From an uncultured delta proteobacterium (GTDB lineage: Bacteria; Desulfobacterota; Desulfuromonadia; Desulfuromonadales; JACZKF01): a DNA stretch of 64,000 nucleotides. The translations under genes and the position numbers were made by a program. The notes beneath the pieces were generated by a model, which did not search any database, was not told the DNA's origin, and was given only the letters and a program-made list of their open reading frames with translations. Positions 1 to 64,000 of the stretch are shown here, one piece after another. Positions within the stretch are counted from its first letter, which is position 1, and each line of letters begins with the position of its first letter. The DNA lies in the NCBI GenBank assembly GCA_963816395.1, contig CAWFKQ010000005.1:334156-398155 (forward strand), given 5' to 3'.

Positions 1-1709
1 ATGGCCAGCGGGGTGTCGACGAAGATTTCGTAGAATTCCCCCTCGGGCAGCAGCTCGCGCGCCATGCGCCGCTCGCTGCGGAAGGGGGAGATGAAGGAGA
101 CCAGGACAATCAGCCCGGCCTCGACGAAGAGGCGGGAGACTTCGGCGATGCGGCGGATGTTCTCCACCCGGTCGGCGTCGGTGAAGCCGAGGTCGCGGTT
201 CAGGCCGTGGCGGACGTTGTCCCCGTCGAGGATGTAGGTGTGCCTGCCGAGGGAGTGCAGCTTCTTCTCGACCAGGTTGGCGATGGTCGACTTGCCGGCG
301 CCGGAGAGGCCGGTGAACCACAGCACGCAGGGCTTCTGCCCCTTGTGGGCGGCGCGGCTTTCCTTGTGCACGTCGAGGGCCTGCCAGTGGATGTTGGTCG
401 CCCGGCGCAGGGGGAAGTCGATCATCCCGGCGCCGACGGTGGCGTTGCTGAAGCGGTCGATGAGGATGAAGCTGCCGGTGGCCGGGTTCTCCCGGTAGGG
501 ATCGAAGGAGACCGCCTTGCCCAGGGCGAGGTTGCAGACGCCGATCTCGTTGAGTTCGAGGGTCTTGGCCGCCTGGTGCTCGAGGGTGTTGACGTTGACC
601 CGGTACTTGAGATCGCTGACCTGGGCCGAGACGGTGGTGGTGCCGGTCTTGAGCAGGTAGCTGCGCCCGGGCAGCAGCGGCTCCTCGTGCATCCAGACGA
701 CTTTGGCCTCGAACTGGTCGGCATGCGCCGGCCGCGCCGCCGGGTCGGCCAGCAGGTCGCCGCGGCTGATGTCGATCTCGTCCGTCAGCGTCAGGGTGAC
801 CGCCTGGCCGGCCACCGCCTCCGGCAGGTCGCCGTCCAGGGTGACGATCCTCGCGACCCGGCTCGTCTGCCCCGAGGCCGGCACGACGATCTCATCGCCG
901 ACGCGGATCGTCCCCGAGGCGATGGTGCCGGCGAAGCCGCGGAAGTCGAGATTGGGCCGGTTGACCCACTGCACGGGCATGCGGAAGGGCTTCTCCCGCA
1001 TCTCCTCGGCGACCTCGACACTCTCCAGGTAGTCCATCAGGGTCGGCCCCTGGTACCAGGGCATATTGTCGCCGTGGCCGATGATATTGTCCCCCTGCAG
1101 GGCGGAGAGGGGGATGGCGGCGATCTCTTCGAACCCCAGGGCGGCGGCGAAGGCTGCGTACTCCCGGCGGATCTGCTCGAAGCGCTCGGCAGCGTAGCCG
1201 ACCAGGTCCATCTTGTTGACCGCCAGCACCACCTTTTTGATCCCCACCAGCGAGACCAGGTAGCTGTGGCGCCGGGTCTGGGTCAGAACCCCCTTGCGGG
1301 CGTCGATGAGGATGACCGCCACCTGCGCGGTGGAGGCGCCGGTGACCATGTTGCGGGTGTACTGCTCGTGGCCGGGGGTGTCGGCGACGATGAACTTGCG
1401 CTTGTCGGTGGAGAAGAAGCGGTAGGCGACGTCGATGGTGATCCCCTGCTCGCGCTCGGCCTGCAGCCCGTCGAGCAGCAGGGCGTAATCGATGGCCTCC
1501 CCTTGCGTGCCGCAGCGCTTGCTGTCGGCTTCCAGCGCCGCCAGCTGGTCCTCGAAGATCATCTTCGAATCCCACAACAGCCGCCCGATCAGGGTGCTCT
1601 TGCCGTCATCGACGCTGCCGCAGGTGATGAAGCGCAGCATCGACTTTTCTTCCTGCGATTTCAGGTAGGCGTGGATGTCGGAGGCTATGAGTTCGGATTG
1701 GTGGGACAT
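1..1709 (-). CDS. cysNC: Bifunctional sulfate adenylyltransferase subunit 1 / adenylylsulfate (APS) kinase CysNC; C-terminus runs off the left window edge
   Basis: Own translation of the minus strand from ATG at 1709: [11 protein letters not shown].., GTPase motifs GSVDDGKST and DTPGHEQY, then APS-kinase P-loop GLSGAGKST (about 290-320). The frame is open to base 1, so the ORF track (needs a stop) omits it; 207..1712 + is its antisense shadow. Confidence 0.9.
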
Positions 1710-1721
1710 TGAAAAACTCCG

Positions 1722-1829
1722 TTTCGCGGTACGCGGTTCGCGGGACGCGAAGGTCAAAAGCGGCAATCAAAGGCGCGGGACGCGAAAGGGTTTTGACTTC
1801 CTCGTACCGCGTCCCTCGTACCGCGCCCC
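1722..1829. repeat. GC-rich heptad-periodic palindromic intergenic element (GGGACGCG...AAGGTCAAA / TTTGAC...CGCGTCCC family), fills the cysD-cysNC spacer
   Basis: tttcgcg gtacgcg gttcgcg ggacgcg aaggtcaaaag ... gggacgcgaaagggttttgacttc ctcgtac cgcgtcc ctcgtac cgcgccc; period-7 arms that are roughly reverse-complementary. Shares its core with 2766, 4623, 8515 and 10271. Confidence 0.8.
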
Positions 1830-1835
1830 TGCTTT

Positions 1836-2743
1836 TCAGAAATACCCTTCCTGTTTCTTCTTCTCCATGCTCCCCGCCTGATCGTGGTCGATCAGCCGTC
1901 CCTGGCGCTCGCTGGTGCGGGTGAGCAGCATCTCCTGGATGATCTCCGGCAGGGTGGCGGCGGTCGATTCGACGGCGGCGGTCAGCGGGTAGCAGCCGAG
2001 GGTGCGAAAGCGCACCGATTTCATACTGCACCTGCTCGCCGGGCTTGAGCTGGAGCCGCTCGTCGTCGACCAGGATCAGCATGCCGTCGCGCTCGACCAC
2101 CGGCCGCACCTTGGCGTAGTAGAGCGGCACGATGGGGATCTGCTCGCGGGTGATGTACTGCCAGATGTCGAGCTCGGTCCAGTTGGACAGGGGAAAGGCG
2201 CGGATGCTCTCGCCGGGCTTGACCCGGGCGTTGTACAGGTTCCACAGCTCGGGGCGCTGGCTCTTGGGGTCCCAGCGGTGGCTGGCGGTGCGGAAGGAGA
2301 AGATGCGCTCCTTGGCCCGGCTCTTCTCCTCGTCGCGGCGCGCCCCGCCGAAGGCGGCGTCGAACTTGTACTTGTCCAGCGCCTGCTTGAGCCCCTCGGT
2401 CTTCATCACGTCGGTGTACAGGGCGCTGCCGTGGGTGAAGGGGTCGATCCCCTGGCGCACCCCTTCCTGGTTGGTGTGCAGCAAGCAGCTCGAAGCCGTG
2501 CTCGCGCGCCATGCGGTCGCGGAATTCAATCATCTCCCGGAACTTCCAGGTGGTGTCGACGTGCAGCAGGGGAAAGGGGATCTTCCCCGGGTAGAAGGCC
2601 TTGCGCGCCAGGTGCAGCATGACCGAGGAGTCCTTGCCGATGGAGTAGAGCATCACCGGCTTTTCGAACTCGGCGGCCACCTCGCGCAGGATGTGGATGC
2701 TTTCGGCCTCGAGCTGGCGCAGGTGGGTCAGGGTTTTCGGCAT
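1836..2743 (-). CDS. cysD: Sulfate adenylyltransferase subunit 2 CysD, split by two apparent frameshifts in this sequence
   Basis: Three track ORFs read as one CysD: 2743->~2490 [58 protein letters not shown]; ~2489->~2027 [40 protein letters not shown]; 2024->1836 [20 protein letters not shown]. Frame changes near 2487 and 2026. Confidence 0.9.
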
Positions 2744-2765
2744 AAGTTCACTTTCTGTTTGAAAT

Positions 2766-2833
2766 CCGGGACGCGGTACGCGGTGCGCGGTACGCGGAAA
2801 GCCTTTGAACTTCGCATCCCGCGTCCGCCGCGG
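2766..2833. repeat. GC-rich heptad-periodic palindromic intergenic element, fills the permease-cysD spacer
   Basis: ccgggacgcg gtacgcg gtgcgcg gtacgcg gaaagcctttgaacttcgcatcccgcgtccgccgcgg; GGGACGCG on the left and CGCGTCC on the right. Confidence 0.75.
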
Positions 2834-2840
2834 TTTTCCC

Positions 2841-4613
2841 CTAAAACTTCCACACCAACGGGATCACTACCAGCGAAACTACCATAAAAAGGATGTTCAG
2901 AGGAATACCGATGCGCAGAAAATCCCGGAAGCGGTAGCCGCCGGGACCGTAGACCATGAGATTGGTCTGGTAGCCGATGGGGGTGGAGAAGCTGGCCGAG
3001 GCGGCGATCGCCACCGCCACGGCGAAGGGTTTGGGATCGAGGCCGGCCTGCGCGGCGGCGGCCACCGCGATGGGGAAGACCAGGGCGGCGGCGGCGTTGT
3101 TGGTGATGACCTCGGTCAGGATGGTGGTGACCAGATAGACGGCCGCCAGCAGCCCGACCGGCCCCACCCCGCGCACGATCTCGATGAGATGCCCGGCGAT
3201 GAAGGCCGCGGCGCCCGTTTTCTCCAGCGCCCGGCTGATACCGAGGGAAGCGGCGATGACGATGAGCACATTCAGCTCGAGCGAGCGCCGCGCTTCAACC
3301 ACGGTCACCGTGCGGGTGAAGAGGAGCACCAGCGCCGCCAGGATGGCGGCTTCCAGGATATCCAGGACGCCCGTCGCCGCCAGCCCCACCATGAGGAGGA
3401 TCGAGAGCAGGGAGATCACGGATTTCCGGCGATTGACCAGCGGCACGTCGCTGACCTTGGAGATCATGTAGAAATCGCGCGACCGCCCCCAGCGCTTGAG
3501 GAAATCGTCCCCGGCCAGAAGCAGGAGGGTGTCGCCCGGATGCAGCTGCAGCTGGCCGATCGGCGTCCGCAGCCGCTCGCCATGCCGGTGCACCGCCAGC
3601 ACGACGGCATCGTACTGGCCCCGGAAGTTGCCCTCCTTGATGGTTTTTCCCAGCATGGGGAAAGAGCGCGAGACGACCGCTTCGATGACCCGTCCCTTGC
3701 CGCTGCGGCGCAGCTCCCGGTAGAAGTGGCGGCCGTGGCCGGGTTCCAGGCCCGGGATCTTCTGCAGCTGGAGGATCGCTTCCACCAGCCCGCTGAACAC
3801 CAGGCGGTCGCCGGCATGCAGGGGATCGGTCGGCCGGACCGGGATCAGGCTGTCGCCGTTGCGCACGATCTCGCCCAGAAACAACTTGTCGAGATTACGC
3901 AGGCCGGCCGCCTCGACCGTTTTCCCCGCCAGCGGGCTGCCGTCGGGAACCCGCATCTCGATCAGGTATTCGCGGCCGCTCTCTACCAGCGTTTCCGCCA
4001 GGTCTTTCCTGGCCGGCAGCAGCCGGTGCCCCCAGAAGAGCAGGTACAGGGTCCCCGCCACGGCGCAGGGCAGACCGACGTAGGCCAGCTCGAACATGCT
4101 GAAGGAAAGCCCGAGGGGCTGCAACAGGCCGTTCACGACCAGATTGGTGGAGGTGCCGATCAGGGTGCAGACACCGCCGAAAATGGAGGCATACGACAGC
4201 GGGATGAGGAATTTGGAGGGGGAGAACCCCTTCTTCAGCGCCCACTCGCGGAGGGTCGGGGTGAACATGGCGACGATCGGGGTGTTGTTGAGGAAGGCGG
4301 ACAGGCCAATGACGGGAGCCATCATCTTCAGCAGGCTGCGGCGCAACCCCCGGCCGTCGCCCATCGCCCGGTTGGCCAGCATCTCCAGGATTCCGGAGGA
4401 CTGGGCGGCATAGGCAACGATAAAGAGGATGCCGACCGTCAGCATCCCCTGGTTGGAGAATCCGCCCAGCGCCTCCTGCGGCTGGAGGATGCCGCCGATC
4501 ATCAGAATCCCCAGGGCGGCGAAGACGATGACATCGGGCGCCAGGATCTCGGCCACCAGGGCGGCGAGCATCAGGCCGACGATGATCAGGGTGAAGATTG
4601 CATCGAATGACAT
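2841..4613 (-). CDS. SLC13/DASS-type anion permease with two central TrkA-C-like domains (possible sulfate/anion uptake, by context)
   Basis: Intact 590-aa ORF. Multi-TM halves (..[15 protein letters not shown].., ..[21 protein letters not shown]..) flank soluble segments (..[23 protein letters not shown].., ..[23 protein letters not shown]..). Lies adjacent to cysD/cysNC. Confidence 0.75.
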
Positions 4614-4622
4614 GGCAAAAAA

Positions 4623-4832
4623 CCCGGGACGCGGCTTGCGGTTCGCGGTTCGCGGAAAGCTTAAGGGCCGGGACGCGGCTTGCGGTTCGCGGTTCGCGGA
4701 AAGCTTAAGGGCCGGGACGCGGCTTGCGGTTCGCGGTTCGCGGAAAGCTTAAGGGCCGGGAGGCGGTTTGCGGTTTGCGGTTCGCGGAAAGCTTTTGACC
4801 TTCGCGGCCCGCGTCCCGCGCACCGCGTTCCG
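4623..4832. repeat. Tandem array: three identical 44-bp units plus a divergent terminal unit that closes into the family hairpin
   Basis: Unit gggacgcggcttgcggttcgcggttcgcggaaagcttaagggcc starts at 4626, 4670 and 4714 (all identical). A fourth unit at 4758 diverges and ends ..gaaagcttttgaccttcgcggcccgcgtcccgcg. Each unit is itself 6 heptads + 2 nt. Units abut with no spacers. Confidence 0.9.
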
Positions 4833-4840
4833 ATTTTTAT

Positions 4841-5188
4841 CTATCCCGGCGGCCAGCCCATTTCCCGGCCGCCGAGGAGGTGAAAGTGCAGATGCCAGAC
4901 GGCCTGTCCGCCTCCCTCGTTGCAGTTGTTGACCACCCGGAAGCCTTCGGCGGCGAAGTCGAGATCGTGCGCCAGCTTGCCGGCGACCTGGAAAATGTGG
5001 CCGACCAGGGCGTTGTCGGCGGTGGTCAGGTCGAGGGTGGTGCGGATGTGCTTGCGGGGGATGAGCAGGTAATGGTGCGGGGCCTGCGGGTTGACATCCT
5101 CCAGGGCCACCACCTGATCGTCCTCATAGACGACCCGGGCCGGGATCTCCCCGTTCAGAATTTTACAAAAGATACAGCTGTCCGGCAT
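4841..5188 (-). CDS. HIT (histidine triad) family nucleotide hydrolase/transferase
   Basis: Internal ATG at 5188 gives MPDSCIFCKILNGEIPARVVYEDD.. ending ..VWHLHFHLLGG (HxHxHxx triad). Confidence 0.85.
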   Translation of the reverse strand: MPDSCIFCKILNGEIPARVVYEDDQVVALEDVNPQAPHHYLLIPRKHIRTTLDLTTADNALVGHIFQVAGKLAHDLDFAAEGFRVVNNCNEGGGQAVWHLHFHLLGGREMGWPPG

Positions 5189-7377
5189 CTTCGCTCCTTT
5201 CTTCCGCCTTGGCGGACGCTCCGCTTCTGACCTCTTCCAGGGGGACCACATGCCAGCGGTCGCGGGCCGCCCGCCGGGCCAGGTTCTCGTCGTGGGTGAA
5301 GAGGATGATCTGATGCTCCGCACCGAGCCGCTCCAGGGCCTTGAGGGTCTCCGCCAGCCGCAGCCGGTCCAGGTTGACCAGGGGATCGTCGAGGAAGAGC
5401 GGCAGATGCCGTCCCTGCGACAGGTGCCGGGTCAGGGCCAGGCGCACCGCCAGATAGATTCCGTCCACCGTGCCGCGACTGAAATGCTCGGCCGGCTGCC
5501 AGCCTCCGGCCCGGGTCGGCAACTGCAGGGAGAAATCCTCGCCCAGGCGGATGCCGTCGTAACGGCCGTGCGTGGTCATCTGCAGATAATGGCCGATTTC
5601 GGCGGCGAAGTGGTCCAGGTAGGTCCGGCGGAACTCGTCCACCGCCCCGGCGAGCAGATCGAAGGCGACGGCCAGGGCATCCTTGCGCCGGACCAGGCGC
5701 TCCTCCCTCTCCTTGAGCCGCTCCCCCTCCTCCTCGATTTCCTCCAGGTGCCCCAACTCTCCCTGCAGAGCCGCTTCCTGCCGGGTGAGCTCGAGCAGCG
5801 TCTGCTCCCGCTGACGCAGACTCTCGCCGAGAGCCGCCAGCTTCTCTTCGGCCTCCGGCAGTGCCTCGGGGGGGAGCAGGTTGGCTACGGGGGGACGGTC
5901 CCGCTCGCGCCGCTCATCCAGCACCGCCAGCTCGCGGGTCAACTGCGCCTTCTCGCCGGAGAGCTCCGCCGATTTCTCCAGTACCTGCAGGGCGCTCGCC
6001 ACCTCCCGCAGGCGCGCCGAAAGCTCCCGATGCCGGCCGAGATTCTTCTGCATCCGGGCGATTTCCACCGCCGACGGGGAGATGCCCAGACGCTTGAAAC
6101 GTTCGTCCAGCGCCGCCAGGCGCGCCTGCGCCTCCTCCCGGCGATTCTCCAGCACCTGCGCCCGGCCCTGGATCCGCCCGCGCTCGCTCCCCGCCTGGAA
6201 GACCCGCCAGAGATGCACCCCCCAGACGCCGGCAGCCACCGCCCCGGCGCCGGCGAGAGACCGACAGCAGCCAGGCGGGACGCAGCCAGGCGAGCAGGCC
6301 GCCGGCCAGGAGCAGGGCGGCGGTAAGTCCCGCCCACGGCTTCCAGGAGGGATTGGCGTGCGCCAGCAGTTCCTGGCGCATGGCCGCCGCCTCCCCCTGC
6401 AGACCGATCAGCTCTTTGCGGATCTCTTCGGCCTCCACCAGCAGCGCCGTCAGTTCCTCGGGCACCTGCCGGGGCAGGCCGGTGCGGGCCAGTTCCTTCT
6501 CCAGGTCCTGCCGCTGCTGTTCCAGTTCCCCCACCTTCTCCGACTGGCGGTTGACCCGGGAGAAGTCCTTGGCCAGAGATTCCTTCTTCTCCTCCAGATG
6601 CCATTGCCGGCGCACCCAGGCGAGGTAGCGCTCGCCCTTGCCGAATTCGCCCCGGTCGGCCTCGATCTCCTGCTGCAGGCCGGCGATCCGGGCGCGCAGC
6701 GCTGCCAGCTCCTGCACCCCTTCCCGGGCGGCAAACCAGCGCCGCTCCAGCTCGCCCATGCGCCGGCGGACCTCGTCGAGTTCACGGTCGCGCGTCTTGT
6801 CCTTCCCCCAGGGGTTCTCCCGGGTGAGGGCGAAATAGTCTTCCTGCAGCGACTGCAGGACCCGGTCGTAATCGACCTCGATGAAGCCGGAAAGGAGAGC
6901 CTTGATCTTCCCCGCCAGCCCCTGCCCGGAGATCTCCAGGCTCCCCTGGCCGAAGAAGAGGGAAGCGCGGAAGATCTCCTCCTCGGTGATGCCGAGCAGC
7001 CGCTGCAGCTGTTCGAGGTACTCGCTGCGTTCCGAGGAGCGCCCCTGGGGGGCGGCCTTTCCCTCGAAAGTATACAGGGTCTGGTAAAGGTCGTCGTGCT
7101 CGCTCAGACGCACCCGGTCGGTCAGGATATCCCGCTCCAGGCGGACGGTTCCCCCCGGTTTTTCCAGGACGAGAGCCGCCTCGCAGCTCCCCTGCCGGCC
7201 CCAGGGCCGGAAACGCTCCTTGTTGCGGGAGCCGAAGAGGACCGCCGGGATCGCCTCCATCAGGGTCGACTTGCCGGCCTCGTTGGGACCGAGAACCAGG
7301 TTCATCCCCCGGCGGAACTCGAGGGTCCGCTCGGCGAAGCGGCCGAAGTGCCGCAGCTCCAGGGTGCGCAGAATCAT
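5163..7377 (-). CDS. sbcC: SbcC/YhaN-like ATPase subunit of an SbcCD-type nuclease, one apparent frameshift
   Basis: ATG 7377 (ATGA overlap with the sbcD stop): MILRTLELRHFGRF..GPNEAGKSTLMEAI (Walker A), long coiled coil, C-terminal ..LPLFLDDPLVNLD..ILFTHDE. Frame switches from ORF 5914..7620 to ORF 5163..6239 near 6250. Confidence 0.8.
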
Positions 7378-8506
7378 GCGGCGCCTCCACCGAACAGCCG
7401 GAAGCGCACCAGCGCTTCGCGGAACGCCTCCTCGATGACCGGCCGCTGCGCCGGCGGGCGCCTCCGCCAGCAGACGCCGGGCGCGCCGGACGAAAACGCC
7501 GCGCACCGTCTGTTCCTGCTCCAGGCGGGCGGCGAAGGCACTGTCGAAAAGCCGCGTGCGGTCCTCCAGTTCCAGATGGAAGAAGGCATCGCGGCAGCGG
7601 GCGCAGCAGGGCAGACACATCGAGCGGCGCCTCGACGATGCCGGTCAGCGCGAGGCGCAGCAGCAGGTCGGGACGCCCTTTGGCGACAATCGCCTCGGCG
7701 ACCCGCCCGGCATCCTCGCAGCCGGAGAGATCAAGGCTCTCGGCCGCCAGTTCCTGGCTGTTGACCGTCACTTTTTCCACTGTCGCCCGCCCCGCCGCCA
7801 GGGTGACCAGGGCGGCGTAGCGGGGGCCGTTCTCACCGAAGCGCTTCCCCTCCGGCGAGCCGGGATAGCAGGCCCAGACCCGCCCGGCCTCCTCCAGGAG
7901 CTCGAAACCGTGGTAATGCCCCAGGGCCACGTAGTCCAGTCCCCATTCGCGCAGGGTGGCGAGGGAGAAAGGCAGATCCTTCTTTCGGTATTCCCACTCC
8001 GGACTTCCCTGGCGGGAGCCGTGCAGCAGGCCGATATGGATCCCTTCCGGGGCGCGCCGGGCCATGCCGGCCAGGGCGTCGGCAGAGGCGAAGGAGCGGT
8101 AGGCGAAGCCGTAGAGGAACACCTGCTCTCCCCCCACCGTGAGCATCGCCGGGGCCTCGACGGTCGGCGCGGCGAGCACCACCGCCCCCGGGAAATCGGC
8201 CTGCCGATACACCGAATCGGCACTCACCAGATTGTCATGGGTGCCGGGGAGAAGCACCGGCACAATTCCCCGGTCGGCCAGGCGTTTGAGGCCGGCCTGC
8301 ACCCGACCGACCAGGGCGGGTTCGGGGCGGGGGTTGTCGAACAGATCGCCGGCGACCAGAAACAATTGGCACTCGCTCTTGATCGCCAGAGTCAGCAGGC
8401 GCTCGAAGGTCTTGAGGAAGGCGTCCCGACGCGCCCCTTCCTGCCCGTCAAGAGCAGGGAAAGGGGCACCCAGGTGCAGATCGGCGGTATGCAGAAATCG
8501 GATCAT
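7374..8506 (-). CDS. sbcD: SbcD-like Mre11-family nuclease subunit, two apparent frameshifts in the C-terminal part
   Basis: MIRFLHTADLHLGAP..VAGDLFD..LPGTHDN..GHYH phosphoesterase motifs. The tail continues in two other frames (..RCRDAFFHLELEDRTRLF.. then ..RPVIEEAFREALVRFRLFGGGAA); changes near 7615 and 7455. Confidence 0.85.
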
Positions 8507-8514
8507 AAATCACT

Positions 8515-8601
8515 CGGTACGCGGTACGCGAAAGGCGTAAAACCAGGGACGCGGTACGCGAAGGTCAAAGATTTTCGCGAACCGCAAACCGCGTCCCGCG
8601 C
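8515..8601. repeat. GC-rich heptad-periodic palindromic intergenic element, fills the methylase-sbcD spacer
   Basis: cggtacgcggtacgcgaaaggcgtaaaaccagggacgcggtacgcgaaggtcaaagattttcgcgaaccgcaaaccgcgtcccgcgc; GGGACGCGGTACGCG pairs imperfectly with CGCGAACCGCAAACCGCGTCCC. Confidence 0.8.
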
Positions 8602-8611
8602 TTTATCTGCT

Positions 8612-9376
8612 TCATTCCTGAAACTGCCAGATGGTCTCCCGGCGGAAGTCCCACCAGCTGGCGTCGATGCGGGTAGACAGGGTTTCGCCGGCGATCACCA
8701 GGGTGAGGGCCGGCCGTTTCTTCGGGCCGCCGAGTTCGAAGAAATCCCGGCCGCCGGCTTTCTCCACGATATCGTCGAGGGTGCCGGTCAACACCTCCTG
8801 CCCGGGCAGGCAGAGCCGGTGCAGGATGGCGATCGGCACGCTGCGGCCATAGCCGGCGCGCAGTTCCGCCACCAGTTCCGGCAGCGGGAGATCGTTCATG
8901 TAAAGAAGCAGCGTCACCCCGGGCGCCGCCAGCTCGCGCAGGGCCGGGGCACCGGGCTCTTCCGCCAGCAGGCGCGGCGAGGCGATGATCGCCCGGTTGC
9001 AGGCCCCGGGAAGGTCGAGGGTTTTCTTCAGCCAGGCCGCGGCGGCATTGGCCGTCCCCACCCCGGGGACCGCCACCGCCCGCTCCCCCAGGGGATCGAT
9101 CAGCGCCTGAAAAGGGGAATAGAAGGTGAGGTCGCCGGGGACCAGGAAAGCCACGTCCCCCTCCCGCAGCCGCGCCTCCACCTGCTCCAGCAGCTCCGCG
9201 AAATAGAAATCGAAGGGGACCAGGATTTCCTTGCCGGCGAGCAGGGCGGCGAAGGTCGTCTCGTAGGGCGTAGGGGCGAAGACCGTCCGGCAGCCGGCCA
9301 GCAGCCGGGCCCCCTTGAGGGTCAGGAGGTCGGGGTCGCCGGGTCCGGCGCCGATGAAGTAGACGCGGCTACTCAT
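8612..9376 (-). CDS. Tetrapyrrole (corrin/porphyrin) methylase superfamily protein, substrate not assignable
   Basis: From ATG 9376: MSSRVYFIGAGPGDPDLLTLKGARLL.. (GxGxGD SAM motif); CbiF/CobM-like length and pattern; intact. Confidence 0.7.
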   Translation of the reverse strand: MSSRVYFIGAGPGDPDLLTLKGARLLAGCRTVFAPTPYETTFAALLAGKEILVPFDFYFAELLEQVEARLREGDVAFLVPGDLTFYSPFQALIDPLGERAVAVPGVGTANAAAAWLKKTLDLPGACNRAIIASPRLLAEEPGAPALRELAAPGVTLLLYMNDLPLPELVAELRAGYGRSVPIAILHRLCLPGQEVLTGTLDDIVEKAGGRDFFELGGPKKRPALTLVIAGETLSTRIDASWWDFRRETIWQFQE

Positions 9377-9391
9377 CCGCACTCCACAACC

Positions 9392-9468
9392 AGCTGCAAG
9401 CTGCAAGCTGCAAGCTAAGAGCTTAAGTTTGAATTTTTTTTCTAGCTTGCAGCTTGCAGCTTGTAGCT
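9392..9468. repeat. Long hairpin built from (AGCTGCA)n heptads: 25-bp arms, 24/25 complementary, 27-nt A/T-rich loop
   Basis: Left arm 9392..9416 agctgcaagctgcaagctgcaagct. Right arm 9444..9468 agcttgcagcttgcagcttgtagct. Loop aagagcttaagtttgaatttttttttc-like, containing CTTAAG. Confidence 0.9.
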
Positions 9469-10204
9469 TCTTTTCGCATCCAGATGAGAAACTCCCTGTT
9501 CCCTTTCGGGCCGAGGATGGGGCTTTCGGTGACTCCCAGCACCGCGCAGCCGAGTTCCGCGGCCAGCTCCCGGACCTTGTTCACCACCCGGGCGTGCTTC
9601 TCCGCTCTCCCGCACCACGCCCCCCTTGCCGACTTCCCCGCGTCCCACCTCGAACTGCGGCTTGATCAGGGCGAGCACCTCGGCATCGGCGGCCAGCAGC
9701 GCCAGGGTCGGCGGCAGGACCTTGTCGAGGGAGATGAACGAGGCGTCGATCACCGCCAGGTCCGGACGTTCGGGGAGACGGTCGGCCGTGAGGTCGCGGA
9801 TGTTGGTGCGCTCCAGGTTGACCACCCGCGGGTCCTCGCGCAGCTTCCAGGCGAGTTGACCGTAGCCGACGTCGACCGCATAGACCCGCGCCGCCCCCCG
9901 CTGCAGCAGACAATCGGTAAAACCGCCGGTGGAGGCGCCGACGTCGATGGCAACCCGCCCGCCTACCGCCACCGCGAATTCGTCCAGTGCCCGCTCCAGC
10001 TTGAGGCCGCCGCGCGACACGTAAGCGGATATCCTCTCCCTTCAGGCGCAGAGCACAGTCGGCCTCGACCTGCGCCCCCGCCTTGTCCACCGCGTGCTCG
10101 CCGACCACCACCTTGCCGGCCAGAATCAGGGCGCGCGCCCGTTCCCGGGACTGAGCCAGTCCGCGTTCCACCAGCAGCTTGTCGAGGCGTTCTTTTCTGG
10201 GCAT
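9423..10204 (-). CDS. tlyA: TlyA-family rRNA 2-prime-O-methyltransferase (S4 + FtsJ domains), two apparent frameshifts
   Basis: [34 protein letters not shown] (S4) .. [30 protein letters not shown] (SAM site) .. [15 protein letters not shown]. Pieces lie in three frames (changes near 10025 and 9610). In the corrected frame the stop is TAA 9423..9425, inside the hairpin loop. Confidence 0.85.
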
Positions 10205-10270
10205 GGGCGGGGACAGGAAAGCGCAAGGCGGTTGAAATTCCATCTTTCAGAAGCGGCCCAAGAGTAACAC

Positions 10271-10377
10271 AGGGGGAAGCGGGGAGCAAAGGGGAAACCG
10301 AGGGGCGAGGGGCGAGGGACGCGGTACGCGAAAATATTTTGACCTTCGCGCACCGCGCACCGCGCACCGCGTCCCGG
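10271..10377. repeat. GC-rich heptad-periodic palindromic intergenic element, fills the methyltransferase-tlyA spacer
   Basis: gaggggc gaggggc gagggac gcggtac gcgaaaatattttgaccttcg cgcaccg cgcaccg cgcaccg cgtcccgg; same GGGACGCGGTACGCG / TTTTGACCTTCGCG / CGCGTCCC core. Confidence 0.8.
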
Positions 10378-10382
10378 ACCTT

Positions 10383-11092
10383 CTATTCCGCCTCCAGCGC
10401 GATCCCCACCGCCGTGTAGGGATAGCCGTGGAAACGGCGCATCTGCGGGTGAGGTGCGGCCAGTCGGCAGTGAGGTCGAGGGGACCGGTGAGGCGGAAAC
10501 CGGGGGCGGCCAGGACGATGCGGCGCAGCTGATCTTCGTCGAAAACGTTCCAGTCGACGCGGAAGGGTTCGCCCGGCCCCTGGTACCACATCTCCTCCCC
10601 CGCCTGCCGGCAGAAATCGGTGGTCAGCAGGAGACGACCGCCGGGGCGCAGGACCCGGTGCAGCTCCGCCAGCGCCAGCGGCATCCGCTCCCAGGGCAGA
10701 TGCTCGAGGACCGAGATGCAGAAGACGGCGGCAAAACGGCCGGAGGCGAAAGGCAGGGCGGCCAGATCGCCGCGGGCGTAATTGACCCGCACCCCGTGCA
10801 GGCGGTCGAGCCGTCCGGGAAGGTCCAGGTCGCAGGCGCTCACCGGGCAGCCGCAAGCGGCCAGATAGACCGGGAAGATGGAGGCGCCGCAGCCGGCATC
10901 GAGCACCTGGTCGCCAGGGCTGAGCGCCGCCTGCTCCAGTGCCCAGGGGTACTCCCAGCGTTTGCTGGGGTGCAGGTAGGAGACCGTTTCCCGCGCCGCC
11001 ATCGCGTCCATGGCCGCCGCGGTCCGCCGAAAAGGGGGAGACTCCAGCTCTGCCAGGTCCAGCACCCGACTGGGGGCCCTGTTTTCCCTCAT
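10383..11092 (-). CDS. Class I SAM-dependent methyltransferase, one apparent frameshift near the C-terminus; no stop separates it from the upstream GT9 frame
   Basis: MRENRAPSRVLDLAELE..VLDAGCGASIFPVYLAACG (motif I)..VFCISVLEHLP..LRPGGRLLLTTD. The last ~20 aa (..QMRRFHGYPYTAVGIALEAE) are in the 10383..11249 frame (change near 10455). Confidence 0.75.
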
Positions 11093-12199
11093 GATTTTTC
11101 TCCCGACCACAGGCTGTACCCCCTGGATACACCTCATTCTCGGCAACGCGTATGCCAATACTCCGGCGACTGCATCCCAGACCTGCGCCAGATCCACCTC
11201 GTCGATGCAGCTGCGTTTCCCGGCCAGACAACGCCCTTCCATCACGCATTTGGGCGGTCCGAAAGCCCTGGTCTTGCGCCAGGTGCAGCCGTCCCGGCCG
11301 CCGCAGGCGATCGCCGGCACCTGGCCGGGAAGATAGATCTGCGGGCTGGTGGGACCGAAAAGGGCGACCAGCGGCGTTCCCACCGCCGCCGCCAGGTGCA
11401 TGAGTCCGGTATCGTGGCCGAGGAACAGCCGGCAGCGTGCCAGCAGGGCAGCCACCCGCCGCAGGTGCAGGGGACCGACCGCGACCGCACGCTCCGGCCG
11501 GCGCAGCCGCCGCCGTATATCCTCACCGAACTGCCGCTGCGGGCCGGCGAACAGGAGGAGGGACTCGCCGTTTTCGATCAGCCGGTCGGCGAGAGCGGCG
11601 AAGCGGGCCACCGGCCAGCGTTTGAGCGGCGAGGAAGCGACCGGCGAGAACCCCACCGGCCGCCCCGCCAGGCCGTGGGTGCGCAGAAAGCCGGCAGCAA
11701 AAGAAATTTCCGCCGCCGCCAGTTCGAGGCGGGGAACGGCGGCGGCCGGGATGCTGATCCCCCAGCCGGCCTGGACGGCGGCGTTGATCGCCGCCAGTCC
11801 GTCCAGGCCGGTGGCCAGCGCCCGATCCTGCAGGTCGCTGCCGGCATCGAGGATAGTCGCCCGGCTGTCCCAGATCGCCGCCCCGGCCCCCATGACCGCA
11901 TGCGAAGGATCGAGGACCAGGTCGAATGCCTCCGCGGCGAACCATTCCCGGATGGCGGTCCTGATCGTCGGCGTGCCGTAATCCCCCCAGTGGCGAAAGC
12001 CCCAGTCCTGCACGCAGGACAACCGGTCGACCCGCCGATCGCCCGCCAGCAGTTCCAGGGCCGGCCGCGCGCCGAGAGCCGTGATCCGCGCCGCCGGAGC
12101 GGCGCTCCGCAAGACCCCCAGGACCGGCAGCTCCATCACCAGATCGCCGATACCGTAGCGCAGACAGAGCAGGATCTTGCGGGACGCGGAAAGGTTCAT
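11093..12199 (-). CDS. Glycosyltransferase family 9 (heptosyltransferase-like) protein or domain
   Basis: N-terminal part of the 650-aa ORF 10247..12199: MNLSASRKILLCLRYGIGDLVMELPVL.. and ..LFLGHDTGLMHLAAAVGTPLVALFGPTSP.. GT9 signature. Confidence 0.75.
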
Positions 12200-12254
12200 C
12201 AGGGAGGAAAATGCCGGAGCAAATGGGTTCCGGATCGCTGTGGCTGCCGCAGCC

Positions 12255-13460
12255 TCATCGCCGTTCCTCCGTGAACGAGGCCGGCAGTTCCGCTGCCTGC
12301 CGTCGCCCGCGATGCCGCAGCCAGCAATAACCAGGGATGGCGGCCAGGCCGCCGGCGATTTCCACCAGGATCAGTTCGAGAGGGAAATCCCGCGCTCGGC
12401 GCGTTAGCTGCCCGAAAAGCCGCTCACGCACCTGATAGGGGAAAAACCAGTTGGCGATCTCGGCCAGCGCCCGGCGCCGGTAGAGGGGATCGTCGCAGGC
12501 GACCTTCAGCAGGTAGGCGATGTAACCCCATCCCCACAGATAGAGACGCCGGCGCAGGGCGGCGTAGTCGCTGACGTGCCGATGGCGGACGGCCGCCGCC
12601 GGCTCGTAGGCCAGCTCGAAGCCGGCGCGCAGCACCCGGGAGAAGATCTCGATATCCTCGGCGGTGGGGAGGACTTCATCGAACGCGCCGATCACGGTAA
12701 ACAGCGAACGGCGGAATGCCATGTTGCCGCCGCTGCCGAACATCCAGGCCTGCAGCGGCCATGCAGGACATTGGGCAATGCCGGACAGGCGGCTGTGAAT
12801 GCGCCGCACGAATCCCCGGTTGAAGCCGCCGCGCTGTTCCAGCCATTCCTGCGCCGAGGTGTCGAGGGCGGCGGGGAGCACCGGCCCGGTGCAGCATCCG
12901 AGCCGCGGCCGAGCAAGGAAATTGCCGGCGAGGGCCCGCAGCCAGCAGGCGACCGGCAGGCAATCGTCATCGACGAAGGCCACGATCTCCCCTCGCGCCT
13001 CGGCCAGACCGCGGTTGCGGGCATAACGGACGCCGGGACGCGTCTCAGCGACATAACGGCATTGCGGGTACCGTTCCCGGACCAGGGCGGCGGCCGAGAG
13101 CCCGGGGTCGTTGTCCACCACGACGATTTCGAAACGGGGATGGTCCTGGTCCTTCAGGGCCTGCAGGCAGCGGTCCAGTTCGTCGGGGCGGCGGCAAGTG
13201 CAGACGACTACCGAAGCCAGGGGGAAAGTGCCCGGCACCGGCAACGGACACCCACCCTGCCCCTCCCCTTCCCCCAGCGTCCGACCGAGGGCGGCGGCCA
13301 GTTCCAGAGAGTCGATTCGACCAGAACTATTGCGGATCTCCCGGGTGCCGAGCGGTACGCCGCGACTCCAGAAGATGAGCAGAAGGCGGTCGCACTCGCC
13401 GATCTCGATGGTATCGGGCAACGGTTCGGCGAGGTCGAGGTCCAGGATGCGGGTGCTCAT
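12255..13460 (-). CDS. Glycosyltransferase family 2
   Basis: Intact 401 aa; ..ASVVVCTCRRPDELDRCLQALKDQDHPRFEIVVVDNDP.. and ..IVAFVDDDCLP.. (GT-A fold, DxD). Confidence 0.8.
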   Translation of the reverse strand: MSTRILDLDLAEPLPDTIEIGECDRLLLIFWSRGVPLGTREIRNSSGRIDSLELAAALGRTLGEGEGQGGCPLPVPGTFPLASVVVCTCRRPDELDRCLQALKDQDHPRFEIVVVDNDPGLSAAALVRERYPQCRYVAETRPGVRYARNRGLAEARGEIVAFVDDDCLPVACWLRALAGNFLARPRLGCCTGPVLPAALDTSAQEWLEQRGGFNRGFVRRIHSRLSGIAQCPAWPLQAWMFGSGGNMAFRRSLFTVIGAFDEVLPTAEDIEIFSRVLRAGFELAYEPAAAVRHRHVSDYAALRRRLYLWGWGYIAYLLKVACDDPLYRRRALAEIANWFFPYQVRERLFGQLTRRARDFPLELILVEIAGGLAAIPGYCWLRHRGRRQAAELPASFTEERR

Positions 13461-13469
13461 CGGTGCCGG

Positions 13470-14273
13470 TCAGGGGCGGCGGCAGCCGCCGCCGGTCGCG
13501 GCCTCGAATTCCGCCCGGTTCCAGGAGGCGCTGCAGGAGGGGTTCTCGGGATCGGGCTCGCAGAGGTAAACCTCGCGCCCCGGGCGGGCGGTCACCCGCA
13601 TGCCGCTCGAGCGCAGCATCGCTTCGGCCCCGGCATGGTTGGCGGCCCACCAGTTCGTCGGGTCATCGGCCAGCCGGTTTTCGATGAAGGCCATTTTCGG
13701 CCAACCGGGCTCGTTCATGGCGGAGCGTTCGAAAATCCCCAGGTCGGCAGTCTCGCAGACCTCCTCGCCCGGCATGGTCAGGGTCTGAAAGACCAGCAGG
13801 CGGCGCACCAGCCGGGAGACGATATCGAGTCCGAGCAGCGGGTAGCGCAGGTGGTAAAAGACCCCGAGAAAAAGGATCAGGTCGAAACTCTCCCGACAGG
13901 CGGCCAGTTCATAGACCTGCATCTGCCGAAACTCGATGCGGTTCTCCAGGCCGTACCGGCCGGCAGCCCAGCGAGCCTGAGCCAGGTAGTGGGGATTGCT
14001 GTCGATGGCGGTGACCCGGGCACCGCGCCGGGCCAGCTCGAAGCTGTAGAACCCGGCATTGCAGCCGATATCCAGGGCCTCCCAGCCATGCAGGTCAAGC
14101 GGCAGGTGGCAGGCGATCTCCTGCCATTTATAGGTGGGGAAATCGCCCAGCACATGATCGGGCGCGGTCTGACTGCCGTCCGGCAGGTGCAGGTTGTGGA
14201 ACCACGGCCGCAGGTCGCTGATGACCTGCTGAAAATCCGCACCGGCGGTACGGCTCTCGGATGATGATTGCAT
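13470..14273 (-). CDS. SAM-dependent methyltransferase (CmoB/TIGR04290-like pattern, from memory)
   Basis: Intact 267 aa; ..ALDIGCNAGFYSFELARRGARVTAIDSNP.. motif I; ..LILFLGVFYHLRYP.. Confidence 0.7.
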   Translation of the reverse strand: MQSSSESRTAGADFQQVISDLRPWFHNLHLPDGSQTAPDHVLGDFPTYKWQEIACHLPLDLHGWEALDIGCNAGFYSFELARRGARVTAIDSNPHYLAQARWAAGRYGLENRIEFRQMQVYELAACRESFDLILFLGVFYHLRYPLLGLDIVSRLVRRLLVFQTLTMPGEEVCETADLGIFERSAMNEPGWPKMAFIENRLADDPTNWWAANHAGAEAMLRSSGMRVTARPGREVYLCEPDPENPSCSASWNRAEFEAATGGGCRRP

Positions 14274-14290
14274 CGCGTGTCCTATGAGAT

Positions 14291-14379
14291 CAGTTATCAG
14301 CTGTCAGTTATCAGCTGCAAGCTAGAGCCACGAGCAGGTTCAAGGTTCAAGCTGCGAACTGCTAGCTGTGAGCTGATGG
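14291..14379. repeat. Heptad-periodic imperfect hairpin (CAGTTAT/CAGCTGT heptads), fills the phosphatase-methyltransferase spacer
   Basis: cagttat cagctgt cagttat cagctgc aagctag ... gctgcga actgcta gctgtga gctgatg gctag; arms partly complementary (atcagctgtcag vs ctgtgagctgat). Confidence 0.65.
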
Positions 14380-14992
14380 CTAGGCTTGGATCGGCAACCG
14401 GTCGCCGGTGTGGTTAAGGCAGAGCAGCCGCGGGCCGCTGTCGCGGATATCGAGGATGCTGACGGAGGCCAGACCGATCTCGAAGCGCAGCATCAGGTCC
14501 AGGGGGAAGCCGGCGTAATGGGCAATGGCCGTTTTGATCGGATCACCGTGGCTGAACAGCGCCAGGATGGACTTGGGGAATTCCCGGCGCATTGCTTCGA
14601 TCTCCGCCACCATGCGCGCCTGCACCTCGACCATCAGCTCGCCGCCGGGAATACGGGTGCCGCTGCGGAAGGTGTTGAACTGCCGCCAGCGGGGAATTTC
14701 CCCCAGCTCCTCGAAGGACATGCCGGCCCAGTCACCGAAGTCGACCTCGTGCAGCCCCTCACGGATCTCCACCTGCAGCCCGTGCCGCCGAGCCAGCGGC
14801 GCAGCGGTCTCCCGCGTCCGCTCCAGGGGACTGCTGAAAATAGCCGGCCAATGGCACCTCGGCGAGCCGCTCGGCAAGCCGTTCGGCCTGTTCGCTGCCC
14901 TGCTGGTTCAGGTGGATGCCGGCCGTCCGGCCGACGATCGTCCGGCCGACGGCATCGTTATGCCCATGGCGGATCAACAGGAAGAGGGGCAT
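14380..14992 (-). CDS. Histidine phosphatase family protein (phosphoglycerate-mutase-like), one apparent frameshift
   Basis: ATG 14992: MPLFLLIRHGHNDAV (RHG motif) .. then after a change near 14848 ..IFSSPLERTRETAAPLA..LFSHGDPIK.. Confidence 0.8.
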
Positions 14993-15924
14993 AAAATCTT
15001 CTCCGCAGGCGCTGCCCCGGCTGGCGGGACATCCGGCTCTGCCTCCGGCAGGACATAGCGGCGCACCACTTCCGCAGCGAACCAGGCGAACTCCCGCAAG
15101 TCGAGGGGCGGACTGGTATGGCAGGCGCGCCGGCCCCGCGAGGGCGGGGTGAAGCAGAGGGTCAGGGTGAGGTCGAACTCGCTCAACGCCGCCATCTGCC
15201 GATCGAACCAGGCCAGGGCGTTCGGCCGGTGCCAGTCGGCCCAACTGATGCCGGTACGCAGCTTTTTCACCCCCAGCCGCCGCAGCCATTGCACCGCGTC
15301 GGCCAGCCGGTGGTCCTCGAAATGAAACCACTGGCAAATCCCCATGGCCGGGTCGAAATGCCGCAGGGCCGGCTTCGGGGTGCCGTCGGCACGCACCAGC
15401 CCCATGTAGAAGTGCCGATAATAGGCGCTTCCCTCACTCTCCTTGTGCCGGGTGGTGGCGCCCCAGGCCGGCGGCAGGTCGAAGAGGCTGTACCAGAAGA
15501 TACGCTCGGTGCGCCCGAGCAGCAGCTCGGTGGTGCGCTGCAGGCCGAACACCTGGACTTCGTCGGCGCCGAAAGTGGAGACGCCCACCTCGGTGACCCA
15601 CACCGGCAGATGGGTGACCGCCTCGATCTCGGCGAGCTTGTCCGGCCATTCGTCAATCCGCCAGTGGTTCCAGTCCAGAGGAAAACCATGCACCGCCACC
15701 GCGTCCAGACGCTCGAGCAGACCGTAGCTGGCCAGCAGGCGGATAAACCGCTCGTCGATGGGGGAAATGCCGCCGAGCACCAGGTGCACTCCGGGGCATA
15801 ACTCCCGCACCGCCTCGGCCGCCAGACTCGTCATCTGACTGAATTCCCGCCATTCCTGATCCAGCTGGAAATCCCAGTGGGACAGGTTGTTCGGTTCATT
15901 CCAGAACTTGATTGCTTCGATCAT
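14974..15924 (-). CDS. Clan GH-A type (TIM-barrel) glycoside hydrolase family protein
   Basis: Intact 316 aa; MIEAIKFWNEPNN.. and ..VWVTEVGVSTFG.. (NEP / TEVG catalytic-type motifs). Confidence 0.6.
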   Translation of the reverse strand: MIEAIKFWNEPNNLSHWDFQLDQEWREFSQMTSLAAEAVRELCPGVHLVLGGISPIDERFIRLLASYGLLERLDAVAVHGFPLDWNHWRIDEWPDKLAEIEAVTHLPVWVTEVGVSTFGADEVQVFGLQRTTELLLGRTERIFWYSLFDLPPAWGATTRHKESEGSAYYRHFYMGLVRADGTPKPALRHFDPAMGICQWFHFEDHRLADAVQWLRRLGVKKLRTGISWADWHRPNALAWFDRQMAALSEFDLTLTLCFTPPSRGRRACHTSPPLDLREFAWFAAEVVRRYVLPEAEPDVPPAGAAPAEKILCPSSC

Positions 15925-18063
15925 GAAATAAATTCCCGGCAGAGATTAACCTTAATTCATCATGGACTCTAGCAGGGACCTTGCCGCTGTCAAGCGGTCC
16001 GCCCGGCAGCCAGACGGTGAACTCCGAACCGGCACCGGGGGAGCTCTTCACCTCGATCGTCCCGCCGTGCGCCTCGACGATGTGGCGGCACTGGTAGAGG
16101 CCGATGCCGAAGCCTTTTTTCTTGGTGGTCTCAAAGGGGCGGAACAGCCGCTTGCGAACGAATTCCTCGCTCATTCCACATCCCTGGTCGCGCACCCGGA
16201 AGAACACCCGGCCGTCCCCCCGCCCCCACCTCGACCTGCACCAGACGGCCGGAGCCGGCCTCCAGCGCATTGTGCAGCAGGTTGATGGCAACTTTCTGTA
16301 TCTCCTCCGGATCGAAGCTGGCCGCCGTCGGAACGCAACTCACCACGATGTTCCGGCTGCCGGCCAGCCGAGCGCTCTCCCGCACAACAGCGGCCAGGTC
16401 GCCGGGGACGATGGCGAGACTCGATTTTTCCTCCAGGTCCTGGAGGCGGGCGATGAGCCCGTTCATGCGGCTCACGTTAGCAGCCAGGGTCTGCAGCATA
16501 TCGGCGCGGAATTCCCGATCGTCCAGATTGTGGCGGGCGTTTTCGACCACCAGCGCGAGACTGGAGACGAGATTTTTCAGATCGTGCACTACGAAGGCGG
16601 AAACCTTGCCGATAGCGGCCAGTTCGCGGGAACTCGCCAACTGGTCGGCCAGGCGGACGCTGAGAATGGCGGAGGCGGCCTGGCCCGCCAGCAATCGCAT
16701 CAGGTCAAAATCTTCATAGGTGTATTTTTCCCGGCGGTTGATGGGGCGGCCGAGGACCAGGAAACCCTCCAGAATCCGATCGAAGTGCAACGGCACCACG
16801 AAAGAGACGCTGTAACGCTCCAGGAAGGAGTGATTCTCCGCCCAGATTTCGGGATTGTCGTCGCGGCGGGCAAAAATCCATCCCGGTTTCACGAAATAGC
16901 GTACCAGGGAGTTGTCGCGCGCGAGAGTCTCCCCGTGTGCCGGGGTGCCGTGGGCGGCGGCAGGCCGGTAGGCTTCCCCTTCCGGGTCGCGCAGGAACAG
17001 AAGAACCTCCTGCACGGCAAAGGTTTCGCCGTAGAAGGCGAGGATGGCCTGATGCAGTTCGTCCTGGCTGCGGGTGGCGGCCAGACGACGGGAGAAGCGC
17101 AGCCATTGATCGCGGTAATCGTACTTGTCCTGATAGAAATTCTTATGCAGGGAGACCTTGATTTTCCGCTGCACCGACTCCGAAAGCAGTACTGCCAGCA
17201 CGCCGATGCCGCCGATCACCCCGGCCAGCACCAGGAGCACCCGCTGGGATGCCGGGTTCAGCAGACGCATCCCCTCGCCGAGCAGCCCCAGGCCGATAAG
17301 GTAGCAGCCGACTGCCAGCACTACCACCGAGCGGAACACCAGGGTGCGGGAGATCTGGATGCGGGACTCTTCGCCCCGCCGCAGGCTGGAGAACGCCATC
17401 AACAGCACCGCCGCCGCCAGGGCGAAGGAACGCGCCGGCAGCAGGTTGAGATCGAGGCTGCGATGCAGCATCCCCTGACTGAAATAAACCAGATTCACCG
17501 AAAGCAGGGTACCGGCGCCAAGGACCTTGAATTTGACCCGCCAGCGGGCATGCCGGGGAAGAGAAACCAGGGTGCGCTCCAGCTGCATCAGGGCATAGGT
17601 CAGATAGACGAAGATGCCGATGCTGAAAAGAAATCCGGGCCGGCCAAGGAACAGCAGGTGCTCCTCGGCAAAATCGGGGGAGTAATAGAAGCGTTCGACC
17701 GGCAACAGGGCCGCAGCCAGAGGGAAAACCGAGGAAGCGAGCAAGGAACGATCCCGGCAGCCGGGAGATCTTTTTCAGGCCGTCGGCCCGGGAAAAGGTC
17801 AGGGAAAAAAAGAGCCAGGTGGCCGGCAGGAACGATGACGCCAGCAGCCCCCCTTTTTCCCAGGCGGTCCAGGCGGCCGGATACAGCCAGCCCAGGAGGT
17901 CGCAGATCTCCAGCGACAGGGCCGCCGACAACCCGGCCAGCAGCGCCCAGTGGGAGGGGCCCTTGCCCTTGGCGGTTGCCAGCAGGTAAAGGCAGTAAGC
18001 GGCAACGAGCAGAATGGCGATGGCGGAAACAGACGTTTGCAGCATTTCCCGGAAGCGGTCCAT
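15896..18063 (-). CDS. prsK: Membrane sensor histidine kinase resembling the PEP-CTERM-system kinase PrsK, two apparent frameshifts
   Basis: Multi-TM N-terminus (MDRFREMLQTSVSAIAILLVAAYCLYLL..), ..HKNFYQDKYDYRDQWLRFSRRL.., HisKA ..GKVSAFVVHDLKNLVSSL.., HATPase ..RVRDQGCGMSEEFVRKRLFRPFETTKKKGFGIGLY. Frames change near 17750 and 16220 (the latter in a C6/C5 run). No adjacent response regulator. Confidence 0.7.
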
Positions 18064-18291
18064 TTTGGCTGCAGCGGCAACCGCCGGAGCAGCACAGCGA
18101 CGACAGACTTGTGATATCGGAGTTTAATTAATTAATATTTATATCGCAGAACCCGGACTTTGGCAAATGAGAGCGGGCCGGCCCCTGGCGAGGCGGTTCC
18201 CTGGTCCCAGGACAGCACTGGCATCCTGGGCCGTTGCAGTTATGCTTGCAGGAAAAGGACGGCCCGCCTCGGCGGGCAATGGAGGCACACA

Positions 18292-19255
18292 ATGAAAGCG
18301 ATTCGGGTAGAGGAATTCGGTGGTCCGGAGGTGATGCGAATCCAGGAGGTTCCCGACTTGCGGCCGGGCCACGGGGAGATGGTGGTGCGGGTAAGGGCGG
18401 CGGGGATCAACCCGGTGGACACCTATATCCGCGTCGGGGAGTTATGCCCGCAAGCCCCCCCTCCCCTACACCCCCGGGCAGGACGCGGCGGGAACCGTGG
18501 AGGAGGTCGGCGAAGGGGTCGGTCATCTGCGCAAAGGGGATCGGGTCTACGTTGCGGGGAGCCTCAGCGGCACCTATGCCGAGCTGGTGCTCTGCCGGCA
18601 GGAGCAGGTGCACCCGCTGCCGGAGCGGGTTTCCTTCGCCCAGGGGGCGGGAATCGGCACCCCCTACGGCACCGCCTGGTACGCCCTGTTTTTCCGGGCG
18701 CACGCCCTGCCGGGGGAATTCGTCCTGGTGCACGGAGCGAGCGGCGGCGTGGGAACCGCTGGCGTGCAGATCGCCCGGGCCGCCGGCCTGCAGGTGATCG
18801 GCACCGCCGGCAGCGACCGCGGGAGGGAACTGGTCCTGGCCCAGGGCGCCTACCACGTCCTCGACCACCAGCAGCAGGGTTACCTGGAGGCCATTCCCCG
18901 CCTCACCTGCGGGCACGGCGCCGATGTGGTGCTGGAGATGCTGGCCAATGTCAATCTCGGGCGAGACCTGCAGATCCTCGCCCCCGGGGGGCGGGTGGTG
19001 GTGATCGGCAGCCGCGGCACCGTGGAAATCGATCCCCGCGAGGCGATGGGGAGGAATGCCGCCATCCTCGGCATGGTGCTGTTCAACGCCACCGAAAGCG
19101 AGCAGCGCACCCTGCACGCCGCCCTCGTCGCCGGCCTGGAGAACGGCACCCTGAACCCGGTGGTCGGCCGGGAGCTGCCCCTGGCGGAAGCCGCCCGGGG
19201 GCATGAGCAAGTAATGGCGTCAGGGTCGTACGGCAAGATCATCCTGGTGCCGTAG
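18292..19255 (+). CDS. qor: NADPH:quinone oxidoreductase (zeta-crystallin / MDR family), one apparent frameshift
   Basis: GGAGG then ATG 18292: MKAIRVEEFGGPEVMRIQEVPDLRPGHGEMVVRVRAAGINPVDTYIR.. After a change near 18443 it continues ..YARKPPLPYTPGQDAAGTVEEVGEGV..VLVHGASGGVGTAGVQIA..GSYGKIILVP. Confidence 0.85.
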
Positions 19256-19284
19256 ACAGGACGGCTCAGTGGGGGAGAAATCGG

Positions 19285-20190
19285 TCAGGCGATGGCGGCG
19301 CCCTGGACGGCCAGCCGGCCGGAGCGGCCGGGGATGGTCGCCATGACGACCTCGTGCACCGGCAGCGCTTCATCGCGCAGGGTGCGGTGCAGGCCGGAGA
19401 GGGAGACCAGCTCGTCTCCCCTTTCCCGCCAGCCCTGCAGAAGTTCCTCGAAGAAGGGAAGATAGCGCATCCCCTCCAGTTCGGCATGCAGGGTGTAGAC
19501 GTGGCCGTGCGGCGCCGGACGGCTGCTGAGCTGCAGCAGGTGAGCGGCCAGGCCGGCTTCCGTCAGGCCGCCGGTGCCGAGCAGTTCGTCCAGAGTGGGG
19601 AGGGTGGTGGGGAGTTGCGGGCAGGAGAAGACCGTCCCGCCCATGGCCGGCAGGAAGGGATGGCTGCCGCGGGTGTCGCTGCAGCAGGCAAGGCCCATGG
19701 CGTCCTGCAGGCGCAGCGCCGCGGCGCTGGTCTGCCATCCCGGAGCGCCGCAGGTGCGGGAGGGAGCGGCGAAGATCTCCCGGAAGCGGTCGGCGGCCAG
19801 GGTCAGTTCGCGCCGCGTCCACTCGTAGTCCCTGGCGGTCACCTGATCCTGCCAGCGGACATGGTCCCAGCAGTGAATGCCGACCTCAAAGCCGGCATCC
19901 CGCACCTGCCGCATGATCCCGGCGCATTTGCGGCCGATGTCCGGACCGGGCAGCAATGTGCCATAACAGAGGGTTTTCCAGCCGTAGTTGGCCCCGACGC
20001 TGGTCCGCGCCACCTTGCGCAGGAAACCGCGGCGGAAAATCCGGCGGATGGAGCGGCCGGTATGGTCGGGGCCGAGACTGAACAGGAAGGTGGCCTGGGC
20101 GCCGCAGCGCCGCAGCGCCGCCGCCAGCGCCGGCACCCCCTGGAGGGTGCCGCGGTAAGTGTCGACGTCGATTTTCAGAGCGATCTGCAT
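19285..20190 (-). CDS. arnD: 4-deoxy-4-formamido-L-arabinose-phosphoundecaprenol deformylase ArnD (NodB-type polysaccharide deacetylase)
   Basis: Intact 301 aa; MQIALKIDVDTYRGTLQGVPAL..ATFLFSLGPDHTGR..GIHCWDHVRWQD..; last gene of the arn cluster. Confidence 0.8.
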   Translation of the reverse strand: MQIALKIDVDTYRGTLQGVPALAAALRRCGAQATFLFSLGPDHTGRSIRRIFRRGFLRKVARTSVGANYGWKTLCYGTLLPGPDIGRKCAGIMRQVRDAGFEVGIHCWDHVRWQDQVTARDYEWTRRELTLAADRFREIFAAPSRTCGAPGWQTSAAALRLQDAMGLACCSDTRGSHPFLPAMGGTVFSCPQLPTTLPTLDELLGTGGLTEAGLAAHLLQLSSRPAPHGHVYTLHAELEGMRYLPFFEELLQGWRERGDELVSLSGLHRTLRDEALPVHEVVMATIPGRSGRLAVQGAAIA

Positions 20191-20196
20191 AGAAAC

Positions 20197-20275
20197 CAGT
20201 TAGAGCTTTCAGTTATCAGTTAGCAGTTTTCAGTTTTTTCAGCCTTCCACTGATAGCTGCTAACTGAAAACTTGT
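20197..20275. repeat. Heptad-periodic imperfect hairpin (CAGTTAT/CAGTTAG/CAGTTTT heptads), fills the arnA-arnD spacer
   Basis: ccagtta gagcttt cagttat cagttag cagtttt cagtttt ttcagccttccactgatagctgctaactgaaaac; tcagttagcag pairs with ctgctaactga. Confidence 0.7.
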
Positions 20276-20277
20276 TG

Positions 20278-21318
20278 TCAGATCAGCCCGCGGGCTTCCG
20301 CCACCTGTCCCCGGTAGAAATCGAAGATCAGATGCAGCGCCTGGCGCATGTCCACCTGCGGCTGCCAGCCGAGCTCGGCGCAGGTGTTGTCGATTTTCGG
20401 CACCCGGGTCTGCACGTCCTGGTAACCTTCGCCGTAGTATTCCTGCGACAGCACCTCCACCAGCCGCACCTTTTCCGCCGATTCCCGGTACTCTTCGATG
20501 CTGCGCCCCAGGTCCAGCATCATCGTCGCCAGCTCGCGCACGGAAAAGTCGTTGACCGGATTGCCGATGTTGTAGATCTTGCCGCTGGCCACCCCGTCCG
20601 GGTTCTCGATGATGCGCAGCAAGGCGTCGATGCCGTCGCTGACATAGGTGAACGCCCGCTTCTGGCGGCCGCCGTCGACCAGGCTGATGTTTTCCCCGCG
20701 CACGATATGGCCGAGGAACTGGGTCAGTACCCGGGAGCTCCCTTCCTTGGGGGTGTGGATGCTGTCCAGGCCCGGGCCGATCCAGTTGAAGGGGCGGAAG
20801 AGGGTGAAATCGAGCCGCCCTTCCATGCCGTACCCCCAGATGACCCGGTCCATGAGCTGCTTGGCGCAGGAGTAAATCCAGCGCGGCTTGTTGATCGGTC
20901 CGAGCACCAGCTCCGACTGGTAGGGATCGAAGGATTCGTCCCGGCACATCCCGTAGACCTCGGAGGTGGAGGGGAAAACGATGCGTTTGCCGTACTGCAC
21001 GCACTGGCGGACGATCGGCAGGTTGGCCTCGAAATCGAGCGAGAAGACCCGCAGCGGATCCTTCACATAGGTGGCCGGGGTGGCAATGGCCACCAGGGGC
21101 AGGACCACGTCGCACTTGCAGACATGGTATTCGACCCATTCCCGGTTGATCGTGATGTCCCCTTCGAAGAAATGGAAACGCGGATGCGCAAGCAGGTCGG
21201 CCACCCGCTCCTGGTTCATGTCCATGCCGTAGACGTGCCAGTCGGTGTCATCGATGATGCGCTGGCTGAGGTGATGGCCGATGAAACCGTTGACGCCCAG
21301 GATCAATACCTTCTTCAT
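20278..21318 (-). CDS. arnA: UDP-glucuronate decarboxylase / UDP-4-keto-pentose-forming dehydrogenase (ArnA C-terminal domain, encoded here as a separate ORF)
   Basis: Intact 346 aa; MKKVLILGVNGFIGHHL (Rossmann)..IYSCAKQLMDR (YxxxK)..; its ATG overlaps the upstream stop (ATGA). Confidence 0.85.
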   Translation of the reverse strand: MKKVLILGVNGFIGHHLSQRIIDDTDWHVYGMDMNQERVADLLAHPRFHFFEGDITINREWVEYHVCKCDVVLPLVAIATPATYVKDPLRVFSLDFEANLPIVRQCVQYGKRIVFPSTSEVYGMCRDESFDPYQSELVLGPINKPRWIYSCAKQLMDRVIWGYGMEGRLDFTLFRPFNWIGPGLDSIHTPKEGSSRVLTQFLGHIVRGENISLVDGGRQKRAFTYVSDGIDALLRIIENPDGVASGKIYNIGNPVNDFSVRELATMMLDLGRSIEEYRESAEKVRLVEVLSQEYYGEGYQDVQTRVPKIDNTCAELGWQPQVDMRQALHLIFDFYRGQVAEARGLI

Positions 21319-22248
21319 GCTTCTGCTCCAGGTTGTAATAAATGCCCGCCGAACAGGGTGGACAGCTCACCGGCCGGCAAGGCCGGAGCGAATTCATGGG
21401 CCAGGATCTCCAGTCGACGGCCGTCCCGGCAGTCGGCATAGAGCCTGTTGCCCTCCAGGTAAAGGCAGGGGGCGGCAGTCGGATGACGGGCGGCTTCGCT
21501 GTCGATCCGGCTGCGCAGTATCCGCAGGGTCCTGCCGGCCAGGGTGGTGAAGGCGCCGGGATATGGCGGGGCCACCGCCCGGATCAGGTTGTGGATCCGT
21601 TCGGCGGAGAGCTGCCAGTCGATGCGCCCGTCCGCCGGCCGCCGGCCGCCGAAATAGCTCCCCTGCCGCAGGTCGAGAGGGATGCGGGGCGCCTGCCCGG
21701 CAACCAGCAGCGGCAGGGAGCGGTGCAGGACCAGCTCGGCCGCCCAGGTGACCTTGTGGAACACCTCCAGGGCGGTATCGTCGCCCAGGATCGGCACCGC
21801 CTGCTGATCGACCAGGGGACCGGCGTCCGGCTTCAGCTCCATGTAGTGCAGGCTCGCACCGGTCTCCCGCTCGCCGTTGATGATGGCCCAGTTGACCGGG
21901 ACCCGGCCGCGGTAGCGCGGGAAGGAGCGAGCCGTGCATGTTGAGGGCACCGCGGCGGGGGATGGACAGCAGCCCCTCCTTGAGCATCTTGCGGTAATAG
22001 AAGGAGAAGATGAAATCGGGCTGCAGCTCGCGCACCCTGGCGATCACTTCAGGGGTATTGGGGTCCTCCGGGGTGATCACCGGGATGTCGTGCCGCTGCG
22101 CCAGTTCGGCGACGCTGGCGAACCAGAGGGTCTCGCCCGGGTCATCCCGGTGGGTGACCAGCAGGGAAACTTCCATCCCCCCATCGAGCAGGACCGACAG
22201 GCAGCGGTAGCCGACGTTGTGATAGGCGAAGACCACGCACCGGTTCAC
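21315..22248 (-). CDS. arnA: UDP-L-Ara4N formyltransferase (ArnA N-terminal domain, encoded as a separate ORF), one apparent frameshift
   Basis: GTG 22248 (GTGA overlap with the arnC stop): VNRCVVFAYHNVGYRCL..GALNMHGSLLP then, after a change near 21920, RYRGRVPVNWAIINGERETGASLHYM.. (HxSLLPxxRG formyltransferase motif). Confidence 0.8.
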
Positions 22249-23243
22249 TTCCCGGCCTCCTGCAGCGGCTGACACACGGGCGATTCCTCCTCGAGAATGC
22301 CGCTGATCAGGTAGCGGGGACGCTCCCGGACCTGCTGGTAGATGCGCCCGACGTATTCCCCCAGCAGGCCGATGCCGAAAAGCAGGATGCCGATGAGGAA
22401 AAAGGTGATGGCGAAGAGGGTGAAGACCCCCTCCACTTCCGGGCCGATGATCAGCCGCCGCAGCACGAGGTAGATCACCAGGATGCCGGAGAGAAGGGAA
22501 ATGGCCATGCCGGCGAGGGAAAACATCTGCAGCGGCACCACCGAGAAGGCGGTCATCAGGTCGAAGTTGAGGCGGATCAGCTTGTAGAGGGAATATTTCG
22601 ACTCCCCCGCCTCGCGCTCGGCATGCTCGACGACGATTTCCGTCGGCCTGGCCGCATAGAGATAGGCCAGGGCCGGGATGTAGGTATTGAGCTCGCGGGT
22701 AGCGTTGATGGCGTCGATCACGGCACGGCCATAGGCGCGCAGCATGCAGCCCTGGTCGGTCATCCGGATGCGGGTGATGCGCTGGCGCACCTTATTCATC
22801 AGGCGGGAGGCGGCCTTGCGCCAGAAGATGTCCCGGCGCTTGTTGCGAATCGTACCCACGTAATCGAACCCCTCGTCCATCTTCGCCAGCAGCTTGCCGA
22901 TTTCCTCCGGCGGGTTCTGCAGGTCGGCATCCAGGGTCACGATCCGCCGGCCGCGGCAATGCTTGAAGCCGGCCAGGATGGCGGCATGCTGGCCGAAATT
23001 GCCGCTGAACAGGATCACCCGGGTCTCGGCCGGCCGCTTCTCGTACTGCTCCCGCAGCAGGGCGGCCGAGCGGTCGGCACTGCCGTCCTCGACGAACAGG
23101 CATTCGTAGGAGCGCCCGGTGGCATCGAGGGCCCGGTAGAGGCGATCGAACAGGGCGGGGAGCACCGCCTCTTCGTTGTAGACCGGGATCACCACCGAAA
23201 TTTCCGGTAGCGGTTCCCCCTTGATTTTACTTTTGGTTGCCAT
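22245..23243 (-). CDS. arnC: Undecaprenyl-phosphate 4-deoxy-4-formamido-L-arabinose transferase ArnC (GT2)
   Basis: ATG 23243: MATKSKIKGEPLPEISVVIPVYNEE..IVTLDADLQNPPEE..; two C-terminal TM helices; intact. Confidence 0.85.
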   Translation of the reverse strand: MATKSKIKGEPLPEISVVIPVYNEEAVLPALFDRLYRALDATGRSYECLFVEDGSADRSAALLREQYEKRPAETRVILFSGNFGQHAAILAGFKHCRGRRIVTLDADLQNPPEEIGKLLAKMDEGFDYVGTIRNKRRDIFWRKAASRLMNKVRQRITRIRMTDQGCMLRAYGRAVIDAINATRELNTYIPALAYLYAARPTEIVVEHAEREAGESKYSLYKLIRLNFDLMTAFSVVPLQMFSLAGMAISLLSGILVIYLVLRRLIIGPEVEGVFTLFAITFFLIGILLFGIGLLGEYVGRIYQQVRERPRYLISGILEEESPVCQPLQEAGK

Positions 23244-23261
23244 ATGGGCGTCAATCCTGTA

Positions 23262-23326
23262 GGGGCGCCGCTTGCTGCGCCCGATTTGCCGGGGATAATC
23301 CACCAGGGCGCAGCAAGCGGCGCCCC
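23262..23326. repeat. Perfect 21-bp inverted repeat (hairpin) with a 23-nt loop in the arnB-arnC spacer
   Basis: Left arm 23262..23282 ggggcgccgcttgctgcgccc. Right arm 23306..23326 gggcgcagcaagcggcgcccc, its exact reverse complement. Confidence 0.9.
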
Positions 23327-23354
23327 AACGTGGTATGTCGAAGGCTCATGCACC

Positions 23355-24481
23355 TCAGCCCCCGGACAGCACCTCGCGCAGGGCGCGGCAGACCCTGTCC
23401 ACATCCGCCGTCTCCATGCCCGGGAAGAGCGGCAGGGTGACCGTCTCCCGGCCGATGCGCTCGGCGTTGGGGAACTGCCCTCCCCGGTACCCCATGGCGC
23501 GGTACAGGCTGAACAGGTGCAGGGCCGGGTAATGGATGCCGATGCCGATCCCCCGCTCCTTCATCGCCTGCTGAAAGGCGGTCCGGCTGAGGCCGAGCCG
23601 CTCGAAGGGAAGCAGCAGGGTGAACATGTGCCAGCTGTGCCCGGCATCGCCCGGCGCCGGCAGTACCCCCGGCGGCTCCTCCCGGAAGGTTTTCCAGGTA
23701 GCGGGCCGCCAACAGGCGGCGTTTGGCGTTGAACTCCTCCAGCCGTTTCAGCTGTCCCAGCCCGACGCGGGCGGCGACGTCGGAGAGGTTCATCTTGCCG
23801 CCGGCGACGGTGACGTCCATTTCTCCCGCCGAGTCGCGGGAGATGCCATGGAAGCGCAGTTTGTCCAGGCGGGCGAGGAGCGCCGGATCGCCGACCGAGA
23901 GCGCTCCCCCCTCGATGGTGGTCATGTTCTTGTTGGGATGGAAGCTGAAGCCGACCAGGTCGCCGAAGGCGCCGATCCGCCGCTCCCCGCCAGGCGCTGC
24001 CGATGGCGTGGGCGGCGTCTTCGATGACCCGCAGACCGCGGCGCTCGGCCAGTCGGTAGAGCGCGTCCATGTTGACCGGCAGGCCCGAGAAATGCACCGG
24101 CATGATCGCCCGGGTGCGCGGGGAGAGGGCCGCTTCGACCTGCTCCAGGTCGAGGTTGCGGGAGGCGAGCTCGACATCGACGAAGACCGGCCGGGCGCCG
24201 GCGCGCACGACCACGTTGGCGGTGGCGGCGAAGGTCATCGCCGGCACGATCACCTCGTCCCCGGGCCCGATGTCGCACAGGGCCAGGGCCACTTCCAGCG
24301 CCGCGGTACCGGAGCTGAAGGCCCGCACCGTCCGCCCGCCGCCCAGGTAATCGGCCAGGGCCGCCTCGAAAGCGCTCACCTGCGGGCCGGTGGCGAGCCA
24401 GCCGGATTGGAGCACTTCCACCACCCCCTCGATCGTCTCCTGATCGAGGGTGGGCCGGGTAAAGGGGAGAAACTCGGTCAT
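23355..24481 (-). CDS. arnB: UDP-4-amino-4-deoxy-L-arabinose--oxoglutarate aminotransferase ArnB (DegT/DnrJ/EryC1 family), two apparent frameshifts
   Basis: MTEFLPFTRPTLDQETIEGVVEVLQSGWLATGPQV..EDAAHAIGSAW | ..GAFGDLVGFSFHPNKNMTTIEGGAL.. (PLP Lys) | ..EEPPGVLPAPGDAGHSWHMFTLLLPFE..TVTLPLFPGM. Changes near 23990 and 23688. Confidence 0.85.
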
Positions 24482-24576
24482 TGCTCTTCTTTCTTCAAAA
24501 TGCCGATGCCCTGATAAAAGAAAGGGGAAACCCAGTCAGGCTGAGCAAAAATGCCCAGATGCAAGGCCGCCTGAGA

Positions 24577-25045
24577 TTATCCTTCGGCATAAGGGGAGGC
24601 CGAGGGTACGTCGTTGGCGAAGGATACAAGCCGCCCAACGCCGCAGAAGGGGGTTATTAATCGGCCGCCTGAGCAGCTGCGGGCGACGATATAGACGCCG
24701 ACAATAATCACCCCGATCCCCAGCAGGCGGAAGGGTGTCACCGCCTCGCCGAAAAGGACGTAGGCAGCGGCGGCGTTCACCACATAGCCGATGGACAGCA
24801 TCGGGTAGGCGATGCTGACTTCGACCCGGGACAGGGCGAGAATCCAGATGACGACGCTGATGACATAGCAGCCCAGGCCGCCGAAAATATGCGGTTCGAA
24901 GGCCAGTCGCCAGCCGGCGGCAACCAGGCTTTCCCACTTCAGCTGGATGGCGCCGAGGCTGCGCACACCCGGCCTTCAGCAACAGCTGGGCGGCGGCGTT
25001 CAGCAGGACGCCGATCAGGATCAGAATGAAACTGGTCGGATTCAT
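24577..25045 (-). CDS. arnE: Small multi-TM EamA/SMR-like protein, probable Ara4N-undecaprenyl-phosphate flippase subunit (ArnE/ArnF-like), one apparent frameshift
   Basis: ATG 25045 overlaps the arnT stop (ATGA): MNPTSFILILIGVLLNAAAQLLLKAG | RSLGAIQLKWESLVAAGWRLAFEPHIFGGLGCYVISVVIWILALSRVEVSIAYPMLSIGYVVNAAAAYVLFGE. Change near 24968; C-terminal end uncertain. Confidence 0.65.
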
Positions 25046-26694
25046 GGTTTGGTCACCACCACTCGCCGCGGGTCGCGGGCGATCTCGCGCATGGGGATGT
25101 CCTGCCGGCGCAGCGCGGTAAAAGGGCGGGCGACATCACCGCCAGGGCCTTCGGCTCCGCCAGCCAGCGGGCCACGAAGCCGGGAACATCCGGAACCCAC
25201 TTCTGCGGTTCCCGGGAAATCCCGAAATCCAGCTCCCCCCGGCTCTTGACCAGGGTCAGCGTGCGGTTCAGATAGAAGGGAAGAGTCTGATCATAGCGGC
25301 CGACACAGTAAAAAGGGATGTCCGAGGTATTGTAGGGAGCAACCTGGTGGGCGAGAGCATGCGCGGAATAGGAAGGGGTCAAGGCCTGCGCCCCGGTGAG
25401 CCAGAGGTGCACGGCGAAAAACCAGCTCAAGGCCAAGGTCCCGATAACCCTTTCGAATCTCGCCTGCCGAAGCCACCGCCAGGCCGCCAGGGTTCCCAGC
25501 AGAATCAGCCCTAAACCTGCCGTCAACCATGGGGTGAGGGCGGCATAGAGTTCCGCCGGGGCACTGGGCCGGCCGAAACGTTCGAGGCCGAACGTCAGCA
25601 CGAACAGCAAACCGCCGAGGGCGAAAAGGCCGGAGAGCAGGGTGTTCCAGCGCAGTTGCGACCGGGCCGGGCTGGCCAGCCGCAGGCCGATAAGCAGCGC
25701 CAGCGCCGGGAATACCGGCTCGATGTAAGGAGGCAGCTTGGAATCGGAGAGGGAAAAGAAGACCAGGATGGCCCCCCCCCAGGACCAGAGGAAACGCTGC
25801 GCATCGAAACCTTCCGCGCGGTTCCTGCCGGCGCCATCCCTCGGTCAGCACCGCCAGCTGCTGCGGCATCCAGGGAAGACTGCCGACGATCAGGATCGGC
25901 AGAAAAAACCACCAGGGTTCATAGCGATGATGCACCTTGGTGAGAAATCGCTCGAAGTGTTCATGGATGAAAAAGAAATGGAAGAAATCGGGGTTCTTCA
26001 GAGAGACCAGGATGAACCAGGGCGCCCCCAGCAGCAGGAAGACGGTCAGCCCGGAACCAAAATGCAGACGTCGCCAGAGTTTCCAGTCCCGCTGCAGCAG
26101 GGTATAGAGCACCACGGCGCCGGCAGGCAGGACGAGCCCGATCAGCCCCTTGCTGAGCACCGCCAGGGCCGCGCTGCCCCAGGCCATGAGCATCCAGGAC
26201 CGGCTTTTCCCGCCCTCGGCGGCGGCCTGCTGCGCCAGCAGAATACCGACCATGCTTGCGGTCAGGAAAAAAGTCAGCCCGGTATCGAGGGTATTGAAGC
26301 GGCCGAAGGAGGCGAAGTAGATCGTGCTGGCGAGCGCGACGGCGGCATAGAGGCCGGTGCGGCGGTCGAAAAGGCGGCGCCCGGCCAACCAGACCAGCAG
26401 GACGGTGCCGAAGCCGGTCAGGTACGACCACAACCGGGCCGTCCAGTTATGCAGGCCGAAGGCGCTGTAAGCGGTTGCCGTTGCCCAGTATTGCAGCGCC
26501 GGCTTTTCAAAATACTTGAAGTCGTCCAGGCGGGGGGTCAGCCAGTCTCCGCTTGCCACCATTTCCCTGGGGATCTCGGCATAGCGGCCTTCGTCCGGAT
26601 GGAACAGGTCGCGGTACTGGATATTACTGAACCACACTACCGCCAGGAGGAGAATAATCAGAGCGTGGTTGCGGATCTTCGAGGATTCATTCAC
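25042..26694 (-). CDS. arnT: Undecaprenyl-phosphate-alpha-L-Ara4N:lipid A arabinosyltransferase ArnT (GT83), two apparent frameshifts
   Basis: MNESSKIRNHALIILLLAVVWFSNIQYRDLFHPDEGRYAEIPREM..YFEKPALQYW.. Continues after ~25825 as ..EGFDAQRFLWSWGGAILVFFSLSDSKLPPYIEP.. and after ~25125 as ..FTALRRQDIPMREIARDPRRVVVTKP. Confidence 0.85.
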
Positions 26695-26883
26695 AGCGGG
26701 TATGCCGGTTGGTTCGGAGAGCGTCAGCAGGCCTTGCGGCGACCAGGGGATCTCGGGTTTCCCTATAGAGTACTTGCTTCAACGACCCGCCGAGTCTACA
26801 CCTGAGCCCCAGGAATGGAAAGAGAAAAGATCGACCACCGGGGCCGGGGCTGCCGCCGCTTCCGGCCAGGGGCGGTGGTTTAT

Positions 26884-27138
26884 CTAGAACAGGATGACCC
26901 CGATCAGCCCGAGAACGGCCACCCCGATGGCCCCCACCGCCAGAACAATGGCGGCGATGCTCAGCAGGCCACCGCCGATGCGCGGTGAAGCGGCCATGAC
27001 CAAGCCGATGATGCCGAGGGGGATGGCCACCAGCGCCGCAATCAATCCGTAGACCGGGTGAGCGGTAAAGGTGAGGAAATAACTGGCGATGGCGGCGATG
27101 ATGGAAACCGTTGCGCTGGTACCGGCTTTCTGTTCCAT
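26884..27138 (-). CDS. Small hydrophobic membrane protein, unknown function
   Basis: 84 aa, three predicted TM stretches (..IIAAIASYFLTF.., ..GLIAALVAIPLGIIGLVMAA.., ..LLSIAAIVLAVGAIGVAVLGLIGVILF). Confidence 0.5.
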   Translation of the reverse strand: MEQKAGTSATVSIIAAIASYFLTFTAHPVYGLIAALVAIPLGIIGLVMAASPRIGGGLLSIAAIVLAVGAIGVAVLGLIGVILF

Positions 27139-27329
27139 TAATTTTTCCCCGGGTGGAGGCGGCCGGCGACCTGCGGCCGCGAATTATCTCCAGTTTATCA
27201 CTGTTGAAGAGCAAGAAAACCATCTCCGGGCCGCTTTGCTCCAACAGAGAAATTTTCTGCTTGCGAGTTTAGACATTCGGGAGAAAGGTTTTATTCTTTC
27301 AGGAGGGTCAAGCAACTTATGGAGAGAAA

Positions 27330-27824
27330 ATGACGAACCAGGAACCTGCCTACATTTCCCGGGTACGCATCGAACGCCTGAAGGGGCCGATCCGCCTGGC
27401 CTATCTGCCAGCAGAAAAAGAACCGGTGGTCTTCGGCATGCACGGACCGGTGGCGGAGCACTACGGCCGCAGGGCGGAGGAAGTAAGAGAGCCGCACGCC
27501 ACTACCCTCGACTACGTGGTGGCGGCGACCGGCGGCTGAATGGTCGGCACTTTTGCCGGCGCGCTGGAAGCGCGTCAGATCCCCGCCGGCGGGGGGCGTC
27601 TAACCGCCGAAGTCCGCGGTGAAATCGAACTCGAAGACAATGTTCTGGTCATCCGCCGCATCCATATCGTCTATCACCTCACGGCCACTCCCGGCCAGCA
27701 GGAAACCATCGACCGGGTCCAACGGATCCACCATCAGGGGTGCCCGGTCTACCGTTCGCTGCACAAGGGAATCGAGATCACCTCCGAAGTGCAAATCAAG
27801 GAGGAGCAGGCGACTACCGGTTGA
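27330..27824 (+). CDS. OsmC/Ohr-family peroxiredoxin-like protein with an in-frame TGA (27537..27539) at the first conserved Cys position; candidate selenoprotein
   Basis: Track ORFs 27330..27539 and 27540..27824 share one frame and are separated only by TGA. The junction reads ..HATTLDYVVAATGG[TGA]MVGTFAGALEA.. and the second conserved Cys is present in ..HHQGCPVYRSL. Confidence 0.65.
27545..27576 (+). promoter_or_regulatory. Candidate bacterial SECIS: two adjacent hairpins 6-37 nt downstream of the in-frame UGA
   Basis: CGGCA-CUUU-UGCCG (27545..27558) and GGCGCGC-UGGAA-GCGCGUC (27558..27576; 7 bp including one G-U, G-containing apical loop). Confidence 0.4.
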
Positions 27825-27948
27825 AATTTCCGCTTCGGGCCGCGGCCCGGAGATAAGCTCGCGATTGGGAACCGCTCAGGATCCGGGATATCGGGGTGCG
27901 GAGTGGAGGATGCGGGCTCGGGGGCGGAACGCTCCGGTTCACATCCCT

Positions 27949-28917
27949 TTAGCGAAAGACGCTCAACACCAGGTAGGCGAGGTAGCCGAAATAGCAGGCC
28001 ACGAGCACCGCACCTTCACACCGGTTGATCCGACCGCCCCCCCGCAAACCGTAGCCGATGGCAAAAAGGGAGAGGGTCAGGATTCCCATGACCAACATAT
28101 CCCGGGAGAGCACTTCCGGGGCAACGGTCATGGGGTGAATCGTTCCGGCGATGCCGACCACCGCCAGGGTGTTGAAGAGATTTGAACCGATGACGTTGCC
28201 CAGGGCGATGTCATGCTCGCCTTTGCGGGTGGCGATCACCGAGGAGGCCAGTTCGGGCAGCGAGGTGCCGATGGCGACAATGGTCAAGCCGATGATCAGG
28301 TCGCTGACCCCGAAGCCACGGGCGATCTCCACCGCCCCCCAGACCAGAATACGAGAGCTGACGATCAGCAGCACCAGACCGAGCAGCAGACGGAAGATGG
28401 CCCGGCCGAGAGGCATGGCATGCAGTTGGAGTTCCTGCTCCGTCTCCCTGCCGAGGGGGTCGGCCCCCTGGCTCAGACCTTGCCGGATGGCCCAGGCCAT
28501 CAGGGCGGCGAAGACGCCCAGCAGGACGACTGCATCGGCGCGGCTAAGCTCCCCGTCCCAGAGCTGAAAGGCGGCCAGCACCGTCACGGCGATCAGGATC
28601 GGCAGTTCCTTGCGCAGCACCTGCGAATGGACGGAAATGGGGCTGATCAGCGCCGTCAACCCAAGGATCAGGGCAATATTGGTGATATTCGAGCCGTAGG
28701 CGTTACCCAGGGCGATCCCGGGATTGCCCTGCGAGGCAGCCAGGGCCGAGACCACCATCTCCGGCGCCGAGGTGCCGAAGCCGACGATAACCATGCCGAT
28801 CAGCAGGGAGGGCATGCCGAAATAACGGGCCGTAGCGGCTGATCCTTCGACAAAATGGTCGGCGCTCCAGACCAGGAGCGCCAGACCGAATAAGAGGGCA
28901 AGAGAAGCCAGTGTCAT
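27949..28917 (-). CDS. CaCA-family cation/Ca2+ antiporter (YrbG-like Na+/Ca2+ exchanger)
   Basis: Intact 322 aa; alpha-repeat motifs ..GFGTSAPEMVVS.. and ..AIGTSLPELASS..; about 10 TM. Confidence 0.85.
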   Translation of the reverse strand: MTLASLALLFGLALLVWSADHFVEGSAATARYFGMPSLLIGMVIVGFGTSAPEMVVSALAASQGNPGIALGNAYGSNITNIALILGLTALISPISVHSQVLRKELPILIAVTVLAAFQLWDGELSRADAVVLLGVFAALMAWAIRQGLSQGADPLGRETEQELQLHAMPLGRAIFRLLLGLVLLIVSSRILVWGAVEIARGFGVSDLIIGLTIVAIGTSLPELASSVIATRKGEHDIALGNVIGSNLFNTLAVVGIAGTIHPMTVAPEVLSRDMLVMGILTLSLFAIGYGLRGGGRINRCEGAVLVACYFGYLAYLVLSVFR

Positions 28918-28935
28918 ATACCTGAGTGACCTTCT

Positions 28936-29352
28936 CTAATTTTCACGCTCGGCTCTTTCAAAGGCAGCTTGCGCCCCAGGCAGGTCCCCGAGTTTACTTC
29001 GTGCCCGGCCGATGATCCGCCAGTTTTCAGTCAGCAGGCGCTTGTCATCCCCGCCGAGGGCATTGGCTTTGGCAGCGAGGTTTTCCGCTTGCCGGTATTG
29101 TCCCTGATCCAGTCGGACGCGCGCCAGTTCCTGCCACAGCAGGGGATTGCGCGGTTCGATGCGCAAGGCGCGTTCCAGCGAGGCGCCGGCGGCCTCCGAA
29201 CGGCCGGCGGACAACTGGGTTTGTGCCTGGCCCAGCAGGGCCACCACCGCCTCGTTCCGCGACGGTGGCGGCGGCGCACCCGGCTGCAGCCCCGCACACC
29301 CGGCAAGAAGCAGGACCGCGGCAATTATCGAAGCACTGCGCATTCCGGTCAT
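28936..29352 (-). CDS. TPR-repeat lipoprotein
   Basis: ATG 29352: MTGMRSASIIAAVLLLAGCAG (lipobox LAGC), then TPR-like ..ERALRIEPRNPLLWQELARVRLDQGQYRQAENLAAKA.. Confidence 0.65.
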   Translation of the reverse strand: MTGMRSASIIAAVLLLAGCAGLQPGAPPPPSRNEAVVALLGQAQTQLSAGRSEAAGASLERALRIEPRNPLLWQELARVRLDQGQYRQAENLAAKANALGGDDKRLLTENWRIIGRARSKLGDLPGAQAAFERAEREN

Positions 29353-31638
29353 CGGTCGAATATCCTTTCGAACCAGCCTTTGATCGACCTGCCCAGGGAG
29401 CCCGGCCCGCACGGTGCGGACTCCGTCGGCGCCGAGCCGGCAATGAACGGAATTTCGACGGCATCCCGACACCCCTTGCCGCTGCGCAGGCCCGATACCG
29501 GGTCGATCCAGACCCGTTCGATATTCTCCGGTTCGGGCAGGATCAGCGGCTCGGGGTTCAGGCCGGCCATCATGTCCCCCCAGACGGTCATGGCCCCGGA
29601 TGCCCCGGTCAGACCCGTCGACACATTGTCATCGCGTCCGACCCAGACCACGGCCAGTCGATCCTCGGTAAAGCCGGCGAACCAGCTGTCGCGAAAGTCG
29701 TCGGTGGTGCCGGTTTTTCCCGCGGCATCGAGCGCCGGCGGCAGATAACCAGCGAGCCCGCGCGCCGTCCCCTCGCGAACCACATCCTGCATGGCCGTGG
29801 TCAACAGGTAGAGAGGCGCCGGCTCGATGGTCTGCTCCACGTTGAGCGGATAGCGCTGCAGCGGTTCACCCTCGGCGGTCAGCACTGCCCGGATCGCCCG
29901 CAGCGGCGTGCGAAAACCGCCGCCGGCAATCGTCTGGTAAACTTGCGTAACCTCCAGGGGGGAAAGGGCGTTCGAACCGAGCAGGCTGGAGGCAAACTCC
30001 GGCAGATCACGGTCAATCCCGAGCCGCTGGAGGTTGGCCATCACCCGGGAGACGCCGAGGGACAGGCCGAGCCGCACCGTCGGCACGTTGTACGAGTTCG
30101 CCAGGGCGGCTTGCAGCGACACCTCGCCGTGGAATTCCTTATCGTAGTTCTGCGGTGCCCAGTCGCCGGTGCCTGCCTGCTGCAGAACCAGTGGGCTGTC
30201 GTCAAGCAGCGTCGCCAGGGTGTAGCTCTTCGGTTGCTCCAGGGCGGTGAGGTAGACGACCGGTTTAATCAGCGAGCCGATCGGTCTTTGGGCGTCGAGA
30301 GCGCGGTTGAACCCCTCGAAACGCGGGTCGCGCCCCCCCACCAGGGCCTGGACCTCGGCGTTCTGAGTGCTGGTGACAACCAGCGCGCCCTGCAGCGTGG
30401 CGGGCTTTATGGCGCGGTCCTTTTCCAGACGCGCCAGGCGCTTGCTCAAAGCGGTTTCGGCCGCGCGCTGCACCCGGGGATCCAGGGTGGTGAAAATCTG
30501 CAGTCCTTCTGAACGCAGATCCTGGTCGCGGTAGTCGCGCGTCAACTGGCGATACACCAGGTTCAGAAAGGCCGGATACGGAGAGGTGCCGCGGGGCGGC
30601 CTCTCGACCACGCCAAGGGGCGCCGCCTGGGCCGAACGCTCCTGCTCGGCGGTAATGACCCCCGCTTCGGCCATCTCCCCAAGGACGAGATTGCGCCGCT
30701 CCAGGGCGCGCTGCGGATGGCGGCGCGGGCTGAAATAGGTCGGCCCCTTGAGCATCCCCACCAGCAGGGCCGCCTCGGGGAGATCGAGATGGCTCAGAGG
30801 CTGATCGAAATAGAAGGGGGCCGCCAGACCGAATCCGTGAATCTCGCGGTTGCCGTCCTGCCCCAGGTAGACTTCATTGAGGTAGGTTTCGAGGATCTCG
30901 TCTTTGCGGTAATGGATCTCCAGCAGGACCGCCATCACCATTTCGGTGAGCTTTCGCTGCAGCGTGCGCTCGGCGGTCAGGTAGAAATTCTTGACGAGCT
31001 GCTGGGTCAGAGTGCTGCCGCCCTGCACGCTCTCGCCGCTTGCCGTCGCGAGGAGTGGCCCGAGCGATGCCCCGCGGATCGATGCCGTGGTGGGAATAGA
31101 ACCGGCGGTCCTCAACCGCGATCAGGGCATCGACCACCTGCCTGGGTACATCGGCGAGTTTTACCAGAACCCGATCTTCGTTTTTCCCGGGATAGATGCC
31201 GCCGATCAGGGCCGGGTCCAGGCGCACGAGCGGTAACGGTTTATCCCCGGCGAGAGCGCGCAGTGCTCTCACCTGGCCGTTCCCGAACTCGACGCGCAGC
31301 GATATCGCCTCCTGGGGACCGTCGGCGAAGACGAAGGGGCGCGTGACCAGATCCAGGGTGTCGTTGCTCCAGTGGTAAGTGCCAGGGGCCAGAGGATGCG
31401 GCGTCTCGCGGTAATCGAGCAGGGCGAGTTCCGTGTTCATTTCCGCAGGCCGCAGGCCCAGGCCCGGATACAGCTCCAGCGGCCGCGCATAGACCCGCGC
31501 CGGCAGCGCGAACCGCTTGCCCTCGAAGCGTGCCCGCACCGTGAAGTCCAGGTAGACTGTATAGATAGCGGCAAGGAGCAGTCCTGCCAGGGCAAAGAAT
31601 AGCAGAAATCTTATTTTCGGATGCCGGCGTTTAGCCAT
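29349..31638 (-). CDS. mrcB: Bifunctional penicillin-binding protein 1B-type (glycosyltransferase + transpeptidase), one apparent frameshift
   Basis: MAKRRHPKIRFLLFFALAG (TM)..EDRRFYSHHGIDPRGIA | ..GGSTLTQQLVKNFYL..RKLTEM.. (GT51), ..GSLIKPVVY (SxxK)..AGKTGTT (KTG). Change near 31056. Start at ATG 31638 (GGAAAG RBS); a TTG at 31695 is possible. Confidence 0.85.
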
Positions 31639-32170
31639 CGTCTTTCCTAGGTCCCGCAGGAGGCCCGTTTTCTTCCTTGAAAAGAATTCTGCCAAGCCGC
31701 TTCTCGGCCTGGACCCGGTGTTGCCGAAGCCTCAAAAGGCCTCAATCTACCACATTCGCTCTTTGATTCGAACACCTAGTTTTGTCCGTCCCCGCGATTG
31801 CTCCGCTTTTCCTCCGCTCATCAGAGGAGCCGGAAAAAGTTCCCTGTGGTTTTGGCAGATGCGAAAGCCAAGAAGCCGGCGGGGAGGTTCGAACGGACAC
31901 GCCGCAACAATCCGCCATGGAAGCTTGGGCGGCCGCCGCATTGTGTCACGGCCGGATGCGATACCGCTTATTTCTCAGCTTCTTGGGCCGACGTAGCGCC
32001 CCGGCGGACAGCTGGCAACTCATTTCGCAACTGTCCGGGTGCAAGGCGCGGGATTTGCACTCCCGTTCTGAGTCATGCCGACTGCAGACGATACCCGAAG
32101 ACCCTTCCATAGCTGCGAGAAATATTCCAGCAAGAAATGTTCCCTTTCCCAAATGCGGGCGCCGGTGCTT

Positions 32171-33167
32171 ATGTCAAGAATGAAGTTTCCCAGCAGTCTG
32201 ATTCTGTTAATAACGTGGGTCTGTTTACTGGCACCCGGTATCCCGGCCGAGGCGGCGGAAAGCGAGTTCGCCGCCTGGCTGGAGAATGTCCGCGTGGCGG
32301 CCCGTTCCGCCGGCATTTCGGAAAAAACCGTGCAGACCGCCCTGTCCGGCATCCAGGAGCCGCTCCCCCGGGTGGTCGATCTCGATCGGAAGCAGCCCGA
32401 GTCCCTGCAGAGCTTTGCGGATTACGTCGCGGCCCGGGCCAATGAGAAACGGATCGCCAAGGGGCGCAGGATGACTGCGCCGCTATCCGACCTGGCTGGG
32501 CAGGGTCGAACGAAAATACCGGGTACAGAGACGCTTCCTGGTGGCTCTGTGGGGGATCGAAACCAATTACGGCGAACACTCAGGCAGCTTCCCGGTCATC
32601 CAGTCCCTGGTCACCCTGGCCTATGACGAGCGCCGCGGCCCCTATTTTCGCAGGGAGCTGTTCGATGCTCTGCGGGTCCTCGACGCCGGCCACATTCCAT
32701 TGGAGCGCATGAAGGGCTCCTGGGCAGGGGCCATGGGTCAATGTCAGTTCATGCCCTCCTCTTTTCGCCGTTTTGCGGTCGATGCCGAAGGCAACCATCG
32801 CATCGACATCTGGGACTCGGTTCCCGACGTGCTGGCTTCGACCGCCAATTACCTGGCAAGTGCCGGATGGAAGGATGACCAGACCTGGGGGCGTCCGGTG
32901 CGGTTGCCAAAAAATTTCGATTTCTCCCTGGCCGGACTGGATACCCGTCTGCCGCTTTCTCGCTGGCAAGCCCTCGGGGTGCGGCGCAGCAACGGCCGCG
33001 CCCTGCCCCGGCGCAATCTCGAGGCCTCGCTGATCGCCCCCGAAGGCCCCGAGGGACCGGCCTACCTGGTGTATGACAATTTCCGGGTGCTTCTGGCCTG
33101 GAACCGATCCAAATCATTTGCAGTGGCGGTCGGGACTCTTGCCGACCGGGTTGCCGGCCGGAGATGA
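32171..33167 (+). CDS. Lytic murein transglycosylase (MltB/Slt-2-like), one apparent frameshift
   Basis: MSRMKFPSSLILLITWVCLLAPGIPAEA (signal)..EKRIAKGRRM | ..RRFLVALWGIETNYGEHSG..GAMGQCQFMPSSF..DVLASTANYL..; change near 32475. Confidence 0.8.
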
Positions 33168-33184
33168 CAGGGGTCACACCCGGT

Positions 33185-33510
33185 TCACACCTGCACTACC
33201 AGGTCGGAATAGGCCGCCAGCGGCCGATCGGCAGTGAGAAAAAAGAGAGGTTCCGTCATGGCCTGGGCGCGCAGGATGCGGTCGAAGAGTCCTTGTGGTC
33301 CGCTACCCGGACGAGTGCTGCGGCATGCTCCGGGGTAACGGCGAGTGACTCGAAACCGCTTTCGCCGATCCCCCGGAGCAGCTCGTCCGGCTCGGCTTGC
33401 AGCTTGCCGATCCCGATCTTATGACCGATTCCCAGATGGAAGCGGCGCTGACGAAGACCGCCTCGGCGTTCATGATCCGCTCCCGAGCGGTAGTGGAAAT
33501 CATCCGCGCT
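33185..33510 (-). pseudogene. PIN-domain (VapC-type) toxin lacking its N-terminal motif and carrying frame changes
   Basis: Minus strand reads ..ISTTARERIMNAEAVFVSAASIWE.. | ..IGKLQAEPDELLRGIGESGFESLAVTPEHAAALVRVADHKD | FDRILRAQAMTEPLFFLTADRPLAAYSDLVVQV*. No LLDTH-type N-terminus exists upstream on this strand. Confidence 0.6.
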
Positions 33511-33524
33511 TTCGAGGGTGCCGC

Positions 33525-33629
33525 ATGAGGCTGCTTCTCGACACCCATGTCTATCTCTGGTGGCTCGGCGATTCTCCTGTACTCACCTGTCTCGCGTCGC
33601 AGGTTCGTCGCACTGAAAGTCGCGATTAA
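33525..33629 (+). pseudogene. 34-codon fragment carrying a PIN-toxin N-terminal signature, head-to-head with the minus-strand PIN remnant
   Basis: ATG 33525: MRLLLDTHVYLWWLGDSPVLT.. then stop at 33627; it abuts the stop of the convergent yjdF-like gene. Confidence 0.5.
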
Positions 33630-34264
33630 CTTCCCGGTTCCGAGGAACACGCTTGAAGGCCCCGGATCTGGTGGTCGTGAAGGCGCGAGAAGAGCAGCAG
33701 GGCCGCTGATGCCCCGATAAGGGCGAAGAGCATGTCCGACTGGGTGTCCCAGGGATCTCCCTGCGTCCCCAGAAACGCATCGGCGCCCTGCCCGAGCCCG
33801 ACGGCGGCCGCCCATTCGATGAGCTCGTATGCGGCGCTGATCGCCATAACGATGCAGATCACGATGAAGGCGAGCATTTTTCTGCCGCGCACGTACTGAC
33901 CGCGGATGAGGATCTCCCGGGCGACCAGGGCGGGGACGAGGCCCTGGAAGAAGTGGCCGATCTTGTCGTAGGGATTGCGGTCGAGATCGAAAAGGTCGGC
34001 AAGGTAGAAACCGAGGGGCACCCTGGCATAACTGTAGGCCCCGCCATCAATGAGCACCACGGCATGCAGGAAGATGAAAGCATAGAGCAGACCGGTCAGC
34101 GGAAACCGGCGCCAGGTCGCCCACAGGATGGGCAGAGCGATGAACACCGGGAAAACCTCCAGCAGCCAGGTCGTGCGGTCATAGGGGTGGGCGCCGGAGA
34201 GCGCCAGCAGGCCCAGCAGAGCAACGGAGGCAAGGGCCAGGAATTGCGGGCGGGTTATCGACAT
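33626..34264 (-). CDS. YjdF/DUF2238-like inner membrane protein
   Basis: ATG 34264: MSITRPQFLALASVALLGLL.. with ..DLDRNPYDKIGHFFQGLVPALV.. (family pattern from memory); intact, about 212 aa. Confidence 0.6.
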   Translation of the reverse strand: MSITRPQFLALASVALLGLLALSGAHPYDRTTWLLEVFPVFIALPILWATWRRFPLTGLLYAFIFLHAVVLIDGGAYSYARVPLGFYLADLFDLDRNPYDKIGHFFQGLVPALVAREILIRGQYVRGRKMLAFIVICIVMAISAAYELIEWAAAVGLGQGADAFLGTQGDPWDTQSDMLFALIGASAALLLFSRLHDHQIRGLQACSSEPGS

Positions 34265-34319
34265 ATGCGGACCCTCCTGTATCTGGGGTTTTCTTTCGCG
34301 CTTCAAGGCGGGCACGGGT

Positions 34320-34607
34320 CATCCGTTCCCGAAGCCAAAGGCGTTCCCTGTCGTTCTCAGCGAGAGTGTCTCTCAGGTAGTCAGCGGCAAGTTTCTTGAT
34401 CTGAGTTGCTGTCATTATTCCTGGCCTCATCAAAGCGAAAGTTCTCTCGGAGCGTTCGAGGTGTCTGGAGAAGTGAAGCCTTGCTTGCTTGCGGTCGGTA
34501 GTCTTCAGGGACTTCCTGATGTCAGACCTTGGGAACCACTGGGACAAGTCGGAGGGGATTTTAACTCTCAGGTAAAAGACACCGCTTCGCTGCTGCAAGT
34601 ATGGCAT
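34320..34607 (-). pseudogene. N-terminal fragment (~95 codons) of a tyrosine recombinase / phage-type integrase; catalytic domain absent
   Basis: MPYLQQRSGVFYLRVKIPSDLSQWFPRSDIRKSLKTTDRKQARLHFSRHLE.. is a typical integrase N-terminal arm-binding region. The ORF then degenerates and runs into the yjdF-like gene. Lies 100 bp from the tmRNA 3-prime end. Confidence 0.65.
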
Positions 34608-34612
34608 AGAAA

Positions 34613-34666
34613 AGCCTCTCTAGTGTAACCCTCTGGGGGTCCAGTTGGGGTCACACTTGAGAGGCT
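34613..34666 (-). terminator. Hairpin plus U-tract downstream of ssrA
   Basis: Arms 34613..34630 and 34649..34666 (agcctctcaagtgtgacc / ggttacactagagaggct on the minus strand, 16/18 bp), followed by CUUUUCU. Confidence 0.55.
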
Positions 34667-34707
34667 CGGCTATGGAAACCAACGTAACTATCTGATTTCC
34701 TTCGATT

Positions 34708-35063
34708 TGGTGGAGGTGGCGGGAATCGAACCCGCGTCCGAACGTCTTTCACGTAAGGCTTCTACATGCTTAGTCTGTATATTGGATTTAACCCGCCGGA
34801 GCTCCCACAGACAGGATATCCGACGGGCGATTCTGCTTTATTTCGCCCCGGCACCGCAGACCCTTGCCGGGACTAGCCCACTAAATTGACGTCTCAGGCC
34901 CTACGCGGGCGATAGAACATGAGACGTGACGGCAATTAAGCCGCCAGTGCGTACTGAACGTCGTTGTCGGCGTTTGTGTTTGTGCCAGTTTTTTAACGAG
35001 GCCAACTGGCGTCCCCGGCATGCCACCTTCGCTTCCGACCTCCGTCGAAACCAGGTCACCCCC
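34708..35063 (-). ncRNA. ssrA: tmRNA (SsrA)
   Basis: Minus strand: 5-prime GGGGGUGACCUGGUUUCGACGG.., tag reading frame GCC GAC AAC GAC GUU CAG UAC GCA CUG GCG GCU UAA = ADNDVQYALAA* (34936..34971), 3-prime tRNA-like end ..GGACGCGGGUUCGAUUCCCGCCACCUCCACCA. smpB is adjacent. Confidence 0.95.
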
Positions 35064-35159
35064 CTTGAATCAGGTCCAAAATTCGCAGTGCAAAGTTGAA
35101 AAGCTATAACCGACTTCTTTTATAAACTATTTTCGTCGGAAAATCAAGGGTTTTTGGGT

Positions 35160-35621
35160 CTATTCCTGGTATTTTCCCTTGATGATTTTCCCCATCTCAC
35201 GCGCCGCCTCTTTCTGCTTGAGGGACTCGCGCTTATCGTGCAGCTGCTTGCCGCGGGCGACGCCGATTTCCAGCTTGGCCCGGTTTTCCTTGAAATAGAG
35301 TTTGGTGGGGACGAGGGAAAAGCCGCGCTCCTCAACCTTGCGGTACAGCTTGCCGATTTCCTCCCGGTGCAGCAGCAGCTTGCGCATCCGCGTCGGATCG
35401 GCGGGATTCTCCCGGCTCCCCTGCTCGTAGGGGCTGATGTGCATGTTGTTGATGAAGACTTCGCCATTTTTGATCCGGCAGAACGATTCCTTGAGGTTGA
35501 CTTTACCGTCGCGCACCGATTTCACCTCGGTGCCGGTCAACATCAGACCGGCCTCGTATACCTCGTCGATAAAGAAGTCGTGATAGGCCTTCTTGTTGGT
35601 GGCGATGATTTTAATGCCCAT
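35160..35621 (-). CDS. smpB: SsrA-binding protein SmpB
   Basis: Intact 153 aa; [35 protein letters not shown].. Confidence 0.95.
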
Positions 35622-36087
35622 TCTGCAGGTCCGCGACGAAGGTCTCGTCTTCGGGTAGGATTTCGGTGATCCGCGGCATGTAGTTTTCCCGCGGCAGCGC
35701 CCGGGTGCCGACGCGAATGATTAGAAAAGCGCCGACGAGAAAGGCTGAGCCGAAAATAGCCGAAAGGAGGTTGGGATTGAGACCGGTATCCAGTCTCTCC
35801 CCTAGCACCTGCCCGATGATGCCGCCGATGACCAAGGAGATCAGCGGGACGATATACAGCATAAAGGAAGATTTCAGGAAGCTCTTGGAACTGGTCACCA
35901 CCCGCACCTTGTCCCCCACCTTGGCGCCGATGACGTTATGCGCTTCGACCAGCATGGAGCGATTGTCGTTTCCCACCTGGCAGCTTTCCATTGAAGCACA
36001 GTGGTTGCAGAAACTGCCTTTCTGGCAAAGGACGACGGCGGTGGATTTCCCCTTCAGTTCGACCACGCTGCCGGTTTCAACGATCAT
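35611..36087 (-). CDS. rseC: RseC/MucC-family (SoxR-reducing system) membrane protein
   Basis: Intact 158 aa; Cys-containing N-terminal domain (..[20 protein letters not shown]..) followed by two TM helices. Confidence 0.7.
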
Positions 36088-36189
36088 GCGCCACCTGCCC
36101 TTCCCTGTTTTGCATTTTTAGTATAACAGAGCCGATTCCCCGCCGTCACGACCCAGGCGTAAGTTTCCGATTGTAAAGGCGATGGGGTT

Positions 36190-37458
36190 TTAATGCAAGA
36201 CTTCGCGGCCGGCCAGGTAAAGAAATCGCACCTCAGCGGTGCGCCCGGGGCTGCAGAGGAATTCCTCCAGATCCTGGCGAAGCGGCAGTGACGGCGGAAC
36301 CAGCACCTGGAAATGCGCGCCCAGTCCCGGAGTGAGCTGCCCCATCTCCTTTTCCAGGCCGAGGGCCTGTGCGCCGCCGCGGGTGGCGACGGCCAGCCAG
36401 GCGGCCGGATCGAGAGCACCGGCAAACCAGCTGCAGGCAAAGGCGAGTTCATCCCAGACCGACAGAGAATCGTTGCTGGCGCGGCTGTCGGTGCCGAGGG
36501 CGAGGGTCACCCCGGCCTGCCGGTACATCTCAACCGGTGCCCGCCCCACGCTCAGCCGGTTATTGGAGCGCGGGCAGAGGACCACCGCCGCCCCGACCTG
36601 GGCCAGACGGTCGGCCTCGGCCGCCGTCACCTGCACCCCATGCGCCAGCAGGACCCCATTTTTCAGCCCGCCGCGCTCCGCGAGATAAGCGACCGGCGAG
36701 AGACCGGCAGGCGGCGGCACCAGATCCCCCCAGCCAACGAAAGGGTAGAGTTCCTCAGCTATTGCCCCCGTACCGGTAGCGAAAAAATCGACCTCGGCAG
36801 CCGATTCCGCCAGATGAATAGTCAAGGGACTCCGGTGCCGGCGGGCGGTGGCAAACACTTCTTCCAGATAGTCGGGAGAGAGGCTATAGGGGGAGTGCGG
36901 AGCGAAGCCGTAAGTCATCTCCCCGACCAGCCTCTTACGGAGGATTTCCTCGATGGCGATGAGGACCTGCCGGTTGGTCCCGGGGTCCTGTCCCAGGGTT
37001 TCCAGGAAAATCCGCCCGCGCAGAGGAGTGCCGGCATAAGCCTTGCGGGCCGGGAAATAGGACAGGATATCTCCCACGGCACCGGTGCCGGCAGCCAGTG
37101 ATGCGGCAATCCCTGCCGCTACCGAAAGGTGGAAGCGCTCCCCGGAAACCTGCCGCTTGACCCGGATAACCTGGCGTATCCAGTCGACAAAGGAGGTCGC
37201 CCGGGCAGTGACGCCGGCGGATCTTGCCCACTGGGGGAAATGAGTGAGTTCGAGGTGGGTGTGGGCATTTACCAGCGGCGGCAGCAGCACGGCCTCGCCG
37301 AAATCGACGACGGCGGCGCCGGCTGAGGCGGTCCGCACTTCCAGCCACGGGCCGACGGCGGCGAGTCTCCCCGCCTGCACCAGCAGTGCGCCGTCCTCGA
37401 TAGCAGGCCTACCGATGGGAAGCAGATAGCGGGCGCGGAAGAGTCTGGCTTCTGGCAT
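36190..37458 (-). CDS. Amidohydrolase-superfamily protein (chlorohydrolase / nucleoside-deaminase-like)
   Basis: ATG 37458: MPEARLFRARYLLPIGRPAIEDGALLV..LLPPLVNAHTHLELTHF (HxH)..TIHLAES..LGTDSRASN.. Confidence 0.7.
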   Translation of the reverse strand: MPEARLFRARYLLPIGRPAIEDGALLVQAGRLAAVGPWLEVRTASAGAAVVDFGEAVLLPPLVNAHTHLELTHFPQWARSAGVTARATSFVDWIRQVIRVKRQVSGERFHLSVAAGIAASLAAGTGAVGDILSYFPARKAYAGTPLRGRIFLETLGQDPGTNRQVLIAIEEILRKRLVGEMTYGFAPHSPYSLSPDYLEEVFATARRHRSPLTIHLAESAAEVDFFATGTGAIAEELYPFVGWGDLVPPPAGLSPVAYLAERGGLKNGVLLAHGVQVTAAEADRLAQVGAAVVLCPRSNNRLSVGRAPVEMYRQAGVTLALGTDSRASNDSLSVWDELAFACSWFAGALDPAAWLAVATRGGAQALGLEKEMGQLTPGLGAHFQVLVPPSLPLRQDLEEFLCSPGRTAEVRFLYLAGREVLH

Positions 37459-37493
37459 CTGTTCTAATGGAACCTCGATGGCCCAGGGGCAGA

Positions 37494-39173
37494 TCAGCTC
37501 GCCCTGGCACAAGCTGGTGTTGAAGGGGGAGTGGCAGAGCCCGAACAGAGGCTCTCGATCTGCTGCAGCAGATTGCGGATCTCCGGTTGCTGGACAATGG
37601 CGCACTGCTCGGCGAGGACGGCCGCCAGAATCTCATCCGTGGTCAGGGGATTGGCCAGAACGACCCGCAGGACGGAAATTTCCTGGCCATAAGCAGCCAC
37701 CCGGAGCCGCGTCCTGGAAACGAAAGTCTGCCCTGCTTCCCGCTGGTACTTCTGCAACAGCTGATTGCCCTGGTCGAGAAAGGCATTGATGCACGCGGCC
37801 TGTTCCGCCGTCGCTTGGGCCAACTGCTGCTGCACGGCCAACGGACAGTAGCGGTAAGTGAGGATGTTCAGTTCAGGTGCACTCGTGAGTTCAAAGTCCG
37901 GATGCTGCCGCACCATTTCGGCAAAAGTCCGGGCCCGCTCGATCCCCATGTTTATGAGAAGCTCGTACCCTTTGCGGCCGATGATCGACAGGCCGGCATG
38001 AACCAGCATCGCCTTCCCCGGTCGCGAGCCCTCGAGGGTATGGCTGCCGAGGTCCTTGGAGCCATGGCGCAGGATATACGCGGCGTGGTGCTCAATAGCC
38101 GAAACCGCGGTTGGGTCCTTGAAGACGACCATCCCCGCTCCCATCGGCACATAGAGCTGCTTGTGGGCATCGATGGTGACCGAGTCGGCCCGCTCGATGC
38201 CGGCCAGGAGATGGCGATGGCGGTCGGAAAACAGGGTCGGCCCCCCCCAGGCAGCGTCGACATGGAAATGGCAGCCGAGTTCGGCGGCGAGGTCCGCCAA
38301 CGCCTCCAGAGGATCGACGTTGCCGGTTTCGGTCGTTCCGGCAATACCGATGAGCGCCATGGGCCGAATATTCGCGTCCCGCAGCCGGGCGCATTCTTCT
38401 CTCAGTTTCTTCAGATCGATGCGGCTCTCGGCATCGGTGTCAACCATAACCAGGTTGTCTCGGCCGAGGCCGAGGAGGTCCGCAGCCTTGCCAAAGGAGT
38501 AGTGCCCCCGCCGGGAAACCAGGACGGCGATTCCTTCGCAACGCAGATGCTTCAGCCCCCGGGCCAGTCCCTCCTGGGCGATGCCGCGAAACTGCCCATC
38601 CGGGGCGAAGAGGCGGTTGCGCGCTACCCAAAGAGCGGTCAAGTTGGCGATGGTGCCGCCGGAGCAGAAAGCCCCGAGGGCATGCCGGCTGTCATGAATC
38701 CAATGGTCGTAGAAAGCGTCGTCCCCCCGGTAGACCAGACGGTGGAGCATGGCCAGCACCTGGCGTTCCATCGGCGTGAAGGACTTGGACGTTTCCACCT
38801 TGACCAGATTCTGGTTGAGGGCGATCATGATCCGCGACAGCGGCAGCATGAAATAGGGGAGCGCCGAGGTCATGTGGCCGATGAATCCGGGGGCGGCGGT
38901 ATGCACGGAATGCGCGACCAGCTTCTCCTTGATGAACTCGGTGTACTCGGAGACGAAGGTCGGTTCCTCGGGGATGGCGGAGGCGGAGAAATCAACCTCG
39001 ATCTCCTCAACCTGGCGCTTCAGGGCGACGATGTGGGTCTGCAGGAAACCGGCTACATCGCCGCTGATGGCCTGATCAATGGCCCCGAGTGTCGAATTGG
39101 GCGCCTCGGGGACGGTAAAGATCCGGTAGAGATTCTCCAGGTTGGCGCGAGCTGTCTCCCTGTTCTTTGACAT
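37494..39173 (-). CDS. Group II PLP-dependent decarboxylase, candidate PLP-dependent aspartate 1-decarboxylase (PanP-like) by position next to panC-panB
   Basis: Intact 559 aa; ..FCSGGTIANLTALWVARN.., ..SVTIDAHKQLYVPMGAG.. (PLP Lys). Immediately upstream of panC and panB; no pyruvoyl-type panD in the window. Confidence 0.65.
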   Translation of the reverse strand: MSKNRETARANLENLYRIFTVPEAPNSTLGAIDQAISGDVAGFLQTHIVALKRQVEEIEVDFSASAIPEEPTFVSEYTEFIKEKLVAHSVHTAAPGFIGHMTSALPYFMLPLSRIMIALNQNLVKVETSKSFTPMERQVLAMLHRLVYRGDDAFYDHWIHDSRHALGAFCSGGTIANLTALWVARNRLFAPDGQFRGIAQEGLARGLKHLRCEGIAVLVSRRGHYSFGKAADLLGLGRDNLVMVDTDAESRIDLKKLREECARLRDANIRPMALIGIAGTTETGNVDPLEALADLAAELGCHFHVDAAWGGPTLFSDRHRHLLAGIERADSVTIDAHKQLYVPMGAGMVVFKDPTAVSAIEHHAAYILRHGSKDLGSHTLEGSRPGKAMLVHAGLSIIGRKGYELLINMGIERARTFAEMVRQHPDFELTSAPELNILTYRYCPLAVQQQLAQATAEQAACINAFLDQGNQLLQKYQREAGQTFVSRTRLRVAAYGQEISVLRVVLANPLTTDEILAAVLAEQCAIVQQPEIRNLLQQIESLCSGSATPPSTPACARAS

Positions 39174-39185
39174 CGTCTGGTGGCC

Positions 39186-40028
39186 TCAAAGAAGAAAACT
39201 GTTGTCGATCAGGCGGGTTTTCCCGATCTGCACGGCCAGCAGCAGGACCGAATCGGGGGTAATCTCCGCCATGTTCTGCAGCGTCTCGCCATGGCAGATC
39301 TGCACATAATCGATTCTGGCGTCGGGCTCCCGGCCGATCCGCTCACGGACCTCCCGTCGGACTGCCTCGGCATTCCTCTCCCCATTTTTGACCATGGAGG
39401 AAGCCAAGCGGAGCGAATCGACCAGAGCGAGAGCCTGCTGCCGTTCCACAGGCGACAGATACACGTTGCGCGAGCTCATCGCCAGCCCATCCTTCTCCCG
39501 GACGATCGGCATGCCGACAATCTCGACGGGGAAGTTGAGATCAACCGCCATCCGGCGGATCACCGCCAGCTGCTGGAAGTCCTTGCGGCCGAAGTAGGCG
39601 ACGCTCGGCTGCACGATCTGGAACAGCTTGGCGACGACCGTCGTCACCCCGCGGAAATGCCCGGGGCGGCTGCGACCGCACAGGGTCTCGGTAAGCCCTT
39701 CGACATTCACGTAGGTAGCATAGCCGGCCGGGTATATTTCCCGGGCCTCCGGAGCAAAGATGAGATCGACGCCGGCCGCACGGGCCATCTCGGCATCCCG
39801 GACGAAATCGCGCGGATACTTGTCCAGATCTTCGCCGGCGCCAAACTGGGTCGGGTTGACGAAGATGGAGAGGACCAGCAGATCGCCCCGGTTCCGCCCG
39901 GCCTCCAGCAGGGAGCAATGCCCGGCGTGCAGGTATCCCATGGTCGGGATAAAGGCGATGGTTTTCCCCTGCCGGCGGGCCGCAAGGCAGAGCTTCTGCA
40001 TGGTCTGGATATCGGCGATGGTTTTCAT
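39186..40028 (-). CDS. panC: Pantoate--beta-alanine ligase
   Basis: Intact 280 aa; ..IAFIPTMGYLHAGHCSLL.. Confidence 0.95.
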   Translation of the reverse strand: MKTIADIQTMQKLCLAARRQGKTIAFIPTMGYLHAGHCSLLEAGRNRGDLLVLSIFVNPTQFGAGEDLDKYPRDFVRDAEMARAAGVDLIFAPEAREIYPAGYATYVNVEGLTETLCGRSRPGHFRGVTTVVAKLFQIVQPSVAYFGRKDFQQLAVIRRMAVDLNFPVEIVGMPIVREKDGLAMSSRNVYLSPVERQQALALVDSLRLASSMVKNGERNAEAVRREVRERIGREPDARIDYVQICHGETLQNMAEITPDSVLLLAVQIGKTRLIDNSFLL

Positions 40029-40032
40029 ATAT

Positions 40033-40104
40033 CAAGAGTCAGAGTTTGAAGGTTGAAGGTTCAGGGGAAAGTATAGCCTTTGCCAGGCCTCAGGCCTGAT
40101 CACC
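40033..40104. repeat. Short heptad direct repeats filling the panB-panC spacer (weaker member of the heptad class)
   Basis: cagagtt tgaaggt tgaaggt tcagggg ... gccaggc ctcaggc ctgatca; only two full copies per block, with weak arm complementarity. Confidence 0.4.
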
Positions 40105-40908
40105 CTATTTGAACGTATGTTCTTCCCCCGGGAATATCTCTTCCTTCACTTCGCGGATGTAATCCTCCACCCCCTGGCGAATGATGCCGGAAATGTCGGC
40201 GTACTTTTTGACGAACTTGGGGGAATATTTTTCGCATAGGCCGAGAATGTCGTGCAGAACCAGTACCTGGCCGTCGCAGTGCACGCCGGCACCAATGCCG
40301 ATAGTGGGGATGGCAACCGTTTCGGTAATCTCCCTGGCCAGAGTAGCGGGAATTCCCTCGAGGACCAGGGAAAAAGCGCCGGCCGCCTCGACCGCCCGCG
40401 CGTCAGCCAGCAACTGCCGCGCCTGCTCTTCCTGACGTCCCTGCACCTTGTATCCCCCCATGCGGTGGACCGATTGCGGGGTTAGCCCGATATGACCGAC
40501 GACCGGGATATCCATATCGACGATGGCACGAATCGTTTCCGCAACGTTTTCGCCCCCCTCAAGCTTCACTGCCTGGGCGCCCGCCTCCTTGATCAAGCGG
40601 CCGGCATTGAGCCGGGCATCACGCAGGTCGGTCTGGTAGGAGAGAAAGGGCAGATCCGCCACCACCAGAGCACCGACGGTCCCCCGCATGACCGCCCGGG
40701 TATGGTAAAGCATTTCCTCCATGGTCACCGGCAGGGTAGTGTCGTAGCCGGCGACCACTACGCCGACCGAATCGCCAACCAGCACCATGTCGATCCCCGC
40801 CTGGTCAACCAGGCGGGCCAGGGGGTAGTCGTACGCGGTGAGAACGGCAATTTTCGTCCCCTTCGCCTTCATCTCCTGCATATCCAAAATGGTTTTGCGT
40901 TTTTTCAT
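40105..40908 (-). CDS. panB: 3-methyl-2-oxobutanoate hydroxymethyltransferase
   Basis: ATG 40908: [49 protein letters not shown].. Confidence 0.95.
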
Positions 40909-41339
40909 CTCTCTCGCTCCACGCCGGCGCCCGAAAACAGAAAAGCCTTCCAGGAGCGAGTCCGAAAGGCCGTGACCAGAAGGAGATTTCTCCACCCCTT
41001 GCCGGTGCCGCTATTGCCTTCCGTCCCGGTCCCATCGGATCCAGGCGGTATTGTTTCGTTCAGTAAAACCTGCGGCTGTTCGCTCCGGTACGGGTTCCGG
41101 GCTGACCGCAACAAAATCCAAAAAAACGTTTTATCCTATACCATATGCAGCAAAAGTTGTCCAGAAAAATTCGCGACCTTCATCCCCCACCGACAGGCCG
41201 AGAACGTCAGGTGCTTCGGGCTTTTGCGGGGGGGCCGAAGATCGCAGACGGTCCCTGGGAAAACGCTGCGGGTTGGCAGTTGCATTACCGGCAGATTGCG
41301 CTAATTATATGAATGTGGGTTTGCTAACCGGAGGTGTTT

Positions 41340-41591
41340 ATGCTGGGTCTGAAGATCCGTGACGAAATCCGTTGGCACGACCGATGGTCGGCCGAGATCG
41401 GGCGCCGGCTTCAGGTCAAGGACAGCACCAATGACCTGTATATTTTCGACGAACGGCACAGCCGCAAGGACATCCTCTCCATCCTGAAGGAAGCCCCGAA
41501 GGAGCTGTATGAGTTATTTGAAGTCCGGGAGGCTCCGGAGGAGGAATGCGATTACATGGCTGATTCGGGACGTTGTTACAGCCGCAGGTAA
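41340..41591 (+). CDS. Hypothetical protein (83 aa), no family recognised
   Basis: GGAGG then ATG 41340: MLGLKIRDEIRWHDRWSAEIGRRLQVKDSTNDLYIFDERHSRKDILSILKEAPKELYELFEVREAPEEECDYMADSGRCYSRR. Coding-like composition; plus strand among minus-strand operons. Confidence 0.4.
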   Translation: MLGLKIRDEIRWHDRWSAEIGRRLQVKDSTNDLYIFDERHSRKDILSILKEAPKELYELFEVREAPEEECDYMADSGRCYSRR

Positions 41592-41684
41592 GTCATGGGT
41601 CGCTCGGCCCCTTTCCTTTCATCCTCTGCAGAAAAGAGGATTCGCCCGTCCGGGTCAGGGACGGGCGAACAGGGAGAACCAATC

Positions 41685-41885
41685 ATGTTGATGGCTACTG
41701 TCCGTCTGCAGATGGCGAACGGACATGAAGTTTACTTCCGCGCCCGCCGCAGCGAAATCCACCGGCTGGTGCTCAGCCGTCACCAGCGCCAGCCAGAAGT
41801 TGTTGGGCAACATATCATCACGACGGAAAAGAACGTCCCCATCACCGTCGATCTGCAGGAAATCCGGACGATTCACATCATGTAG
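41685..41885 (+). CDS. Hypothetical protein (66 aa), no family recognised
   Basis: GGGAGA then ATG 41685: MLMATVRLQMANGHEVYFRARRSEIHRLVLSRHQRQPEVVGQHIITTEKNVPITVDLQEIRTIHIM. The track ORF starts earlier, at 41595. Confidence 0.4.
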   Translation: MLMATVRLQMANGHEVYFRARRSEIHRLVLSRHQRQPEVVGQHIITTEKNVPITVDLQEIRTIHIM

Positions 41886-41957
41886 CCGCCTTCGCAAGGC
41901 TTCGGCCCCCGGGGTTGGTTCGCCAGGCATCGACGACTAGATGGTTTTCTACTTCGC

Positions 41958-42488
41958 TCAGTAGCGGGCGTCGGCGAATTCCACCCAACCTCCCGCCTGC
42001 ACCAGTGCCTTGTCGAAAGGGGAGATATCGAAGGCGAACACCTCGCTTCGGCCGCCCGCCCGGGCGGTGATCTGCTGTCCGTTCAGATCGACATCGAACT
42101 CCACCTCCCCTTCCCCGCCCAGGGCAAAGAGGCGATCGATTTCCGCTTTCGGCAATTCAATCGCCAGCATGCCGCCGTTGAACATGTTCTGGCGGAAAAT
42201 CCGGGCATAGCTCTCGGCGATGATGGTATGGATATCGTTGACTTCGAAAACCCAGGGGGCATGTTCCCGCGAGGAACCGCAGCCGAAGTTTTCTCTGGCG
42301 ACCACCACCCGGGCCGCCTTCAGCCGCTCCCCCTTGGGATCGAATCCCTCCAGCTTGATATCCTCCAGGATGTAGGGACGAAGAGCTTCCTTGGTCACCT
42401 CTGTAAGATATTTGGCAGGAATGATTTCATCCGTATTGATATCGGAGCGATCAAGGAAGATCGCCGGTCCGCCGAAGGTCTTTTCCAT
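41958..42488 (-). CDS. leuD: 3-isopropylmalate dehydratase small subunit
   Basis: AGGAAG RBS then ATG 42488: MEKTFGGPAIFLDRSDINTDEIIPAKYL.. Confidence 0.9.
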   Translation of the reverse strand: MEKTFGGPAIFLDRSDINTDEIIPAKYLTEVTKEALRPYILEDIKLEGFDPKGERLKAARVVVARENFGCGSSREHAPWVFEVNDIHTIIAESYARIFRQNMFNGGMLAIELPKAEIDRLFALGGEGEVEFDVDLNGQQITARAGGRSEVFAFDISPFDKALVQAGGWVEFADARY

Positions 42489-42502
42489 AAGTTGTCTTCC
42501 TT

Positions 42503-43783
42503 TCAAATTTTCCGGGCATCGGTGATTACCCCGGCAATCGCCGTGGCAGCGGCCGTGGCTGGGCTCATCAGGTGCACCATCCCACCCTTGCCCATGCGCC
42601 CGTTGAAGTTACGGTTACTGGTGGAGGCGCAGACTTCCCCTTCCGCCAGTACCCCGTTGCTCATTCCCAGACAGGCGCCGCAGGTCGGATTGGTGACACA
42701 GAAGCCGGCATCCATGAAAATCTGGATGATCCCCTCGGCCAGGGCATCACCGAAGATCTTGGGGGTGGCGGGAGAAACGATCCCGCGCACCGAATCGGCG
42801 ATGCGCCGCCCCTGGAGAATCCCGGCAGCGATGCGCAGGTCTTCCAGCCGGCCGTTGGTGCAGGTGCCGATGTATACCTGATCGACGGGAGTACCGGACA
42901 GCTCTTTCGCCGCCTTGACGCAGTCCGGCTTGAAGCCATAGGTGACCTGCGGTTCCAGGTCGGAGAGATCGAAGTCGAGAACCTTTTCGTAGGCGGCGTC
43001 AGAATCGGAATGCCACAGCCGGAAATCGGCCAGGGCGGCATCCCGACTGGCATAGTCGTTCTGGATAAACGGCCAGAGGTAATCGACCGTGGTTGCATCG
43101 GGCAGACAGATGCCGGAAGTACCGCCGGCCTCGATCGCCATATTGCACAGAGTCATCCGCGATTCCATGGACATGGCATCGACGACCGGTCCACGGAATT
43201 CGATCACCCGGTCGGTAGCGCCATTCACCCCGAGACGGCCGATGACGAAGAGAATGGCGTCCTTGGCGTAGACCCCCGGGGCCAGATGCCCATTGAGGTT
43301 GATGCGGATCGTCTTCGGTTCACGGAAAGCGCATACACCCTTGAGGATCCCCACCTCCAGATCGGTAGTGCCGACACCAGCGGCAAAAGCGCCGAAGGCG
43401 CCATGGGTGCAGGTGTGGCTGTCCCCCATGATGACCGTGTAGCCGGGGCGGATATATCCCTTCTCCGGGAAGAGGGCGTGACAGACGCCGTTACGGCCGA
43501 CATCGAAGAAATCGGTGATGGCGTGGCGGCGGGCCCAGTCGCGAAGCATCTTGGCCTGGGTGGCGGTTTTACTGTCCTTGGACGGAGTCACATGATCGAT
43601 GACCGCTTTGATTTTGCTGCGGTCGAAAACCCTATCCTTGCCGCGCCAGACAAGATCGGCAATGGCCACCGGAGTGGTGATCTCGTGGCAGAGGACCCGG
43701 TCGAGATCGAGGACCTTGGTCCCGGGAAAGGGCTCGTCCCGAAGATGGGCATCAAAGATTTTTTCCGCAATATTCTTTCCCAT
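42503..43783 (-). CDS. leuC: 3-isopropylmalate dehydratase large subunit
   Basis: Intact 426 aa aconitase-family protein; ..GDSHTCTHGAFGAFA.., ..CTNGRLEDL.., ..CGACLG.. Confidence 0.95.
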   Translation of the reverse strand: MGKNIAEKIFDAHLRDEPFPGTKVLDLDRVLCHEITTPVAIADLVWRGKDRVFDRSKIKAVIDHVTPSKDSKTATQAKMLRDWARRHAITDFFDVGRNGVCHALFPEKGYIRPGYTVIMGDSHTCTHGAFGAFAAGVGTTDLEVGILKGVCAFREPKTIRINLNGHLAPGVYAKDAILFVIGRLGVNGATDRVIEFRGPVVDAMSMESRMTLCNMAIEAGGTSGICLPDATTVDYLWPFIQNDYASRDAALADFRLWHSDSDAAYEKVLDFDLSDLEPQVTYGFKPDCVKAAKELSGTPVDQVYIGTCTNGRLEDLRIAAGILQGRRIADSVRGIVSPATPKIFGDALAEGIIQIFMDAGFCVTNPTCGACLGMSNGVLAEGEVCASTSNRNFNGRMGKGGMVHLMSPATAAATAIAGVITDARKI

Positions 43784-43803
43784 GTTCTCTCCTTGGCAAA
43801 TCG

Positions 43804-43873
43804 AAGGTATCAGGTGCCAGGTATCAGGAGCCAGGATTTCATCAGGAATTTTTGTACCTGCTACCTGTTTCCT
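43804..43873. repeat. Heptad-periodic imperfect hairpin (AGGTATC/AGGTGCC heptads), fills the leuA-leuC spacer
   Basis: aggtatc aggtgcc aggtatc aggagcc aggattt catcaggaatttttgt acctgct acctgtt tcc; caggtatcagg pairs with cctgctacctg (10/11). Confidence 0.65.
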
Positions 43874-43878
43874 TATAT

Positions 43879-45417
43879 CTACAGATGAACGCTGGTGCGT
43901 TTGACCACCGAAGCCATCTTATTGAGGGCGTTGAGGTAGGCCTTGGCGCTGGCGACGATGATATCGGGGTGGGCGCCCTGTCCGAGGACCTCGCGGCCGT
44001 CTTCCTCCAGGCGCACCGTGCATTCCCCCTGGGCATCGGTGCCACCGGTAATCGCCCCGACCGAGAACTGCAGCAGTCGGGCCTGGCTCCGGGTCAGCTT
44101 CTTGATGGCCTTGAAGGTCGCATCGACCGGCCCATCTCCCATGACCGCGGTCTTTCTAACCCTGCCATCCACCTCCAGTTCGACGGTAGCCGTCGGGGCG
44201 GCGAATGAGCCTGAAGCGACATTCATCTGCCGCAGCCGATAGCGTTCCGGCACCCGGATGATTTCATCGGCAACGATGGCGTCCAGATCCTCATCGAAAA
44301 TTTCCTTTTTCTGGTCAGCCAGTGACTTGAAGCGGACGAAAGCCTTTTCGATGTCCTCCTTGCCGAGCTCATAACCAAGCTCCTTCAGGCGGTCAATAAA
44401 GGCATGTCTACCGGAGTGCTTTCCCAGCACCAGTTTGTTCTGATTGAGGCCGATCGACTCGGGCGTCATGATCTCATAGGTCGATTTTTCCATCAAGACC
44501 CCATGCTGGTGGATCCCTGCTTCGTGAGCAAAAGCGTTGGCCCCGACTACGGCTTTGTTCGGTTGGACGACGATGCCGGTGATGGTGGAGAGCAGTTTGC
44601 TGGCTGCATAGATATGCTCGGTCATAACCTTGGTGGCAAAGGGGAGAATATCGTGGCGGGTGCGCAGGGCCATCACCACCTCCTCCAGAGAACAGTTGCC
44701 GGCCCGTTCGCCGATACCGTTGATGGTGCATTCCACCTGCTCGGCACCAGCCTGAATTGCCGCCAGGGAGTTGGCGACCGCCAGCCCCAGATCGTTATGG
44801 CAGTGGACGGAGAGAATCGCCTGCTCGACGTTCGCCACGTTTTCCTTCAAGTACTTGATGAGGTTGAAGTATTCGAAGGGGATGGTGTAGCCGACGGTGT
44901 CCGGGATGTTGACCACCTTGGCGCCGGCCTCGATAACTGCCTCGACGATTTTGGCCAGAAACGGCAGACGGGTGCGGGCGGCGTCCTCTGCCGAGAACTC
45001 GACGTTGGGAGTGTAGCGGGCGGCCCGCCGGACCGCTTTGATCGCCGTCTCCACAACCTGGTCCTCACTCATCTTCAACTTGTGCTGCATATGAATGTCA
45101 CTGGTGGCGATGAAGGTATGGATGCGGCCGCGCTCACCGGCGAATTTCAGGGCTTCCCAGGCCCGGTCGATGTCCATGTCGTTGGCCCGGCAGAGGCCGG
45201 CGATCTGTGGCCCTCTGATGGTCTGGGCGATCTTTTTGACCGCCTCGAAATCCCCATCCGAGGCGATGGGAAAGCCTGCCTCGATCACGTCGACATTCAA
45301 CTTCTCAAGTTGATGGGCGATGCGCAGCTTCTCATCGATGTTCATGCTGGCGCCAGGCGACTGCTCGCCATCGCGCAGAGTGGTATCGAAAATCTGGATC
45401 ATCTTCGGCTTGTCCAT
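43879..45417 (-). CDS. leuA: 2-isopropylmalate synthase
   Basis: Intact 512 aa; [25 protein letters not shown].. Confidence 0.95.
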
Positions 45418-45574
45418 GACTCCTCCTTTTTAACACGCCGTCGAAAGAGCGGCCGTGGCGTTCATTTGCGGGATCGATATGTCCGGATAATGCAGTCCTA
45501 GCTCTCCCAGGTCCGATTCCATGCGACCACCCCCTTTCCGGGTATCCCTACCTGCCCCGCATGAGGGCAGGCAG

Positions 45575-45815
45575 GACATAAATAAAAAACTCCCGCCCCA
45601 TCCAGGGGCGAGAGCAGAAGCTTCGCGGTACCACCCTGATTCACCCGCCGCCTTTCTCACGCTGCAGCGGGCCTTGTTGTCCTTTACGCAGACTCACGGC
45701 ACCGGCTAAGCTGCCACTGGCAGACTCACCGATGCGGCTCCGAGGCGAGTTCGATTCCTTCCTGTACCGGCTTGCAGCGACCGCCGACTCTCTGCGACAG
45801 GGGGGAGAATCTACT
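45575..45815 (-). promoter_or_regulatory. T-box leader (tRNA-sensing riboswitch) with intrinsic terminator, upstream of leuA; probable Leu specificity
   Basis: Minus strand: AGAGA box gcAGAGAGtcgg (about 45787..45796); T-box sequence aaucAGGGUGGUACCGCGaag (core 45624..45637); terminator CUCGCCCC-UGGA-UGGGGCGGGAG + UUUUUUAUUU (45581..45613). Candidate specifier GAA-CUC-G. Confidence 0.85.
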
Positions 45816-45851
45816 ACTCCTCTTCAACGCCTTTCCTTGTTATGTCTGCCT

Positions 45852-45880
45852 AATTAACCAGACCCATCGGGTCCTGTCAA
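45852..45880 (-). promoter_or_regulatory. Candidate sigma-70 promoter for the T-box-leuA transcript
   Basis: Minus strand TTGACA (45875..45880), 17-nt spacer, TTAATT (45852..45857), about 40 nt upstream of the T-box stem I. Confidence 0.35.
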
Positions 45881-45926
45881 GCGGTTTTTTCATCCTTCCG
45901 GACATCTCCAGTCCCGCCCCTGCCTG

Positions 45927-46676
45927 TTAACCTCGCCGCCGATTGCGCAGCAGGCGCAGCAGATAACCGATGGGACCGGCAATCATGTAGGCGAAAAAGA
46001 GGAGGAAAAACATGATCTCCGGTTGCGCCACCACGACGATGATGATGAAGATTGCCAGCACCAGAAATCCGAATGGTTGCCGTTTGACAAGTTCCGGGTC
46101 TTTGAATGAATAGTAGCGAAAATTACTCACCATCAGAAAGGCCAGAACATAGATGAGAACCAGGATGGAAACCTTTTTGATGGTCCCCGAGCCACCCAGA
46201 TGATAAAAAAGCAGGACGCAGGAGGCTACCATGCTGGCGGCGGCCGGGATCGGCAGGCCGACGAATCGCTTCGATTCGACGGTCGTCACCTGCACGTTGA
46301 AGCGGGCCAGGCGCAAGGCGCCGCAGACCACATAGAGAAACGCAGCGAGCCAGCCCAGTTTGCCGAAGGGTTTTAGCGCCCAGGCGTACATCAGCAGTCC
46401 CGGCGCTACACCGAAAGCCACCAGATCGGCCAGGGAGTCGTATTCCACCCCGAATTTGCTGGTGGTACCCGTCAGACGCGCCACCTTGCCGTCGAGAGCG
46501 TCAAAAATAGAGGAGACCAGGATGAACCAGGCAGCGAGATAATAGTTGCCCCCCATGGTGGCAACTATTCCGTAAAAACCGGCAAAAAGGCTGCCGGTAG
46601 TAAACAGATTGGGAAGGATATAGACCCCTTTGCGCAGACTTTCACGCCGGTCCGGGGCCATTTTTTCGTCGATCAT
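45927..46676 (-). CDS. pssA: CDP-diacylglycerol--serine O-phosphatidyltransferase
   Basis: Intact 249 aa; ..SSIFDALDGKVARLTGTTSKFGVEYDSLADLV.. (CDP-alcohol phosphatidyltransferase motif). Confidence 0.9.
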   Translation of the reverse strand: MIDEKMAPDRRESLRKGVYILPNLFTTGSLFAGFYGIVATMGGNYYLAAWFILVSSIFDALDGKVARLTGTTSKFGVEYDSLADLVAFGVAPGLLMYAWALKPFGKLGWLAAFLYVVCGALRLARFNVQVTTVESKRFVGLPIPAAASMVASCVLLFYHLGGSGTIKKVSILVLIYVLAFLMVSNFRYYSFKDPELVKRQPFGFLVLAIFIIIVVVAQPEIMFFLLFFAYMIAGPIGYLLRLLRNRRRG

Positions 46677-47317
46677 TGCATATAGCCCAGGACCGATTCG
46701 CCGGCAACGGCTTTATCGCCCACCCGGACCGTTACTTCCGCTCCCAGCGGAAAATACAGGTCGACACGGGACCCGAAACGGATCAGGCCGTAGCGCTGGC
46801 CACGCCGGAGCAGGTCGCCAACGACCGGATAGGAGATGATGCGACGGGCGATCAGACCGGCGATCTGAACGAAGAGCAGGCGTTTGCCGCTTTCGGTCTC
46901 CAGGAGAATGCCGGCCTGTTCATTCTGCAGGCTCGCCTTGTCCAGGGAAGCGTTGAAAAACTCTCCCTTGTTGTAGAACATGTCAACAACCTTGCCGCTG
47001 AATGGGACCCGGTTGACATGGACATTGAAGACGGACATGAATATGCTCACCTTGACTGCTTCGGCCTGGAAATAGCGGTCTTCCCGCACCGTGCCGACGA
47101 AAACCACCTTGCCATCCGCCGGCGATACGACCGCCAGCGGGTCGACCGGGGGGTGCCGCTCGGGATTGCGGAAAAAATAGATGGTAAACAGGCACAGCAC
47201 CAAGCTGAGAACCGTCAGCACCGACCAGCCGAGCAGGGCGAAAATCAGGGTGACGAAAGCGAACAGAGCAATGAAAGGGTAACCTTCGACCGCTACCGGC
47301 TGAGTCTGGTTGCGCAT
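46673..47317 (-). CDS. psd: Phosphatidylserine decarboxylase (short Asd-type proenzyme)
   Basis: Intact 214 aa; ..GQRYGLIRFGSRVDLYFP.. (G-S cleavage-site region); overlaps the pssA start. Confidence 0.9.
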   Translation of the reverse strand: MRNQTQPVAVEGYPFIALFAFVTLIFALLGWSVLTVLSLVLCLFTIYFFRNPERHPPVDPLAVVSPADGKVVFVGTVREDRYFQAEAVKVSIFMSVFNVHVNRVPFSGKVVDMFYNKGEFFNASLDKASLQNEQAGILLETESGKRLLFVQIAGLIARRIISYPVVGDLLRRGQRYGLIRFGSRVDLYFPLGAEVTVRVGDKAVAGESVLGYMQ

Positions 47318-47349
47318 GGGACTCCGGAAGGATAAGAGAAGGGAAGCCG

Positions 47350-47382
47350 GGGGTGAGGAGGAAAACCTTGGCTCCTCACCCC
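47350..47382 (-). terminator. 11-bp GC-rich hairpin after ilvC (terminator or intra-operon attenuator)
   Basis: GGGGUGAGGAG-ccaagguuuuc-CUCCUCACCCC, followed by a pyrimidine-rich cggcuucccuucucuuauc. Confidence 0.5.
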
Positions 47383-47400
47383 TTCGGCTGATTTTCCAGT

Positions 47401-48501
<1,101 letters not shown>

Positions 48502-48513
48502 TCATCCGGCCGC

Positions 48514-49011
48514 TTATTCACTCCCCCGCCACCCCTTGGGACCGCGGCCGAGAACCACCGGCCCCGAGCGCACCAGTTCCTTGATCCCCATCGGGCGCAG
48601 CAGTTCGATAATGGCATTGACCTTGCTGGGAGCACCGGTGATCTCGACGGTATAGGAGCGGGCGGTAACATCGACCACCTTGGCCCGGAAGATGTCGGCG
48701 ATGCGCAGGACCTCGGCCCGCGAACTCTCCTCGGCGGCAACCTTGATCAGGGCCATTTCCCGCTCCACGTAATCCTGTCCGGTGAAGTCGATGACCTTGA
48801 TGGTGTCGATCAGCTTATTCAGCTGTTTGGTAATCTGTTCGAGAATCTGTTCATCGCCGCTGGTAACGATGGTCATCCGTGAAATGCTCGGATCGAGGGT
48901 GGGGGCGACCGCCAGGCTCTCGATGTTGAAGCCCCGCCCGGAAAAAAGTCCGGAGATCCGGGCCAGAACCCCGAATTCGTTTTCCACCAGCACCGAAATG
49001 GTATGTTTCAT
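48514..49011 (-). CDS. ilvN: Acetolactate synthase small (regulatory) subunit
   Basis: GGAGGAG RBS then ATG 49011: MKHTISVLVENEFGVLARISGLFSGRGFNIESL.. (ACT domain). Confidence 0.9.
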   Translation of the reverse strand: MKHTISVLVENEFGVLARISGLFSGRGFNIESLAVAPTLDPSISRMTIVTSGDEQILEQITKQLNKLIDTIKVIDFTGQDYVEREMALIKVAAEESSRAEVLRIADIFRAKVVDVTARSYTVEITGAPSKVNAIIELLRPMGIKELVRSGPVVLGRGPKGWRGSE

Positions 49012-49042
49012 CGCAGTAATCTCCTCCATCGCAGAGAAACGG

Positions 49043-50740
49043 TCAGGACGCCAACACCATTTCATTCAAACCGGCGCCGGCGGGTACCATCGGCAGGACA
49101 TTCTCCTCCCGGGCCACCTTGAACTCCATGATCACCGGCCCCGGAGTCTCCAGGGCCTGGCGAATTACGCCCTCCACCTCATCCGGCCGGGTGGCGCGCA
49201 AGCCGGCAGCACCATAGGCTTCGGCGAGTTTGGCAAAATCGATGGGGAGTTCGAGGCAGGTCTGGCTGTAGCGGCGGTTGAAGAAAAGCTGCTGCCACTG
49301 GCGTACCATGCCGAGAAAATTATTGTTGAGAATAGCAATCTTCACCGGCAGACGATACTGCACCAGGGTCGCCATTTCCTGAGAATTCATCTGAAAGGAG
49401 CCGTCGCCGGAGATGTCGATCACCTGCCGGTCGGGGTAGGCGGCCTGCGCCCCGAGAGCCGCCGGCAAGCCGAAACCCATGGTGCCGAGACCGCCGGAGC
49501 TCAGGAAGGTACGCGCCTGGCGAAAATCGAAGAACTGAGCGGTCCACATCTGGTGCTGCCCGACTTCAGTGGTGACAATGGCGTCATCGGCGGTCAACTC
49601 GCGGAGCTTCTCAATGACGTACTGCGGCTTGATCACCGAAGAGGACGGCTGGTATCCCATCGGATGCTCTTCTTTCCAGCGGTTGATCTCGAGCAGCCAG
49701 GGTGCCGCTTCGGCGGTCAATTCACGGACCGCTTCATCCTGATCCCGCAGCTTTTTAACCATCTTCTGCAGGACATCCTTGAGATCGCCAACGATCGGCA
49801 GGTCAACCCGCACGTTTTTTTTGATCGAGGTCGGATCGATGTCGATGTGGATGATCTTGGCATCCGGAGCGAAAGTAGCTATCTTCCCGGTCACCCGGTC
49901 ATCGAAGCGGGCACCGACGGCAATCAGCAGGTCGCAATGAGTGACGGCCATGTTGGCGTAGTAGGTGCCGTGCATACCCAGCATTCCCAGGGAGAGGGGA
50001 TGGTGGCGAGGGAAGGAGGACATTCCCATCAGGGTGGTGGTGACTGGCGCCTGCACTGTTTCGGCGAAACGGAGAAGTTCCTTTGAGGCGTCGCAGGAAG
50101 AGGCTCCACCACCGACATAGATCACCGGTTTGCGAGCCCCCAAGATCATCTTCACCGCCTTTTCCACCTGGCGCAGATTTCCGCTGTAAGTTGGTTTGTA
50201 GCCGCGCAGTTCGACCGTTTCCGGGTACTCGAACTTGGTGGTGGCAATCTGTACGTCCTTGGGCAGGTCAATCAGCACCGGCCCGGGTCGGCCGGTCCGG
50301 GCGATATAGAAGGCCTGTTTGACGATCCGGGCAAGGTCTCGGACATCCTTGACCAGATAATTGTGCTTGGTTACCGGTCGGGTAATGCCGATGATGTCGG
50401 CCTCCTGAAAGGCATCATTACCGATCAGCGGAGTAGGGACCTGGCCGGTGATCACAACCAGAGGAATCGAGTCCATGTAGGCGGTGGCAATCCCGGTGAT
50501 GGTGTTGGTGGCACCCGGTCCGCTGGTGGCGATGGCAACCCCCACCTTGCCGCTCGCCCGGGCATAGCCGTCGGCCGCGTGTACGGCCGCCTGCTCATGA
50601 CGGGTCAGGATATGGCGGATAGAGGAATCCATCAGGTCATCATAAATATTGATGACTGTTCCACCCGGATAGCCGAAAACGGTGTCGACCCCTTCCAGCC
50701 GCAGGCACTCCAGAAGAATTTGAGATCCGGTCTTTTTCAC
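49043..50740 (-). CDS. ilvB: Acetolactate synthase large (catalytic) subunit
   Basis: Intact 565 aa; [27 protein letters not shown]..; ThDP motif ..[16 protein letters not shown].. Confidence 0.95.
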
Positions 50741-50765
50741 AAGGCCTCCTTAAAACAAAAGCACA

Positions 50766-52433
50766 TCATGCCTGAGTCACTGCTCCGGTGCCGGCGGAGG
50801 TAACCACCGCCGCGTAGCGAGCCAGCCAGCCAGTTTTGATCTTCGGCTCAGGCTTTCGCCAGTTGGCCCGACGGCCAGCCAGGGTATTTTCATCCACCAG
50901 CAGCTCCAGGCGCCTGGCGGGGATATCGAGACGGATGCGATCCCCCTCCTCGATCAGAGCGATCGGCCCACCTTCGGCGGCTTCCGGGGAGATATGCCCG
51001 ATGCACGGCCCGCGGGTGCCGCCGGAAAAGCGTCCGTCGGTAATCAGGGCGACGCTTTCGCCGAGTCCGAGTCCCATCAGGGTGGCGGTGGGGGCGAGCA
51101 TTTCGCGCATACCGGGACCGCCCTTCGGCCCTTCATAGCGGATGACTGCGACATCGCCGGCGACAATGTGTCCGCCCATCAGGGCCTCCATGGCCGCCTC
51201 CTCGGAATTGAAGCAGCGGGCGCGGCCTTCGAAGACCATCATTTTCTCCGAAACCCCTGACTGTTTGACCACCGCCCCGTCGGGCGCAAGATTGCCCCGC
51301 AGAATGGCGATTCCTCCTTCCGGACGTACCGGATCGGACATGGGATGCACCACCTCGGCGTCGACATCGGCGACACTGGCGATAATCTCCCGCACCGTCG
51401 GTCCGGTGAGAGTGGGATTGTCGAGGATCCGCTCGCGCAGTTGCCAGAGGACGGCCGGCACACCGCCGGCGGCGTCCAGGTCTTCCATGAAATGCACCCC
51501 GCCCGGGTTCATCGAAGCGAGTTGGGGGGTTTCCCGACTCAGCCGGTCGAAGGCGTCCAGGGGCAGATCGACTCCGGCTTCCCGGGCGATGGCGAGCAGG
51601 TGCAGCACGGTATTGGAGGAGCCGCCCAAGGCCAGGTCAACCCGGATGGCATTCTCAAAGGCCTCCCGGGTGAGGATCTGCCGGGGAGTAATTCCGGCGC
51701 GCACCAGTTCCACAATCCGTTCCCCGGAGGCGAAGGCGATCCGCCGCTTGAGGGAAGAGACGGCCAGGGCGGTGCCGCAACGCACCAGGCTCATCCCCAT
51801 GGTCTCGGTAAGAATGGCCATGGTGTTGGCAGTGAACAGCCCCTGGCAACTGCCGGCGGTGGGGCAGGCCTGGTCTTCGCACACCAGCAGTTCCTGGGCA
51901 TCGATCACCCCGGCCTTGTAGCGGGCCATCGCCTCGAAGGTGTCGGTGACGAAGGAAAACCGCCGGCCATCCCGGCCGCGGCCGGCCATCATCGGGCCGG
52001 CGGTGACCACCAGACAGGGGATGTCGAGCCGGGCAGCCGCCATCAGCATTCCAGGGGTTATCTTGTCGCAGTTGGTGAGCAGCACCAGTCCATCCAGGCG
52101 GTGGGCCTCGGCGACCGATTCAATCATGTCGGCAATCAGCTCCCGGGTCGGCAGGGAGTAATGCATGCCCCGGTGACCCATGGCAATGCCGTCGCACACC
52201 CCGGGGATGCCGAAAAAGAAGGAATAGCCACCGCCGGTATGCACCCCTTTCTCAATGAACCGCTCCAGATCCCGCATCCCGGAATGACCGGGAATCAGAT
52301 CAGAGAAGGAAGTGGCGACACCGATGAAGGGCTTGCCCATTTCCTCGCGGGGAACGCCGGTCCCCAGGAGGAGGGCGCGGTGCGGGGTGCGTTCGAAACC
52401 CTGGGTGATAAGATCGCTGCGCTTGCTGGTCAT
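50766..52433 (-). CDS. ilvD: Dihydroxy-acid dehydratase
   Basis: Intact 555 aa; ..[35 protein letters not shown].. Confidence 0.95.
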
Positions 52434-52465
52434 GAAATCCGTTGTCCCTTTCTCTGCTTCGGCCA

Positions 52466-52500
52466 GATAATAAAGACAGGGGCGAACTCGCCCCTGTCTG
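52466..52500 (-). terminator. Rho-independent terminator after the DUF465-like gene
   Basis: GACAGGGGCGAguucGCCCCUGUC (52475..52498), followed by UUUAUUAU. Confidence 0.7.
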
Positions 52501-52606
52501 CCGAAGCCTGGCCGTCCCGGCAGTTGAATTTACCGTCTACATTCGGTATGGAGGGGAAAAACCCGGAATGACTTTCCGGGCCAATGCCCTTTTTATGCGC
52601 CGTTGA

Positions 52607-52828
52607 TTACTGGCGGCCGCTCTTCAGCATGCGGACCATCTCGTCCTTGCCCGCAAGCTTGAGTTTCTGGATTTTTTTCCTCACGAGTTCATCATCCGCT
52701 GACAGGTAGGGTCGTGAATCGAAGCTCAGGAGTTCTTTCTCAAGCAGCAGGTGCTCTTCGTAGAGCAAGCGAAAACGCGGGTTTTCGTCTACCAACTGCC
52801 GTACCCTGGACTGATCCAGTTCCTCCAT
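52607..52828 (-). CDS. YdcH/DUF465-like small coiled-coil protein
   Basis: 73 aa; MEELDQSRVRQLVDENPRFRLLYEEHLLLEKEL..LKLAGKDEMVRML.. Confidence 0.7.
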   Translation of the reverse strand: MEELDQSRVRQLVDENPRFRLLYEEHLLLEKELLSFDSRPYLSADDELVRKKIQKLKLAGKDEMVRMLKSGRQ

Positions 52829-52876
52829 CGTTCACCTCCCGAGAAAGGGTTGACAAAGAGCGAAAAATGCCATTTT

Positions 52877-52905
52877 AAAATATCGAAACCCCAGGTTGAT
52901 GTCAA
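52877..52905 (-). promoter_or_regulatory. Candidate sigma-70 promoter for the DUF465-like gene
   Basis: Minus strand TTGACA (52900..52905), 17-nt spacer, TATTTT (52877..52882), about 45 nt upstream of ATG 52828. Confidence 0.4.
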
Positions 52906-53619
52906 CATTCATTGAAGTTTTCGGCGGCTCGTCGGGCCCAGAGATTTTCCGCCTCGGAACGACGGATGTAATGCGGCGTCAGTTGGCGAAGAGGAACAAC
53001 GTTACCGAGCCGCAAATCGGCCAGGGCGAGGGCGGCGGCATGCCCGGCGCGCGGAGACTGCTGCGGCCAGGGAAGAAAATGGGCACGGACGCCAAGTCGG
53101 TGGACGATCACAGGCCGATATGCGGCGGCGCCGCTACCGACAAAGAGCACCTCATCCCGCAGGGTGTCGAGAAGGACCTCAGGCGCCAGGACCGCCTCCT
53201 CGCCCATGGCCATGGGCCGCTCTCCATCCCACCGATAAAGGCCGGCATAGACCTCCTTTTTCCGTGCATCGAGGAGCGCGCAGACCGGAAAACGGGGGAA
53301 CGGGGCCTGCATGGCGAGGGTCCGCAGGGAGGAGACCCCGACAACGGGGCGACCGGTGGCCAGGGCGAGGCCTTTGCACGGTGGCCACCCCGACACGCAG
53401 GCCGGTAAAAGAACCGGGGCCGAGGACGACGGCAAAGGCATCGATGTCTGCCAGATCCGTTTCGGTATCGTCCAGGACCTGGCGAATACTGCGGAGCAGT
53501 CGGTCGGAGTGCGGGCTTTGCAGGTTGAGAAAGATCTCCCCGAGCAGCGTTTCGCCTCGGCTGACCGCCACACTGCCCGCCGCCGAAGCGGAATCCACGG
53601 TGAGGAGAAGTTCGGCCAT
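52902..53619 (-). CDS. tsaB: tRNA t6A37 biosynthesis protein TsaB, one apparent frameshift
   Basis: MAELLLTVDSASAAGSVAVSRGETLLGE..FAVVLGPGSFTGLRVGVATV | KGLALATGRPVVGVSSLRTLA..; change near 53377. Confidence 0.85.
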
Positions 53620-54959
53620 TTACTGGCCGCCGACGAAGAGGCGCATGATGTCATTGTAGAAGGCGAGCACCATGAGCAGCAGGATCAGCACCAGCCCGAT
53701 CTGCTGAGCGACCTCCCGGGTCCGCAGGGAAAGGGGGCGGCGAAAGATCAGTTCGTAGAGGTTGAAGAAAAGATGGCCGCCATCGAGGACAGGGATGGGA
53801 AACAGGTTCAGAATGCCGAGTTGGATGCTCAGAAATGCAAGAACCGAGAGGATGCTGGCCAGATCGGTCTGCGCGGCCTGTCCGGCGATCTGCACGACGG
53901 TGATGGGGCCGCCGATATTGCGCGCCGAGACGTGGCCTGCAGAACATCTTCTTGATGAAGATCAGGGTGAGATCAATCAGTTCCGTGCTCCGATTGAATC
54001 CAGCTTTGACCGCTTCGATCGGACCGAACCGCTTAAAAGTCGTTTCCTGCTCCGGGGCGATACCGATCAGGTACTCGGCCCCATCCGTTTTCTCCTTCAT
54101 CGGCTGGATTTGGATCTGCTGTTGCCGGCCGTCCCGCTCGATGGTAAACGTCTGGAGCCTTGCCGTCGCCTTCCTGAATGAGCTGTTTGAGATCATACCA
54201 GGAAGAGATGGAGGTATGGTCGATGGCGACGATGCGGTCGCCTTCCTGCAGGCCGGCGGCCTGCGCCGGCATCCCCGGTGCCAGGGACCCCACCACCGGC
54301 GACTGCGGCGGAAGCAGCCCGAGAGACTGCAATCCCTCCATGCTGTTCTCTTTTGCCGGCAGGGTCAGCGTTACCTGCTTCCCGTCCCTGGTGACGGCAA
54401 ACTGCAGGGGAGCCCCCGCTTGCGAGATCAACTGCCGGTTGGCCTCGGACCAGGTGGCGACGGATTCGCCGTTGATGGCAACGATACAGTCGCCAGCATG
54501 GAATCCGACCTGGCGACCAGGCGAATCGGGGGCGATGTAGCCGACGCAGGGGCGCTGATCGAGAAAAGCCGGGACCTGGACCCCGACCAGAAAGGCGAGC
54601 GGCAGGATCAAAAAAGGGAAAACGAGGTTCATGAAAGGTCCGGCGGCGATGATCGCGGTTCGGCGGGAAACCGGCTGCTCGGCAAAGGATCGCCGCTTTT
54701 CTTCCGGCGAAAGCTCCGCTGCCGCACCCTCGCCTTCCTCCCCGCCCCCTTCGCCGAGCATCTGCACATAGCCTCCGAGGGGCACGGCGCAGATCATGTA
54801 CTCCGTCTCTCCCCACTGGCGGGAAACCAGGCGGGGGCCAAAGCCGAGGGAAAATTTAAGGACCTTTACTCCGGACAGCTTGGCCACGCAGAAATGCCCG
54901 AACTCGTGGACGAAGACCAGGATGCCGAGCATGACGATACCTGCGATGACAGTAAGCAT
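53620..54959 (-). CDS. rseP: RIP zinc metalloprotease RseP (site-2 protease), two apparent frameshifts
   Basis: ATG 54959: MLTVIAGIVMLGILVFVHEFGHFCVAKL (HExxH).. PDZ regions .. | ..TFTIERDGRQQQIQIQP.. | ..ARNIGGPITVVQIAG..NLFPIPVLDGGHLFF..; changes near 54185 and 53935. Confidence 0.85.
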
Positions 54960-54970
54960 GAAACCTCCGG

Positions 54971-56128
54971 TCAGGGGATGGAGTCGATTACCCGGCGGGC
55001 ATTGCTGCGCCCCCAACGGTCGGCGCGCAGGACTTCGTCGATGTGTCCGATGGGCCGGGACTGATGCCGGTCGAGAGTGGCTTGGATGACGGCGGGTATA
55101 TCGAGGAAACCTATCCCACCGGTGAGAAAGGATTCCACAGCAATCTCATTGGCGGCATTGAGGACGGCCGGTGCCGTTCCTCCTTCCTGCAGGGCATGGT
55201 AGGCCAGGGACAGGCAGGGAAAGCGCAGGTTATCCGGCTGTTCGAAGGTCAGCTGCCCCAGTGCGCAAAGATCGAGGGGAGAGAGGTTCAGCGGCAGTCG
55301 CTCGGGACAGGAAAGGGCATAGGCAATGGGCGCTTTCATATCGGGAATTCCCAGCTGGGCGATTACCGATCCATCGATATATTCGACCATGGAATGGATC
55401 ACGCTCTGGGGATGAATATGGACCGAGATCTGCCCGGGCGGCAGATCAAACAGCCAGCGGGCCTCGATCACCTCCAGCCCCTTGTTCATCATCGTCGCCG
55501 AATCGATAGTGATCTTGCGCCCCATGCGCCAGTTGGGATGATCCAGCGCCTGGGCAGGAGTGACCTGCCGAAGATCGGCCAGCGTCCGGTTGCGGAAAGG
55601 CCCACCGGAGGCGGTCAGGATGAGGCGGCGCACGTCTTCCCGGCGATGCCCCTGCAGCGACTGGAAGATGGCCGAGTGTTCACTGTCGACCGGGTGCAGG
55701 CGCCCGCCTTTGCGGGCTATCGCTGCCATTACCAGGGGGCCCGCCATCACCAGGGTTTCCTTGTTCGCCAGGGCAATGTCCTTGCCGGCCTCGATGGCAG
55801 CCATGGTCGGAACCAGGCCAGCCGCCCCGACAATGGCCGACACCACGGTGTCGACGTCGCCCGAGGCGGCGCAGGCGATCAGCCCCTCCACTCCGACCAG
55901 AATCTCCGGTCGGCCGGCGCCGAGGCGGCGGCGTAACTGGCTCGCCTGTTCCGCGGTCAGCACGGCGACCATCTGCGGGTGGAAGCGGTGAATCTGCTCC
56001 TCCAACCGGTCGAGATTATTGCCGGCGGTAAGGGTGACCACCCGGAACCGGTCAGGATTCCCGGCAACGACCTCAAGGGTGCTAACCCCGATAGAACCGG
56101 TTGATCCGAGAATGCCGAGATTCTTCAT
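54971..56128 (-). CDS. dxr: 1-deoxy-D-xylulose 5-phosphate reductoisomerase
   Basis: ATG 56128 (ATGA overlap with cdsA): [21 protein letters not shown].. Confidence 0.95.
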
Positions 56129-56985
56129 TTGCTCATTCCCTGTGTGCCAAAGGACCAAAGAGCATAGTAATAGATCGGTGGAAAGGCAAACAGAAGGCTG
56201 TCTAATCGATCGAGAATACCGCCGTGGCCGGGGATCATCGTCCCGGAATCCTTGACCCCGAAACTGCGCTTGAGCATTGATTCGAAAAGATCACCGAGCT
56301 GGGCCAGGGAGCCTACCACCACTCCCAGCAACAGGCAGTCGCCAACCTGCAGGGCCGGGAAAAACCAGAGCTTAGCGAGAAAAATGCCTGCCAGACTCCC
56401 CGCCAGGCCACCCACCGCACCTTCCACGCTTTTATTCGGACTGACGGCGGGATAGAGCTTGTGCCGTCCCAAATTGATGCCGACGAAATAGGCGGCTGTA
56501 TCCCCCATCATAACCAGCAGAAGGACGGTAAAAATCCATTGTCGCCCGAACGGCAGATCACGCAGCAGTGCCAGGTGGCTGAGCAGCAAAGGCAGGTAAA
56601 GGAAACCAAAGACGGCCAGCGCCAGGCGGTGCGCCACGGTTTTCAGATCATGATAGCGCAGCAGAAAGAAGATGGCGAAGAGCAACAGGGAAAAAGTAAC
56701 GGCGGACATCCTTGCGACCGGCCCGGTGAAAACCAGACAGATGGTCAGCAGAGTGCCGCCGGCAACAATCAGAAGGCGGTCGTTCACCCGCTCCCCGGGA
56801 AGTGCCATGCCGCAAAACTCGATGAGAGCCAGCAGGGCGACCAGGCAGACCAGCAGCGAGAAGAACTCCGCGCTGGCAAAGAGGATGAACAGTATCAGCA
56901 GGGGAAGCAGGATGACTCCCGTCAGGATCCGCCGTTTAATGGTTTTCCTCCCCTTCCGGCATGTTCTCCCCCTCGATCTGGGCAC
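56125..56985 (-). CDS. cdsA: Phosphatidate cytidylyltransferase (start codon uncertain)
   Basis: Multi-TM; ..[28 protein letters not shown].. CTP-transferase signature. The listed ATG overlaps uppS by 50 nt. Confidence 0.9.
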
Positions 56986-57682
56986 CGGTCAGACCGAATC
57001 GCCGCTGTCGCCTGCCGAATTCACGGAAAGCCTGGTGCAGCTCACGGCAGCCGAAATCGGGCCAAAGCACTTCGGTGAAATAGAGTTCGGTATAAGCCAG
57101 TTGCCAGAGCAGAAAGTTGCTGATCCGCATCTCGCCACTGGTCCGGATGAGAAGGTCGGGGTCAGGCATCTCGGCGGTATCGAGAGCGCCGGCCAGAACC
57201 TTGTCATCGATGCTGGCCGGATCCATGAGCCCGTTCCTCGCAGCCTCGGCCAATCGGCGGACCGCCCGCAACAGCTCGTTGCGCGCCCCATAGGAAAGGG
57301 CCAGGGTCAAAACCATCTCGGTGTTGTCGGCGGTGCGGACAATGGTATCCTCGAGGACCTGCCGCACCTCGCCGGGCAGGCGGCCGGTTTCGCCAATCAC
57401 CTTCAACCGGATGCCGCGAGCCAGCATCGTCTGCAATTCGCTTTGCAGGTAGCGGCTGAGCAGTCCCATCAGGGCACTCACTTCTTCCTCCGGTCGACGC
57501 CAGTTCTCGGAACTAAAGGCGTAGAGAGTGAGGTAGCGAAGCCCGAGGGAGCGGCATTCCTTGACAACCTCCTGGACAGTCTCCACTCCCCGGCGATGGC
57601 CGAGAATACGCGGCAGGCGGCGCTTTTCGGCCCAGCGGCCGTTGCCGTCCATGATGATGGCCAGATGGCGGGGGATGCGCAT
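56936..57682 (-). CDS. uppS: Di-trans,poly-cis-undecaprenyl-diphosphate synthase
   Basis: Intact 248 aa; MRIPRHLAIIMDGNGRWA.. Confidence 0.95.
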   Translation of the reverse strand: MRIPRHLAIIMDGNGRWAEKRRLPRILGHRRGVETVQEVVKECRSLGLRYLTLYAFSSENWRRPEEEVSALMGLLSRYLQSELQTMLARGIRLKVIGETGRLPGEVRQVLEDTIVRTADNTEMVLTLALSYGARNELLRAVRRLAEAARNGLMDPASIDDKVLAGALDTAEMPDPDLLIRTSGEMRISNFLLWQLAYTELYFTEVLWPDFGCRELHQAFREFGRRQRRFGLTGAQIEGENMPEGEENH

Positions 57683-57767
57683 GCGGAAGCTCTAACGAGA
57701 GACGCGAGTCAGAGAAAAGACAAAATTTAACACGAAAGGTCGCCCCAGGCAAGGCCGCACCCGGCGC

Positions 57768-57801
57768 AAAATAAGAAAGGGGCGCCCACTAACGGCGCCC
57801 C
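57768..57801 (-). terminator. Rho-independent terminator after the ferredoxin gene
   Basis: GGGGCGCC-guuagug-GGCGCCCC (57779..57801), followed by UUUCUUAUUUU. Confidence 0.7.
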
Positions 57802-57814
57802 CTGGCCAGCGGTG

Positions 57815-57979
57815 TTAATCGACAATCGCGTTCACCGGGCAACTGTCGAGACATGCCCGGCATTCGGTGCAGTCTTCTGAAATACCGTATTTGTCGCCCG
57901 CTTCGGCAATGGCGCCTACAGGGCAGGTATCGACACAGGTACCGCAAGCGATGCATTCGTCAGTGATTTTCAGAGCCAT
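57815..57979 (-). CDS. Small 2x[4Fe-4S] ferredoxin (54 aa), absent from the ORF track because it is under 60 aa
   Basis: Own translation: MALKITDECIACGTCVDTCPVGAIAEAGDKYGISEDCTECRACLDSCPVNAIVD*; two CxxCxxCxxxCP clusters; AGGAGG RBS upstream. Confidence 0.85.
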   Translation of the reverse strand: MALKITDECIACGTCVDTCPVGAIAEAGDKYGISEDCTECRACLDSCPVNAIVD

Positions 57980-58023
57980 GATAGTTCCTCCTTTGTTTTT
58001 TGGGTACTGTCGCGAAATCCGAA

Positions 58024-58581
58024 TCAGATTTCCATTACTTCTTTTTCCTTGACGGCCACGACCTCATCAATCTTCTTCACGTAAAGATCGGTGAGATCCT
58101 GGATTTCTTTTTCGCCATGTTTCATCTCGTCTTCCGAGATCTCTTTGCTCTTTCCCATCTTCTTCAGGGATTCGTTGGCTTCGCGCCTGGCGTTGCGAAT
58201 GGCGATTTTGGCTTCCTCTCCCATCCGCTTGGTCAACTTCACCATATCCCGGCGACGCTCCTCGGTCAGGGAGGGGATGGCAATGCGCACCAGTTGACCG
58301 TCATTGGCAGGGTTGAGCCCCAGGTCGGATTTGAGAATAGCCTTCTCAATCTCCGGGATCAGCTTTTTTTCCCACGGCTGAATGGTAATCAGGCGCGGTT
58401 CGGGAACAGCCAGAGTACCCACTTGGTTGAGGGGGGTGGGGGTACCAAAATAATCGATCCGGATATCGTCCAGCAGCGCCGCCGATGCGCGGCCGGTACG
58501 GACCTTGGCGAAGTCCTTTTTCAGAGCGTCAATGGCCTTCTCCATCCCGGCACGAGTTCTGCCAACAACATCCTTGACCAT
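58024..58581 (-). CDS. frr: Ribosome recycling factor
   Basis: ATG 58581: [38 protein letters not shown].. Confidence 0.95.
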
Positions 58582-58585
58582 GGGA

Positions 58586-59344
<759 letters not shown>

Positions 59345-60256
59345 TTATTTGGTTAGCGAGGCCACTTCGGCCGCAAAATCGTCTTCTTTCTTCTCCAGCC
59401 CTTCACCAAGCTGAAAACGGACGAAGCGGGTCAGCCGGACCTCTCCGCCGACCTGTTTAGCAAGGTTGTCGACTACCTTCTGCACCTTCTGGTCCGGGTC
59501 GATGACGTACGCCTGTTCGAGGAGACAAACTTCGCCGAAAAACTTATTCACCTGCCCCTCGATAATTTTTTCGATGATGTTTTCAGGCTTGCCGCTCTCC
59601 TTGGCCTTGGCCCGCATGATCTCCTTTTCCTTTTCGACCACCGCCGCGGGAACCTCCTGGCGGTCAAGGAATTGGGGATTGGCAGCGGCCACATGCATGG
59701 CTAACTGGCGGGCGGCGCTGGCGACCCGCTCATCACCCGCCTGAGCGGTGGCGAGTTCGACCATAACCCCTATCTTGCCGGCACCGTGCACATAGGAGGC
59801 GATTATACCGGAAGGGACTTCAAAGCGGGCGAAACGTCGGATATTGATGTTCTCACCGATCGTTGCCACCTGGTGAATCTGCTCTTCGCCGATACTGCGG
59901 CCGGTGCCAGGGAAAGCCAGGATCTTGAGCGCCTCCAGGTCCGCCGGGGCCTGTTCCAGCACCACTTCGGCGACTCCGGCGGCGAAGAATTGAAAGCTAT
60001 CGTTCTTAGCAACGAAATCGGTCTCGGCATTAACCTCGACGACAGCCCCCCGATTCCCTTCACCGGCAGTGACCACCAGCCCTTCGGCGGCGACGCGGCC
60101 GGACTTCTTGGCGGCGGCGGAAAGACCCTTCTTGCGCAGGATATCGACAGCTTCATCCATGTTGCCATTGGCCTCAGTCAAGGCCTTTTTACAATCCATC
60201 ATGCCTGCGCCAGTCTTGCCACGCAGGTCAGCGACCATCGATGCGGTAATACTCAC
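59345..60256 (-). CDS. tsf: Elongation factor Ts
   Basis: GGAGG then GTG 60256: (M)SITASMVADLRGKTGAGMMDCKKALTEANGNMDEAVDILRKKG.. Confidence 0.95.
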   Translation of the reverse strand: MSITASMVADLRGKTGAGMMDCKKALTEANGNMDEAVDILRKKGLSAAAKKSGRVAAEGLVVTAGEGNRGAVVEVNAETDFVAKNDSFQFFAAGVAEVVLEQAPADLEALKILAFPGTGRSIGEEQIHQVATIGENINIRRFARFEVPSGIIASYVHGAGKIGVMVELATAQAGDERVASAARQLAMHVAAANPQFLDRQEVPAAVVEKEKEIMRAKAKESGKPENIIEKIIEGQVNKFFGEVCLLEQAYVIDPDQKVQKVVDNLAKQVGGEVRLTRFVRFQLGEGLEKKEDDFAAEVASLTK

Positions 60257-60380
60257 GTGCAACCTCCTCTATCTGCTGACGGGCCGAACCCGTCATCATT
60301 TTCGGTGAAGCGGCCTTGACCGCCACGGGAAAAAGGCGGCCGGGTATCCGGACCGCCTTTTCATCAAGACTGTTAGCCGA

Positions 60381-61163
60381 TCAGATCTCGGCAGCTTCGG
60401 CAGGAGCTTCGGCCTCTTGCGCGGCGGCTGCTTCCGGTGCCGACTCTCCCCCCTCCGCGCTGGAGCGCAGAGAAGCCTCACGGGCCTGTGCCCCTTCCAG
60501 GCAGGCATCCGCCATACGGGCAGCAAACAACCGGATCGCCCGGATGGCGTCATCATTGCCGGGGATGATGTAATCGATGTCGTCAGGATCGCAATTCGTA
60601 TCGACTACGGCGACCACCGGAATGCCAAGCTTGCGAGCCTCCTTGACGGCGATCTGTTCTTTTTTCGGATCGATGACGAAAATCGCACCGGCCGGCCGGT
60701 GCATTCCCTTGATTCCGCCGAGGCTCCTTTCCAGCTTAGCCCTCTCACGTTCCCGTTCCAGGGCTTCCTTCTTGGTGATCAACTGGTAAGTGCCGTCCTC
60801 GGCCATCGTCTCCAGCTTCTTCAGCCGATCGATGCTCCCCTTGATGGTACTGAAGTTGGTGAGCATGCCGCCCAGCCAACGGTTATTGACGAAGAACTGA
60901 CCGGCCCGCTCGGCCTCCTCGCGGATGGAATCCTGGGCCTGCTTCTTGGTGCCGACAAAAAGGACCCGCTCCCCCTTCTCCACCGTTTCCTTGATGAAAT
61001 TGTAGGCGGTGCGGAAATATCGGACTGTTTTCTGCAGATCGATGATGTAGATGCCGTTGCGAGCCCCGAAGATATAAGGTTTCATCTTCGGATTCCAGCG
61101 CTTGGTCTGGTGGCCGAAATGAACGCCGGCCTCCAGCAGCTGCTTCATGGTGATCTGTGCCAT
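60381..61163 (-). CDS. rpsB: 30S ribosomal protein S2
   Basis: ATG 61163: [33 protein letters not shown]..; acidic/Ala-rich C-terminal tail. Confidence 0.95.
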
Positions 61164-61368
61164 GTTTCGATTCTCCTCGTTCGGTTTCTGCCTCCGCCCC
61201 GTTCCTTCCCGCCGGGACTCCGGCACCCTTGCCGGAGACCTCCCGAACAGGTCCGGGGGCGTGCGATTTAGTAACGTGTCTCTATACCATGCGCCCCCCG
61301 GCAAGGCAAGGGGAAAATGCCCCGAATCCGGTTTACAAGGGGCCGCAACTGTATTAGAATTTGCGGTC

Positions 61369-62544
61369 ATGCTTACTCACCGGCTCCATCGTTATATCCT
61401 GCAGGAAATCACCGTACCCGCCGGTTTGTCCCTGCTCATTTTCACCTTTGTCCTGTTCATGGGGCGCATCCTCCGGCTGGCGGAAATGGTTATCAGCAAA
61501 GGGGTGCCCCCGGCGGAGATCGGCAGGCTGTTCCTTTTCCTGATGCCAACCTTCCTGGTGCTCACCATCCCTCTGGCATTTCTTCTCGGAATTCTGCTCG
61601 GCTTCGGCCGCATGTCCGCCGACAGCGAGATCATCGCCCTGAAGTCTTCCGGAATCAGCCTGTACGGCATGCTGCGCCCGGCCCTTTTAGCGGCCCTGGT
61701 TGCCAGCCTGATCACCGCTGCCCTCACCCTGGTCGTCGAGCCGGCCGGCAATGCCGCATTTCGCCGGGAAATCTTCCAGATCGCCAGCAGCCGGGCCAGC
61801 ATCGGTATTCGGGAGAGGATCTTCAACGAAGATTTCGACGGCCTGGTTATTTACGCCAATGCCATCGATGAGCGCACGGGGCGCATGGACGGCGTTCTCA
61901 TCTACGATGAGCGGGTCGGCGACACCCCCTCGACCATCCTGGCCGCCACCGGCCGCATCCTTGCCGACCGGGACGCCCTTTCCCTTGACCTGCGCCTGGA
62001 GAACGGCACCATCCACCGGCGGCCGCAGGATCAATCGGACGCTTACCAGATCGTCGGCTTCAACACCTATGATGTCAATCTGAACCTTGGGCAACAGCTC
62101 GCGGAGCAGAAAAATCGCCGGAAAAAGGTCGCCGACATGGACACCAGCGAAATCATTCGCGCTCGTCGCGGCGCCGCCGCGGGGGAATATCGGCAAATGA
62201 CTGCGGAACTGCATCATCGCTTCATCCTGCCGCTGGCACCCCTTCTCTTTGCCCTGATCGGCGTTCCCCTTGGCATCCAGGCCCAGCGCTCGGGGCGAGG
62301 CGGCGGATTCGCCGTGGGGCTGCTGGTTTTCCTGTCCTACTATCTCCTCCTCTCCTTCGGAGAAACCCTGTTTGTTGAGGGAGGGTGGCCGGCGTTCATT
62401 CTCTGGCTCCCCAACCTTCTTTTCCTGGCCGGCGGCATGCTGCTCCTCGTTCTCTCCGCCAGGGAACGACATCTGCCTCACTTCGGCAGCCTCCTCGATT
62501 GTTTGCGACGCCCTTTTCGCCGGCAGCCGAAGGAGGTTGGATGA
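61369..62544 (+). CDS. lptF: LPS export ABC transporter permease LptF (YjgP/YjgQ family)
   Basis: ATG 61369: [35 protein letters not shown].. Confidence 0.85.
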
Positions 62545-63623
62545 AACACATTGACCGTTATATCCTGACCACCTTCGGCCGGATTTTTTCCCTCTCCCTG
62601 GCCGCTTTCAGCGGGATTTACCTGCTGGTCGACTTCTTCGAGAGGGTTGATCATTTCGTCAGCAACCAGGCGGCGCCGGCACTCTATCTCCTCTACTTCG
62701 CCAGCAAACTGCCGATGATCATCGTCCAGGTTCTTCCCCTGGCCATCCTCATGGGGGTCTTCATGACCCTGGGCGGTTTTTCCCGCACCAGTGAACTGAC
62801 CGCCATGCGCGCCGGCGGTCTCAGCCTGTGGCGCATCTCCGCCCCGCTTATTCTCGTCTCGGTCGGGGCCGCCATTTTCCTGCTGGGCTTTGGAGAATAT
62901 GTCCTCCCGACCAGCACCCGCACCATGAATCATGTCTATGATGTGGAGGTCAAGGGCAAACCTGAATTGGAAAAACGGAGGGAAAACCTTTGGTTCCGGG
63001 AGGGCAATGCCATCGTGCACGTCCGCCTGGCGGTCCCCGAGGATCAATCGCTGGAAGGAATTACTATTTTCCGCATCGACGACCAGTTCCGCTTTCTCTC
63101 CCGGCTGGATGCCGCGCACGCGATTTATCAGCAACACGGTTGGCTTTTCCGCCAGGTCGACGAGCGGAATTTCAATCCGGCCACAGGCGATATTATCGGC
63201 CTGAAGCGTCTGCCGGAGCTGCCCTATGCCCTGGGCAAGACCCCTGCGGACTTTGCCGCACCGAGTGATGAAGACCTCGAACTCGGCATACGGGACCTGC
63301 AGCACCTGATCGGCAAACTCCAGAGCGAAGGCTATGACGCCACCCACTATCGCGTCGATCTGCAGGCGCGGCTCGCCACTCCTTTCGCCTGCGTCATCCT
63401 GGCCTTTCTCGGCATCCCCTTCGCCCTGCAGCAAGGGCGCAGCGCCGGACTGGCCGTGGGGATCGGCATCAGCGTGGGGATCGGCATTCTCTATTTCATT
63501 CTGCAGGCAATGCTGCAGGCTTTCGGCTACTCGGCGGTCCTGCCGCCCCCGGTGGCTGCCTGGGCGGCCAACCTGCTGTTCGGCCTGCTCGGCGTCTGGT
63601 TCCTGCTGTCGGTCAGGGAATGA
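62541..63623 (+). CDS. lptG: LPS export ABC transporter permease LptG (YjgP/YjgQ family)
   Basis: ATG 62541 (ATGA overlap with lptF): [36 protein letters not shown].. Confidence 0.85.
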   Translation: MKHIDRYILTTFGRIFSLSLAAFSGIYLLVDFFERVDHFVSNQAAPALYLLYFASKLPMIIVQVLPLAILMGVFMTLGGFSRTSELTAMRAGGLSLWRISAPLILVSVGAAIFLLGFGEYVLPTSTRTMNHVYDVEVKGKPELEKRRENLWFREGNAIVHVRLAVPEDQSLEGITIFRIDDQFRFLSRLDAAHAIYQQHGWLFRQVDERNFNPATGDIIGLKRLPELPYALGKTPADFAAPSDEDLELGIRDLQHLIGKLQSEGYDATHYRVDLQARLATPFACVILAFLGIPFALQQGRSAGLAVGIGISVGIGILYFILQAMLQAFGYSAVLPPPVAAWAANLLFGLLGVWFLLSVRE

Positions 63624-63712
63624 CCGGCGGCAAAACGGCTTTTCATCGCCTTCGCGTGGACCGCAGTCCGTGTGGAAATGCTATAATGAGTTTGTCCTGC
63701 AAGGGAGGCGAT

Positions 63713-64000
63713 ATGCACCGTCTGCTGCTGATAGTCTGGCTGGCTTTCTGGCCTTGCGCCGCCGGCGCCGTGGTCACCGGCATCGCCCCGGCCGCCGCCG
63801 CCCCGGGAATCCCGGTCACCGTCATCGGCGGCCCCTTTGACCAGGGGACACGGGTTACCCTCGGCGACCGCGAGATCATCCCGGAAACCATTGCCCCGCA
63901 CCAGCTGACCTTTACCGTCCCCTCCCTGGCGGAAGGGGAATATGCCTTTTCCCTTCGGGGCACCGGGAGCAGTAGTGTTTCCCAGGCGTTTATCTTCCGA
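63713..64000 (+). CDS. Secreted protein with an IPT/TIG-like N-terminal repeat, truncated by the window end
   Basis: AGGGAGG then ATG 63713: MHRLLLIVWLAFWPCAAGAVVTGIAPAAAAPGIPVTVIGGPFDQGTRVTLGDREIIPETIAPHQLTFTVPSLAEGEYAFSL.. Open to base 64000, so not in the ORF track. Confidence 0.5.
   Translation, partial: MHRLLLIVWLAFWPCAAGAVVTGIAPAAAAPGIPVTVIGGPFDQGTRVTLGDREIIPETIAPHQLTFTVPSLAEGEYAFSLRGTGSSSVSQAFIFR

Follow-up and report, generated by a model that had tools for sequence, protein, structure and literature searches.

Palindromic repeats with heptanucleotide arms in gene spacers of an uncultured Desulfuromonadales bacterium

Introduction

Among the long simple-sequence repeats of prokaryotes, heptanucleotide units are the commonest, according to the account of Mrazek (2007) given in PMC4679880. 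Paired inverted tandem repeats of Geobacter metallireducens, which belongs to the same bacterial order as the organism studied here, were divided into classes 1–3 and described as "putative global regulator binding sites" (Aklujkar 2009, PMC2700814). The class 3 repeat consists of five heptanucleotides MTYCTGA, the Gmet_H4 repeat consists of four GGGACCG units and has 49 copies, and the paired arrays Gmet_I301A/B are located between moaA and mosC (PMC2700814). The heptamers GGGAATC of Xanthomonas and GGGGAYT of Nostoc are 89–93% intergenic, mostly between co-directional ORFs, and in 70–75 cases they form convergent pairs that could fold into stem-loops (Rehm 2015, PMC4692102). The convergent GGGAATC pairs of Xanthomonas lie at a mean distance of 28 nt from the upstream ORF, and the repeat positions are conserved between species while the lengths vary (PMC4692102). 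Direct repeats of TAACTGA are known from marine Beggiatoaceae, some Cyanobacteria, and Bacteroidetes (MacGregor 2015, PMC4679880). Such elements and their RAYT transposases are known as well for the REP, BIME, and REPIN families (PMC2817692, PMC8266576). REP-type elements are short extragenic palindromes located between co-directional genes near stop codons, in both orientations and sometimes in clusters.

Here, we describe a repeat family, designated E, in a 64-kb window (the whole stretch of DNA that was analysed) from an uncultured delta proteobacterium. Paired heptad arrays as a class are already published, and what is new here is the E family itself. A literature search found no paper containing the exact E repeat strings.

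Results

Shared architecture of the E repeats

The first-pass annotation recognised the same element in five spacers, and sequence reading, TRF, and alignment located it at all five. They are very probably copies of one dispersed palindromic repeat with a core of approximately 50–80 nt, accompanied by tandem half-copies in three loci. In the E repeat, an asymmetric 15-nt centre, AAGGTCAAA..TTT, separates a G-rich arm, GGGACGC(GGTNCGC)n, from a C-rich arm whose end is CGCGTCCC. Because the non-repetitive centre and the specific ends are shared, the copies appear to be derived from one another and not independently generated. The earlier description of the centre needs correction: four loci have it in exact form (AAGGTCAAA in E1 and E4, TTTGACCTT in E3 and E5), it reads TTTGAACTT in E2, and a second, degenerate centre, TTTTGACTTCC, is also present in E1. 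The termini proposed at the same time, GGGACGCG and CGCGTCCC, need qualification, as they are internal in E1 and the right end is degenerate in E2 (CGCGTCCG). Likewise, the arms are indeed tandem 7-mers, but the proposed unit type (G/T)(A/T)CGCGG understates their variety: GGGACGC, GGTACGC, GGTGCGC, GGTTCGC, GGTTTGC, and GGCTTGC were all observed. Private variants stand in tandem (three GGTGCGC units in E5; two GGTTCGC and two GGTTTGC units in E3), and the unit numbers differ between the arms of one hairpin (4 versus 2 in E5 and about 2 versus 4 in E2). An alignment of six sequences, the five window copies and one from a relative, contained 21 invariant columns. The recurring spurious peptides that had been attributed to translation of the elements are a trivially true consequence of these repeats.

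Period-7 arrays were called by TRF at all five loci. A lag-7 self-match of at least 16/21 was found in 139 scan windows, compared with 0–17 for each of the remaining lags between 3 and 13 and 30 for the harmonic lag 14; 7 nt is thus the sole strong short periodicity in the 64 kb. Relative to unrelated GC-rich control loci totalling 909 kb, the array density was greater by a factor of approximately 8–10. GGGACGCG occurs 16 times in the window (7.1 ± 2.6 in shuffles), and 12 of these occurrences are inside the five E spacers, which together make up 1.15% (734 nt) of the window. A covariance model, which had been suggested as a check, was built and scanned, and its matches in the window were the five E loci alone, all within 8.7 kb and with none in the remaining 54 kb. 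A scan of genome contigs with the 15-mer GGGACGCGGTACGCG proved too short a pattern: among the matches listed, most were from actinobacteria and other GC-rich taxa, and real arrays were present in two, L047 (Terriglobales) and L024 (Acidobacteriaceae). The remaining loci matched by this 15-mer served as the 909-kb negative control. Scanning of metagenome contigs with GCGGNNCGCGAAGGTCAAAN{6,7}CGCG gave two matches, neither of which contained the element.

The five loci and their gene spacers

The flanking genes were assigned by Pfam and homologues as CysNC, CysD, an SLC13 permease, HIT, SbcD, a TP_methylase, and TlyA/FtsJ. E1 (1722..1829) is located between the cysD stop codon (1836–1838) and the cysN ATG (1707–1709), and its earlier placement in this gene pair was correct. 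It consists of one hairpin and one extra half-element, with an extra arm (1725–1749), centre A (AAGGTCAAAAGCGG.., 1750–1773), an inner arm (1774–1784), centre B (AAAGGGTTTTGACTTCC, 1785–1801), and the C-rich arm (1802–1829). E2 (2768..2833) occupies the spacer from SLC13 (stop 2841–2843) to cysD (ATG 2741–2743) and has a G-rich arm of four heptads (2768–2797), the centre AAAGCCTTTGAACTT (2798–2812), and a short degenerate arm (2813–2833). E3 (4624..4832), between the HIT and SLC13 genes, contains three identical 44-nt half-elements starting at 4624, 4668, and 4712, which TRF reported as a 44-nt unit repeated 3.9 times at 4624–4794 with a 97% match. The complete hairpin of E3 is formed by an arm (4756–4787), the centre AAAGCTTTTGACCTT (4788–4802), and a second arm (4803–4832); when the sense (minus) strand is read, GGGUUUUUUGCC AUG comes after the last arm.

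E4 (8515..8601) lies between the TP_methylase gene and sbcD. An extra arm (8515–8530) and a linker (8531–8545) are combined with a hairpin whose arms (8546–8560 and 8576–8597) enclose the centre AAGGTCAAAGATTTT (8561–8575), and the whole unit is inverted with respect to E2, E3, and E5. Past the TTT side of its centre, E3 has the arm CGCGAACCGCAAACCGC on the minus strand, and E4 has this arm on the plus strand, indicating that the unit has been copied in both orientations. E5 (10300..10375) is positioned 7 nt past the stop codon of an ORF without a Pfam match (10383–11249) and 92–112 nt before the tlyA ATG (10201–10203). It is composed of (GAGGGGC)2 (10300–10315), an arm (10316–10330), the centre AAAATATTTTGACCTT (10331–10346), and a four-heptad arm (10347–10375). 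The one to three additional tandem half-elements of E1, E3, and E4, each an arm with part of the centre, are always on the side of the downstream gene.

The E elements start 6–14 nt past the upstream stop codon. They had been described as filling almost the entire spacer and ending 5–15 nt from the downstream start codon; the actual share of the spacer is 46–92%, and the distance claim is true for three of the five (8–12 nt in E1, E3, and E4), but not for E2 (24 nt) and E5 (92–112 nt).

Sister hairpins built from other heptads

Four further spacers in the window contain hairpins of E-like design that are made of other heptads. H6 (9391..9469), between tlyA and the TP_methylase gene, has (AGCTGCA)n at 9391–9416 and (AGCTTGC)n at 9444–9469, as detected by TRF and the inverted-repeat finder. 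The stop codon of the tlyA ORF (9442–9444) is inside H6, which ends 12 nt before the next ATG (9374–9376). H7 (14290..14379) is flanked by a His_Phos_1 gene (stop 14380–14382) and a methyltransferase gene (ATG 14271–14273); its plus-strand TCAGTTA/TCAGCTG arrays, which read TAACTGA/CAGCTGA on the sense strand, surround the centre (AGGTTCA)2 at 14336–14351. H8 (20196..20273), downstream of an epimerase gene (stop 20278–20280), is of the TAACTGA type, with ..CUAACUGAUAACUGAAAGCUCUAACUGG on its sense strand, and its end is 6 nt ahead of the ATG at 20188–20190. H9 (43803..43872), from leuA (stop 43879–43881) to leuC (ATG 43781–43783), pairs (AGGTATC/AGGTGCC/AGGAGCC)n with (ACCTGCT/ACCTGTT), and its stem is a succession of helices of about 5 bp with 2-nt mismatches between them. 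All nine window elements, including the five E copies, are located between minus-strand genes. The gap from the upstream stop codon to the element is 1–14 nt across the nine, and eight of them end 6–24 nt ahead of the downstream start codon.

The 7-nt periodicity, previously taken as a peculiarity of E, is instead the defining trait of a broader published class (PMC2700814, PMC4692102, PMC4679880). Judged by its sequence, the E family is a member of this class, which consists of convergent pairs of heptanucleotide arrays in spacers between co-directional genes. H6–H9 are further members, and many others are found in relatives, although not in every related genome. E has tandem units of exactly 7 nt with at least 2–3 per arm (TRF and lag-7 analysis), opposite-strand arrays in one spacer that can pair (inverted-repeat finder and folds), and, in all five copies, an intergenic position between co-directional genes near the 3′ end of the upstream ORF.

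Comparison with the described heptad systems

The G. metallireducens repeats share the 7-nt (or 8–9-nt) opposite-strand arrays in one spacer between consecutive genes, and they also form multicopy, lineage-specific families. The Gmet_H4 unit GGGACCG differs from GGGACGC of E at two adjacent positions (CG versus GC), and H9 contains the class 3 unit CTCCTGA. However, the E heptad GGTNCGC and the centre AAGGTCAAA..TTT are absent from the published G. metallireducens families, Gmet_H4 comprises direct repeats only and is often intragenic, and those families were defined by BLAST in one genome without a hairpin model. The repeats of Rehm are likewise heptameric, largely intergenic, and mostly between co-directional ORFs. 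Their units have G3–4 tracts and form G-quadruplexes in vitro, whereas E units with a single GGG cannot, and we dropped quadruplex formation as an explanation because there is one G3 run per E arm. No conserved non-repetitive centre was described for the Rehm repeats, unlike for E. The TAACTGA system shares a 7-nt unit that is intergenic, forward, and a few nt from start codons. Arrays of TAACTGA or its one-base variants (CAACTGA, CAGCTGA) are found in H7, H8, and the arrays of the relative L126, but the published system has 169 direct-repeat sets and one indirect repeat, whereas the arrays here have an inverted partner. Forward TAACTGA units just ahead of a start codon are present in H7 and H8 but not in E, whose heptad (CGCGTAC/CGCGAAC) is unrelated. 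Desulfuromonadales are not among the reported carriers.

Predicted folding and RNA signals

The E elements fold with −34 to −52 kcal/mol (−42.3 with a z-score of −2.5 for E4; −50.9 with −4.3 for E5). Most copies have z-scores of −2.0 to −6.2, and those of H6 and H8 are −4.5 and −4.8. The inverted-repeat finder gave matches at E1, E4, and E5, and the consensus structure has 18 pairs. According to these folding models, the hairpins are real. Folding of the minus-strand RNA, another suggested check, did not distinguish it: in eight of the nine window elements, the antisense fold is equal to or better than the sense fold, while the sense strand is better folded in five of eight elements from relatives. 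The G·U asymmetry, considered as a sign of RNA- versus DNA-level selection, had no consistent direction in either set. Because the sense strand has no folding advantage, nothing points to selection on the sense RNA. A compensatory change was found in 1 of the 18 pairs, in an alignment of sequences too few and too similar for covariation support. Neither the intrinsic terminator scan nor the promoter scan of positions 1–20000 made a call at the elements. By eye, a U-run directly after the stem is present in E3 (U6) and in one copy of the relative L125 at 9821–9868 (U5) only. Rfam 15 gave no match at the elements at the gathering threshold. Elsewhere in the window, Rfam matched a tmRNA, a T-box, and a pan motif.

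Heptad arrays in relatives

Arrays occur at 0.29–0.37 per kb in the relatives L125, L126, L129, and L132 versus 0.018 per kb in controls, and none were found in L121, L122, L128, L130, and L131. Richness in such arrays is thus a trait of a subset of the related Desulfuromonadales MAGs, and it was also seen in a single MAG of Terriglobales. Direct-only arrays occur alongside hairpins; in L126, (CAACTGA)12 is located directly ahead of a Shine-Dalgarno sequence and ATG. An assembly artefact was considered and dropped, since L125 and L132, which were assembled independently and come from different samples, have the same arrays, and since arrays are also found in L126, a contig whose assembly is named in another style.

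The covariance model detected three diverged E copies in L125/L132, around the same SLC13-cysD-cysNC cluster. GGGACGN units replace GGTNCGC in this E-like family, and the centre is kept. The cysD-cysN spacer of L125/L132 carries an (AATTTTG)n/(CAAAATT)n hairpin, and the spacers of the cluster contain different heptads in different genomes (CGCGGTA here, AATTTTG in L125 and L132, and GCTGACA in L129). The SLC13 proteins are approximately 70% identical among the genomes whose cluster spacers carry a hairpin or an array. Trichlorobacter lovleyi has a 28-nt spacer between SLC13 and cysD, and its cysD and cysN genes overlap by 1 nt; the equivalent spacers in heptad-rich genomes are 97–237 nt long and hold arrays or hairpins. 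From this comparison with the T. lovleyi cysD-cysN pair, the element is best read as an insertion between formerly coupled genes. No polymorphism in heptad number was found between strains L125 and L132 (97.9% identical), with eight of eight arrays being equal, including a 13-unit array. Arm slippage is therefore not fast, as the unit numbers are fixed between these two strains.

Discussion

We propose that E is one copied element with slippage-shaped arms and an intercistronic stem-loop function, and we assign this whole explanation a probability of roughly 0.45. An arm-centre-arm unit would be copied into short spacers in either orientation, as is seen from the inverted unit. The arms would then gain, lose, and homogenise 7-nt units via slipped-strand mispairing, and half-elements would be duplicated in tandem. 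The private tandem variants, the unequal arms, the repeated half-elements, and the GGGACGN units of the relative fit this step. Once co-transcribed with the operon, the element may fold into a stable stem-loop, which could act as a REP/BIME-like barrier guarding the 3′ end of the upstream cistron, as a weak or partial terminator, and as a spacer that breaks the translational coupling of the two genes. REPs have been proposed to protect mRNA 3′ ends and to play a part in translating the gene upstream. The functional part of our explanation, a hairpin role by analogy with REP/BIME elements, is tentative, and we put it at less than even odds.

The earlier designation of the elements as REP/MITE-like is apt in that a dispersed extragenic palindrome between co-directional genes, including cysD and cysN, is REP-like in its placement, but no evidence for a MITE was found, and defining features of REPs are missing. 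Comparison of the flanks revealed no direct repeat, and hence no target-site duplication, at any of the five copies; no related IS element was found, and no IS or transposase is nearby. The copies begin with GGGACGCG and have no conserved GTAG-type 5′ tetranucleotide, their flanks sharing only a loose AA(A/G)NCC. A true REP moved by a RAYT gene product from another part of the genome would explain a dispersed extragenic palindrome in both orientations, and in the relative L132 a RAYT (1931–2788) that passes NCBIfam NF047646 (85.3 bits versus a cut-off of 80) is located 7 kb from E-like copies. However, the repeats on either side of that RAYT are 17-nt inverted repeats of its own, GGGGTCAGGTCTTGAAA, and not E copies, and the protein, used as a bona fide RAYT query, gave no tblastn match in the 64-kb window. 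The E arms also vary by whole heptads, unlike REPs, and the multi-copy E loci are direct duplications of half-elements and not the alternating-orientation REPs of BIMEs. In the window and in L132, no RAYT is associated with E, and such an origin is highly improbable. An integron attC site was also considered and dropped, because the flanking genes are core genes and R/L boxes are missing.

Among explanations without such a function, the elements may be neutral or slightly deleterious simple-sequence DNA that arises from replication slippage bias and is tolerated in spacers. The freedom of the heptad to differ (CGCGGTA, AGCTGCA, TAACTGA, AGGTATC, AATTTTG, GAGTTTT, CCTAAAA, and others), the missing strand-specific folding signal, the direct-only arrays beside hairpins, and the all-or-none spread among relatives, as expected of a genome-wide mutational bias, are all consistent with a functionless by-product, and so is the polymerase-slippage idea of Mrazek, as cited in PMC4679880. 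We nevertheless consider it unlikely, though far from negligible: slippage does not account for the shared 15-nt centre and specific ends of the E copies, the arrays are stable between 97.9%-identical strains, the elements are very regularly placed 1–14 nt past stop codons, and repeat-bearing spacers were more conserved than control spacers (Rehm 2015, PMC4692102). Binding at the DNA level is less probable still. The centre and inverted arrays might serve as a docking site for nucleoid proteins such as IHF or HU, a hypothesis stated by Aklujkar for the paired arrays of G. metallireducens (PMC2700814), and it would suit an element that occurs in both orientations to transcription with no sense-strand folding bias. 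TCAA-N4-TT, the core of the IHF consensus WATCAANNNNTTR, is present in four of the five E centres, but only 6 of the 9 specified positions are matched and the outer positions do not match. The match is shared by common descent and is thus not independent evidence, and the other heptad hairpins have different centres; we regard this docking role as improbable. The arrangement would resemble the BIME-1 elements (RIP/RIB) of E. coli, which have an IHF site between two inverted REPs.

A cis-regulatory role of the sense-strand RNA was also weighed, in which a protein reading 7-nt-spaced motifs at the RBS-proximal arm would set translation of the downstream gene. Putative candidates are an S1-, Csp-, or CsrA-type protein or a HutP-like protein. 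HutP reads NAG triplets spaced 7 nt apart. Binding of the S1/Csp/CsrA type was MacGregor's proposal for the TAACTGA repeats, and the forward TAACTGA units of H7 and H8 just upstream of starts resemble those of Beggiatoaceae (PMC4679880). The ends of eight of the nine window elements 6–24 nt ahead of start codons and the L126 array directly before a Shine-Dalgarno sequence and ATG also fit this role. It is very doubtful for E, which occurs in both orientations and, in E5 and the L125 copy at 9821–9868, is at gene 3′ ends far from starts; the heptads of the elements are wholly different, which makes a single binding protein unlikely. An "insulator" with stop codons in three frames was dropped, as it is true of TAACTGA arrays while the E arms have no stop codons.

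Beyond the copied stem-loop element that we favour for E, the heptad-armed hairpins as a whole could be a maintained structural class, with a trans-acting factor that recognises or builds the 7-nt-periodic duplex. This broader reading is a long shot. If it were true, a heptad-binding protein or an HUH/RAYT-like enzyme would be expected across Desulfuromonadales and Acidobacteriota. The same cluster spacers are occupied across genomes despite entirely different heptads, the stems often keep a 5-bp core with 2 nt per unit unpaired, and TTCAA(A) or TTGAA recurs in the centres.

The loci provide a comparative set, comprising one family with a non-repetitive centre, four sister hairpins made of different heptads, relatives either rich in heptad arrays or free of them that have the gene cluster in common, and the overlapping cysD/cysN of T. 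lovleyi as the element-free state. Cistron insulation, operon stoichiometry, and arm evolution become testable with this set. For annotation, the elements explain why several spacers are long and "empty" and why some spurious ORFs arise, and at least one gene, tlyA, ends inside an element.

Gene context of the elements

The window has a GC content of 63%, and its first 21 kb consist of one run of genes that are all on the minus strand. Based on Pfam and homologue searches, the run contains cysNC (1-1709), cysD (1836-2743), an SLC13 permease gene (2841-4613), a HIT protein gene (4841-5188), sbcC and sbcD, a tetrapyrrole methylase gene (8612-9376), tlyA (9442-10203), and further methyltransferase and sugar-modifying genes. 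The ORF at 10383-11249 had no match in the Pfam search. Several genes are split across reading frames or shortened, namely cysD and tlyA, whose frames are broken, sbcC (5163-7620), and a 130-aa C-terminal DegT fragment (23355-23747), which suggests assembly indel errors or pseudogenes. The repeats described here are unaffected, and they are reproduced in the independent assemblies of relatives.

Structure and placement of the E elements

The five spacers that the first-pass annotation had grouped together all contain the same element, at 1722-1829 (E1), 2768-2833 (E2), 4624-4832 (E3), 8515-8601 (E4), and 10300-10375 (E5), and the similarity exceeds chance by tandem repeat detection (TRF), shuffling, alignment, and lag-7 periodicity. 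TRF found period-7 arrays at every locus, and an alignment of six E sequences has 21 invariant columns. The motif GGGACGCG occurs 16 times (7.1 ± 2.6 expected), with 12 of the occurrences inside 734 nt of spacer. Lag 7 is the sole strong short periodicity of the stretch (139 windows at ≥16/21, versus 0-17 at the other lags from 3 to 13), and the density of lag-7 regions is 8-10 times that of 909 kb of unrelated GC-rich DNA.

On the strand that reads the centre as AAGGTCAAA, the G-rich arm is GGGACGC(GGTNCGC)1-3, the centre is AAGGTCAAA-N3-4-TTTY (15-16 nt), and the C-rich arm is (CGCGNAC)1-3 CGCGTCC C. Because the centre is asymmetric, each copy is oriented: AAGGTCAAA lies on the sense (minus) strand in E2, E3, and E5 and on the plus strand in E4, whereas E1 has it on both, minus in its inner hairpin and plus in its outer half. 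E3 (minus) and E4 (plus) share the arm sequence CGCGAACCGCAAACCGC next to the TTT side of the centre. The arms thus invert together with the centre, and therefore the whole unit has been copied in both orientations rather than arising independently in place. Private heptad variants stand in tandem (GGTGCGC ×3 in E5; GGTTCGC ×2 and GGTTTGC ×2 in E3), and the unit number can differ between the two arms of one hairpin. Additional tandem half-elements, one to three in number, are present in E1, E3, and E4, always on the side of the downstream gene; those of E3 form a 44-nt unit repeated 3.9 times (TRF). Comparison of the flanks revealed no target-site duplications at the E copies.

The copies begin 6-14 nt past the upstream stop codon. 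Their ends had been placed about 5-15 nt from the downstream start; we measured 8-24 nt, which leaves the Shine-Dalgarno sequence outside and agrees in part, except for E5, which is separated from tlyA by about 100 nt of what looks like a promoter region. All five copies fall inside 8.7 kb, and a covariance-model scan found none in the other 54 kb of the window (probability of such clustering approximately 0.0015 under uniform placement, calculated post hoc).

Other heptad hairpins in the window

Four further spacers hold hairpins of the same design made of other heptads. H6 (9391-9469) pairs AGCTGCA with GCAGCTT units, (AGCTGCA)3-4 against (AGCTTGC)3, and folds into a 27-bp stem with an A8-containing loop (−46.5 kcal/mol, z = −4.5). 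The tlyA frame enters H6 and stops at 9442-9444, so that its final ~10 codons and its stop come from H6. H7 (14290-14379) and H8 (20196-20273) carry TAACTGA/CAGCTGA units on the sense strand, at a distance of 6-15 nt from the start codon downstream, and an inverted array accompanies them in both. H9 (43803-43872), between leuA and leuC, opposes AGGTATC/AGGTGCC to ACCTGCT, and its unit CTCCTGA fits the class-3 consensus MTYCTGA of Geobacter metallireducens. The stems of several of these heptad hairpins are runs of ~5 bp split by 2-nt mismatches, with complementarity limited to the heptad core.

A non-heptad palindrome at 23259-23329, single-copy in the window, has 24-nt arms of 96% complementarity around a 23-nt loop and reads GGGCGCAGCAAGCGGCGCCCC on either strand. 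It occupies the spacer from the DegT-like fragment to a GT2 gene and ends ~15 nt before the ATG. The leu operon enclosing H9 is controlled by a T-box (45601-45836, minus strand). A tmRNA (34708-35063, minus, 236.6 bits) and a pan motif (41017-41103, minus, 39.7 bits, just over the gathering score of 36.2) are ordinary features.

Distribution in relatives

We compared nine loci around the nearest SLC13 homologues, which are ~70% identical; the named ones belong to Desulfuromonadales or Syntrophotaleaceae. Lag-7 arrays are plentiful (0.29-0.37 per kb) in loci L125, L132, L126, and L129, single in L127, and absent from L121, L122, L128, L130, and L131 (Trichlorobacter lovleyi). T. lovleyi represents the element-free state, with a 28-nt SLC13-cysD spacer and a 1-nt cysD/cysN overlap. 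The close strains L125 and L132 have E-like copies (units GGGACGN, centre GAATTCAACGGCCTTT or TTTTGAR) ahead of a DUF218 gene, directly after it (a hairpin plus U5), and beginning at the cysNC stop codon. Their cysD-cysN spacer holds a 26-bp (AATTTTG)n/(CAAAATT)n hairpin (z = −5.1) ending 3 nt short of GGAG, and AATTTTG-type heptads also occur in their SLC13-cysD spacer, which in L129 contains (GCTGACA)n. The two strains are 97.9% identical and have equal unit numbers in 8/8 arrays; therefore, the arrays are not hypervariable.

Further tandem arrays were also seen: a long direct (GAGTTTT)13 array in L125 (17230-17338), with the same unit number in L132; (CAACTGA)12 in L126 (3976-4088); and, in L129, a ~66-nt tandem repeat of CAATGAC/AAGGACA heptads (21635-21776) and tandem GGGGTCA (20108-20192). 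The 970-nt SLC13-cysD spacer of L126 (11780-12750) is full of a different repeat family with many copies of the motifs GGATAA, CGCAGATAAC, and TTATCCGCG. L132 has a toxin-antitoxin island that contains a gene for a REP-associated tyrosine transposase (RAYT) and no heptad arrays. Outside this set, a Terriglobales MAG (CAZLJE010000056.1, 963-5679; taxonomy checked via homologues) contains four heptad arrays in an 8-kb stretch. Three of them are (GGGGCGY)n, (GAATGAA)n, and (GTGGTCA/GTGCTCA)n; the fourth reads GGGACGC GGTACGC GGGACGC GGGGCGA and is followed by (GGAATAC)n. E-type GC-rich heptad arrays therefore occur in Acidobacteriota too.

Class assignment

Heptanucleotides have been reported as the commonest long simple-sequence repeat unit in prokaryotes (Mrazek 2007, as cited in PMC4679880). 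In G. metallireducens, arrays with a unit of 7, 8, or 9 nt are paired within one spacer, one array per strand, as with ATTCTGA/CTCCTGA between moaA and mosC, and there is also a GGGACCG ×4 family of 49 copies (Aklujkar et al. 2009, PMC2700814); in G. bemidjiensis, 12% of intergenic regions carry multicopy sequences (PMC2996986). The GGGAATC repeats of Xanthomonas are 89-93% intergenic, include 70-75 convergent pairs, and lie at a mean of 28 nt from the upstream ORF and at positions kept between species (Rehm et al. 2015, PMC4692102). TAACTGA repeats, which sit close upstream of start codons, had been described only in Beggiatoaceae, Thiocystis, Cyanobacteria, and Bacteroidetes (MacGregor 2015, PMC4679880); H7, H8, and L126 place TAACTGA-type repeats in Desulfuromonadales-like MAGs.

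The E elements show every tested feature of convergent heptanucleotide-repeat pairs. They lack the features tested as diagnostic for MITEs and for intrinsic terminators and, of those diagnostic for REP/RAYT elements, the GTAG-type 5′ tetranucleotide; a tblastn search of the 64-kb window found no RAYT gene. Of the REP/MITE-like behaviour proposed in the first-pass annotation, only the REP-like placement between co-directional genes is supported. No Rfam family matches the elements, and the E sequence does not occur in the literature searched. E is a real feature and a new family, of a kind already described. The comparison adds three points: several heptad-hairpin families coexist in one window; close relatives with the same gene cluster either have the class or lack it; and orthologous spacers retain the architecture with a different heptad.

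Possible functions

The hairpins are stable (folding z-scores of −2 to −6 for most) and lie inside operons, directly 3′ of stop codons, in both orientations. The window and relatives' hairpins showed no consistent G·U advantage on the sense strand, and a U-tract follows the stem in two copies only. The most economical reading is a putative REP-like intercistronic stem-loop with heptanucleotide microsatellites as arms, which might act as a barrier against 3′ exonucleases, as a partial terminator, and as an uncoupler of translation. Its main rival, slippage-prone DNA without function, is weakened by the common non-repetitive centre of the unit, the stability of the arrays between strains, and their regular placement.

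RAYT-driven mobilisation of E might be considered, as L132 has a genuine RAYT gene (1931-2788; NF047646, 85.3 bits; the L125 counterpart, 1906-2759, is frameshifted), but the sequences on either side of this gene are perfect 17-nt inverted repeats of its own, GGGGTCAGGTCTTGAAA and TTTCAAGACCTGACCCC, and not E. The centres of four of the five E copies contain a TCAA-N4-TT core, a weak hint of the putative IHF or HU docking on DNA that was proposed for the paired arrays of G. metallireducens (PMC2700814). A putative translational regulator might instead read the heptads. A 7-nt-periodic structure recognised or built by a putative trans-acting factor is a low-probability reading, supported by the retention of the architecture in orthologous spacers whose heptads differ.

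Follow-up and report, generated by a model that had tools for sequence, protein, structure and literature searches.

A heptad-repeat hairpin at the tlyA-methylase junction of a Desulfuromonadales genome: a probable copy of a lineage-specific paired heptamer-repeat family

The tlyA-methylase junction

The window, that is, the whole 64-kb stretch of DNA that was analysed, carries on its minus strand a gene for a TlyA-family methyltransferase followed by a gene of the tetrapyrrole-methylase family, and a hairpin of 77 nt (9392-9468) lies where the two meet. The junction is composed of the following features:

9423..10204, minus strand: tlyA (TlyA-family rRNA 2'-O-methyltransferase), divided among three frames as a result of two +1 shifts, one near 10025 and the other near 9604-9638
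9423..9425, minus strand: TAA stop of tlyA, inside the hairpin centre
8612..9376, minus strand: intact downstream gene of the tetrapyrrole-methylase family, 69% identical to a gene of relatives with a Pfam TP_methylase (PF00590) match
9444..9468, minus strand: 5' arm in the operon mRNA, AGCUACA AGCUGCA AGCUGCA AGCU, 3.6 heptads; codes for the tlyA tail ..(E)ATSCKLQA
9417..9443, minus strand: A/T-rich centre (loop) with T8, CTTAAG and the tlyA stop
9392..9416, minus strand: 3' arm in the mRNA, (AGCUUGC)3 AGCU, outside the translated tlyA frame
9372..9391: outer flank with weak complementarity to 9469-9488 (CTCATC / GATGAG)
9469..9488: partner of the weak outer helix, within conserved tlyA coding sequence (..FLIWMRKE)

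Direct inspection of the window sequence revealed two arms of (AGCTGCA)n heptads, each 25 nt in length, with the left arm at 9392-9416 (AGCTGCAAGCTGCAAGCTGCAAGCT) and the right arm at 9444-9468 (AGCTTGCAGCTTGCAGCTTGTAGCT). The arms are complementary at 24 of 25 positions and enclose an A/T-rich centre of 27 nt (9417-9443, AAGAGCTTAAGTTTGAATTTTTTTTCT), which contains T8 at 9434-9441 (A8 in the mRNA) and CTTAAG at 9422-9427. The sole mismatch sets G9396 against T9464, a C.A mismatch in the minus-strand mRNA. An earlier note on this DNA had described a 25-bp heptad hairpin with 24/25 complementary arms and a 27-nt loop holding T8 and CTTAAG, and every one of its coordinates matches the sequence. 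The period of 7 and these same arms were recovered independently by a repeat search and by Tandem Repeats Finder, with 3.6 heptad units at 100% identity in array 9392-9416 and 3.7 units at 94% in array 9444-9469. The 18-mer AGCTGCAAGCTGCAAGCT matched the window seven times at three mismatches or fewer (0.04 expected), and five of these matches fell inside the hairpin. The G+C content of the element is 43%, compared to 63% for the window. The heptad arrays contain no stop codon in any frame.

The minus-strand RNA from 9490 to 9370 is predicted to fold at -59.9 kcal/mol, while shuffled sequences reached -35.8 +/- 3.1 (z = -7.7; 0 of 200 shuffles folded as well). Including the flanks 9372-9391 and 9469-9488, the inverted repeat spans 46 nt at 80%, and in the predicted fold the outer helix pairs the AUG region of the downstream gene with tlyA codons LIWM. 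This outer helix has 8 bp and may represent a chance pairing.

The last 15 codons of tlyA (9426-9470) read through one arm and part of the centre (ORF 9423..9587 on the minus strand). The TAA at 9425-9423 was confirmed in the C-terminal frame, in line with the earlier reading of arm and centre as coding for the end of tlyA and its stop. The ATG of the methylase gene is found at 9376-9374, preceded by GGAG at 9386-9383; the other arm thus ends 15 nt short of this start codon, as had been proposed, and the distance from the tlyA stop to the methylase start is now 46 nt. Note that sbcD is likewise spread over three frames, and the assembly shows four or more frameshifts within some 2.9 kb. Since tlyA and sbcD each occupy three frames, either the assembly holds indel errors or these are pseudogenes, and the exact form of the tlyA tail and stop is insecure because the length of the T8 run is itself insecure in a frameshift-bearing assembly.

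Heptad elements in the window

Arrays of period 7 are concentrated in the window, with 14 occurrences against 0 to 4 for each of periods 5, 6 and 8-12; 389 kb of other tlyA loci contained 10. The 14 arrays fall into about eight elements (E1-E8), the hairpin at 9392-9468 being one of them. The others are listed here:

E1, 1723..1830: GC-rich composite of two heptad hairpin units
E2, 2767..2829: GC-rich heptad hairpin with centre GGAAAGCCTTTGAACTTC, the closest to the centre of the hairpin at 9392-9468
E3, 4624..4832: GC-rich, with a 44-nt unit (arm and centre) repeated 3.9 times, then one opposite arm
E4, 8515..8605: GC-rich heptad hairpin with GGGACGC/GGTACGC arms and centre GAAGGTCAAAG; takes up the spacer that separates the methylase gene from sbcD
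E6, 10299..10373: GC-rich heptad hairpin upstream of tlyA
E7, 14288..14386: arms that mix TCAGTTA, TCAGCTG and CAAGCTA heptads, including AGCTGCA
E8, 20197..20272: (CAGTTAN)n / (NTAACTG)n arms with TAACTGA units

The position of these elements follows a pattern. In six of them (E2-E5, E7 and E8) the upstream stop lies inside the element or at most 14 nt away and the next start follows after 6-23 nt; the statement rests on these six, the upstream gene end not being placeable for E1 and E6. For example, the stop codon of the gene before E7 (14382) overlaps the element and the next ATG is 14 nt downstream, and E8 lies 8 nt after the upstream stop and 6 nt before the next ATG. Every element with placeable neighbours sits between co-directional genes and on the strand of those genes. 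The earlier note had attributed a common architecture and an intra-operon spacer position to the hairpin and the GC-rich hairpins of the window, and both attributes were borne out. It had also suggested a search for other copies, and related heptad elements were indeed found, both in the 64-kb window and in other genomes.

The same note had considered the hairpin unrelated to the GC-rich family, a view that was not supported. The centre of the hairpin, AAGAGCTTAAG-TTTGAA-T..TTC, aligns with the centre of the GC-rich family, GAAAGCTT-TTGA(C/A)CTTC, and the pattern TCAAA-N0-7-GCTNTT, chosen post hoc after inspection of the sequences, has just three occurrences when both strands of the window are counted, in the centres of E2, E3 and the hairpin at 9392-9468. 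Furthermore, AGCTGCA units are intermingled with AGTTATC and AGCTGTC units in the array at 14288-14386. The common centre motif consequently relates the hairpin to the GC-rich heptad family. Within this genome the heptad cores vary (CGCGG, CAGYT, AAGCT), and sibling elements differ in arm sequence and in fold stability (z from -1.4 to -4.6). Several GC-rich members retain a 5-nt heptad core and the period of 7 nt but leave the two variable positions unpaired, a pattern that fits repeated binding sites better than an RNA structure.

The junction in related genomes

The earlier note had also called for a comparison of TlyA C-termini in relatives, and the tail proved not to be conserved among 30 Desulfuromonadales orthologues (73-84% identity). 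Together with the related copies, this result passes the refutation test that the note had set. Most of these proteins stop 1-4 residues past FLIHLRK, at a total of 245-248 aa, and the last ~15 residues of the query stay unaligned in the orthologue matches, as judged from match coverage. Two long-tailed TlyA homologues (P0039 and P0046) were considered as further hairpin cases and rejected, their tails deriving from a different downstream gene.

In five syntenic relatives (L123, L124, L125, L129 and L137) the methylase start overlaps the tlyA stop with no spacer, in the forms ..CATGA.., ..CGTGA.. and ..TCATGA.., which are of the 4-nt ATGA stop/start type. In-silico removal of the 77 nt at 9392-9468 makes the tlyA TGA overlap the methylase ATG and so regains the arrangement of the relatives; restoration of frame has a 1-in-3 probability by chance from frame alone and depends on the length of T8 in an error-prone assembly. 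Given the ATGA overlap in relatives, the non-conserved tail and the overlap regained upon excision, the hairpin appears to be an insertion or an in-place expansion. A different palindrome (CCCCCCTTTCTTAAAGGGGGG) is found at the same tlyA/methylase junction in relatives L121 and L122, where it likewise alters the TlyA tail.

A metagenome search with TlyA returned one close relative among the matches listed (L125, 84%). The search for an empty site in a close relative of the same species was negative, the relatives compared being about 85% identical or less. Set against the hallmarks of a miniature inverted-repeat transposable element (MITE), namely terminal inverted repeats, a target-site duplication and empty sites in relatives, the element is missing from these relatives and its excision regains the overlap, but no direct repeat (target-site duplication) is visible in the sequence flanking it (..AAAAGA / element / GGTTGT..). 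At the junction of E8, relative L207 (88% protein identity) has a heptad-free spacer of 233 nt, and heptad elements are therefore not always in junctions that were ancestrally tight.

Heptad hairpins in other genomes and known repeats

A genome search with AGCTGCAAGCTGCAAGCT yielded at least 120 loci, the source locus not being among the matches listed, and 41 of 119 loci among the matches listed were hairpin-like, (AAGCNNN)n...(NNNGCTT)n, by a stem-score test. Pseudomonas, Halomonas and Bacteroidota contain hairpins built on the same heptad, and 26 of 26 of these show the arm polarity 5'-(AAGCNNN)n...(NNNGCTT)n-3', which is equally strict in the elements of the window. The sequences GGTCAAA / TTTGACC are not enriched beside the heptad arrays of other taxa (0.083 versus 0.080 per kb), so that the conserved centre is lineage-specific. 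A test of whether the foreign loci lie inside long ORFs was discarded as unreliable, since stop codons are missing from heptad arrays and from DNA of high G+C.

We take Geobacter metallireducens and the source of the hairpin to belong to the same broad lineage (Desulfuromonadales/Geobacter group). The paired heptads of G. metallireducens include the class 3 repeats Gmet_I301-308 (MTYCTGA) and the Gmet_H4xx repeats ((GGGACCG)4 + GGAAAAC), with 4-5 tandem heptads per strand, arrays about 40-115 nt apart and many copies in the genome (Aklujkar et al. 2009, PMC2700814). They lie in or between genes, and binding of IHF/HU or a role as regulatory RNA was proposed (PMC2700814). The GC-rich family of the window, (GGGACGC/GGTACGC)n + GGAAAGC, is closely similar to Gmet_H4xx, and E7 and E8 have the CTGA core of class 3. 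The hairpin at 9392-9468 differs from the G. metallireducens repeats in its AAGCTGC/AGCTGCA heptad and near-perfect 25-bp palindrome, and in its overlap with a coding end, for which it provides the stop codon.

Similar arrangements have been described for GGGAATC heptamers in Xanthomonas, with 70-75 cases per genome of two convergent arrays on opposite strands (Rehm et al. 2015, PMC4692102), of which 89-93% fall outside genes, as a rule between ORFs that run in one direction and near one ORF (PMC4692102). Paired convergent heptamer arrays between co-directional genes are thus common to both systems, whereas the Xanthomonas unit is G-rich and was studied for G-quadruplex formation, belongs to a different phylum-level lineage and has no reported coding overlap (PMC4692102). 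Direct repeats of the TAACTGA heptamer are found in Beggiatoaceae, cyanobacteria and Bacteroidetes (MacGregor 2015, PMC4679880), where arrays end a few nt short of start codons and some overlap the end of the upstream ORF (PMC4679880). E8 resembles them in bearing TAACTGA units 6 nt ahead of a start codon. However, the TAACTGA repeats are almost all direct (1 of 170 inverted; PMC4679880), and their unit is unlike AGCTGCA.

By inspection, the heptad AAGCTGC fits none of the consensus units MTYCTGA, GGACCGG and GGGAATC, and a literature search for the hairpin's own sequence found no report. Each of its arrays nevertheless holds at least three tandem 7-nt units, a complementary array lies within about 100 nt (the arms are 27 nt apart), and several copies occur in the 64-kb window, mostly between co-directional ORFs near an ORF end. 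On the basis of sequence, the hairpin is therefore of the same kind as the published paired heptameric repeats, with a different unit. In Rfam 15, the hairpin matched only sub-threshold look-alikes of microRNA precursors at E <= 10 (maximum 28.6 bits, with thresholds at 50-160). Searched at the gathering score, the window as a whole returned only tmRNA, T-box and the pan motif, and in 18 loci of other genomes the hairpins had no match. Integron attC sites were rejected by inspection, the neighbours being syntenic housekeeping genes and GTTRRRY/RYYYAAC cores being absent.

REP/BIME and ERIC-type palindromes of enterobacteria occupy intra-operon spacers, and the hairpins transcribed from them can make the upstream mRNA more stable or undergo cleavage. 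A REP is an imperfect palindrome of 20-40 nt whose consensus is fixed and bears a GTAG/CTAC head, and its mobility depends on RAYT transposases (IS200/IS605-like). The hairpin differs from REP/BIME in combining variable heptad arms with a conserved centre. Arms vary between copies while the centre is conserved, and GTAG appears once (9463-9466), solely through a single variant heptad. In its action, by analogy, the hairpin would most plausibly resemble these enterobacterial palindromes.

Origin and possible roles of the hairpin

Overall, we consider it probable that the hairpin belongs to a lineage-specific family of palindromes with paired heptamer repeats, this copy having been inserted or having grown at the tlyA-methylase junction and adding a tail of 15 residues. 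In members of the family, a short centre would be flanked on either side by an array of 7-nt units, the two arrays being convergent. The starting state would have been a 4-nt ATGA overlap of tlyA and the methylase gene, as in related Desulfuromonadales, into which the element was inserted or within which it expanded in place. As a result, tlyA would run through the first arm and stop at the TAA in the centre, acquiring its non-conserved tail, and the methylase start would have shifted to 46 nt past the tlyA stop and 15 nt past the second arm. The arrays may arise and stay uniform by 7-nt replication slippage together with copying from arm to arm, in which case the element would be selfish or neutral simple-repeat DNA and not a purpose-built regulator. 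The strict arm polarity (26/26) is not predicted by simple slippage and counts against a slippage origin.

The alternatives that have to be weighed differ in the level at which the element would act. A selected intercistronic RNA element, which would set how much TlyA is made relative to the downstream enzyme by way of RNase III processing, exonuclease protection or translational coupling, would agree with the very stable and nearly perfect stem, with the tlyA stop within the loop and a Shine-Dalgarno sequence and AUG 5-15 nt past the 3' arm, with the pairing of the AUG region in the outer helix, and with the co-directional junctions in which family members with placeable neighbours sit. We nevertheless hold it unlikely, because the hairpin is missing in every syntenic relative examined, where a simple ATGA overlap is found, because the siblings are unlike in arms and stability (z -1.4 to -4.6), and because the 8-bp outer helix could be due to chance. 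A DNA-level role, either as head-to-head tandem sites for a nucleoid or regulatory protein or as cruciform/non-B DNA, would explain why several siblings keep a 5-nt core and 7-nt period with two variable bases unpaired and why polarity is strict in 26/26 same-heptad hairpins and in the elements of the window; IHF/HU binding has been put forward for the G. metallireducens paired repeats by Aklujkar et al. (PMC2700814). However, no binding protein is known, the cores CGCGG, CAGYT and AAGCT in one genome would demand several proteins or very loose specificity, and array sites alone do not require the near-perfect palindrome at 9392-9468, all of which renders this role decidedly doubtful.

The coding sequence itself could be the target if the hairpin were a hypervariable simple-repeat switch, in which gain or loss of 7-nt units or A8 slippage changes the frame at the end of tlyA. 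Read from the sequence, the three frames lead to a stop at TAG (GCTAGA), a stop at TAA, and an in-frame run into the methylase gene that would yield a fusion protein; the heptad arrays are free of stops in all frames, the methylase frame, followed upstream, stays open across the hairpin (ORF 8612..9406), and heptanucleotide repeats are reported as phase-variation tracts in other bacteria. Yet there are just 3.6 units per arm, the hairpin partner would resist one-sided change, and the TlyA core is untouched in any frame, so we regard a switch as very improbable. Intrinsic (Rho-independent) termination or attenuation past tlyA and ahead of the next gene would agree with a strong hairpin between two genes, and in Pseudomonas a short stem, rich in GC and accompanied by A- and T-tracts, is often found within the same-heptad hairpins. 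In the present hairpin, however, the transcribed strand continues after the stem as GGUUGUGGAGUGCGG with no U-tract, and T8 falls within the loop, on the opposite strand. The loop measures 20-27 nt against the 3-8 nt of intrinsic terminators, the 3' flank GGUUGUGGAG has no U-tract, a scan of 8300-10600 revealed neither terminator-like sites nor promoters, and there is no room for a promoter ahead of the next gene. Termination is consequently extremely unlikely. An assembly or sequencing artefact might be suspected from the four or more frameshifts within some 2.9 kb of what may be a bin from a long-read metagenome, but it is hardly credible in view of about eight related elements in the window, the same architecture in finished genomes and in at least 120 independent genome loci, and the fact that fold-back artefacts do not yield 77-nt loop-bearing hairpins between genes.

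If the hairpin is a family copy at the tlyA-methylase junction, as we favour, it may also affect the operon mRNA. Because it would be transcribed within the operon, RNase III could plausibly cut its near-perfect 25-bp RNA duplex, which might also act as a barrier to decay. The ancestral coupling by overlap may have been replaced by a hairpin-dependent coupling, in which a ribosome ending tlyA in the loop would melt the 5' arm and thereby release the 3' arm together with the GGAG and start codon of the methylase gene.

Implications

A survey, as summarised in PMC4679880, ranked heptanucleotide repeats first in abundance among the long simple repeats of most prokaryotic genomes that it covered, and paired hairpin-forming heptads had already been noted in Geobacter (PMC2700814) and Xanthomonas (PMC4692102). 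A wider reading, which we advance as rather unlikely, is that heptad-arm hairpins are not passive products of slippage but constitute a distinct, actively generated class of elements with an unknown polarity-specific mechanism common to several phyla. This reading draws on the conserved centre with rewritten arms, the invariant polarity and the homing to stop/start junctions, and its candidate agents would be a dedicated enzyme, snap-back synthesis, or an RNA- or ssDNA-binding protein that reads heptads.

For annotators, gene ends beside such repeats may bear spurious or recent tails, especially in indel-prone assemblies. The conserved centre with variable arms, the invariant polarity and the AAGCTGC-unit hairpins in distant phyla offer handles on the origin of these repeats. 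The hairpin between tlyA and the methylase gene represents a clean natural experiment, in that the ancestral ATGA state is known from relatives and the element rewrites the TlyA C-terminus and stop while it parts two genes that once overlapped. With the ancestral overlap known, the C-terminus rewritten and the genes separated, its effects on mRNA processing and translational coupling would be directly testable.

The E5 hairpin and the reading frames around it

The hairpin under study, E5, occupies the junction between tlyA and a tetrapyrrole-methylase-family gene downstream of it. The locus comprises the following features, in window positions:

10204 to 9423, minus strand: tlyA, recognisable and spread over three frames
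9392-9468, genes on the minus strand: E5, read from the sequence as left arm AGCTGCAAGCTGCAAGCTGCAAGCT, centre AAGAGCTTAAGTTTGAATTTTTTTTCT and right arm AGCTTGCAGCTTGCAGCTTGTAGCT
8612-9376, minus strand: methylase gene, 254 aa, ATG at 9376-9374, GGAG at 9386-9383
7383-8506, minus strand: sbcD, in three reading frames against a relative's proteins

E5 is a real element, and the sequence matches its description in the earlier note throughout: coordinates, arms complementary at 24 of 25 positions (the single exception is G9396 against T9464), and a 27-nt centre with T8 at 9434-9441 and CTTAAG at 9422-9427. The arms have a period of 7, with 3.6 and 3.7 units according to two repeat finders that agree, and an 18-mer of the arm finds 7 matches in the window at 3 or fewer mismatches against 0.04 expected. 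Minus-strand RNA from 9490 to 9370 folds at -59.9 kcal/mol, compared to -35.8 +/- 3.1 for shuffled sequences (z = -7.7), and the 104-nt core folded alone reaches -46.5 kcal/mol (z = -4.5). The G+C content of E5 is 43%, against 63% for the window.

The C-terminal frame of tlyA terminates at TAA 9425-9423, inside the centre, which bears out the claim that E5 encodes the end and stop of the gene; the 15 nt said to separate the arm from the next start codon (ATG 9376-9374) are likewise there. The methylase gene is 69% identical to the relatives' gene, which has a Pfam TP_methylase (PF00590) match. Searches (tblastn) with a relative's proteins placed tlyA residues 2-58 in frame -1, 60-199 in frame -2 and 188-246 in frame -3, and tlyA and sbcD together carry four frameshifts within about 2.9 kb, with the methylase gene between them intact. 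We infer that the window's source is a metagenome assembly prone to indels, which makes errors the probable cause of the frameshifts and leaves the T8 length uncertain. That both genes are real pseudogenes is the less probable alternative. SbcD is a hairpin nuclease, and its inactivity in a palindrome-rich genome would deserve attention. The T8 run (A8 in the mRNA) stands four codons ahead of the tlyA stop. Loss of one A would place tlyA in frame with the methylase gene across the whole of E5, as a fusion ORF, in a run of unreliable length here; another frame of the centre terminates earlier, at the TAG in GCTAGA.

Gain of E5 at an overlapping gene junction

Comparison with relatives establishes that E5 was gained in this lineage, at a junction where the two genes ancestrally overlapped, and that it supplies the tail and stop of tlyA. 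When a 259-aa reconstruction of TlyA was searched against 5.8 billion sequences, the closest proteins (Desulfuromonas, Trichloromonas and other Desulfuromonadales, at up to 85% identity) were mostly 245-248 aa long and covered just 93-95% of it. Aligned orthologues (n = 30) mostly end 1-4 residues past the conserved FLIHLRK, and none of the 30 has the tail of the window's protein. The question raised in the earlier note, whether relatives end before the hairpin, is answered in the affirmative, and the sequences indicate a non-conserved, non-ancestral tail. In five relatives with the same downstream gene (L123, L124, L125, L129 and L137), the methylase start overlaps the tlyA stop without a spacer, reading GACGCATGAACC in L125. 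Removal of 9392-9468 in silico leaves a TGA overlapping the methylase ATG, the ATGA arrangement of the relatives. This outcome is consistent with a discrete gain of 77 nt; it would arise one time in three by frame alone and depends on T8 length.

A relative with 79% identity (loci L121 and L122) carries a different palindrome at the same junction:

L121 3750-3840 and L122 2910-3000, Desulfuromonadales relative: junction palindrome CCCCCCTTTCTTAAAGGGGGG, plus CCCCCTTTGAGAAAGAGGG, with the altered TlyA tail GNSGAEFKVPL

Small palindromic insertions have thus been tolerated at this junction more than once. In relatives (L121, L123) a U32 peptidase gene, absent from the window, lies between the methylase gene and sbcD; the corresponding junction of the window, 8507-8611, is filled by the GC-rich heptad hairpin E4.

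A family of heptad-armed elements

The window is strikingly rich in tandem arrays of period 7, of which it has 14; periods 5, 6 and 8-12 give 0-4. Elsewhere we counted 10 in 389 kb of other organisms' tlyA loci and 1 in 21 kb of a relative of about 88% identity. The window's arrays cluster into approximately eight elements:

1723-1830: E1, GC-rich, (CGCGGNN)n arms
2767-2829: E2, GC-rich, (CGCGGNN)n arms
4624-4832: E3, GC-rich, (CGCGGNN)n arms
8515-8605: E4, GC-rich, (CGCGGNN)n arms
9392-9468: E5, A/T-richer, (MAGYTNN)n arms
10299-10373: E6, GC-rich, (CGCGGNN)n arms
14288-14386: E7, A/T-richer, (MAGYTNN)n arms
20197-20272: E8, A/T-richer, (MAGYTNN)n arms

The genes around all eight run in one direction, on the minus strand. 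In E5 and E7 the upstream stop codon falls inside the element, in E2, E3, E4 and E8 no more than 14 nt ahead of it, and in all six the next start codon follows after 6-23 nt. The upstream gene end could be placed for neither E1 nor E6, each of which is followed by a candidate start at a distance of 9-13 nt. E7, with its mixed units (TCAGTTA, TCAGCTG and CAAGCTA, with AGCTGCA among them), forms a link between E5 and E8 in unit sequence.

The centres of the GC-rich elements have the consensus CGCG-GAAAGCTT-TTGACCTTC-CGCG; that of E2 is GGAAAGCC-TTTGAACTTC and that of E5 is AAGAGCTTAAG-TTTGAA-TTTTTTTTC. The pattern TCAAA-N0-7-GCTNTT, picked post hoc, has just three occurrences in the window, counting both strands: the centres of E2, E3 and E5. 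The earlier note, whose interpretation was otherwise largely right, had held E5 to be unrelated in sequence to the GC-rich family, which is probably wrong. E5 is a member of a multi-copy family in which conservation lies in the centre and variation in the arms. In E3, half an element has been amplified in tandem: 3.9 copies, 97% identical, of a 44-nt stretch made up of a heptad arm and the centre GGAAAGCTTAAGGG precede one opposite arm.

The sibling elements fold with z-scores of -1.4 to -4.6. In three predicted folds the 5-nt heptad core is base-paired, with the variable positions unpaired in 2x2 or 3x3 internal loops that recur regularly at 7-nt intervals:

4745-4840: E3
10290-10385: outer part of E6
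14274-14390: E7

Core and 7-nt period are what these elements keep, rather than full pairing. E5, with its near-perfect pairing, is the exception, which points to a copy that is young or was homogenised recently.

The window also holds, at a gene junction (23259-23329), a REP-like-looking GC-rich hairpin without heptads that begins GTAGGGGCGCC, with 24-nt arms 96% complementary, and three Rfam matches above gathering score:

34708-35063, minus strand: tmRNA
41017-41103, minus strand: pan motif
45601-45836, minus strand: T-box leader

Heptad arrays in other genomes

An exact scan for AGCTGCAAGCTGCAAGCT, with one genome per species, returned at least 120 loci, those among the matches listed belonging mainly to Pseudomonas, Stutzerimonas, Halomonas, Alcanivorax and Bacteroidota. 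Judged by a simple stem score, 41 of 119 loci among the matches listed are hairpins with (AAGCNNN)n arms, and in some of these the arms surround a short, GC-rich stem that has A- and T-tracts and resembles a two-way terminator. Other loci have an array on one side only, the longest exceeding 20 units. Such one-sided (AAGCTGC)n arrays, 10 to over 20 units long, are present in Alcanivorax, Halomonas and an uncultured gammaproteobacterium (L005, 862-984; L071, 3251-3310; L079, 4998-5078), and at least the L071 array adjoins a gene start. Within the same order, among the matches listed, Pelobacter sp. UBA6812 (L067) has a nine-unit one-sided CAGCTNN array (3994-4056) that provides the stop codon of a 432-aa gene and fills the spacer ahead of the next, a 156-aa ORF; by eye, we take the 432-aa product to resemble O-acetylhomoserine sulfhydrylase. 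The lineage-specific centre motif was not enriched beside other genomes' heptad arrays. Another heptad pair, of different unit, is found on metagenome contigs with tlyA (L157, 4368-4436 and 4856-4885; L174, 2387-2410), where (GAATGCG)n arrays have the complementary (TCCGCAT)n array about 450 nt away.

Arm polarity is invariant across these hairpins. With strict cores, 29 loci among the matches listed have both array types, and the order 5'-(AAGCNNN)n...(GCTTNNN)n-3' holds in 26 of 26 non-overlapping cases (e.g., L041, L063, L080 and L028), the reverse in none. E1-E8 obey an analogous rule, analogous polarity is discernible in (+)/(-) pairs among 39 Gmet_H4xx entries, and the 'convergent' Xanthomonas heptamer pairs fit the same kind of rule.

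Comparable repeats have been published. Aklujkar et al. 2009 described two repeat families in G. metallireducens, which they conjectured to act as regulatory RNA or to bind IHF/HU; their supplementary alignments reveal a layout like that of the window, with GC-rich arrays followed by a GGAAA(A/G)C tail whose counterpart here is GGAAAGC (PMC2700814). According to Rehm et al. 2015, a Xanthomonas genome has 70-75 inverted, convergent pairs of arrays of the heptamer GGGAATC, mostly between co-directional ORFs and near one ORF (PMC4692102). TAACTGA heptamer arrays terminating just ahead of start codons were described by MacGregor 2015, in whose summary an earlier survey finds that heptanucleotides outnumber other long simple repeats in most genomes, and proposes slippage on a 7-nt polymerase contact (PMC4679880).

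Nature and possible effects of E5

We favour a reading of E5 as an inserted repeat, selfish or neutral, whose RNA effects are incidental, and consider this fairly probable. Its arrays would grow by 7-nt slippage, and array sequence would be copied from arm to arm. E5 would be transcribed inside the operon, where its near-perfect duplex of 25 bp would have sufficient length for RNase III and would stop exonucleases. A ribosome stopping at the UAA in the loop would already have opened the 5' arm, freeing the 3' arm, GGAG and AUG, and this would replace the lost ATGA coupling. A predicted extra helix between the LIWM codons and the AUG region would strengthen the unmasking and may be due to chance. 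A selected RNA role seems unlikely, and arrays that bind at the DNA level are a still weaker candidate. Phase variation, a terminator or an artefact receive little weight. A scan of 8300-10600 found no terminator-like or promoter-like sites, and on the transcribed strand no U-tract follows the E5 stem. Rfam gives no family match at E5 or at 18 hairpins of other genomes.

A literature text search returned no match for the E5 sequence itself. E5 belongs to a known, functionally unexplained repeat class, and its heptad unit has not been described before. The interest of the case lies in a clean ancestral comparison at the junction, together with a conserved centre, variable arms and invariant polarity.

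Follow-up and report, generated by a model that had tools for sequence, protein, structure and literature searches.

Why do several short gaps between co-directional genes of this delta proteobacterium carry tandem heptanucleotides on one side and roughly complementary heptanucleotides on the other? The question arises from a preliminary description of the window, that is, of the whole 64-kb stretch of DNA analysed here, in which four spacers, starting at positions 14291, 20197, 40033 and 43804, were presented as unrelated in sequence and alike in their architecture. This overall observation is sound for three of the four spacers, whereas the claim that they are unrelated in sequence is not, and the spacer at 40033 is devoid of an inverted repeat. 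With a probability of roughly 0.6, we consider the elements at 14291, 20197 and 43804, together with a hairpin at 9392, to be diverged copies of one lineage-specific family of non-coding palindromes, to which the 40033 spacer would probably belong as a decayed copy.

The period of seven nucleotides

The period-7 excess of the window is real, strong and far beyond chance. When the whole window was searched with TRF at a score of 30, 24 of the 52 rows returned had a period of 7, 14 or 21, compared to 2.6 such rows on average, and 6 at most, in 40 block-wise dinucleotide shuffles. The signal thus lies well above that of shuffled sequence, a test which the preliminary description had itself put forward, and the period on which its proposal relied is confirmed. 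Besides, lag 7 leads the other lags: with the threshold of every lag set to equal tail probability, lag 7 yields 8 arrays in the window, whereas lags 5, 8, 10 and 11 yield 0-1 each, and the phased trinucleotide cores number 70 at lag 7, while lags 5, 8 and 10 have 0, 4 and 2, respectively. In terms of density, the 64 kb of the window contain 16 lag-7 arrays, whereas the related loci, 1,378 kb in all, have 26. A reading in which the spacers would be chance low-complexity sequence, sharing no common property, is therefore extremely improbable: while the 40033 spacer by itself is compatible with chance, the shuffle controls exclude it where the period-7 signal and the phased CTG core described below are concerned, and such a reading is already ruled out for three of the four spacers.

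Position and anatomy of the elements

Nearly all genes of the window lie on the minus strand. The ab initio gene models are rough, and the argument is built on Pfam-supported genes. The genes flanking the four spacers are real, co-directional and located on the minus strand, most of them being supported by Pfam, while one 512-aa ORF lies outside the Pfam scan; the preliminary description rightly placed the elements in short spacers with co-directional genes on either side. The features concerned are the following:

9392-9469: near-perfect hairpin with AGCTGCA/AGCTTGC heptads, akin in sequence to the 14291 element
13470-14273, minus strand: TIGR04290-type methyltransferase gene (Pfam)
14283-14386: CTGA-heptad palindromic element, in the 106 nt that separate the His-phosphatase and TIGR04290-type methyltransferase genes
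14380-14877, minus strand: His_Phos_1 gene (Pfam)
19285-20190, minus strand: polysaccharide-deacetylase-like gene (Pfam)
20197-20275: CTGA-heptad palindromic element, gap between the epimerase gene and the polysaccharide-deacetylase-like gene
20278-21318, minus strand: NAD-epimerase gene (Pfam)
39186-40028, minus strand: panC (Pfam)
40033-40104: doubtful family member, panB-panC gap
40105-40995, minus strand: panB (Pfam)
42503-43783, minus strand: leuC, aconitase-family ORF (Pfam)
43804-43880: CCTG-heptad element, gap between the presumed leuA and leuC
43879-45417, minus strand: 512-aa ORF, presumed leuA on account of synteny and of an upstream T-box leader (outside the Pfam scan)

In the 14291 element, the left array (about 14289-14325) is made of TCAGTTA/TCAGCTG units and includes a perfect 14-nt duplication (14290-14317, two copies, 100% in TRF), the centre holds 2.3 copies of AGGTTCA (14336-14351), and the right array (about 14352-14386) reads CTGCGAA CTGCTAG CTGTGAG CTGATGG. 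The inverted arms (14296-14329 and 14344-14377) are 34 nt long, 71% complementary and 14 nt apart, and the 14-nt duplication in one arm has no counterpart in the opposite one. Compared to dinucleotide shuffles, the fold z is -1.1 for the mRNA strand and -2.9 for the other strand. The 20197 element is composed of a left array (20197-20245) and a right array (20249-20272) and contains three TAACTGA units, two of which are in tandem; its 24-nt inverted arms (20211-20234 and 20249-20272) are 88% complementary, still 83% at a 7-nt shift, and its fold z of about -5 on both strands is the sole strong value among the four spacers. In the 43804 element, the long left array (43804-43845; AGGTATC/AGGTGCC units), which includes a 14-nt repeat in 2.2 copies at 94% (43805-43835, TRF), lies directly upstream of the leuC ribosome-binding site AAGGAG on the mRNA strand, and the right array (43855-43880; ACCTGCT ACCTGTT TCCTTAT) is short. 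Here, the inverted arms (43805-43828 and 43857-43880) are 24 nt long and 75% complementary, with a fold z of -1.9 on the mRNA strand and -2.4 on the other strand.

The 40033 spacer has just 2.3 copies of TTGAAGG (40046-40061) and two of CAGGCCT, the inverted-arm search of this spacer returned no inverted pair, and its fold z is null (-0.5 on the mRNA strand, -1.4 on the other strand). It has AGGTTSAAGGTTCA in common with the centre of the 14291 element and is probably a decayed copy of the family. The 9392 hairpin, for its part, folds with a z of -5 to -8. The hairpin that had been claimed for all four spacers is hence borne out by inverted arms at 14291, 20197 and 43804 (71-88% complementary) but not at 40033, and the hairpin potential is weaker than proposed, being strong at 20197, moderate at 14291 and 43804, and null at 40033. 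When nine elements were folded on both strands, five of them folded better on the plus strand than on the mRNA strand, which implies arm mismatches of the C.A rather than the G.U type on the sense RNA; no bias of the arm mismatches toward G.U on the sense RNA was found among these nine elements.

One family of CTGA heptads

Contrary to the claim of unrelated sequences, the spacers share an in-phase CTG(A) core. In the 64 kb, the pattern (CTGNNNN)x3+CTG has four matches versus 0.01 expected, all of them within these spacers, with the minus-strand matches corresponding to left arms and the plus-strand matches to right arms. In the same line, (CTGANNN)x2+CTGA with at most one mismatch has six matches versus 0.2 expected, only in these spacers. 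Every arm, when read away from the centre, is an array of CTG(A) heptads, and the elements made of such paired outward arrays measure 77-104 nt overall, a pairing that 40033 lacks. All five exact TAACTGA heptamers of the window are found in the 14291 and 20197 elements, where no more than two stand in tandem and where they alternate with CAGCTGA, AAACTGC and like units. The consensus of 29 heptads is A-N-C-T-G-A-T, in which C and T are present in 29/29 heptads, A and G in 23/29, and the other three positions in 38-55%.

Alignment leads to the same picture: the 14291 element aligns with the others at a z of 6.7 (9392), 6.5 (20197), 4.7 (43804) and 4.0 (40033), values which are somewhat generous as they were obtained with mononucleotide shuffles of repetitive sequence. 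The shared units are also plain by eye, and loci in the window have CTGATAACTGA and GCTCT(T)AGCTTGCAGCT in common. The copies are quite diverged from one another. A mobile family with recent activity would not usually show such a divergence.

The same window harbours a second, GC-rich heptad family, with the following copies:

1720-1830: CGCGGTN arrays around GAAGGTCAAA
2763-2835: GC-rich heptad copy
4624-4835: 44-nt left arm plus centre, repeated 3.9 times in tandem, then one right arm
8512-8600: GC-rich heptad copy
10296-10380: 2.9 copies of CGAGGGG, then CGCGGTA and, further on, 3.6 copies of CGCGCAC

The centre of this family, GAAGGTCAAA, is fixed and asymmetric and occurs in both orientations, which is the look of dispersed elements. 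It also contains TCAANNNNTT, which resembles the IHF site of BIMEs. The GC-rich copy around 10296 and the 9392 hairpin fold strongly, with z values of -4 to -8.

Orthologous spacers in relatives

Among species-representative genomes, the closest LeuC is 89% identical and belongs to Desulfuromonadales MAGs. The methyltransferase next to the 14291 element has orthologues with 80-82% identity in two relative species, in which the gene order (GAF-kinase, 316-aa gene, His_Phos, methyltransferase) is kept; a metagenome scan with the methyltransferase returned nothing above 73% identity. In these relatives (L161-L165, two species), only 8 nt separate His_Phos from the methyltransferase, the stop codon overlaps the ribosome-binding site, and both the 14291 element and any heptad seed are absent. 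At the junction, the window sequence runs from CCTAG into an insert that starts with CCATCAG and ends with CTGATCTCA, and then continues with TAGGACACGCGATG, whereas the aligned sequence of the relative is CCTGAGGACCAACATG. The insert is about 100 nt long and has a TAG on either side. As judged from these alignments, at least one copy, that at 14291, is a clean insertion that separates the stop codon from the ribosome-binding site.

The panB-panC gap measures 18 nt in the relative L004 and is occupied in L001 by a different palindrome of 149 nt. The elements are therefore missing from two orthologous spacers in comparable relatives, which argues against the conserved, selected structure that had been proposed, and they appear to be lineage-specific inserts. 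Selection for structure is also disfavoured by the folding of the nine elements, which shows no advantage of the sense RNA strand. The junction of FtsJ with the next gene was considered as a third empty site and discarded, this junction not being orthologous (TP_methylase in the window versus an SIS gene in the relatives).

The leuA-leuC gap varies from 23 to about 500 nt among 80 genomes, and heptad arrays of the CTGA/CCTG type are found in it only in the closest relatives (3-4 genomes, among which L001, L003 and L005), with ATTCTGA and CTCCTGA units being present in L001. On the basis of this distribution, the leuA-leuC element may be older than the species. That the closest relatives also have arrays in this gap could reflect long retention and hence some function there.

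The same architecture in other genomes

Heptad arrays with an inverted partner are also found at operon junctions of other genomes, with quite different units. In the leuC-leuD gap, CAATTGA arrays are present in several Geomonas species and in Geomesophilobacter, and GGTGAAR/YTTCACC in L073; among the Geomonas species, this gap measures 19-23 nt in some and 112-172 nt in others, which carry the arrays. Other paired heptads are GTGACGA (L037), ATCCAGA (L022), AGCTGAN (L027), GCCAAGA (L031), GAATTCG (L084), GCTGANN (L085), GGGTGTC (L121), and both GTGGCGA and GGGACGC (L125), the contigs L084, L085, L121 and L125 probably belonging to other phyla. In both sets of loci, lag 7 ranks first among the periods not divisible by three, and about 40-65% of the lag-7 arrays have an inverted partner. 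The idea of a form that is kept while the sequence varies consequently applies across genomes, where other heptads occupy operon junctions, but not within the window, where the spacers belong to one family.

Searches for signals and mobilising genes

Several functional readings of the spacers were left without support by site and covariance-model searches and were dropped, namely terminators, promoters and Rfam RNAs. More precisely, the four spacers are free of terminator-like stems with a T-tract and of promoter matches exceeding chance, and no Rfam family matches at gathering score, the sole match at permissive E-values being a chance miRNA hairpin (E 1.5). With regard to mobility, no gene for a transposase (including the Y1-transposase domain), for IHF/HU or for an RHH protein was found among the 20 ORFs scanned, the GTAG tetranucleotide is absent from the ends of the elements, and neither a parent element nor a clear target-site duplication was found in the window. 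A TAG...TAG flank of 3 nt is present at one element only. The possibility that the heptads were seeded by the last codons and stop of the upstream gene was rejected, the sequences being different.

Comparison with known heptad repeats

The architecture is already published, including in a deltaproteobacterium. Aklujkar et al. 2009 described in G. metallireducens eight pairs of class-3 sites, each array consisting of about five tandem MTYCTGA heptamers (PMC2700814); the arrays lie on opposite strands, read outward, and are lacking in G. sulfurreducens. Five of the six class-3 pairs listed in that source are located between co-directional genes and one between convergent genes, and the binding of IHF/HU to these sites was a guess by Aklujkar et al. 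2009 (PMC2700814). This annotation of opposite-strand pairs in 2009 overturns the view that nothing of the kind had been described in Deltaproteobacteria. The elements of the window are of the same kind as the class-3 'Gmet_I3xx' pairs: both occur in Desulfuromonadales, as outward opposite-strand pairs of tandem heptads with a CTGA core, in gaps between co-directional genes, and in both the ribosome-binding site directly follows the downstream array. Their sizes are alike, the class-3 pairs spanning about 75-115 nt and the present elements 77-104 nt, and the elements are missing from two sites of relatives, as class 3 is from the sister species G. sulfurreducens. However, the heptad is T-Y-C-T-G-A-M there and A-N-C-T-G-A-T here, so that just the CTGA core is common, and the copies in the window are more degenerate.

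A second precedent is provided by the TAACTGA direct repeats reported by MacGregor 2015 in marine Beggiatoaceae, cyanobacteria and Bacteroidetes, which mostly lie just upstream of start codons, create stops in all three frames, and comprise 169 direct sets and one indirect set (PMC4679880). The CTGATAA of the present elements is a rotation of TAACTGA, and both systems consist of intergenic arrays of 2-6 copies in forward orientation before start codons, with stops in every reading frame. Nevertheless, the arrays form convergent pairs here and are almost all direct there, the units of the TAACTGA repeats are far more uniform, and their host taxa are distant. According to Mrazek 2007, as cited by MacGregor 2015, most prokaryotic genomes have the heptanucleotide as their commonest class of long simple repeat, for which a polymerase-footprint explanation was proposed (PMC4679880).

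In Xanthomonas, Rehm et al. 2015 found that 89-93% of the GGGAATC arrays are intergenic, mostly in gaps of co-directional ORFs and near the upstream ORF, and that each genome has 70-75 convergent opposite-strand pairs (PMC4692102). These arrays are transcribed, their length differs among species, and 83% of them occupy the same sites in two species (PMC4692102). The elements of the window resemble them as convergent, intergenic heptamer arrays in a co-directional setting, while the Xanthomonas unit is G-rich and quadruplex-forming and its 83% site retention differs from the situation here, where the two testable sites are empty in relatives.

These three systems are closer to the present elements than the STRR repeats, which had been named as the closest analogue. 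STRR are dispersed intergenic tandem 7-nt units of heterocystous cyanobacteria, with several sequence families per genome; they are mainly direct arrays, convergent pairing not being a defining trait. They share the 7-nt period with the elements of the window, but differ in taxon and unit sequences. With REP/BIME and MITE elements, the common traits are a short, non-coding, imperfectly palindromic and multi-copy nature, presence or absence among related genomes, and location in gaps between co-directional or convergent genes, whereas the window yielded no GTAG, no RAYT gene, no parent IS and no firm target-site duplication. Classical REPs are, in addition, without internal 7-nt periodicity.

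Origin and possible role of the elements

Dispersed REP/MITE-like palindromes fit the data best, in view of the kinship of multiple copies, the empty site, the array density peculiar to this lineage, the presence of the GC-rich family and the 14-nt duplications. Each element consists of two convergent arrays of 3-6 heptads (A-N-C-T-G-A-T) whose CTGA reads outward from a centre of 14-28 nt, and would insert behind the stop codon of a cistron, ahead of the ribosome-binding site that serves the following one, a step which is documented at 14291 by the 8-nt gap of the relatives and which we infer for the other elements. Slipped-strand duplication, 7 or 14 nt at a time, then accounts for growth, shrinkage and divergence, as is shown by one 14-nt duplication that is perfect and by arms that remain complementary after a 7-nt shift. 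That slippage occurs, as had been proposed, is evident from the two perfect 14-nt copies at 14290-14317 and the 2.2 copies at 94% at 43805-43835. The preference for a 7-nt unit corresponds to the known general heptanucleotide bias of prokaryotes. Given the lack of a T-tract and the location inside the pan and leu gene runs, the elements are most likely transcribed through, and could fold, within the polycistronic RNA, into an imperfect stem-loop. They would most likely be tolerated passengers of the REP/MITE type rather than conserved regulators, any influence on mRNA stability or downstream translation being presumably a side effect. With respect to the preliminary interpretation, the period, the position, the slippage and, for three of the four spacers, the symmetry are retained, while the selected structure, the novelty and the STRR analogy are not.

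The main point left unexplained by tolerated mobile palindromes is the uneven conservation of the heptad, together with the occurrence of the CTGA core in distant phyla. The C and T are invariant and three positions are free, which is not what neutral slippage and decay predict and hints at sequence recognition. Accordingly, the arrays could be seen as sites for a protein that reads CTGA every 7 nt or bp, forming a dispersed network that sets the translation or transcription of downstream cistrons; candidates would be nucleoid-associated, omega-type ribbon-helix-helix or IHF/HU proteins on DNA, and S1-, Csp- or HutP-like proteins on RNA. Readers of 7-bp or 7-nt repeats do exist, such as the omega repressor with its heptads and HutP with NAG-N4. 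Such a protein would account for the heptad profile (C/T 29/29, A/G 23/29, others free) and for the CTGA core of the class-3 sites and TAACTGA repeats; moreover, the end of the CTGA-reading array on the mRNA strand is in every case 6-21 nt away from the downstream start, which it precedes, and a Shine-Dalgarno sequence is absent at the panC start and apparently also at the 20190 start, as in Beggiatoa. We nevertheless regard this as unlikely, as the orthologous spacers of relatives are without elements, quite different heptads adopt the same architecture in other genomes, no candidate protein gene lies nearby among the 20 ORFs scanned, and the flanking genes (LPS-type sugar genes, pan, leu) are functionally unrelated.

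The location within co-directional runs, from stop codon to ribosome-binding site, is also what one would expect of mRNA stem-loops selected between cistrons for protection against 3' exonucleases, for processing or for translational uncoupling. Such roles are established for some E. coli REP elements, and the hairpin z of about -5 at 20197 and of -5 to -8 at 9392, as well as the transcription of the Xanthomonas heptamer arrays (PMC4692102), point in the same direction. Still, the z of the mRNA strand is just -1.1 at 14291, -1.9 at 43804 and -0.5 at 40033. Selection on mRNA structure is further disfavoured by the strand comparison, in which the antisense strand folds better in five of nine elements, by the recent 14-nt duplication of 14291 that is not mirrored in the other arm, and by the absence of the elements from orthologous spacers, so that we give it a low probability. 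A comparably low one is assigned to a local origin of each spacer, along the lines of the preliminary proposal, in which slippage from a local seed and hairpin-templated strand switching would generate the arrays with no transfer between loci. The perfect local duplications, the heptad variants that differ among loci and the different heptads at one and the same leuC-leuD junction (CAATTGA in Geomonas, GGTGAAR in L073) agree with it, as does the heptanucleotide bias that is general in prokaryotes and ascribed to polymerase slippage in the work cited by MacGregor 2015 (PMC4679880). A purely local origin is however disfavoured by the sharing of sequence between loci, independent origins not being expected to yield a common consensus or CTGATAACTGA and GCTCT(T)AGCTTGCAGCT at different places; in addition, the empty ancestral gap of 8 nt has no heptad seed, and the heptads are unlike the end of the upstream gene.

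Returning to the mobile-type palindromes, their interest lies in a Desulfuromonadales lineage that is densely seeded with two heptad families, the AT-richer of which has the CTGA core of the G. metallireducens class-3 sites and of the TAACTGA repeats of unrelated phyla. The uneven conservation of the heptad provides a tangible starting point from which to look for a binding protein; apart from that, this is ordinary repeat biology that leaves current views unchanged. In a bolder and rather improbable scenario, CTGA at 7-nt spacing would be a recognition code, read by a nucleic-acid-binding factor and common to distant phyla (Desulfuromonadales, Beggiatoaceae, cyanobacteria and Bacteroidetes), possibly spread on mobile or viral DNA, and the convergent pairs of Desulfuromonadales would act as control elements of cistron junctions. 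If true, this would amount to dispersed control at the post-transcriptional or nucleoid level.

Finally, a rule according to which stop codons would always lie in the 3' arm was dropped, the arrangement being reversed in the Geomonas CAATTGA arrays, L073, L037 and L005. Stop codons do lie in the 3' arm in the CTGA family of the window, in the G. metallireducens class-3 sites and in L085.

The GC-rich heptad family and its neighbourhood

Besides the CTGA-heptad palindromes, the window holds a second family of 7-nt repeat palindromes, in which the termini GGGACGCGG...CCGCGTCCC flank CGCGGTN arrays.

Copies of the GC-rich heptad family (CGCGGTN arrays; window positions)
1720-1830
2763-2835
4624-4835
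8512-8600
10296-10380

Their fixed, asymmetric centre, GAAGGTCAAA, is exact in four copies, carries one mismatch in the fifth, and is found in either orientation. Most copies have a centre reading TCAANNNNTT, which is the IHF consensus core and is reminiscent of the E. coli BIME/RIP elements. One copy is built differently: a 44-nt unit, composed of the left arm and the centre, is repeated in tandem 3.9 times with 97% identity (4624-4794) and is followed by a single right arm, so that half an element has been duplicated into a higher-order repeat.

SbcC and SbcD form a nuclease pair that cleaves hairpins. SbcC-like (AAA_23/SMC_N) and SbcD-like (Metallophos) ORFs lie at 5914-8506, flanked by the GC-rich palindromes at 4624-4835 and 8512-8600. 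As called, these ORFs have about 840 nt in common, and their predicted starts are provisional.

Contacts between CTGA-heptad elements and genes

The 14291 element, a copy of the CTGA-heptad family, is bordered by TAG on either side (CCTAG...CATAG; 14280-14285 and 14380-14384), and the gene upstream ends in the left one, its stop codon. These triplets could represent a 3-nt target-site duplication or have arisen by chance. At the 9392 hairpin, another copy, the right arm takes in the 3' end of an FtsJ/TlyA-like gene, which ends there at CTAG. This gene (9442-10243) is broken across two reading frames, with ORFs at 9442-10020 and at 9581-10243, and contains a single in-frame stop; its original end seems to have been replaced by the hairpin insert.

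Heptad arrays also reach almost to the start codons at 20190 and 40028 (panC), and no Shine-Dalgarno-like sequence is present within about 15 nt of the panC start (40029-40045) or, apparently, of the 20190 start (20191-20215). Both starts thereby resemble the genes lacking such a sequence behind the TAACTGA repeats of 'Maribeggiatoa'.

Heptads in relatives and in viral DNA

In Geomonas and relatives, the leuC-leuD gap falls into two size classes, of 15-23 nt or 112-172 nt (comparison loci L056, L058, L060, L066, L068 and L072, at about 11280-11450; L073, 5479-5566; L064, L067, L070, L076 and L077). The long form houses CAATTGA arrays, which make up a complete convergent pair in L056 and L072, the latter bearing an additional CAATTGA element at 173-404, while a GGTGAAR/YTTCACC hairpin occupies the junction in L073. 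The panB-panC gap of L001, one of the closest relatives, contains a different, non-heptadic palindromic insert of 149 nt (7588-7736; GCTGATGAAAAACGCCCATCTGCGGCG ... CGCCTTGCATCTGGGCATTTTTGATCAGC). Finally, in Geomonas diazotrophica some 13 units of GGGGACT form a long array (L060, 20592-20687); this is the G-quadruplex-type heptamer reported in Nostoc by Rehm et al. (PMC4692102).

When the window is compared with L005, L022, L028, L032, L037, L073 and L085, many of the AT-richer families (TAACTGA, MTYCTGA, CAATTGA, ATTTTGA, CGAGTGA, AAGGTGA, ACCCTGA) are seen to hold TGA in phase on one strand, thereby closing all three frames every 21 nt. The stop-bearing arm varies among families with no consistent side, and in-phase TGA is absent from the GC-rich ones.

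Perfect (TAACTGA)x3 was retrieved from 107 stretches of IMG/VR viral contigs (L166-L245), versus 3 and 34 for two composition-matched heptamers tripled likewise (L273-L309). Because of this excess, the data hint at viral or mobile DNA as a carrier of TAACTGA arrays.

Structured RNAs

Three Rfam matches agree with a Desulfuromonadales origin of the window.

Rfam RNAs in the window
34708-35063, minus strand, tmRNA (236.6 bits)
41017-41103, pan motif upstream of panB (39.7 bits versus a gathering score of 36.2)
45601-45836, T-box leader upstream of the presumed leuA (109.3 bits)

Follow-up and report, generated by a model that had tools for sequence, protein, structure and literature searches.

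OsmC/Ohr thiol peroxidases carry two conserved cysteines, the peroxidatic (Cp) and the resolving one (Cr), about 60 residues apart (PMC5384416). Predictions of OsmC-like selenoproteins date from 2005 (Sargasso Sea; PMC1088965) and 2008 (GOS; PMC2398784), and these proteins are covered in reviews (PMC9312934; PMC13188914). This published family corresponds to NCBIfam NF041052, "OsmC-related (seleno)protein", the only curated model of an OsmC selenoprotein. In the bSECISearch model (PMC13188914 Fig. 2A), the hairpin has a loop of 3–9 nt, a stem of 4–16 bp, a spacing of 16–37 nt from the UGA, and an energy of −7.5 kcal/mol or lower. The loop follows the pattern N1-G-[G/U]-N-N2, with N1 and N2 able to pair and a G within the first two loop positions, and the SECIS elements of different genes are usually dissimilar to one another (PMC13188914).

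The window analyzed here is a stretch of 64 kb from a Desulfuromonadales bacterium. On its plus strand (all features below, unless stated), the open reading frames 27330..27539 and 27540..27824 lie in one frame, with the TGA at 27537..27539 as the sole separator, and the frame 27330..27824 is continuous, as the earlier note had described. The junction, when read through, is ..HATTLDYVVAATGG-(TGA)-MVGTFAGALEA.., and the second conserved Cys that had been placed downstream in HHQGCPVYRSL is present in the read-through product. Around the residue encoded by the TGA, the sequence is ..AAAG-U-LTGTFGGALEAR. The complete coding sequence has 164 codons, including position 70 as selenocysteine (Sec70), and terminates at a second TGA (27822..27824). 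Read from the sequence, a Shine-Dalgarno-like GGAGAG (27321..27326) stands 3 nt before the ATG. A promoter-like site (TAGACA, a 16-nt spacer, and TATTCT; 27270..27297) occurs ~33 nt upstream of the start codon, where one site is found and 0.1 is expected from shuffles; this match to the consensus suggests a separate transcription unit for the OsmC-like gene.

We consider it most probable (roughly 0.88) that 27330..27824 is a single gene of the OsmC/Ohr fold in which the UGA at 27537..27539 is decoded as Sec70 through a SECIS at 27559..27575, and that it belongs to a Sec-containing clade. The proposal of the earlier note, in which Sec takes the place of the first conserved Cys and a SECIS follows closely behind the TGA, is supported by a conserved TGA/Cys column, a hairpin within the published limits, the freezing of synonymous sites in that hairpin, and two compensatory changes. 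The gene is a member of a large clade in which Sec is used almost without exception and which is distinct from the one published family of OsmC-like selenoproteins.

With that published family, the clade shares the OsmC fold (PF02566), Sec in place of the first conserved Cys, and the retention of the second Cys; the two align at their Sec and Cys columns. In both, the hairpin lies within the coding sequence at a distance of ~20–25 nt from the UGA, and one of its first two loop positions is a G. The identity between the two is only 21% (pairwise E = 0.002), and the window protein scores 23.4 bits against NF041052, where the cutoff is 95; 10 diverse members of the clade score at most 26 to 27.5 bits, and the Sargasso sequence AACY01145085, used as positive control, scores 157.4 bits. 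The clade has the motif U-x-x-G-T (U-M-V-G-T in the window), in contrast to the published U-x-x-T, and its SECIS is GCGCGC-UGGAR-GCGCGY, as against GAAGCG-GUA-CGCUUC. The clade has in addition an N-terminal region of ~58 residues with invariant R22, H38, and Y45. It comes from soil, sediment, and anaerobe lineages, whereas the published family comes from marine surface samples. The OsmC-like Sec/Cys pairs predicted from metagenomic surveys, to which the earlier note had referred, form a different clade, NF041052 with its U-x-x-T motif, and that clade does not include this gene.

The TGA stands where OsmC/Ohr proteins have their first conserved (peroxidatic) Cys. All 160 closest relatives share it at this column: 80 of 80 genome loci, which represent at least eight phylum-level groups and include the cultured Geobacter argillaceus, and 80 of 80 metagenome loci. 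Among the top 120 matches, 12 Cys forms have a Cys there, encoded in the DNA by TGC or TGT; such relatives are rare, and the set of Cys-form controls consists of four DNA sequences and the 12 proteins. A scan of metagenomes with a Cys-only query, intended to supply Cys-form DNA as a control, returned TGA forms only. The column also aligns with a Cys of the solved OsmC structures 1UKK and 2ONF. The exact coincidence of the TGA with the first conserved Cys, which the earlier note had pointed out, holds, and the comparison with homologs that it had proposed as a check gives a Cys or a TGA at this position. The column shows the Sec/Cys pairing looked for in a bacterial selenoprotein gene, and the TGA-bearing orthologs are conserved on both sides of the codon. 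The mean identity to 82 relatives is 62.5% N-terminal of the TGA and 56.2% C-terminal of it; the similar conservation of the two sides points to read-through.

The least improbable of the alternatives, though still very unlikely, holds that the UGA is read through as a residue other than Sec, either because a near-cognate tRNA or a suppressor tRNA inserts Trp, Cys, or Gly or because the code is reassigned, or else that the Sec machinery has been lost and the gene is silent. In its favor, metagenome pipelines have translated many homologs with genetic code 4, and the "W" forms in databases are TGA codons translated in this way. Also, neither selA, selB, or selD nor a tRNA-Sec is found in the 64-kb window (including a Pfam scan of 40 window proteins). 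In 60 related loci, there is no tRNA-Sec within 10 kb on either side. However, the genes of the clade end with TGA in 44 cases, TAA in 21, and TAG in 20 (n = 85), and the window gene itself ends with TGA; TGA is thus still a stop codon in these genomes and the code is not reassigned. Codes 4 and 25 were rejected on these grounds. A reading under code 4 makes three of the related loci (L001–L003) overrun their true stop, and the phyla of the carriers use the standard code. A SECIS-type hairpin under synonymous constraint would have no purpose in simple read-through, and the intact frame and canonical SECIS of the window copy argue against a recent loss of the machinery. Desulfuromonas and Geobacter, both Desulfuromonadales, are rich in selenoproteins (PMC1794560). 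From its taxonomy and the intact gene, the source organism would be able to decode Sec.

The read-through product matches Pfam OsmC PF02566 over residues 59–152 (46.3 bits against a cutoff of 27.5), and the match spans the TGA. The fold was modeled with AlphaFold on a natural Cys form, 62% identical to the window protein; the model has a pLDDT of 94.3, and its top PDB neighbors are all OsmC/Ohr structures. Both the profile score and the fold place the protein in the Ohr/OsmC superfamily. The gene would have to be seen otherwise if translation stopped at the UGA and restarted at the adjacent AUG (UGAAUG), giving products of 69 and 94 residues that might assemble, a scheme that we regard as very unlikely. 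The ATG does follow the TGA directly in the window, and gene callers have annotated the 94-residue piece alone (P0004). Yet roughly half of the genome relatives, and 73 of the 78 metagenome relatives, have a Leu codon (CTG, CTC, or CTT) directly after the TGA, which is no start codon, and the internal ATG is not preceded by a Shine-Dalgarno motif. The split would lose the residue at the catalytic-Cys column, whereas the Cys-form homologs encode a single chain, and it would interrupt the long central helix of the fold midway.

In the single chain with Sec70, the presumed resolving residue is Cys138 (codon 27741..27743), 68 residues after Sec70 and in an invariant Cys-Pro motif. The Cys-Pro occurs in 155 of 155 clade sequences and the spacing of 68 to Sec in 142 of these, close to the separation typical of the redox pair in OsmC/Ohr proteins. 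The region of Cys138 aligns with EGCPVSRAL of 1UKK, and Sec70 and Cys138 match the two Cys of that structure. Arg22 (codon 27393..27395), in a GPxR motif close to the loop that joins strands 1 and 2, is Arg in all 155 unique Sec forms. By analogy with the role described in PMC5384416, this residue is a candidate for the active-site Arg, in the place usual for Ohr. At Cp-10, where the canonical catalytic Glu stands, the clade has Leu or Ile (Leu60 in the window), adjoined by the invariant Asp61 (codon 27510..27512). The Leu/Ile at this place makes peroxidase activity uncertain. The name "peroxidatic" given to the Cys position in the earlier note is valid as positional homology only, and the activity that it implies is conjectural.

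Against the model of OsmC proper (TIGR03562), the window protein scores 17.8 bits, with a cutoff of 85.8, and 10 clade members score at most 27.5 bits; its loop from strand 3 to helix 1 contains Gly and His but lacks the Arg of the OsmC subfamily. A profile search gave no match of the window protein to the Ohr models. The invariant Arg close to the loop from strand 1 to strand 2 would be in keeping with Ohr, but the position of the Glu is Leu or Ile beside the invariant Asp61. The model of the Cys form has the same fold (TM-scores 0.65–0.78) as the OsmC and Ohr thiol peroxidases, examples of which are E. coli OsmC (1QWI/1NYE), Thermus thermophilus OsmC (1UKK), and the Ohr proteins of Xylella and Chromobacterium. 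The two redox residues of the clade take the places of Cp and Cr in these proteins. The clade differs from these thiol peroxidases in the Sec that replaces Cp, in the sequence (8–22% identity), and in the Leu/Ile with an invariant Asp alongside instead of Glu. With scores below the subfamily cutoffs, low identity, and this substitution at Cp-10, the clade seems to resemble a poorly characterized third group of the OsmC/Ohr family rather than OsmC or Ohr proper.

Two hairpins with the geometry of a SECIS had been noticed after the TGA. Both are present in the window, but only the second is a conserved element. Hairpin 2, the core of the SECIS (27559..27575), has a 6-bp stem running from G27559-U27575 to C27564-G27570, with an optional pair G27558-C27576, and overlaps the codons for Gly-Ala-Leu-Glu-Ala-Arg. 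Its apical loop U-G-G-A-A (27565..27569) begins at a distance of 25 nt from the UGA. The loop of 5 nt, the stem of 6–7 bp, this spacing, and the energy of −13.3 kcal/mol (z = −3.1) lie within all four published bSECIS constraints. The loop of the clade, U-G-G-A-R, fits the pattern N1-G-[G/U]-N-N2. The motif has a single match in the 64 kb. Rfam scans of the locus at gathering and permissive thresholds gave no SECIS family and are uninformative. The SECIS of E. coli fdhF, the bacterial prototype, contains a bulged U, and the hairpin of the clade appears to be without one. The SECIS of the clade is unusually invariant in sequence across phyla. The hairpin of G. argillaceus is degenerate.

Hairpin 1, GUCGGCA-CUUU-UGCCGGC (27543..27560), has an energy of −11.4 kcal/mol, and all but 2 of 200 shuffles fold worse. 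It is seen in the window and in two Geobacteraceae loci (L005 and L009). Over 80 distinct sequences, 48% of the cells are paired, against up to 61% for slid controls. Since its pairing across the family is no better than that of the controls, hairpin 1 was rejected as part of the conserved element and is probably outside the core.

Hairpin 2 is conserved and constrained at the RNA level. In 153 unique sequences, codons +7 to +12 are frozen as GGY GCG CUG GAR GCG CGY, and the seven pairs form in 97%–100% of them (96%–100% for the core pairs in a further count). The third-position entropy is ~0.2 bits at the Ala and Leu codons of the hairpin, compared with 1.4–1.9 bits where these residues are encoded in other parts of the gene, and the independent metagenome set repeats this freezing of synonymous sites. 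Amino acid changes at the Glu fall on a free position of the loop. In two loci, L124 and L145, compensatory double changes preserve the helix; these are the only two such events among the 153. Covariation in the stem is almost absent because the stem is nearly invariant, and for the same reason a shuffle control on the paired columns is uninformative; the constraint is deduced from the entropy at synonymous sites, the slid controls, and the rare compensatory changes. In L124, codon +11 shows a natural change from GCG to GUG.

Could the hairpin be a by-product of encoding Gly-Ala-Leu-Glu-Ala-Arg in G+C-rich genomes and not a functional RNA? The stem does coincide with conserved residues, the hairpin is shared by two Cys forms that have the same peptide, and the folding energy of the whole 71-nt region is ordinary for its composition (z = −0.02), so that only the isolated hairpins stand out. 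Against this, all synonyms of the Ala, Leu, and Arg codons are used elsewhere in the genes and are here fixed at 96%–100%, and in L124 and L145 the amino acid substitutions are offset by synonymous changes in the pairing partner. The peptide GALEAR, near-invariant in Sec forms, is kept in only 2 of the 12 Cys forms, and the other 10 differ, so that the peptide can vary when Cys takes the place of Sec. The 23-nt hairpin, moreover, outfolds 198 of 200 shuffles. We give a mere coding by-product as little credence as a split into two chains. The two closest Cys forms retain an identical hairpin, so that the hairpin alone cannot separate recent Cys forms from Sec forms.

Least likely of all is a nonsense mutation or a base-calling error in a pseudogene or in an artefact of an error-prone assembly: several further genes of the window are disrupted, as in an indel-prone assembly or a decaying genome, but the disruptions examined are frameshifts and not substitutions (as the earlier note had observed; for example, the ArnT/PMT-like gene 25053..26694 on the minus strand), the identical TGA recurs in all 160 relatives from independent genomes and samples, both halves are conserved at the protein level, and the downstream hairpin is intact and canonical. 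A scan of the window for pairs of coding stretches in one frame with just one TGA between them gave no other recoding candidate.

For the Sec-decoded gene, the sequence of events may be pictured as follows. Since this is the established bacterial mechanism, SelB with Sec-tRNA(Sec) would bind the hairpin at 27559..27575 and bring Sec to the ribosome, where it would compete with release factor 2; we infer such SelB-dependent insertion for the source organism. Sec70 lies in the long central helix of the folded protein, where OsmC/Ohr proteins have their peroxidatic Cys, and Cys138 stands in the place of the resolving Cys. A chemistry of the peroxidase type would then proceed by attack of Sec on a hydroperoxide or another oxidant, formation of a selenenylsulfide with Cys138, and reduction of the latter by a dithiol partner, which might be a lipoyl protein or thioredoxin.

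Representative genomes contain at least 585 confirmed occurrences of the clade, and metagenome contigs at least 510. The carriers are mostly soil bacteria and belong to Acidobacteriota, Desulfuromonadales, Desulfobacterales, Chloroflexota, and other phyla. Public records list the members in three guises: 90-residue stubs named "OsmC family protein", hypothetical proteins, and full-length proteins in which code 4 has placed a false Trp ("W"). The gene neighborhoods of ~80 loci show no broadly conserved partner, and the window is syntenic with none of them. In ~13 loci, mostly acidobacterial, a gene similar to AhpC/TSA-redoxin lies upstream. A further cluster of neighbors, in 10 loci, looks like an antisense open reading frame of that AhpC/TSA-redoxin-like gene.

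Taken more broadly, and with odds that we set a little below even, the locus may represent a second clade of selenoproteins in the OsmC superfamily, undescribed and uncurated. That clade would be almost obligately Sec-containing and dominated by soil Acidobacteriota and anaerobic Desulfobacterota, with an essentially invariant SECIS and an active site (Sec, Arg22, His38, Tyr45, Asp61, and Cys138) devoid of the Glu at Cp-10, and its chemistry might differ from that of the lipoyl-dependent peroxidases. The proper annotation of the window gene is one selenoprotein of 164 residues. NF041052 does not detect the clade, so that pipelines relying on this model would miss the genes, mostly in metagenome-assembled genomes of Acidobacteriota and Desulfuromonadales; the motif GGYGCGCUGGARGCGCGY is specific enough to aid in finding them. 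Because the cultured G. argillaceus has the gene, direct tests are possible. The frozen 17-nt SECIS over Gly-Ala-Leu-Glu-Ala-Arg offers a clean natural case of an RNA element that dictates a protein sequence, with a peptide that becomes free to vary after the replacement of Sec by Cys. If the broader reading is true, the clade would constitute a substantial share of soil selenoproteomes, hidden because pipelines split or mistranslate the gene.

A single TGA at 27537..27539 divides two ORFs of the same frame in the window sequence, 27330..27539 and 27540..27824 (both on the plus strand), and the observation of an interrupted OsmC-type gene is thus confirmed. The junction reads ..HATTLDYVVAATGG-[TGA]-MVGTFAGALEA.., with HHQGCPVYRSL further downstream. 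With a Cys put at the TGA position (residue 70) of the 164-residue product, the Pfam OsmC domain (PF02566) spans the TGA (residues 59-152, 46.3 bits vs. a gathering score of 27.5). The ATG is preceded by a Shine-Dalgarno-like GGAGAG, read from the sequence, and by a promoter-like site at 27270..27297 (+), a match to the consensus. The earlier note had set this in-frame stop apart from the other disruptions in the window, and a scan of the whole window for coding-like ORF pairs of the same frame joined by one TGA gave no other recoding candidate; the remaining matches are ordinary stops between neighboring genes or are on the strand opposite a real gene. Its interpretation as a selenoprotein gene is supported, with three corrections: only the second of its two hairpins is retained, the OsmC-like selenoproteins already known form another clade, and "peroxidatic" describes a position. 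Just upstream on the opposite strand, an ORF of 84 aa (26884..27138, -), with many hydrophobic residues (Ala, Ile, Gly, Leu) and no Pfam match, looks like a small membrane protein.

A protein search yields 290 relatives. Among the best 120, 12 full-length sequences carry Cys at the TGA column and 53 carry "W"; about 50 are fragments of 90-97 aa, labeled "OsmC family protein" or "hypothetical protein," whose first residue is the one directly after the column. In the DNA of the "W" proteins (loci L001:579-1061, L002:43-525, L003:188-670, and L004:1774-2250), the codon is TGA, read by the depositing pipelines under genetic code 4; in the first three, that reading also passes the genuine TGA stop, which adds "WCC." With one genome scanned for each GTDB species, at least 585 relatives are confirmed, and the best 80 loci all have TGA at the column (80/80). 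They belong in majority to Acidobacteriota, with Geobacteraceae and Desulfuromonadales, Desulfobacterales, Dehalococcoidia and other Chloroflexota, Nitrospirota, KSB1, Poribacteria, Binatia, and Rokubacteria; the cultured strain Geobacter argillaceus ATCC BAA-1139 is among them. When only Cys forms are used as queries in a metagenome scan, the best loci again have TGA (80/80). In the Cys forms, the codon is TGC (L085, L087) or TGT (L086, L088). One metagenome locus, L102 (Ga0137379_10094663), has an extra in-frame stop nine codons 5′ of the Sec codon (..ATTLD*VVAAAAG*LTG..), which probably reflects a pseudogene or an error in the reads.

A rival reading is two separately translated proteins. 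The codon right after the TGA is however a Leu codon, not a start codon, in roughly one-half of the relatives from genomes and in 73/78 of those from metagenomes, and such a split is therefore very unlikely. Both flanks are conserved (mean identity of 82 relatives to the window protein, 62.5% 5′ and 56.2% 3′ of the TGA), hence both are selected as protein. Reassignment of TGA, as in the code-4 entries, is ruled out since TGA is a genuine terminator in 44 clade genes (TAA in 21, TAG in 20), and the window gene itself ends with TGA. Because the relatives have the TGA too, it is neither a sequencing error nor a nonsense mutation private to the window.

Of the two hairpins that the earlier note described as SECIS-like, only hairpin 2 (27559..27575) is family-wide. 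It is encoded by codons +7 to +12 after the TGA, GGY GCG CUG GAR GCG CGY (peptide GALEAR). GCG encodes the two Ala in 81 and 82 of 84 unique sequences derived from genomes, CTG the Leu in 81, CGC or CGT the Arg in 82, and GGC or GGT the Gly in 83. Given the amino acid, the third-position entropy is ∼0.2 bits at the hairpin Ala and Leu codons, against 1.4-1.9 bits for codons of Ala, Leu, and Arg at other sites of the clade genes. A second, independent set from metagenomes (74 unique sequences) has the same synonymous freezing. The stem pairs are G27559–Y27575, Y27560–G27574, G27561–C27573, C27562–G27572, G27563–C27571, and C27564–G27570, with a U-G-G-A-R loop. Each of the six core pairs is present in 96%-100% of 80 distinct sequences from genomes, and with seven pairs counted 91% of the cells are paired vs. 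at most 61% in slid controls. Pooling gives 153 unique sequences, of which 97%-100% can form each of the six stem pairs and the U-R pair that closes the loop. Covariation is rare because the element is so nearly invariant, with two helix-keeping double changes in the 153: GCA...GUG in L124 (one Ala-to-Val and one synonymous change) and GGA...CUC in L145 (one Arg-to-Leu and one synonymous change), each giving an A-U pair. The three Glu substitutions (L096, L100, L128) all fall at the free fourth position of the loop. GALEAR is nearly invariant in Sec forms and is kept in 2/12 Cys forms; as it varies once Cys replaces Sec, the constraint lies at the RNA level.

In the region 27530..27600, proposed earlier for a SECIS search, hairpin 2 falls within every constraint of the published bacterial model (PMC13188914 Fig. 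2A): an apical loop of 5 nt (allowed, 3-9 nt), an upper stem of 6-7 bp (4-16 bp), a spacing of 25 nt from the UGA (16-37 nt), and a free energy of -13.3 kcal/mol (-7.5 kcal/mol or lower). Its motif occurs once in the 64 kb. The sequence comparisons thus support hairpin 2 as the SECIS of the clade gene. Hairpin 1 (27543..27560), stable in the window and formed among the fetched loci also in two of Geobacteraceae (L005, L009), is rejected as a conserved element: 48% of its cells are paired across the family, no better than in slid controls.

In the closest Cys forms (L085 with TGC, L086 with TGT), hairpin 2 is unchanged; in L088 (639-700, RALQVR group), it forms via a compensated A-U pair (GCA...GUG), and in L087 it is lost. 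The retained hairpins suggest fossil SECIS elements after recent Sec-to-Cys conversion, and the hairpin alone is thus no marker of Sec forms. In G. argillaceus, the only cultured carrier among those found, the TGA is kept and the canonical hairpin is broken (GCG CTG GAG GCA AGG; L077:10184-10243). A weaker hairpin, UCGGCG-GUG-CGCUGG (-5.7 kcal/mol), lies slightly upstream of the canonical position; it may serve as an alternative SECIS, or the gene may be decaying. Three Dehalococcoidia loci (L050:10199-10258, L070:10199-10258, L072:5640-5699) have the codons GGC GCC CTT GAG GCG CGC and a shifted helix GCGCC/GGCGC with a CUUGA loop instead of the canonical GCGCGC-UGGAR-GCGCGY.

OsmC-like selenoproteins were indeed predicted from a metagenomic survey, as the earlier note said, with three Sargasso Sea sequences in 2005 and the motif UxxT (PMC1088965); later surveys and reviews still give them as one family. 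One of them, AACY01145085 (..PAPLAYIVAGIGF-U-LLTQLKRY..QGCFAENL, SECIS GAAGCG-GUA-CGCUUC; PMC1088965 supplement), scores 157.4 bits on the NCBIfam model NF041052, "OsmC-related (seleno)protein" (cutoff 95), so that the published family is the curated model. The window protein scores 23.4 bits, which rules out its membership; ten diverse clade members reach at most 26 bits on NF041052 and at most 27.5 bits on any OsmC model. The window and Sargasso proteins are 21% identical, and their Sec and Cys columns nonetheless align. The two share the OsmC fold, a Sec as first redox residue, and a SECIS within the gene, whereas the clade of the window gene has U-x-x-G-T instead of UxxT and is set apart by its own N-terminal region and SECIS. 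It is a separate, larger, and apparently uncurated group of OsmC-fold selenoproteins, of which no description was found in the literature searched (with incomplete coverage).

By a family profile, the TGA column coincides with the Cys of Thermus thermophilus OsmC (1UKK) and with that of Ta0195 (2ONF). In HMMER alignments, GG[C]MVGTFAGALE lies over AAHAG[C]FSMALAASLE of 1UKK and QG[C]PVYRSL over EG[C]PVSRAL, which places both conserved Cys positions as first read. The family hallmark of Ohr/OsmC is a peroxidatic and a resolving Cys ∼60 residues apart (PMC5384416); the Sec-to-Cys spacing is 68 residues in 142/155 clade members. In the AlphaFold model of P0002, a natural Cys form 62% identical to the window protein (pLDDT 94.3), the first Cys is within a long central helix and the second at the kink of two C-terminal helices. 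Its top PDB neighbors are all OsmC/Ohr (TM-score 0.65-0.78, identity 8%-22%). The term "peroxidatic" describes the position, and the activity would be another matter: ten residues before the first Cys, the canonical catalytic Glu is Leu/Ile in the clade, with an invariant Asp61 adjoining. The OsmC Arg position has no Arg. Arg22, close to the Ohr position, does not vary in the clade, and the same is true of His38, Tyr45, and Thr59. By these residues, the clade would be neither OsmC nor Ohr proper. Since the canonical Glu and the OsmC-position Arg are missing, a peroxidase mechanism is put forward by reasoning, at slightly better than even odds: Sec70 would be oxidized to Sec-selenenic acid, which would form a selenenylsulfide with Cys138, then reduced by a dithiol.

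No tRNA-Sec is present within the 64-kb window and no selA, selB, or selD among 40 of its annotated proteins. The window is a housekeeping region (ilv/leu, pan, smpB-tmRNA, tsf-cdsA-dxr-rseP, LPS genes), and its IlvC, with Desulfuromonas species as nearest named relatives (89%-90% identity), puts the source in Desulfuromonadales. Desulfuromonas and Geobacter species are rich in selenoproteins, with 6-8 each including SelD, and OsmC-like selenoproteins are absent from their lists (PMC1794560 Table 3). We infer that the source organism would be able to decode Sec. Across the loci examined, no conserved neighbor gene indicates a partner. A possible functional partner, an AhpC/TSA-redoxin-like gene, is located just upstream of the clade gene in about 13 loci (as L004:286-1605, -, and L026:8812-9636, +), most of them acidobacterial, and the window has no such gene.

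Other features of the window are a T-box leader (45601..45836, -) upstream of leuA (43879..45417, -), a pan motif (41017..41103, -) upstream of panB (40105..40995, -), and a tmRNA (34708..35063, -; tag ADNDVQYALAA) adjoining smpB (35160..35621, -), all three above the Rfam gathering score. Four genes appear broken by frameshifts: 25053..26694 (-), 29349..31115 (-), 32541..33167 (+), and 21315..21950 (-). The first, ArnT/PMT-like, shifts to another frame after "...VLTEGW" and goes on there; the ORFs for PBP1, SLT_2, and formyltransferase begin in the middle of their Pfam profiles. The broken genes suggest an indel-prone assembly or gene decay.

From their sequences, the clade genes are of a known kind, the OsmC-fold Sec protein, in another lineage, and a further selenoprotein of thiol-oxidoreductase type in a Desulfuromonadales bacterium is no surprise to the specialist. 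Public collections have many members of the clade with the Sec codon as Trp (code 4) or as C-terminal stubs (90-97 aa among the best 120 relatives). The clade is notable for its size, its near-obligate use of Sec, a SECIS invariant across phyla, and this systematic misannotation.
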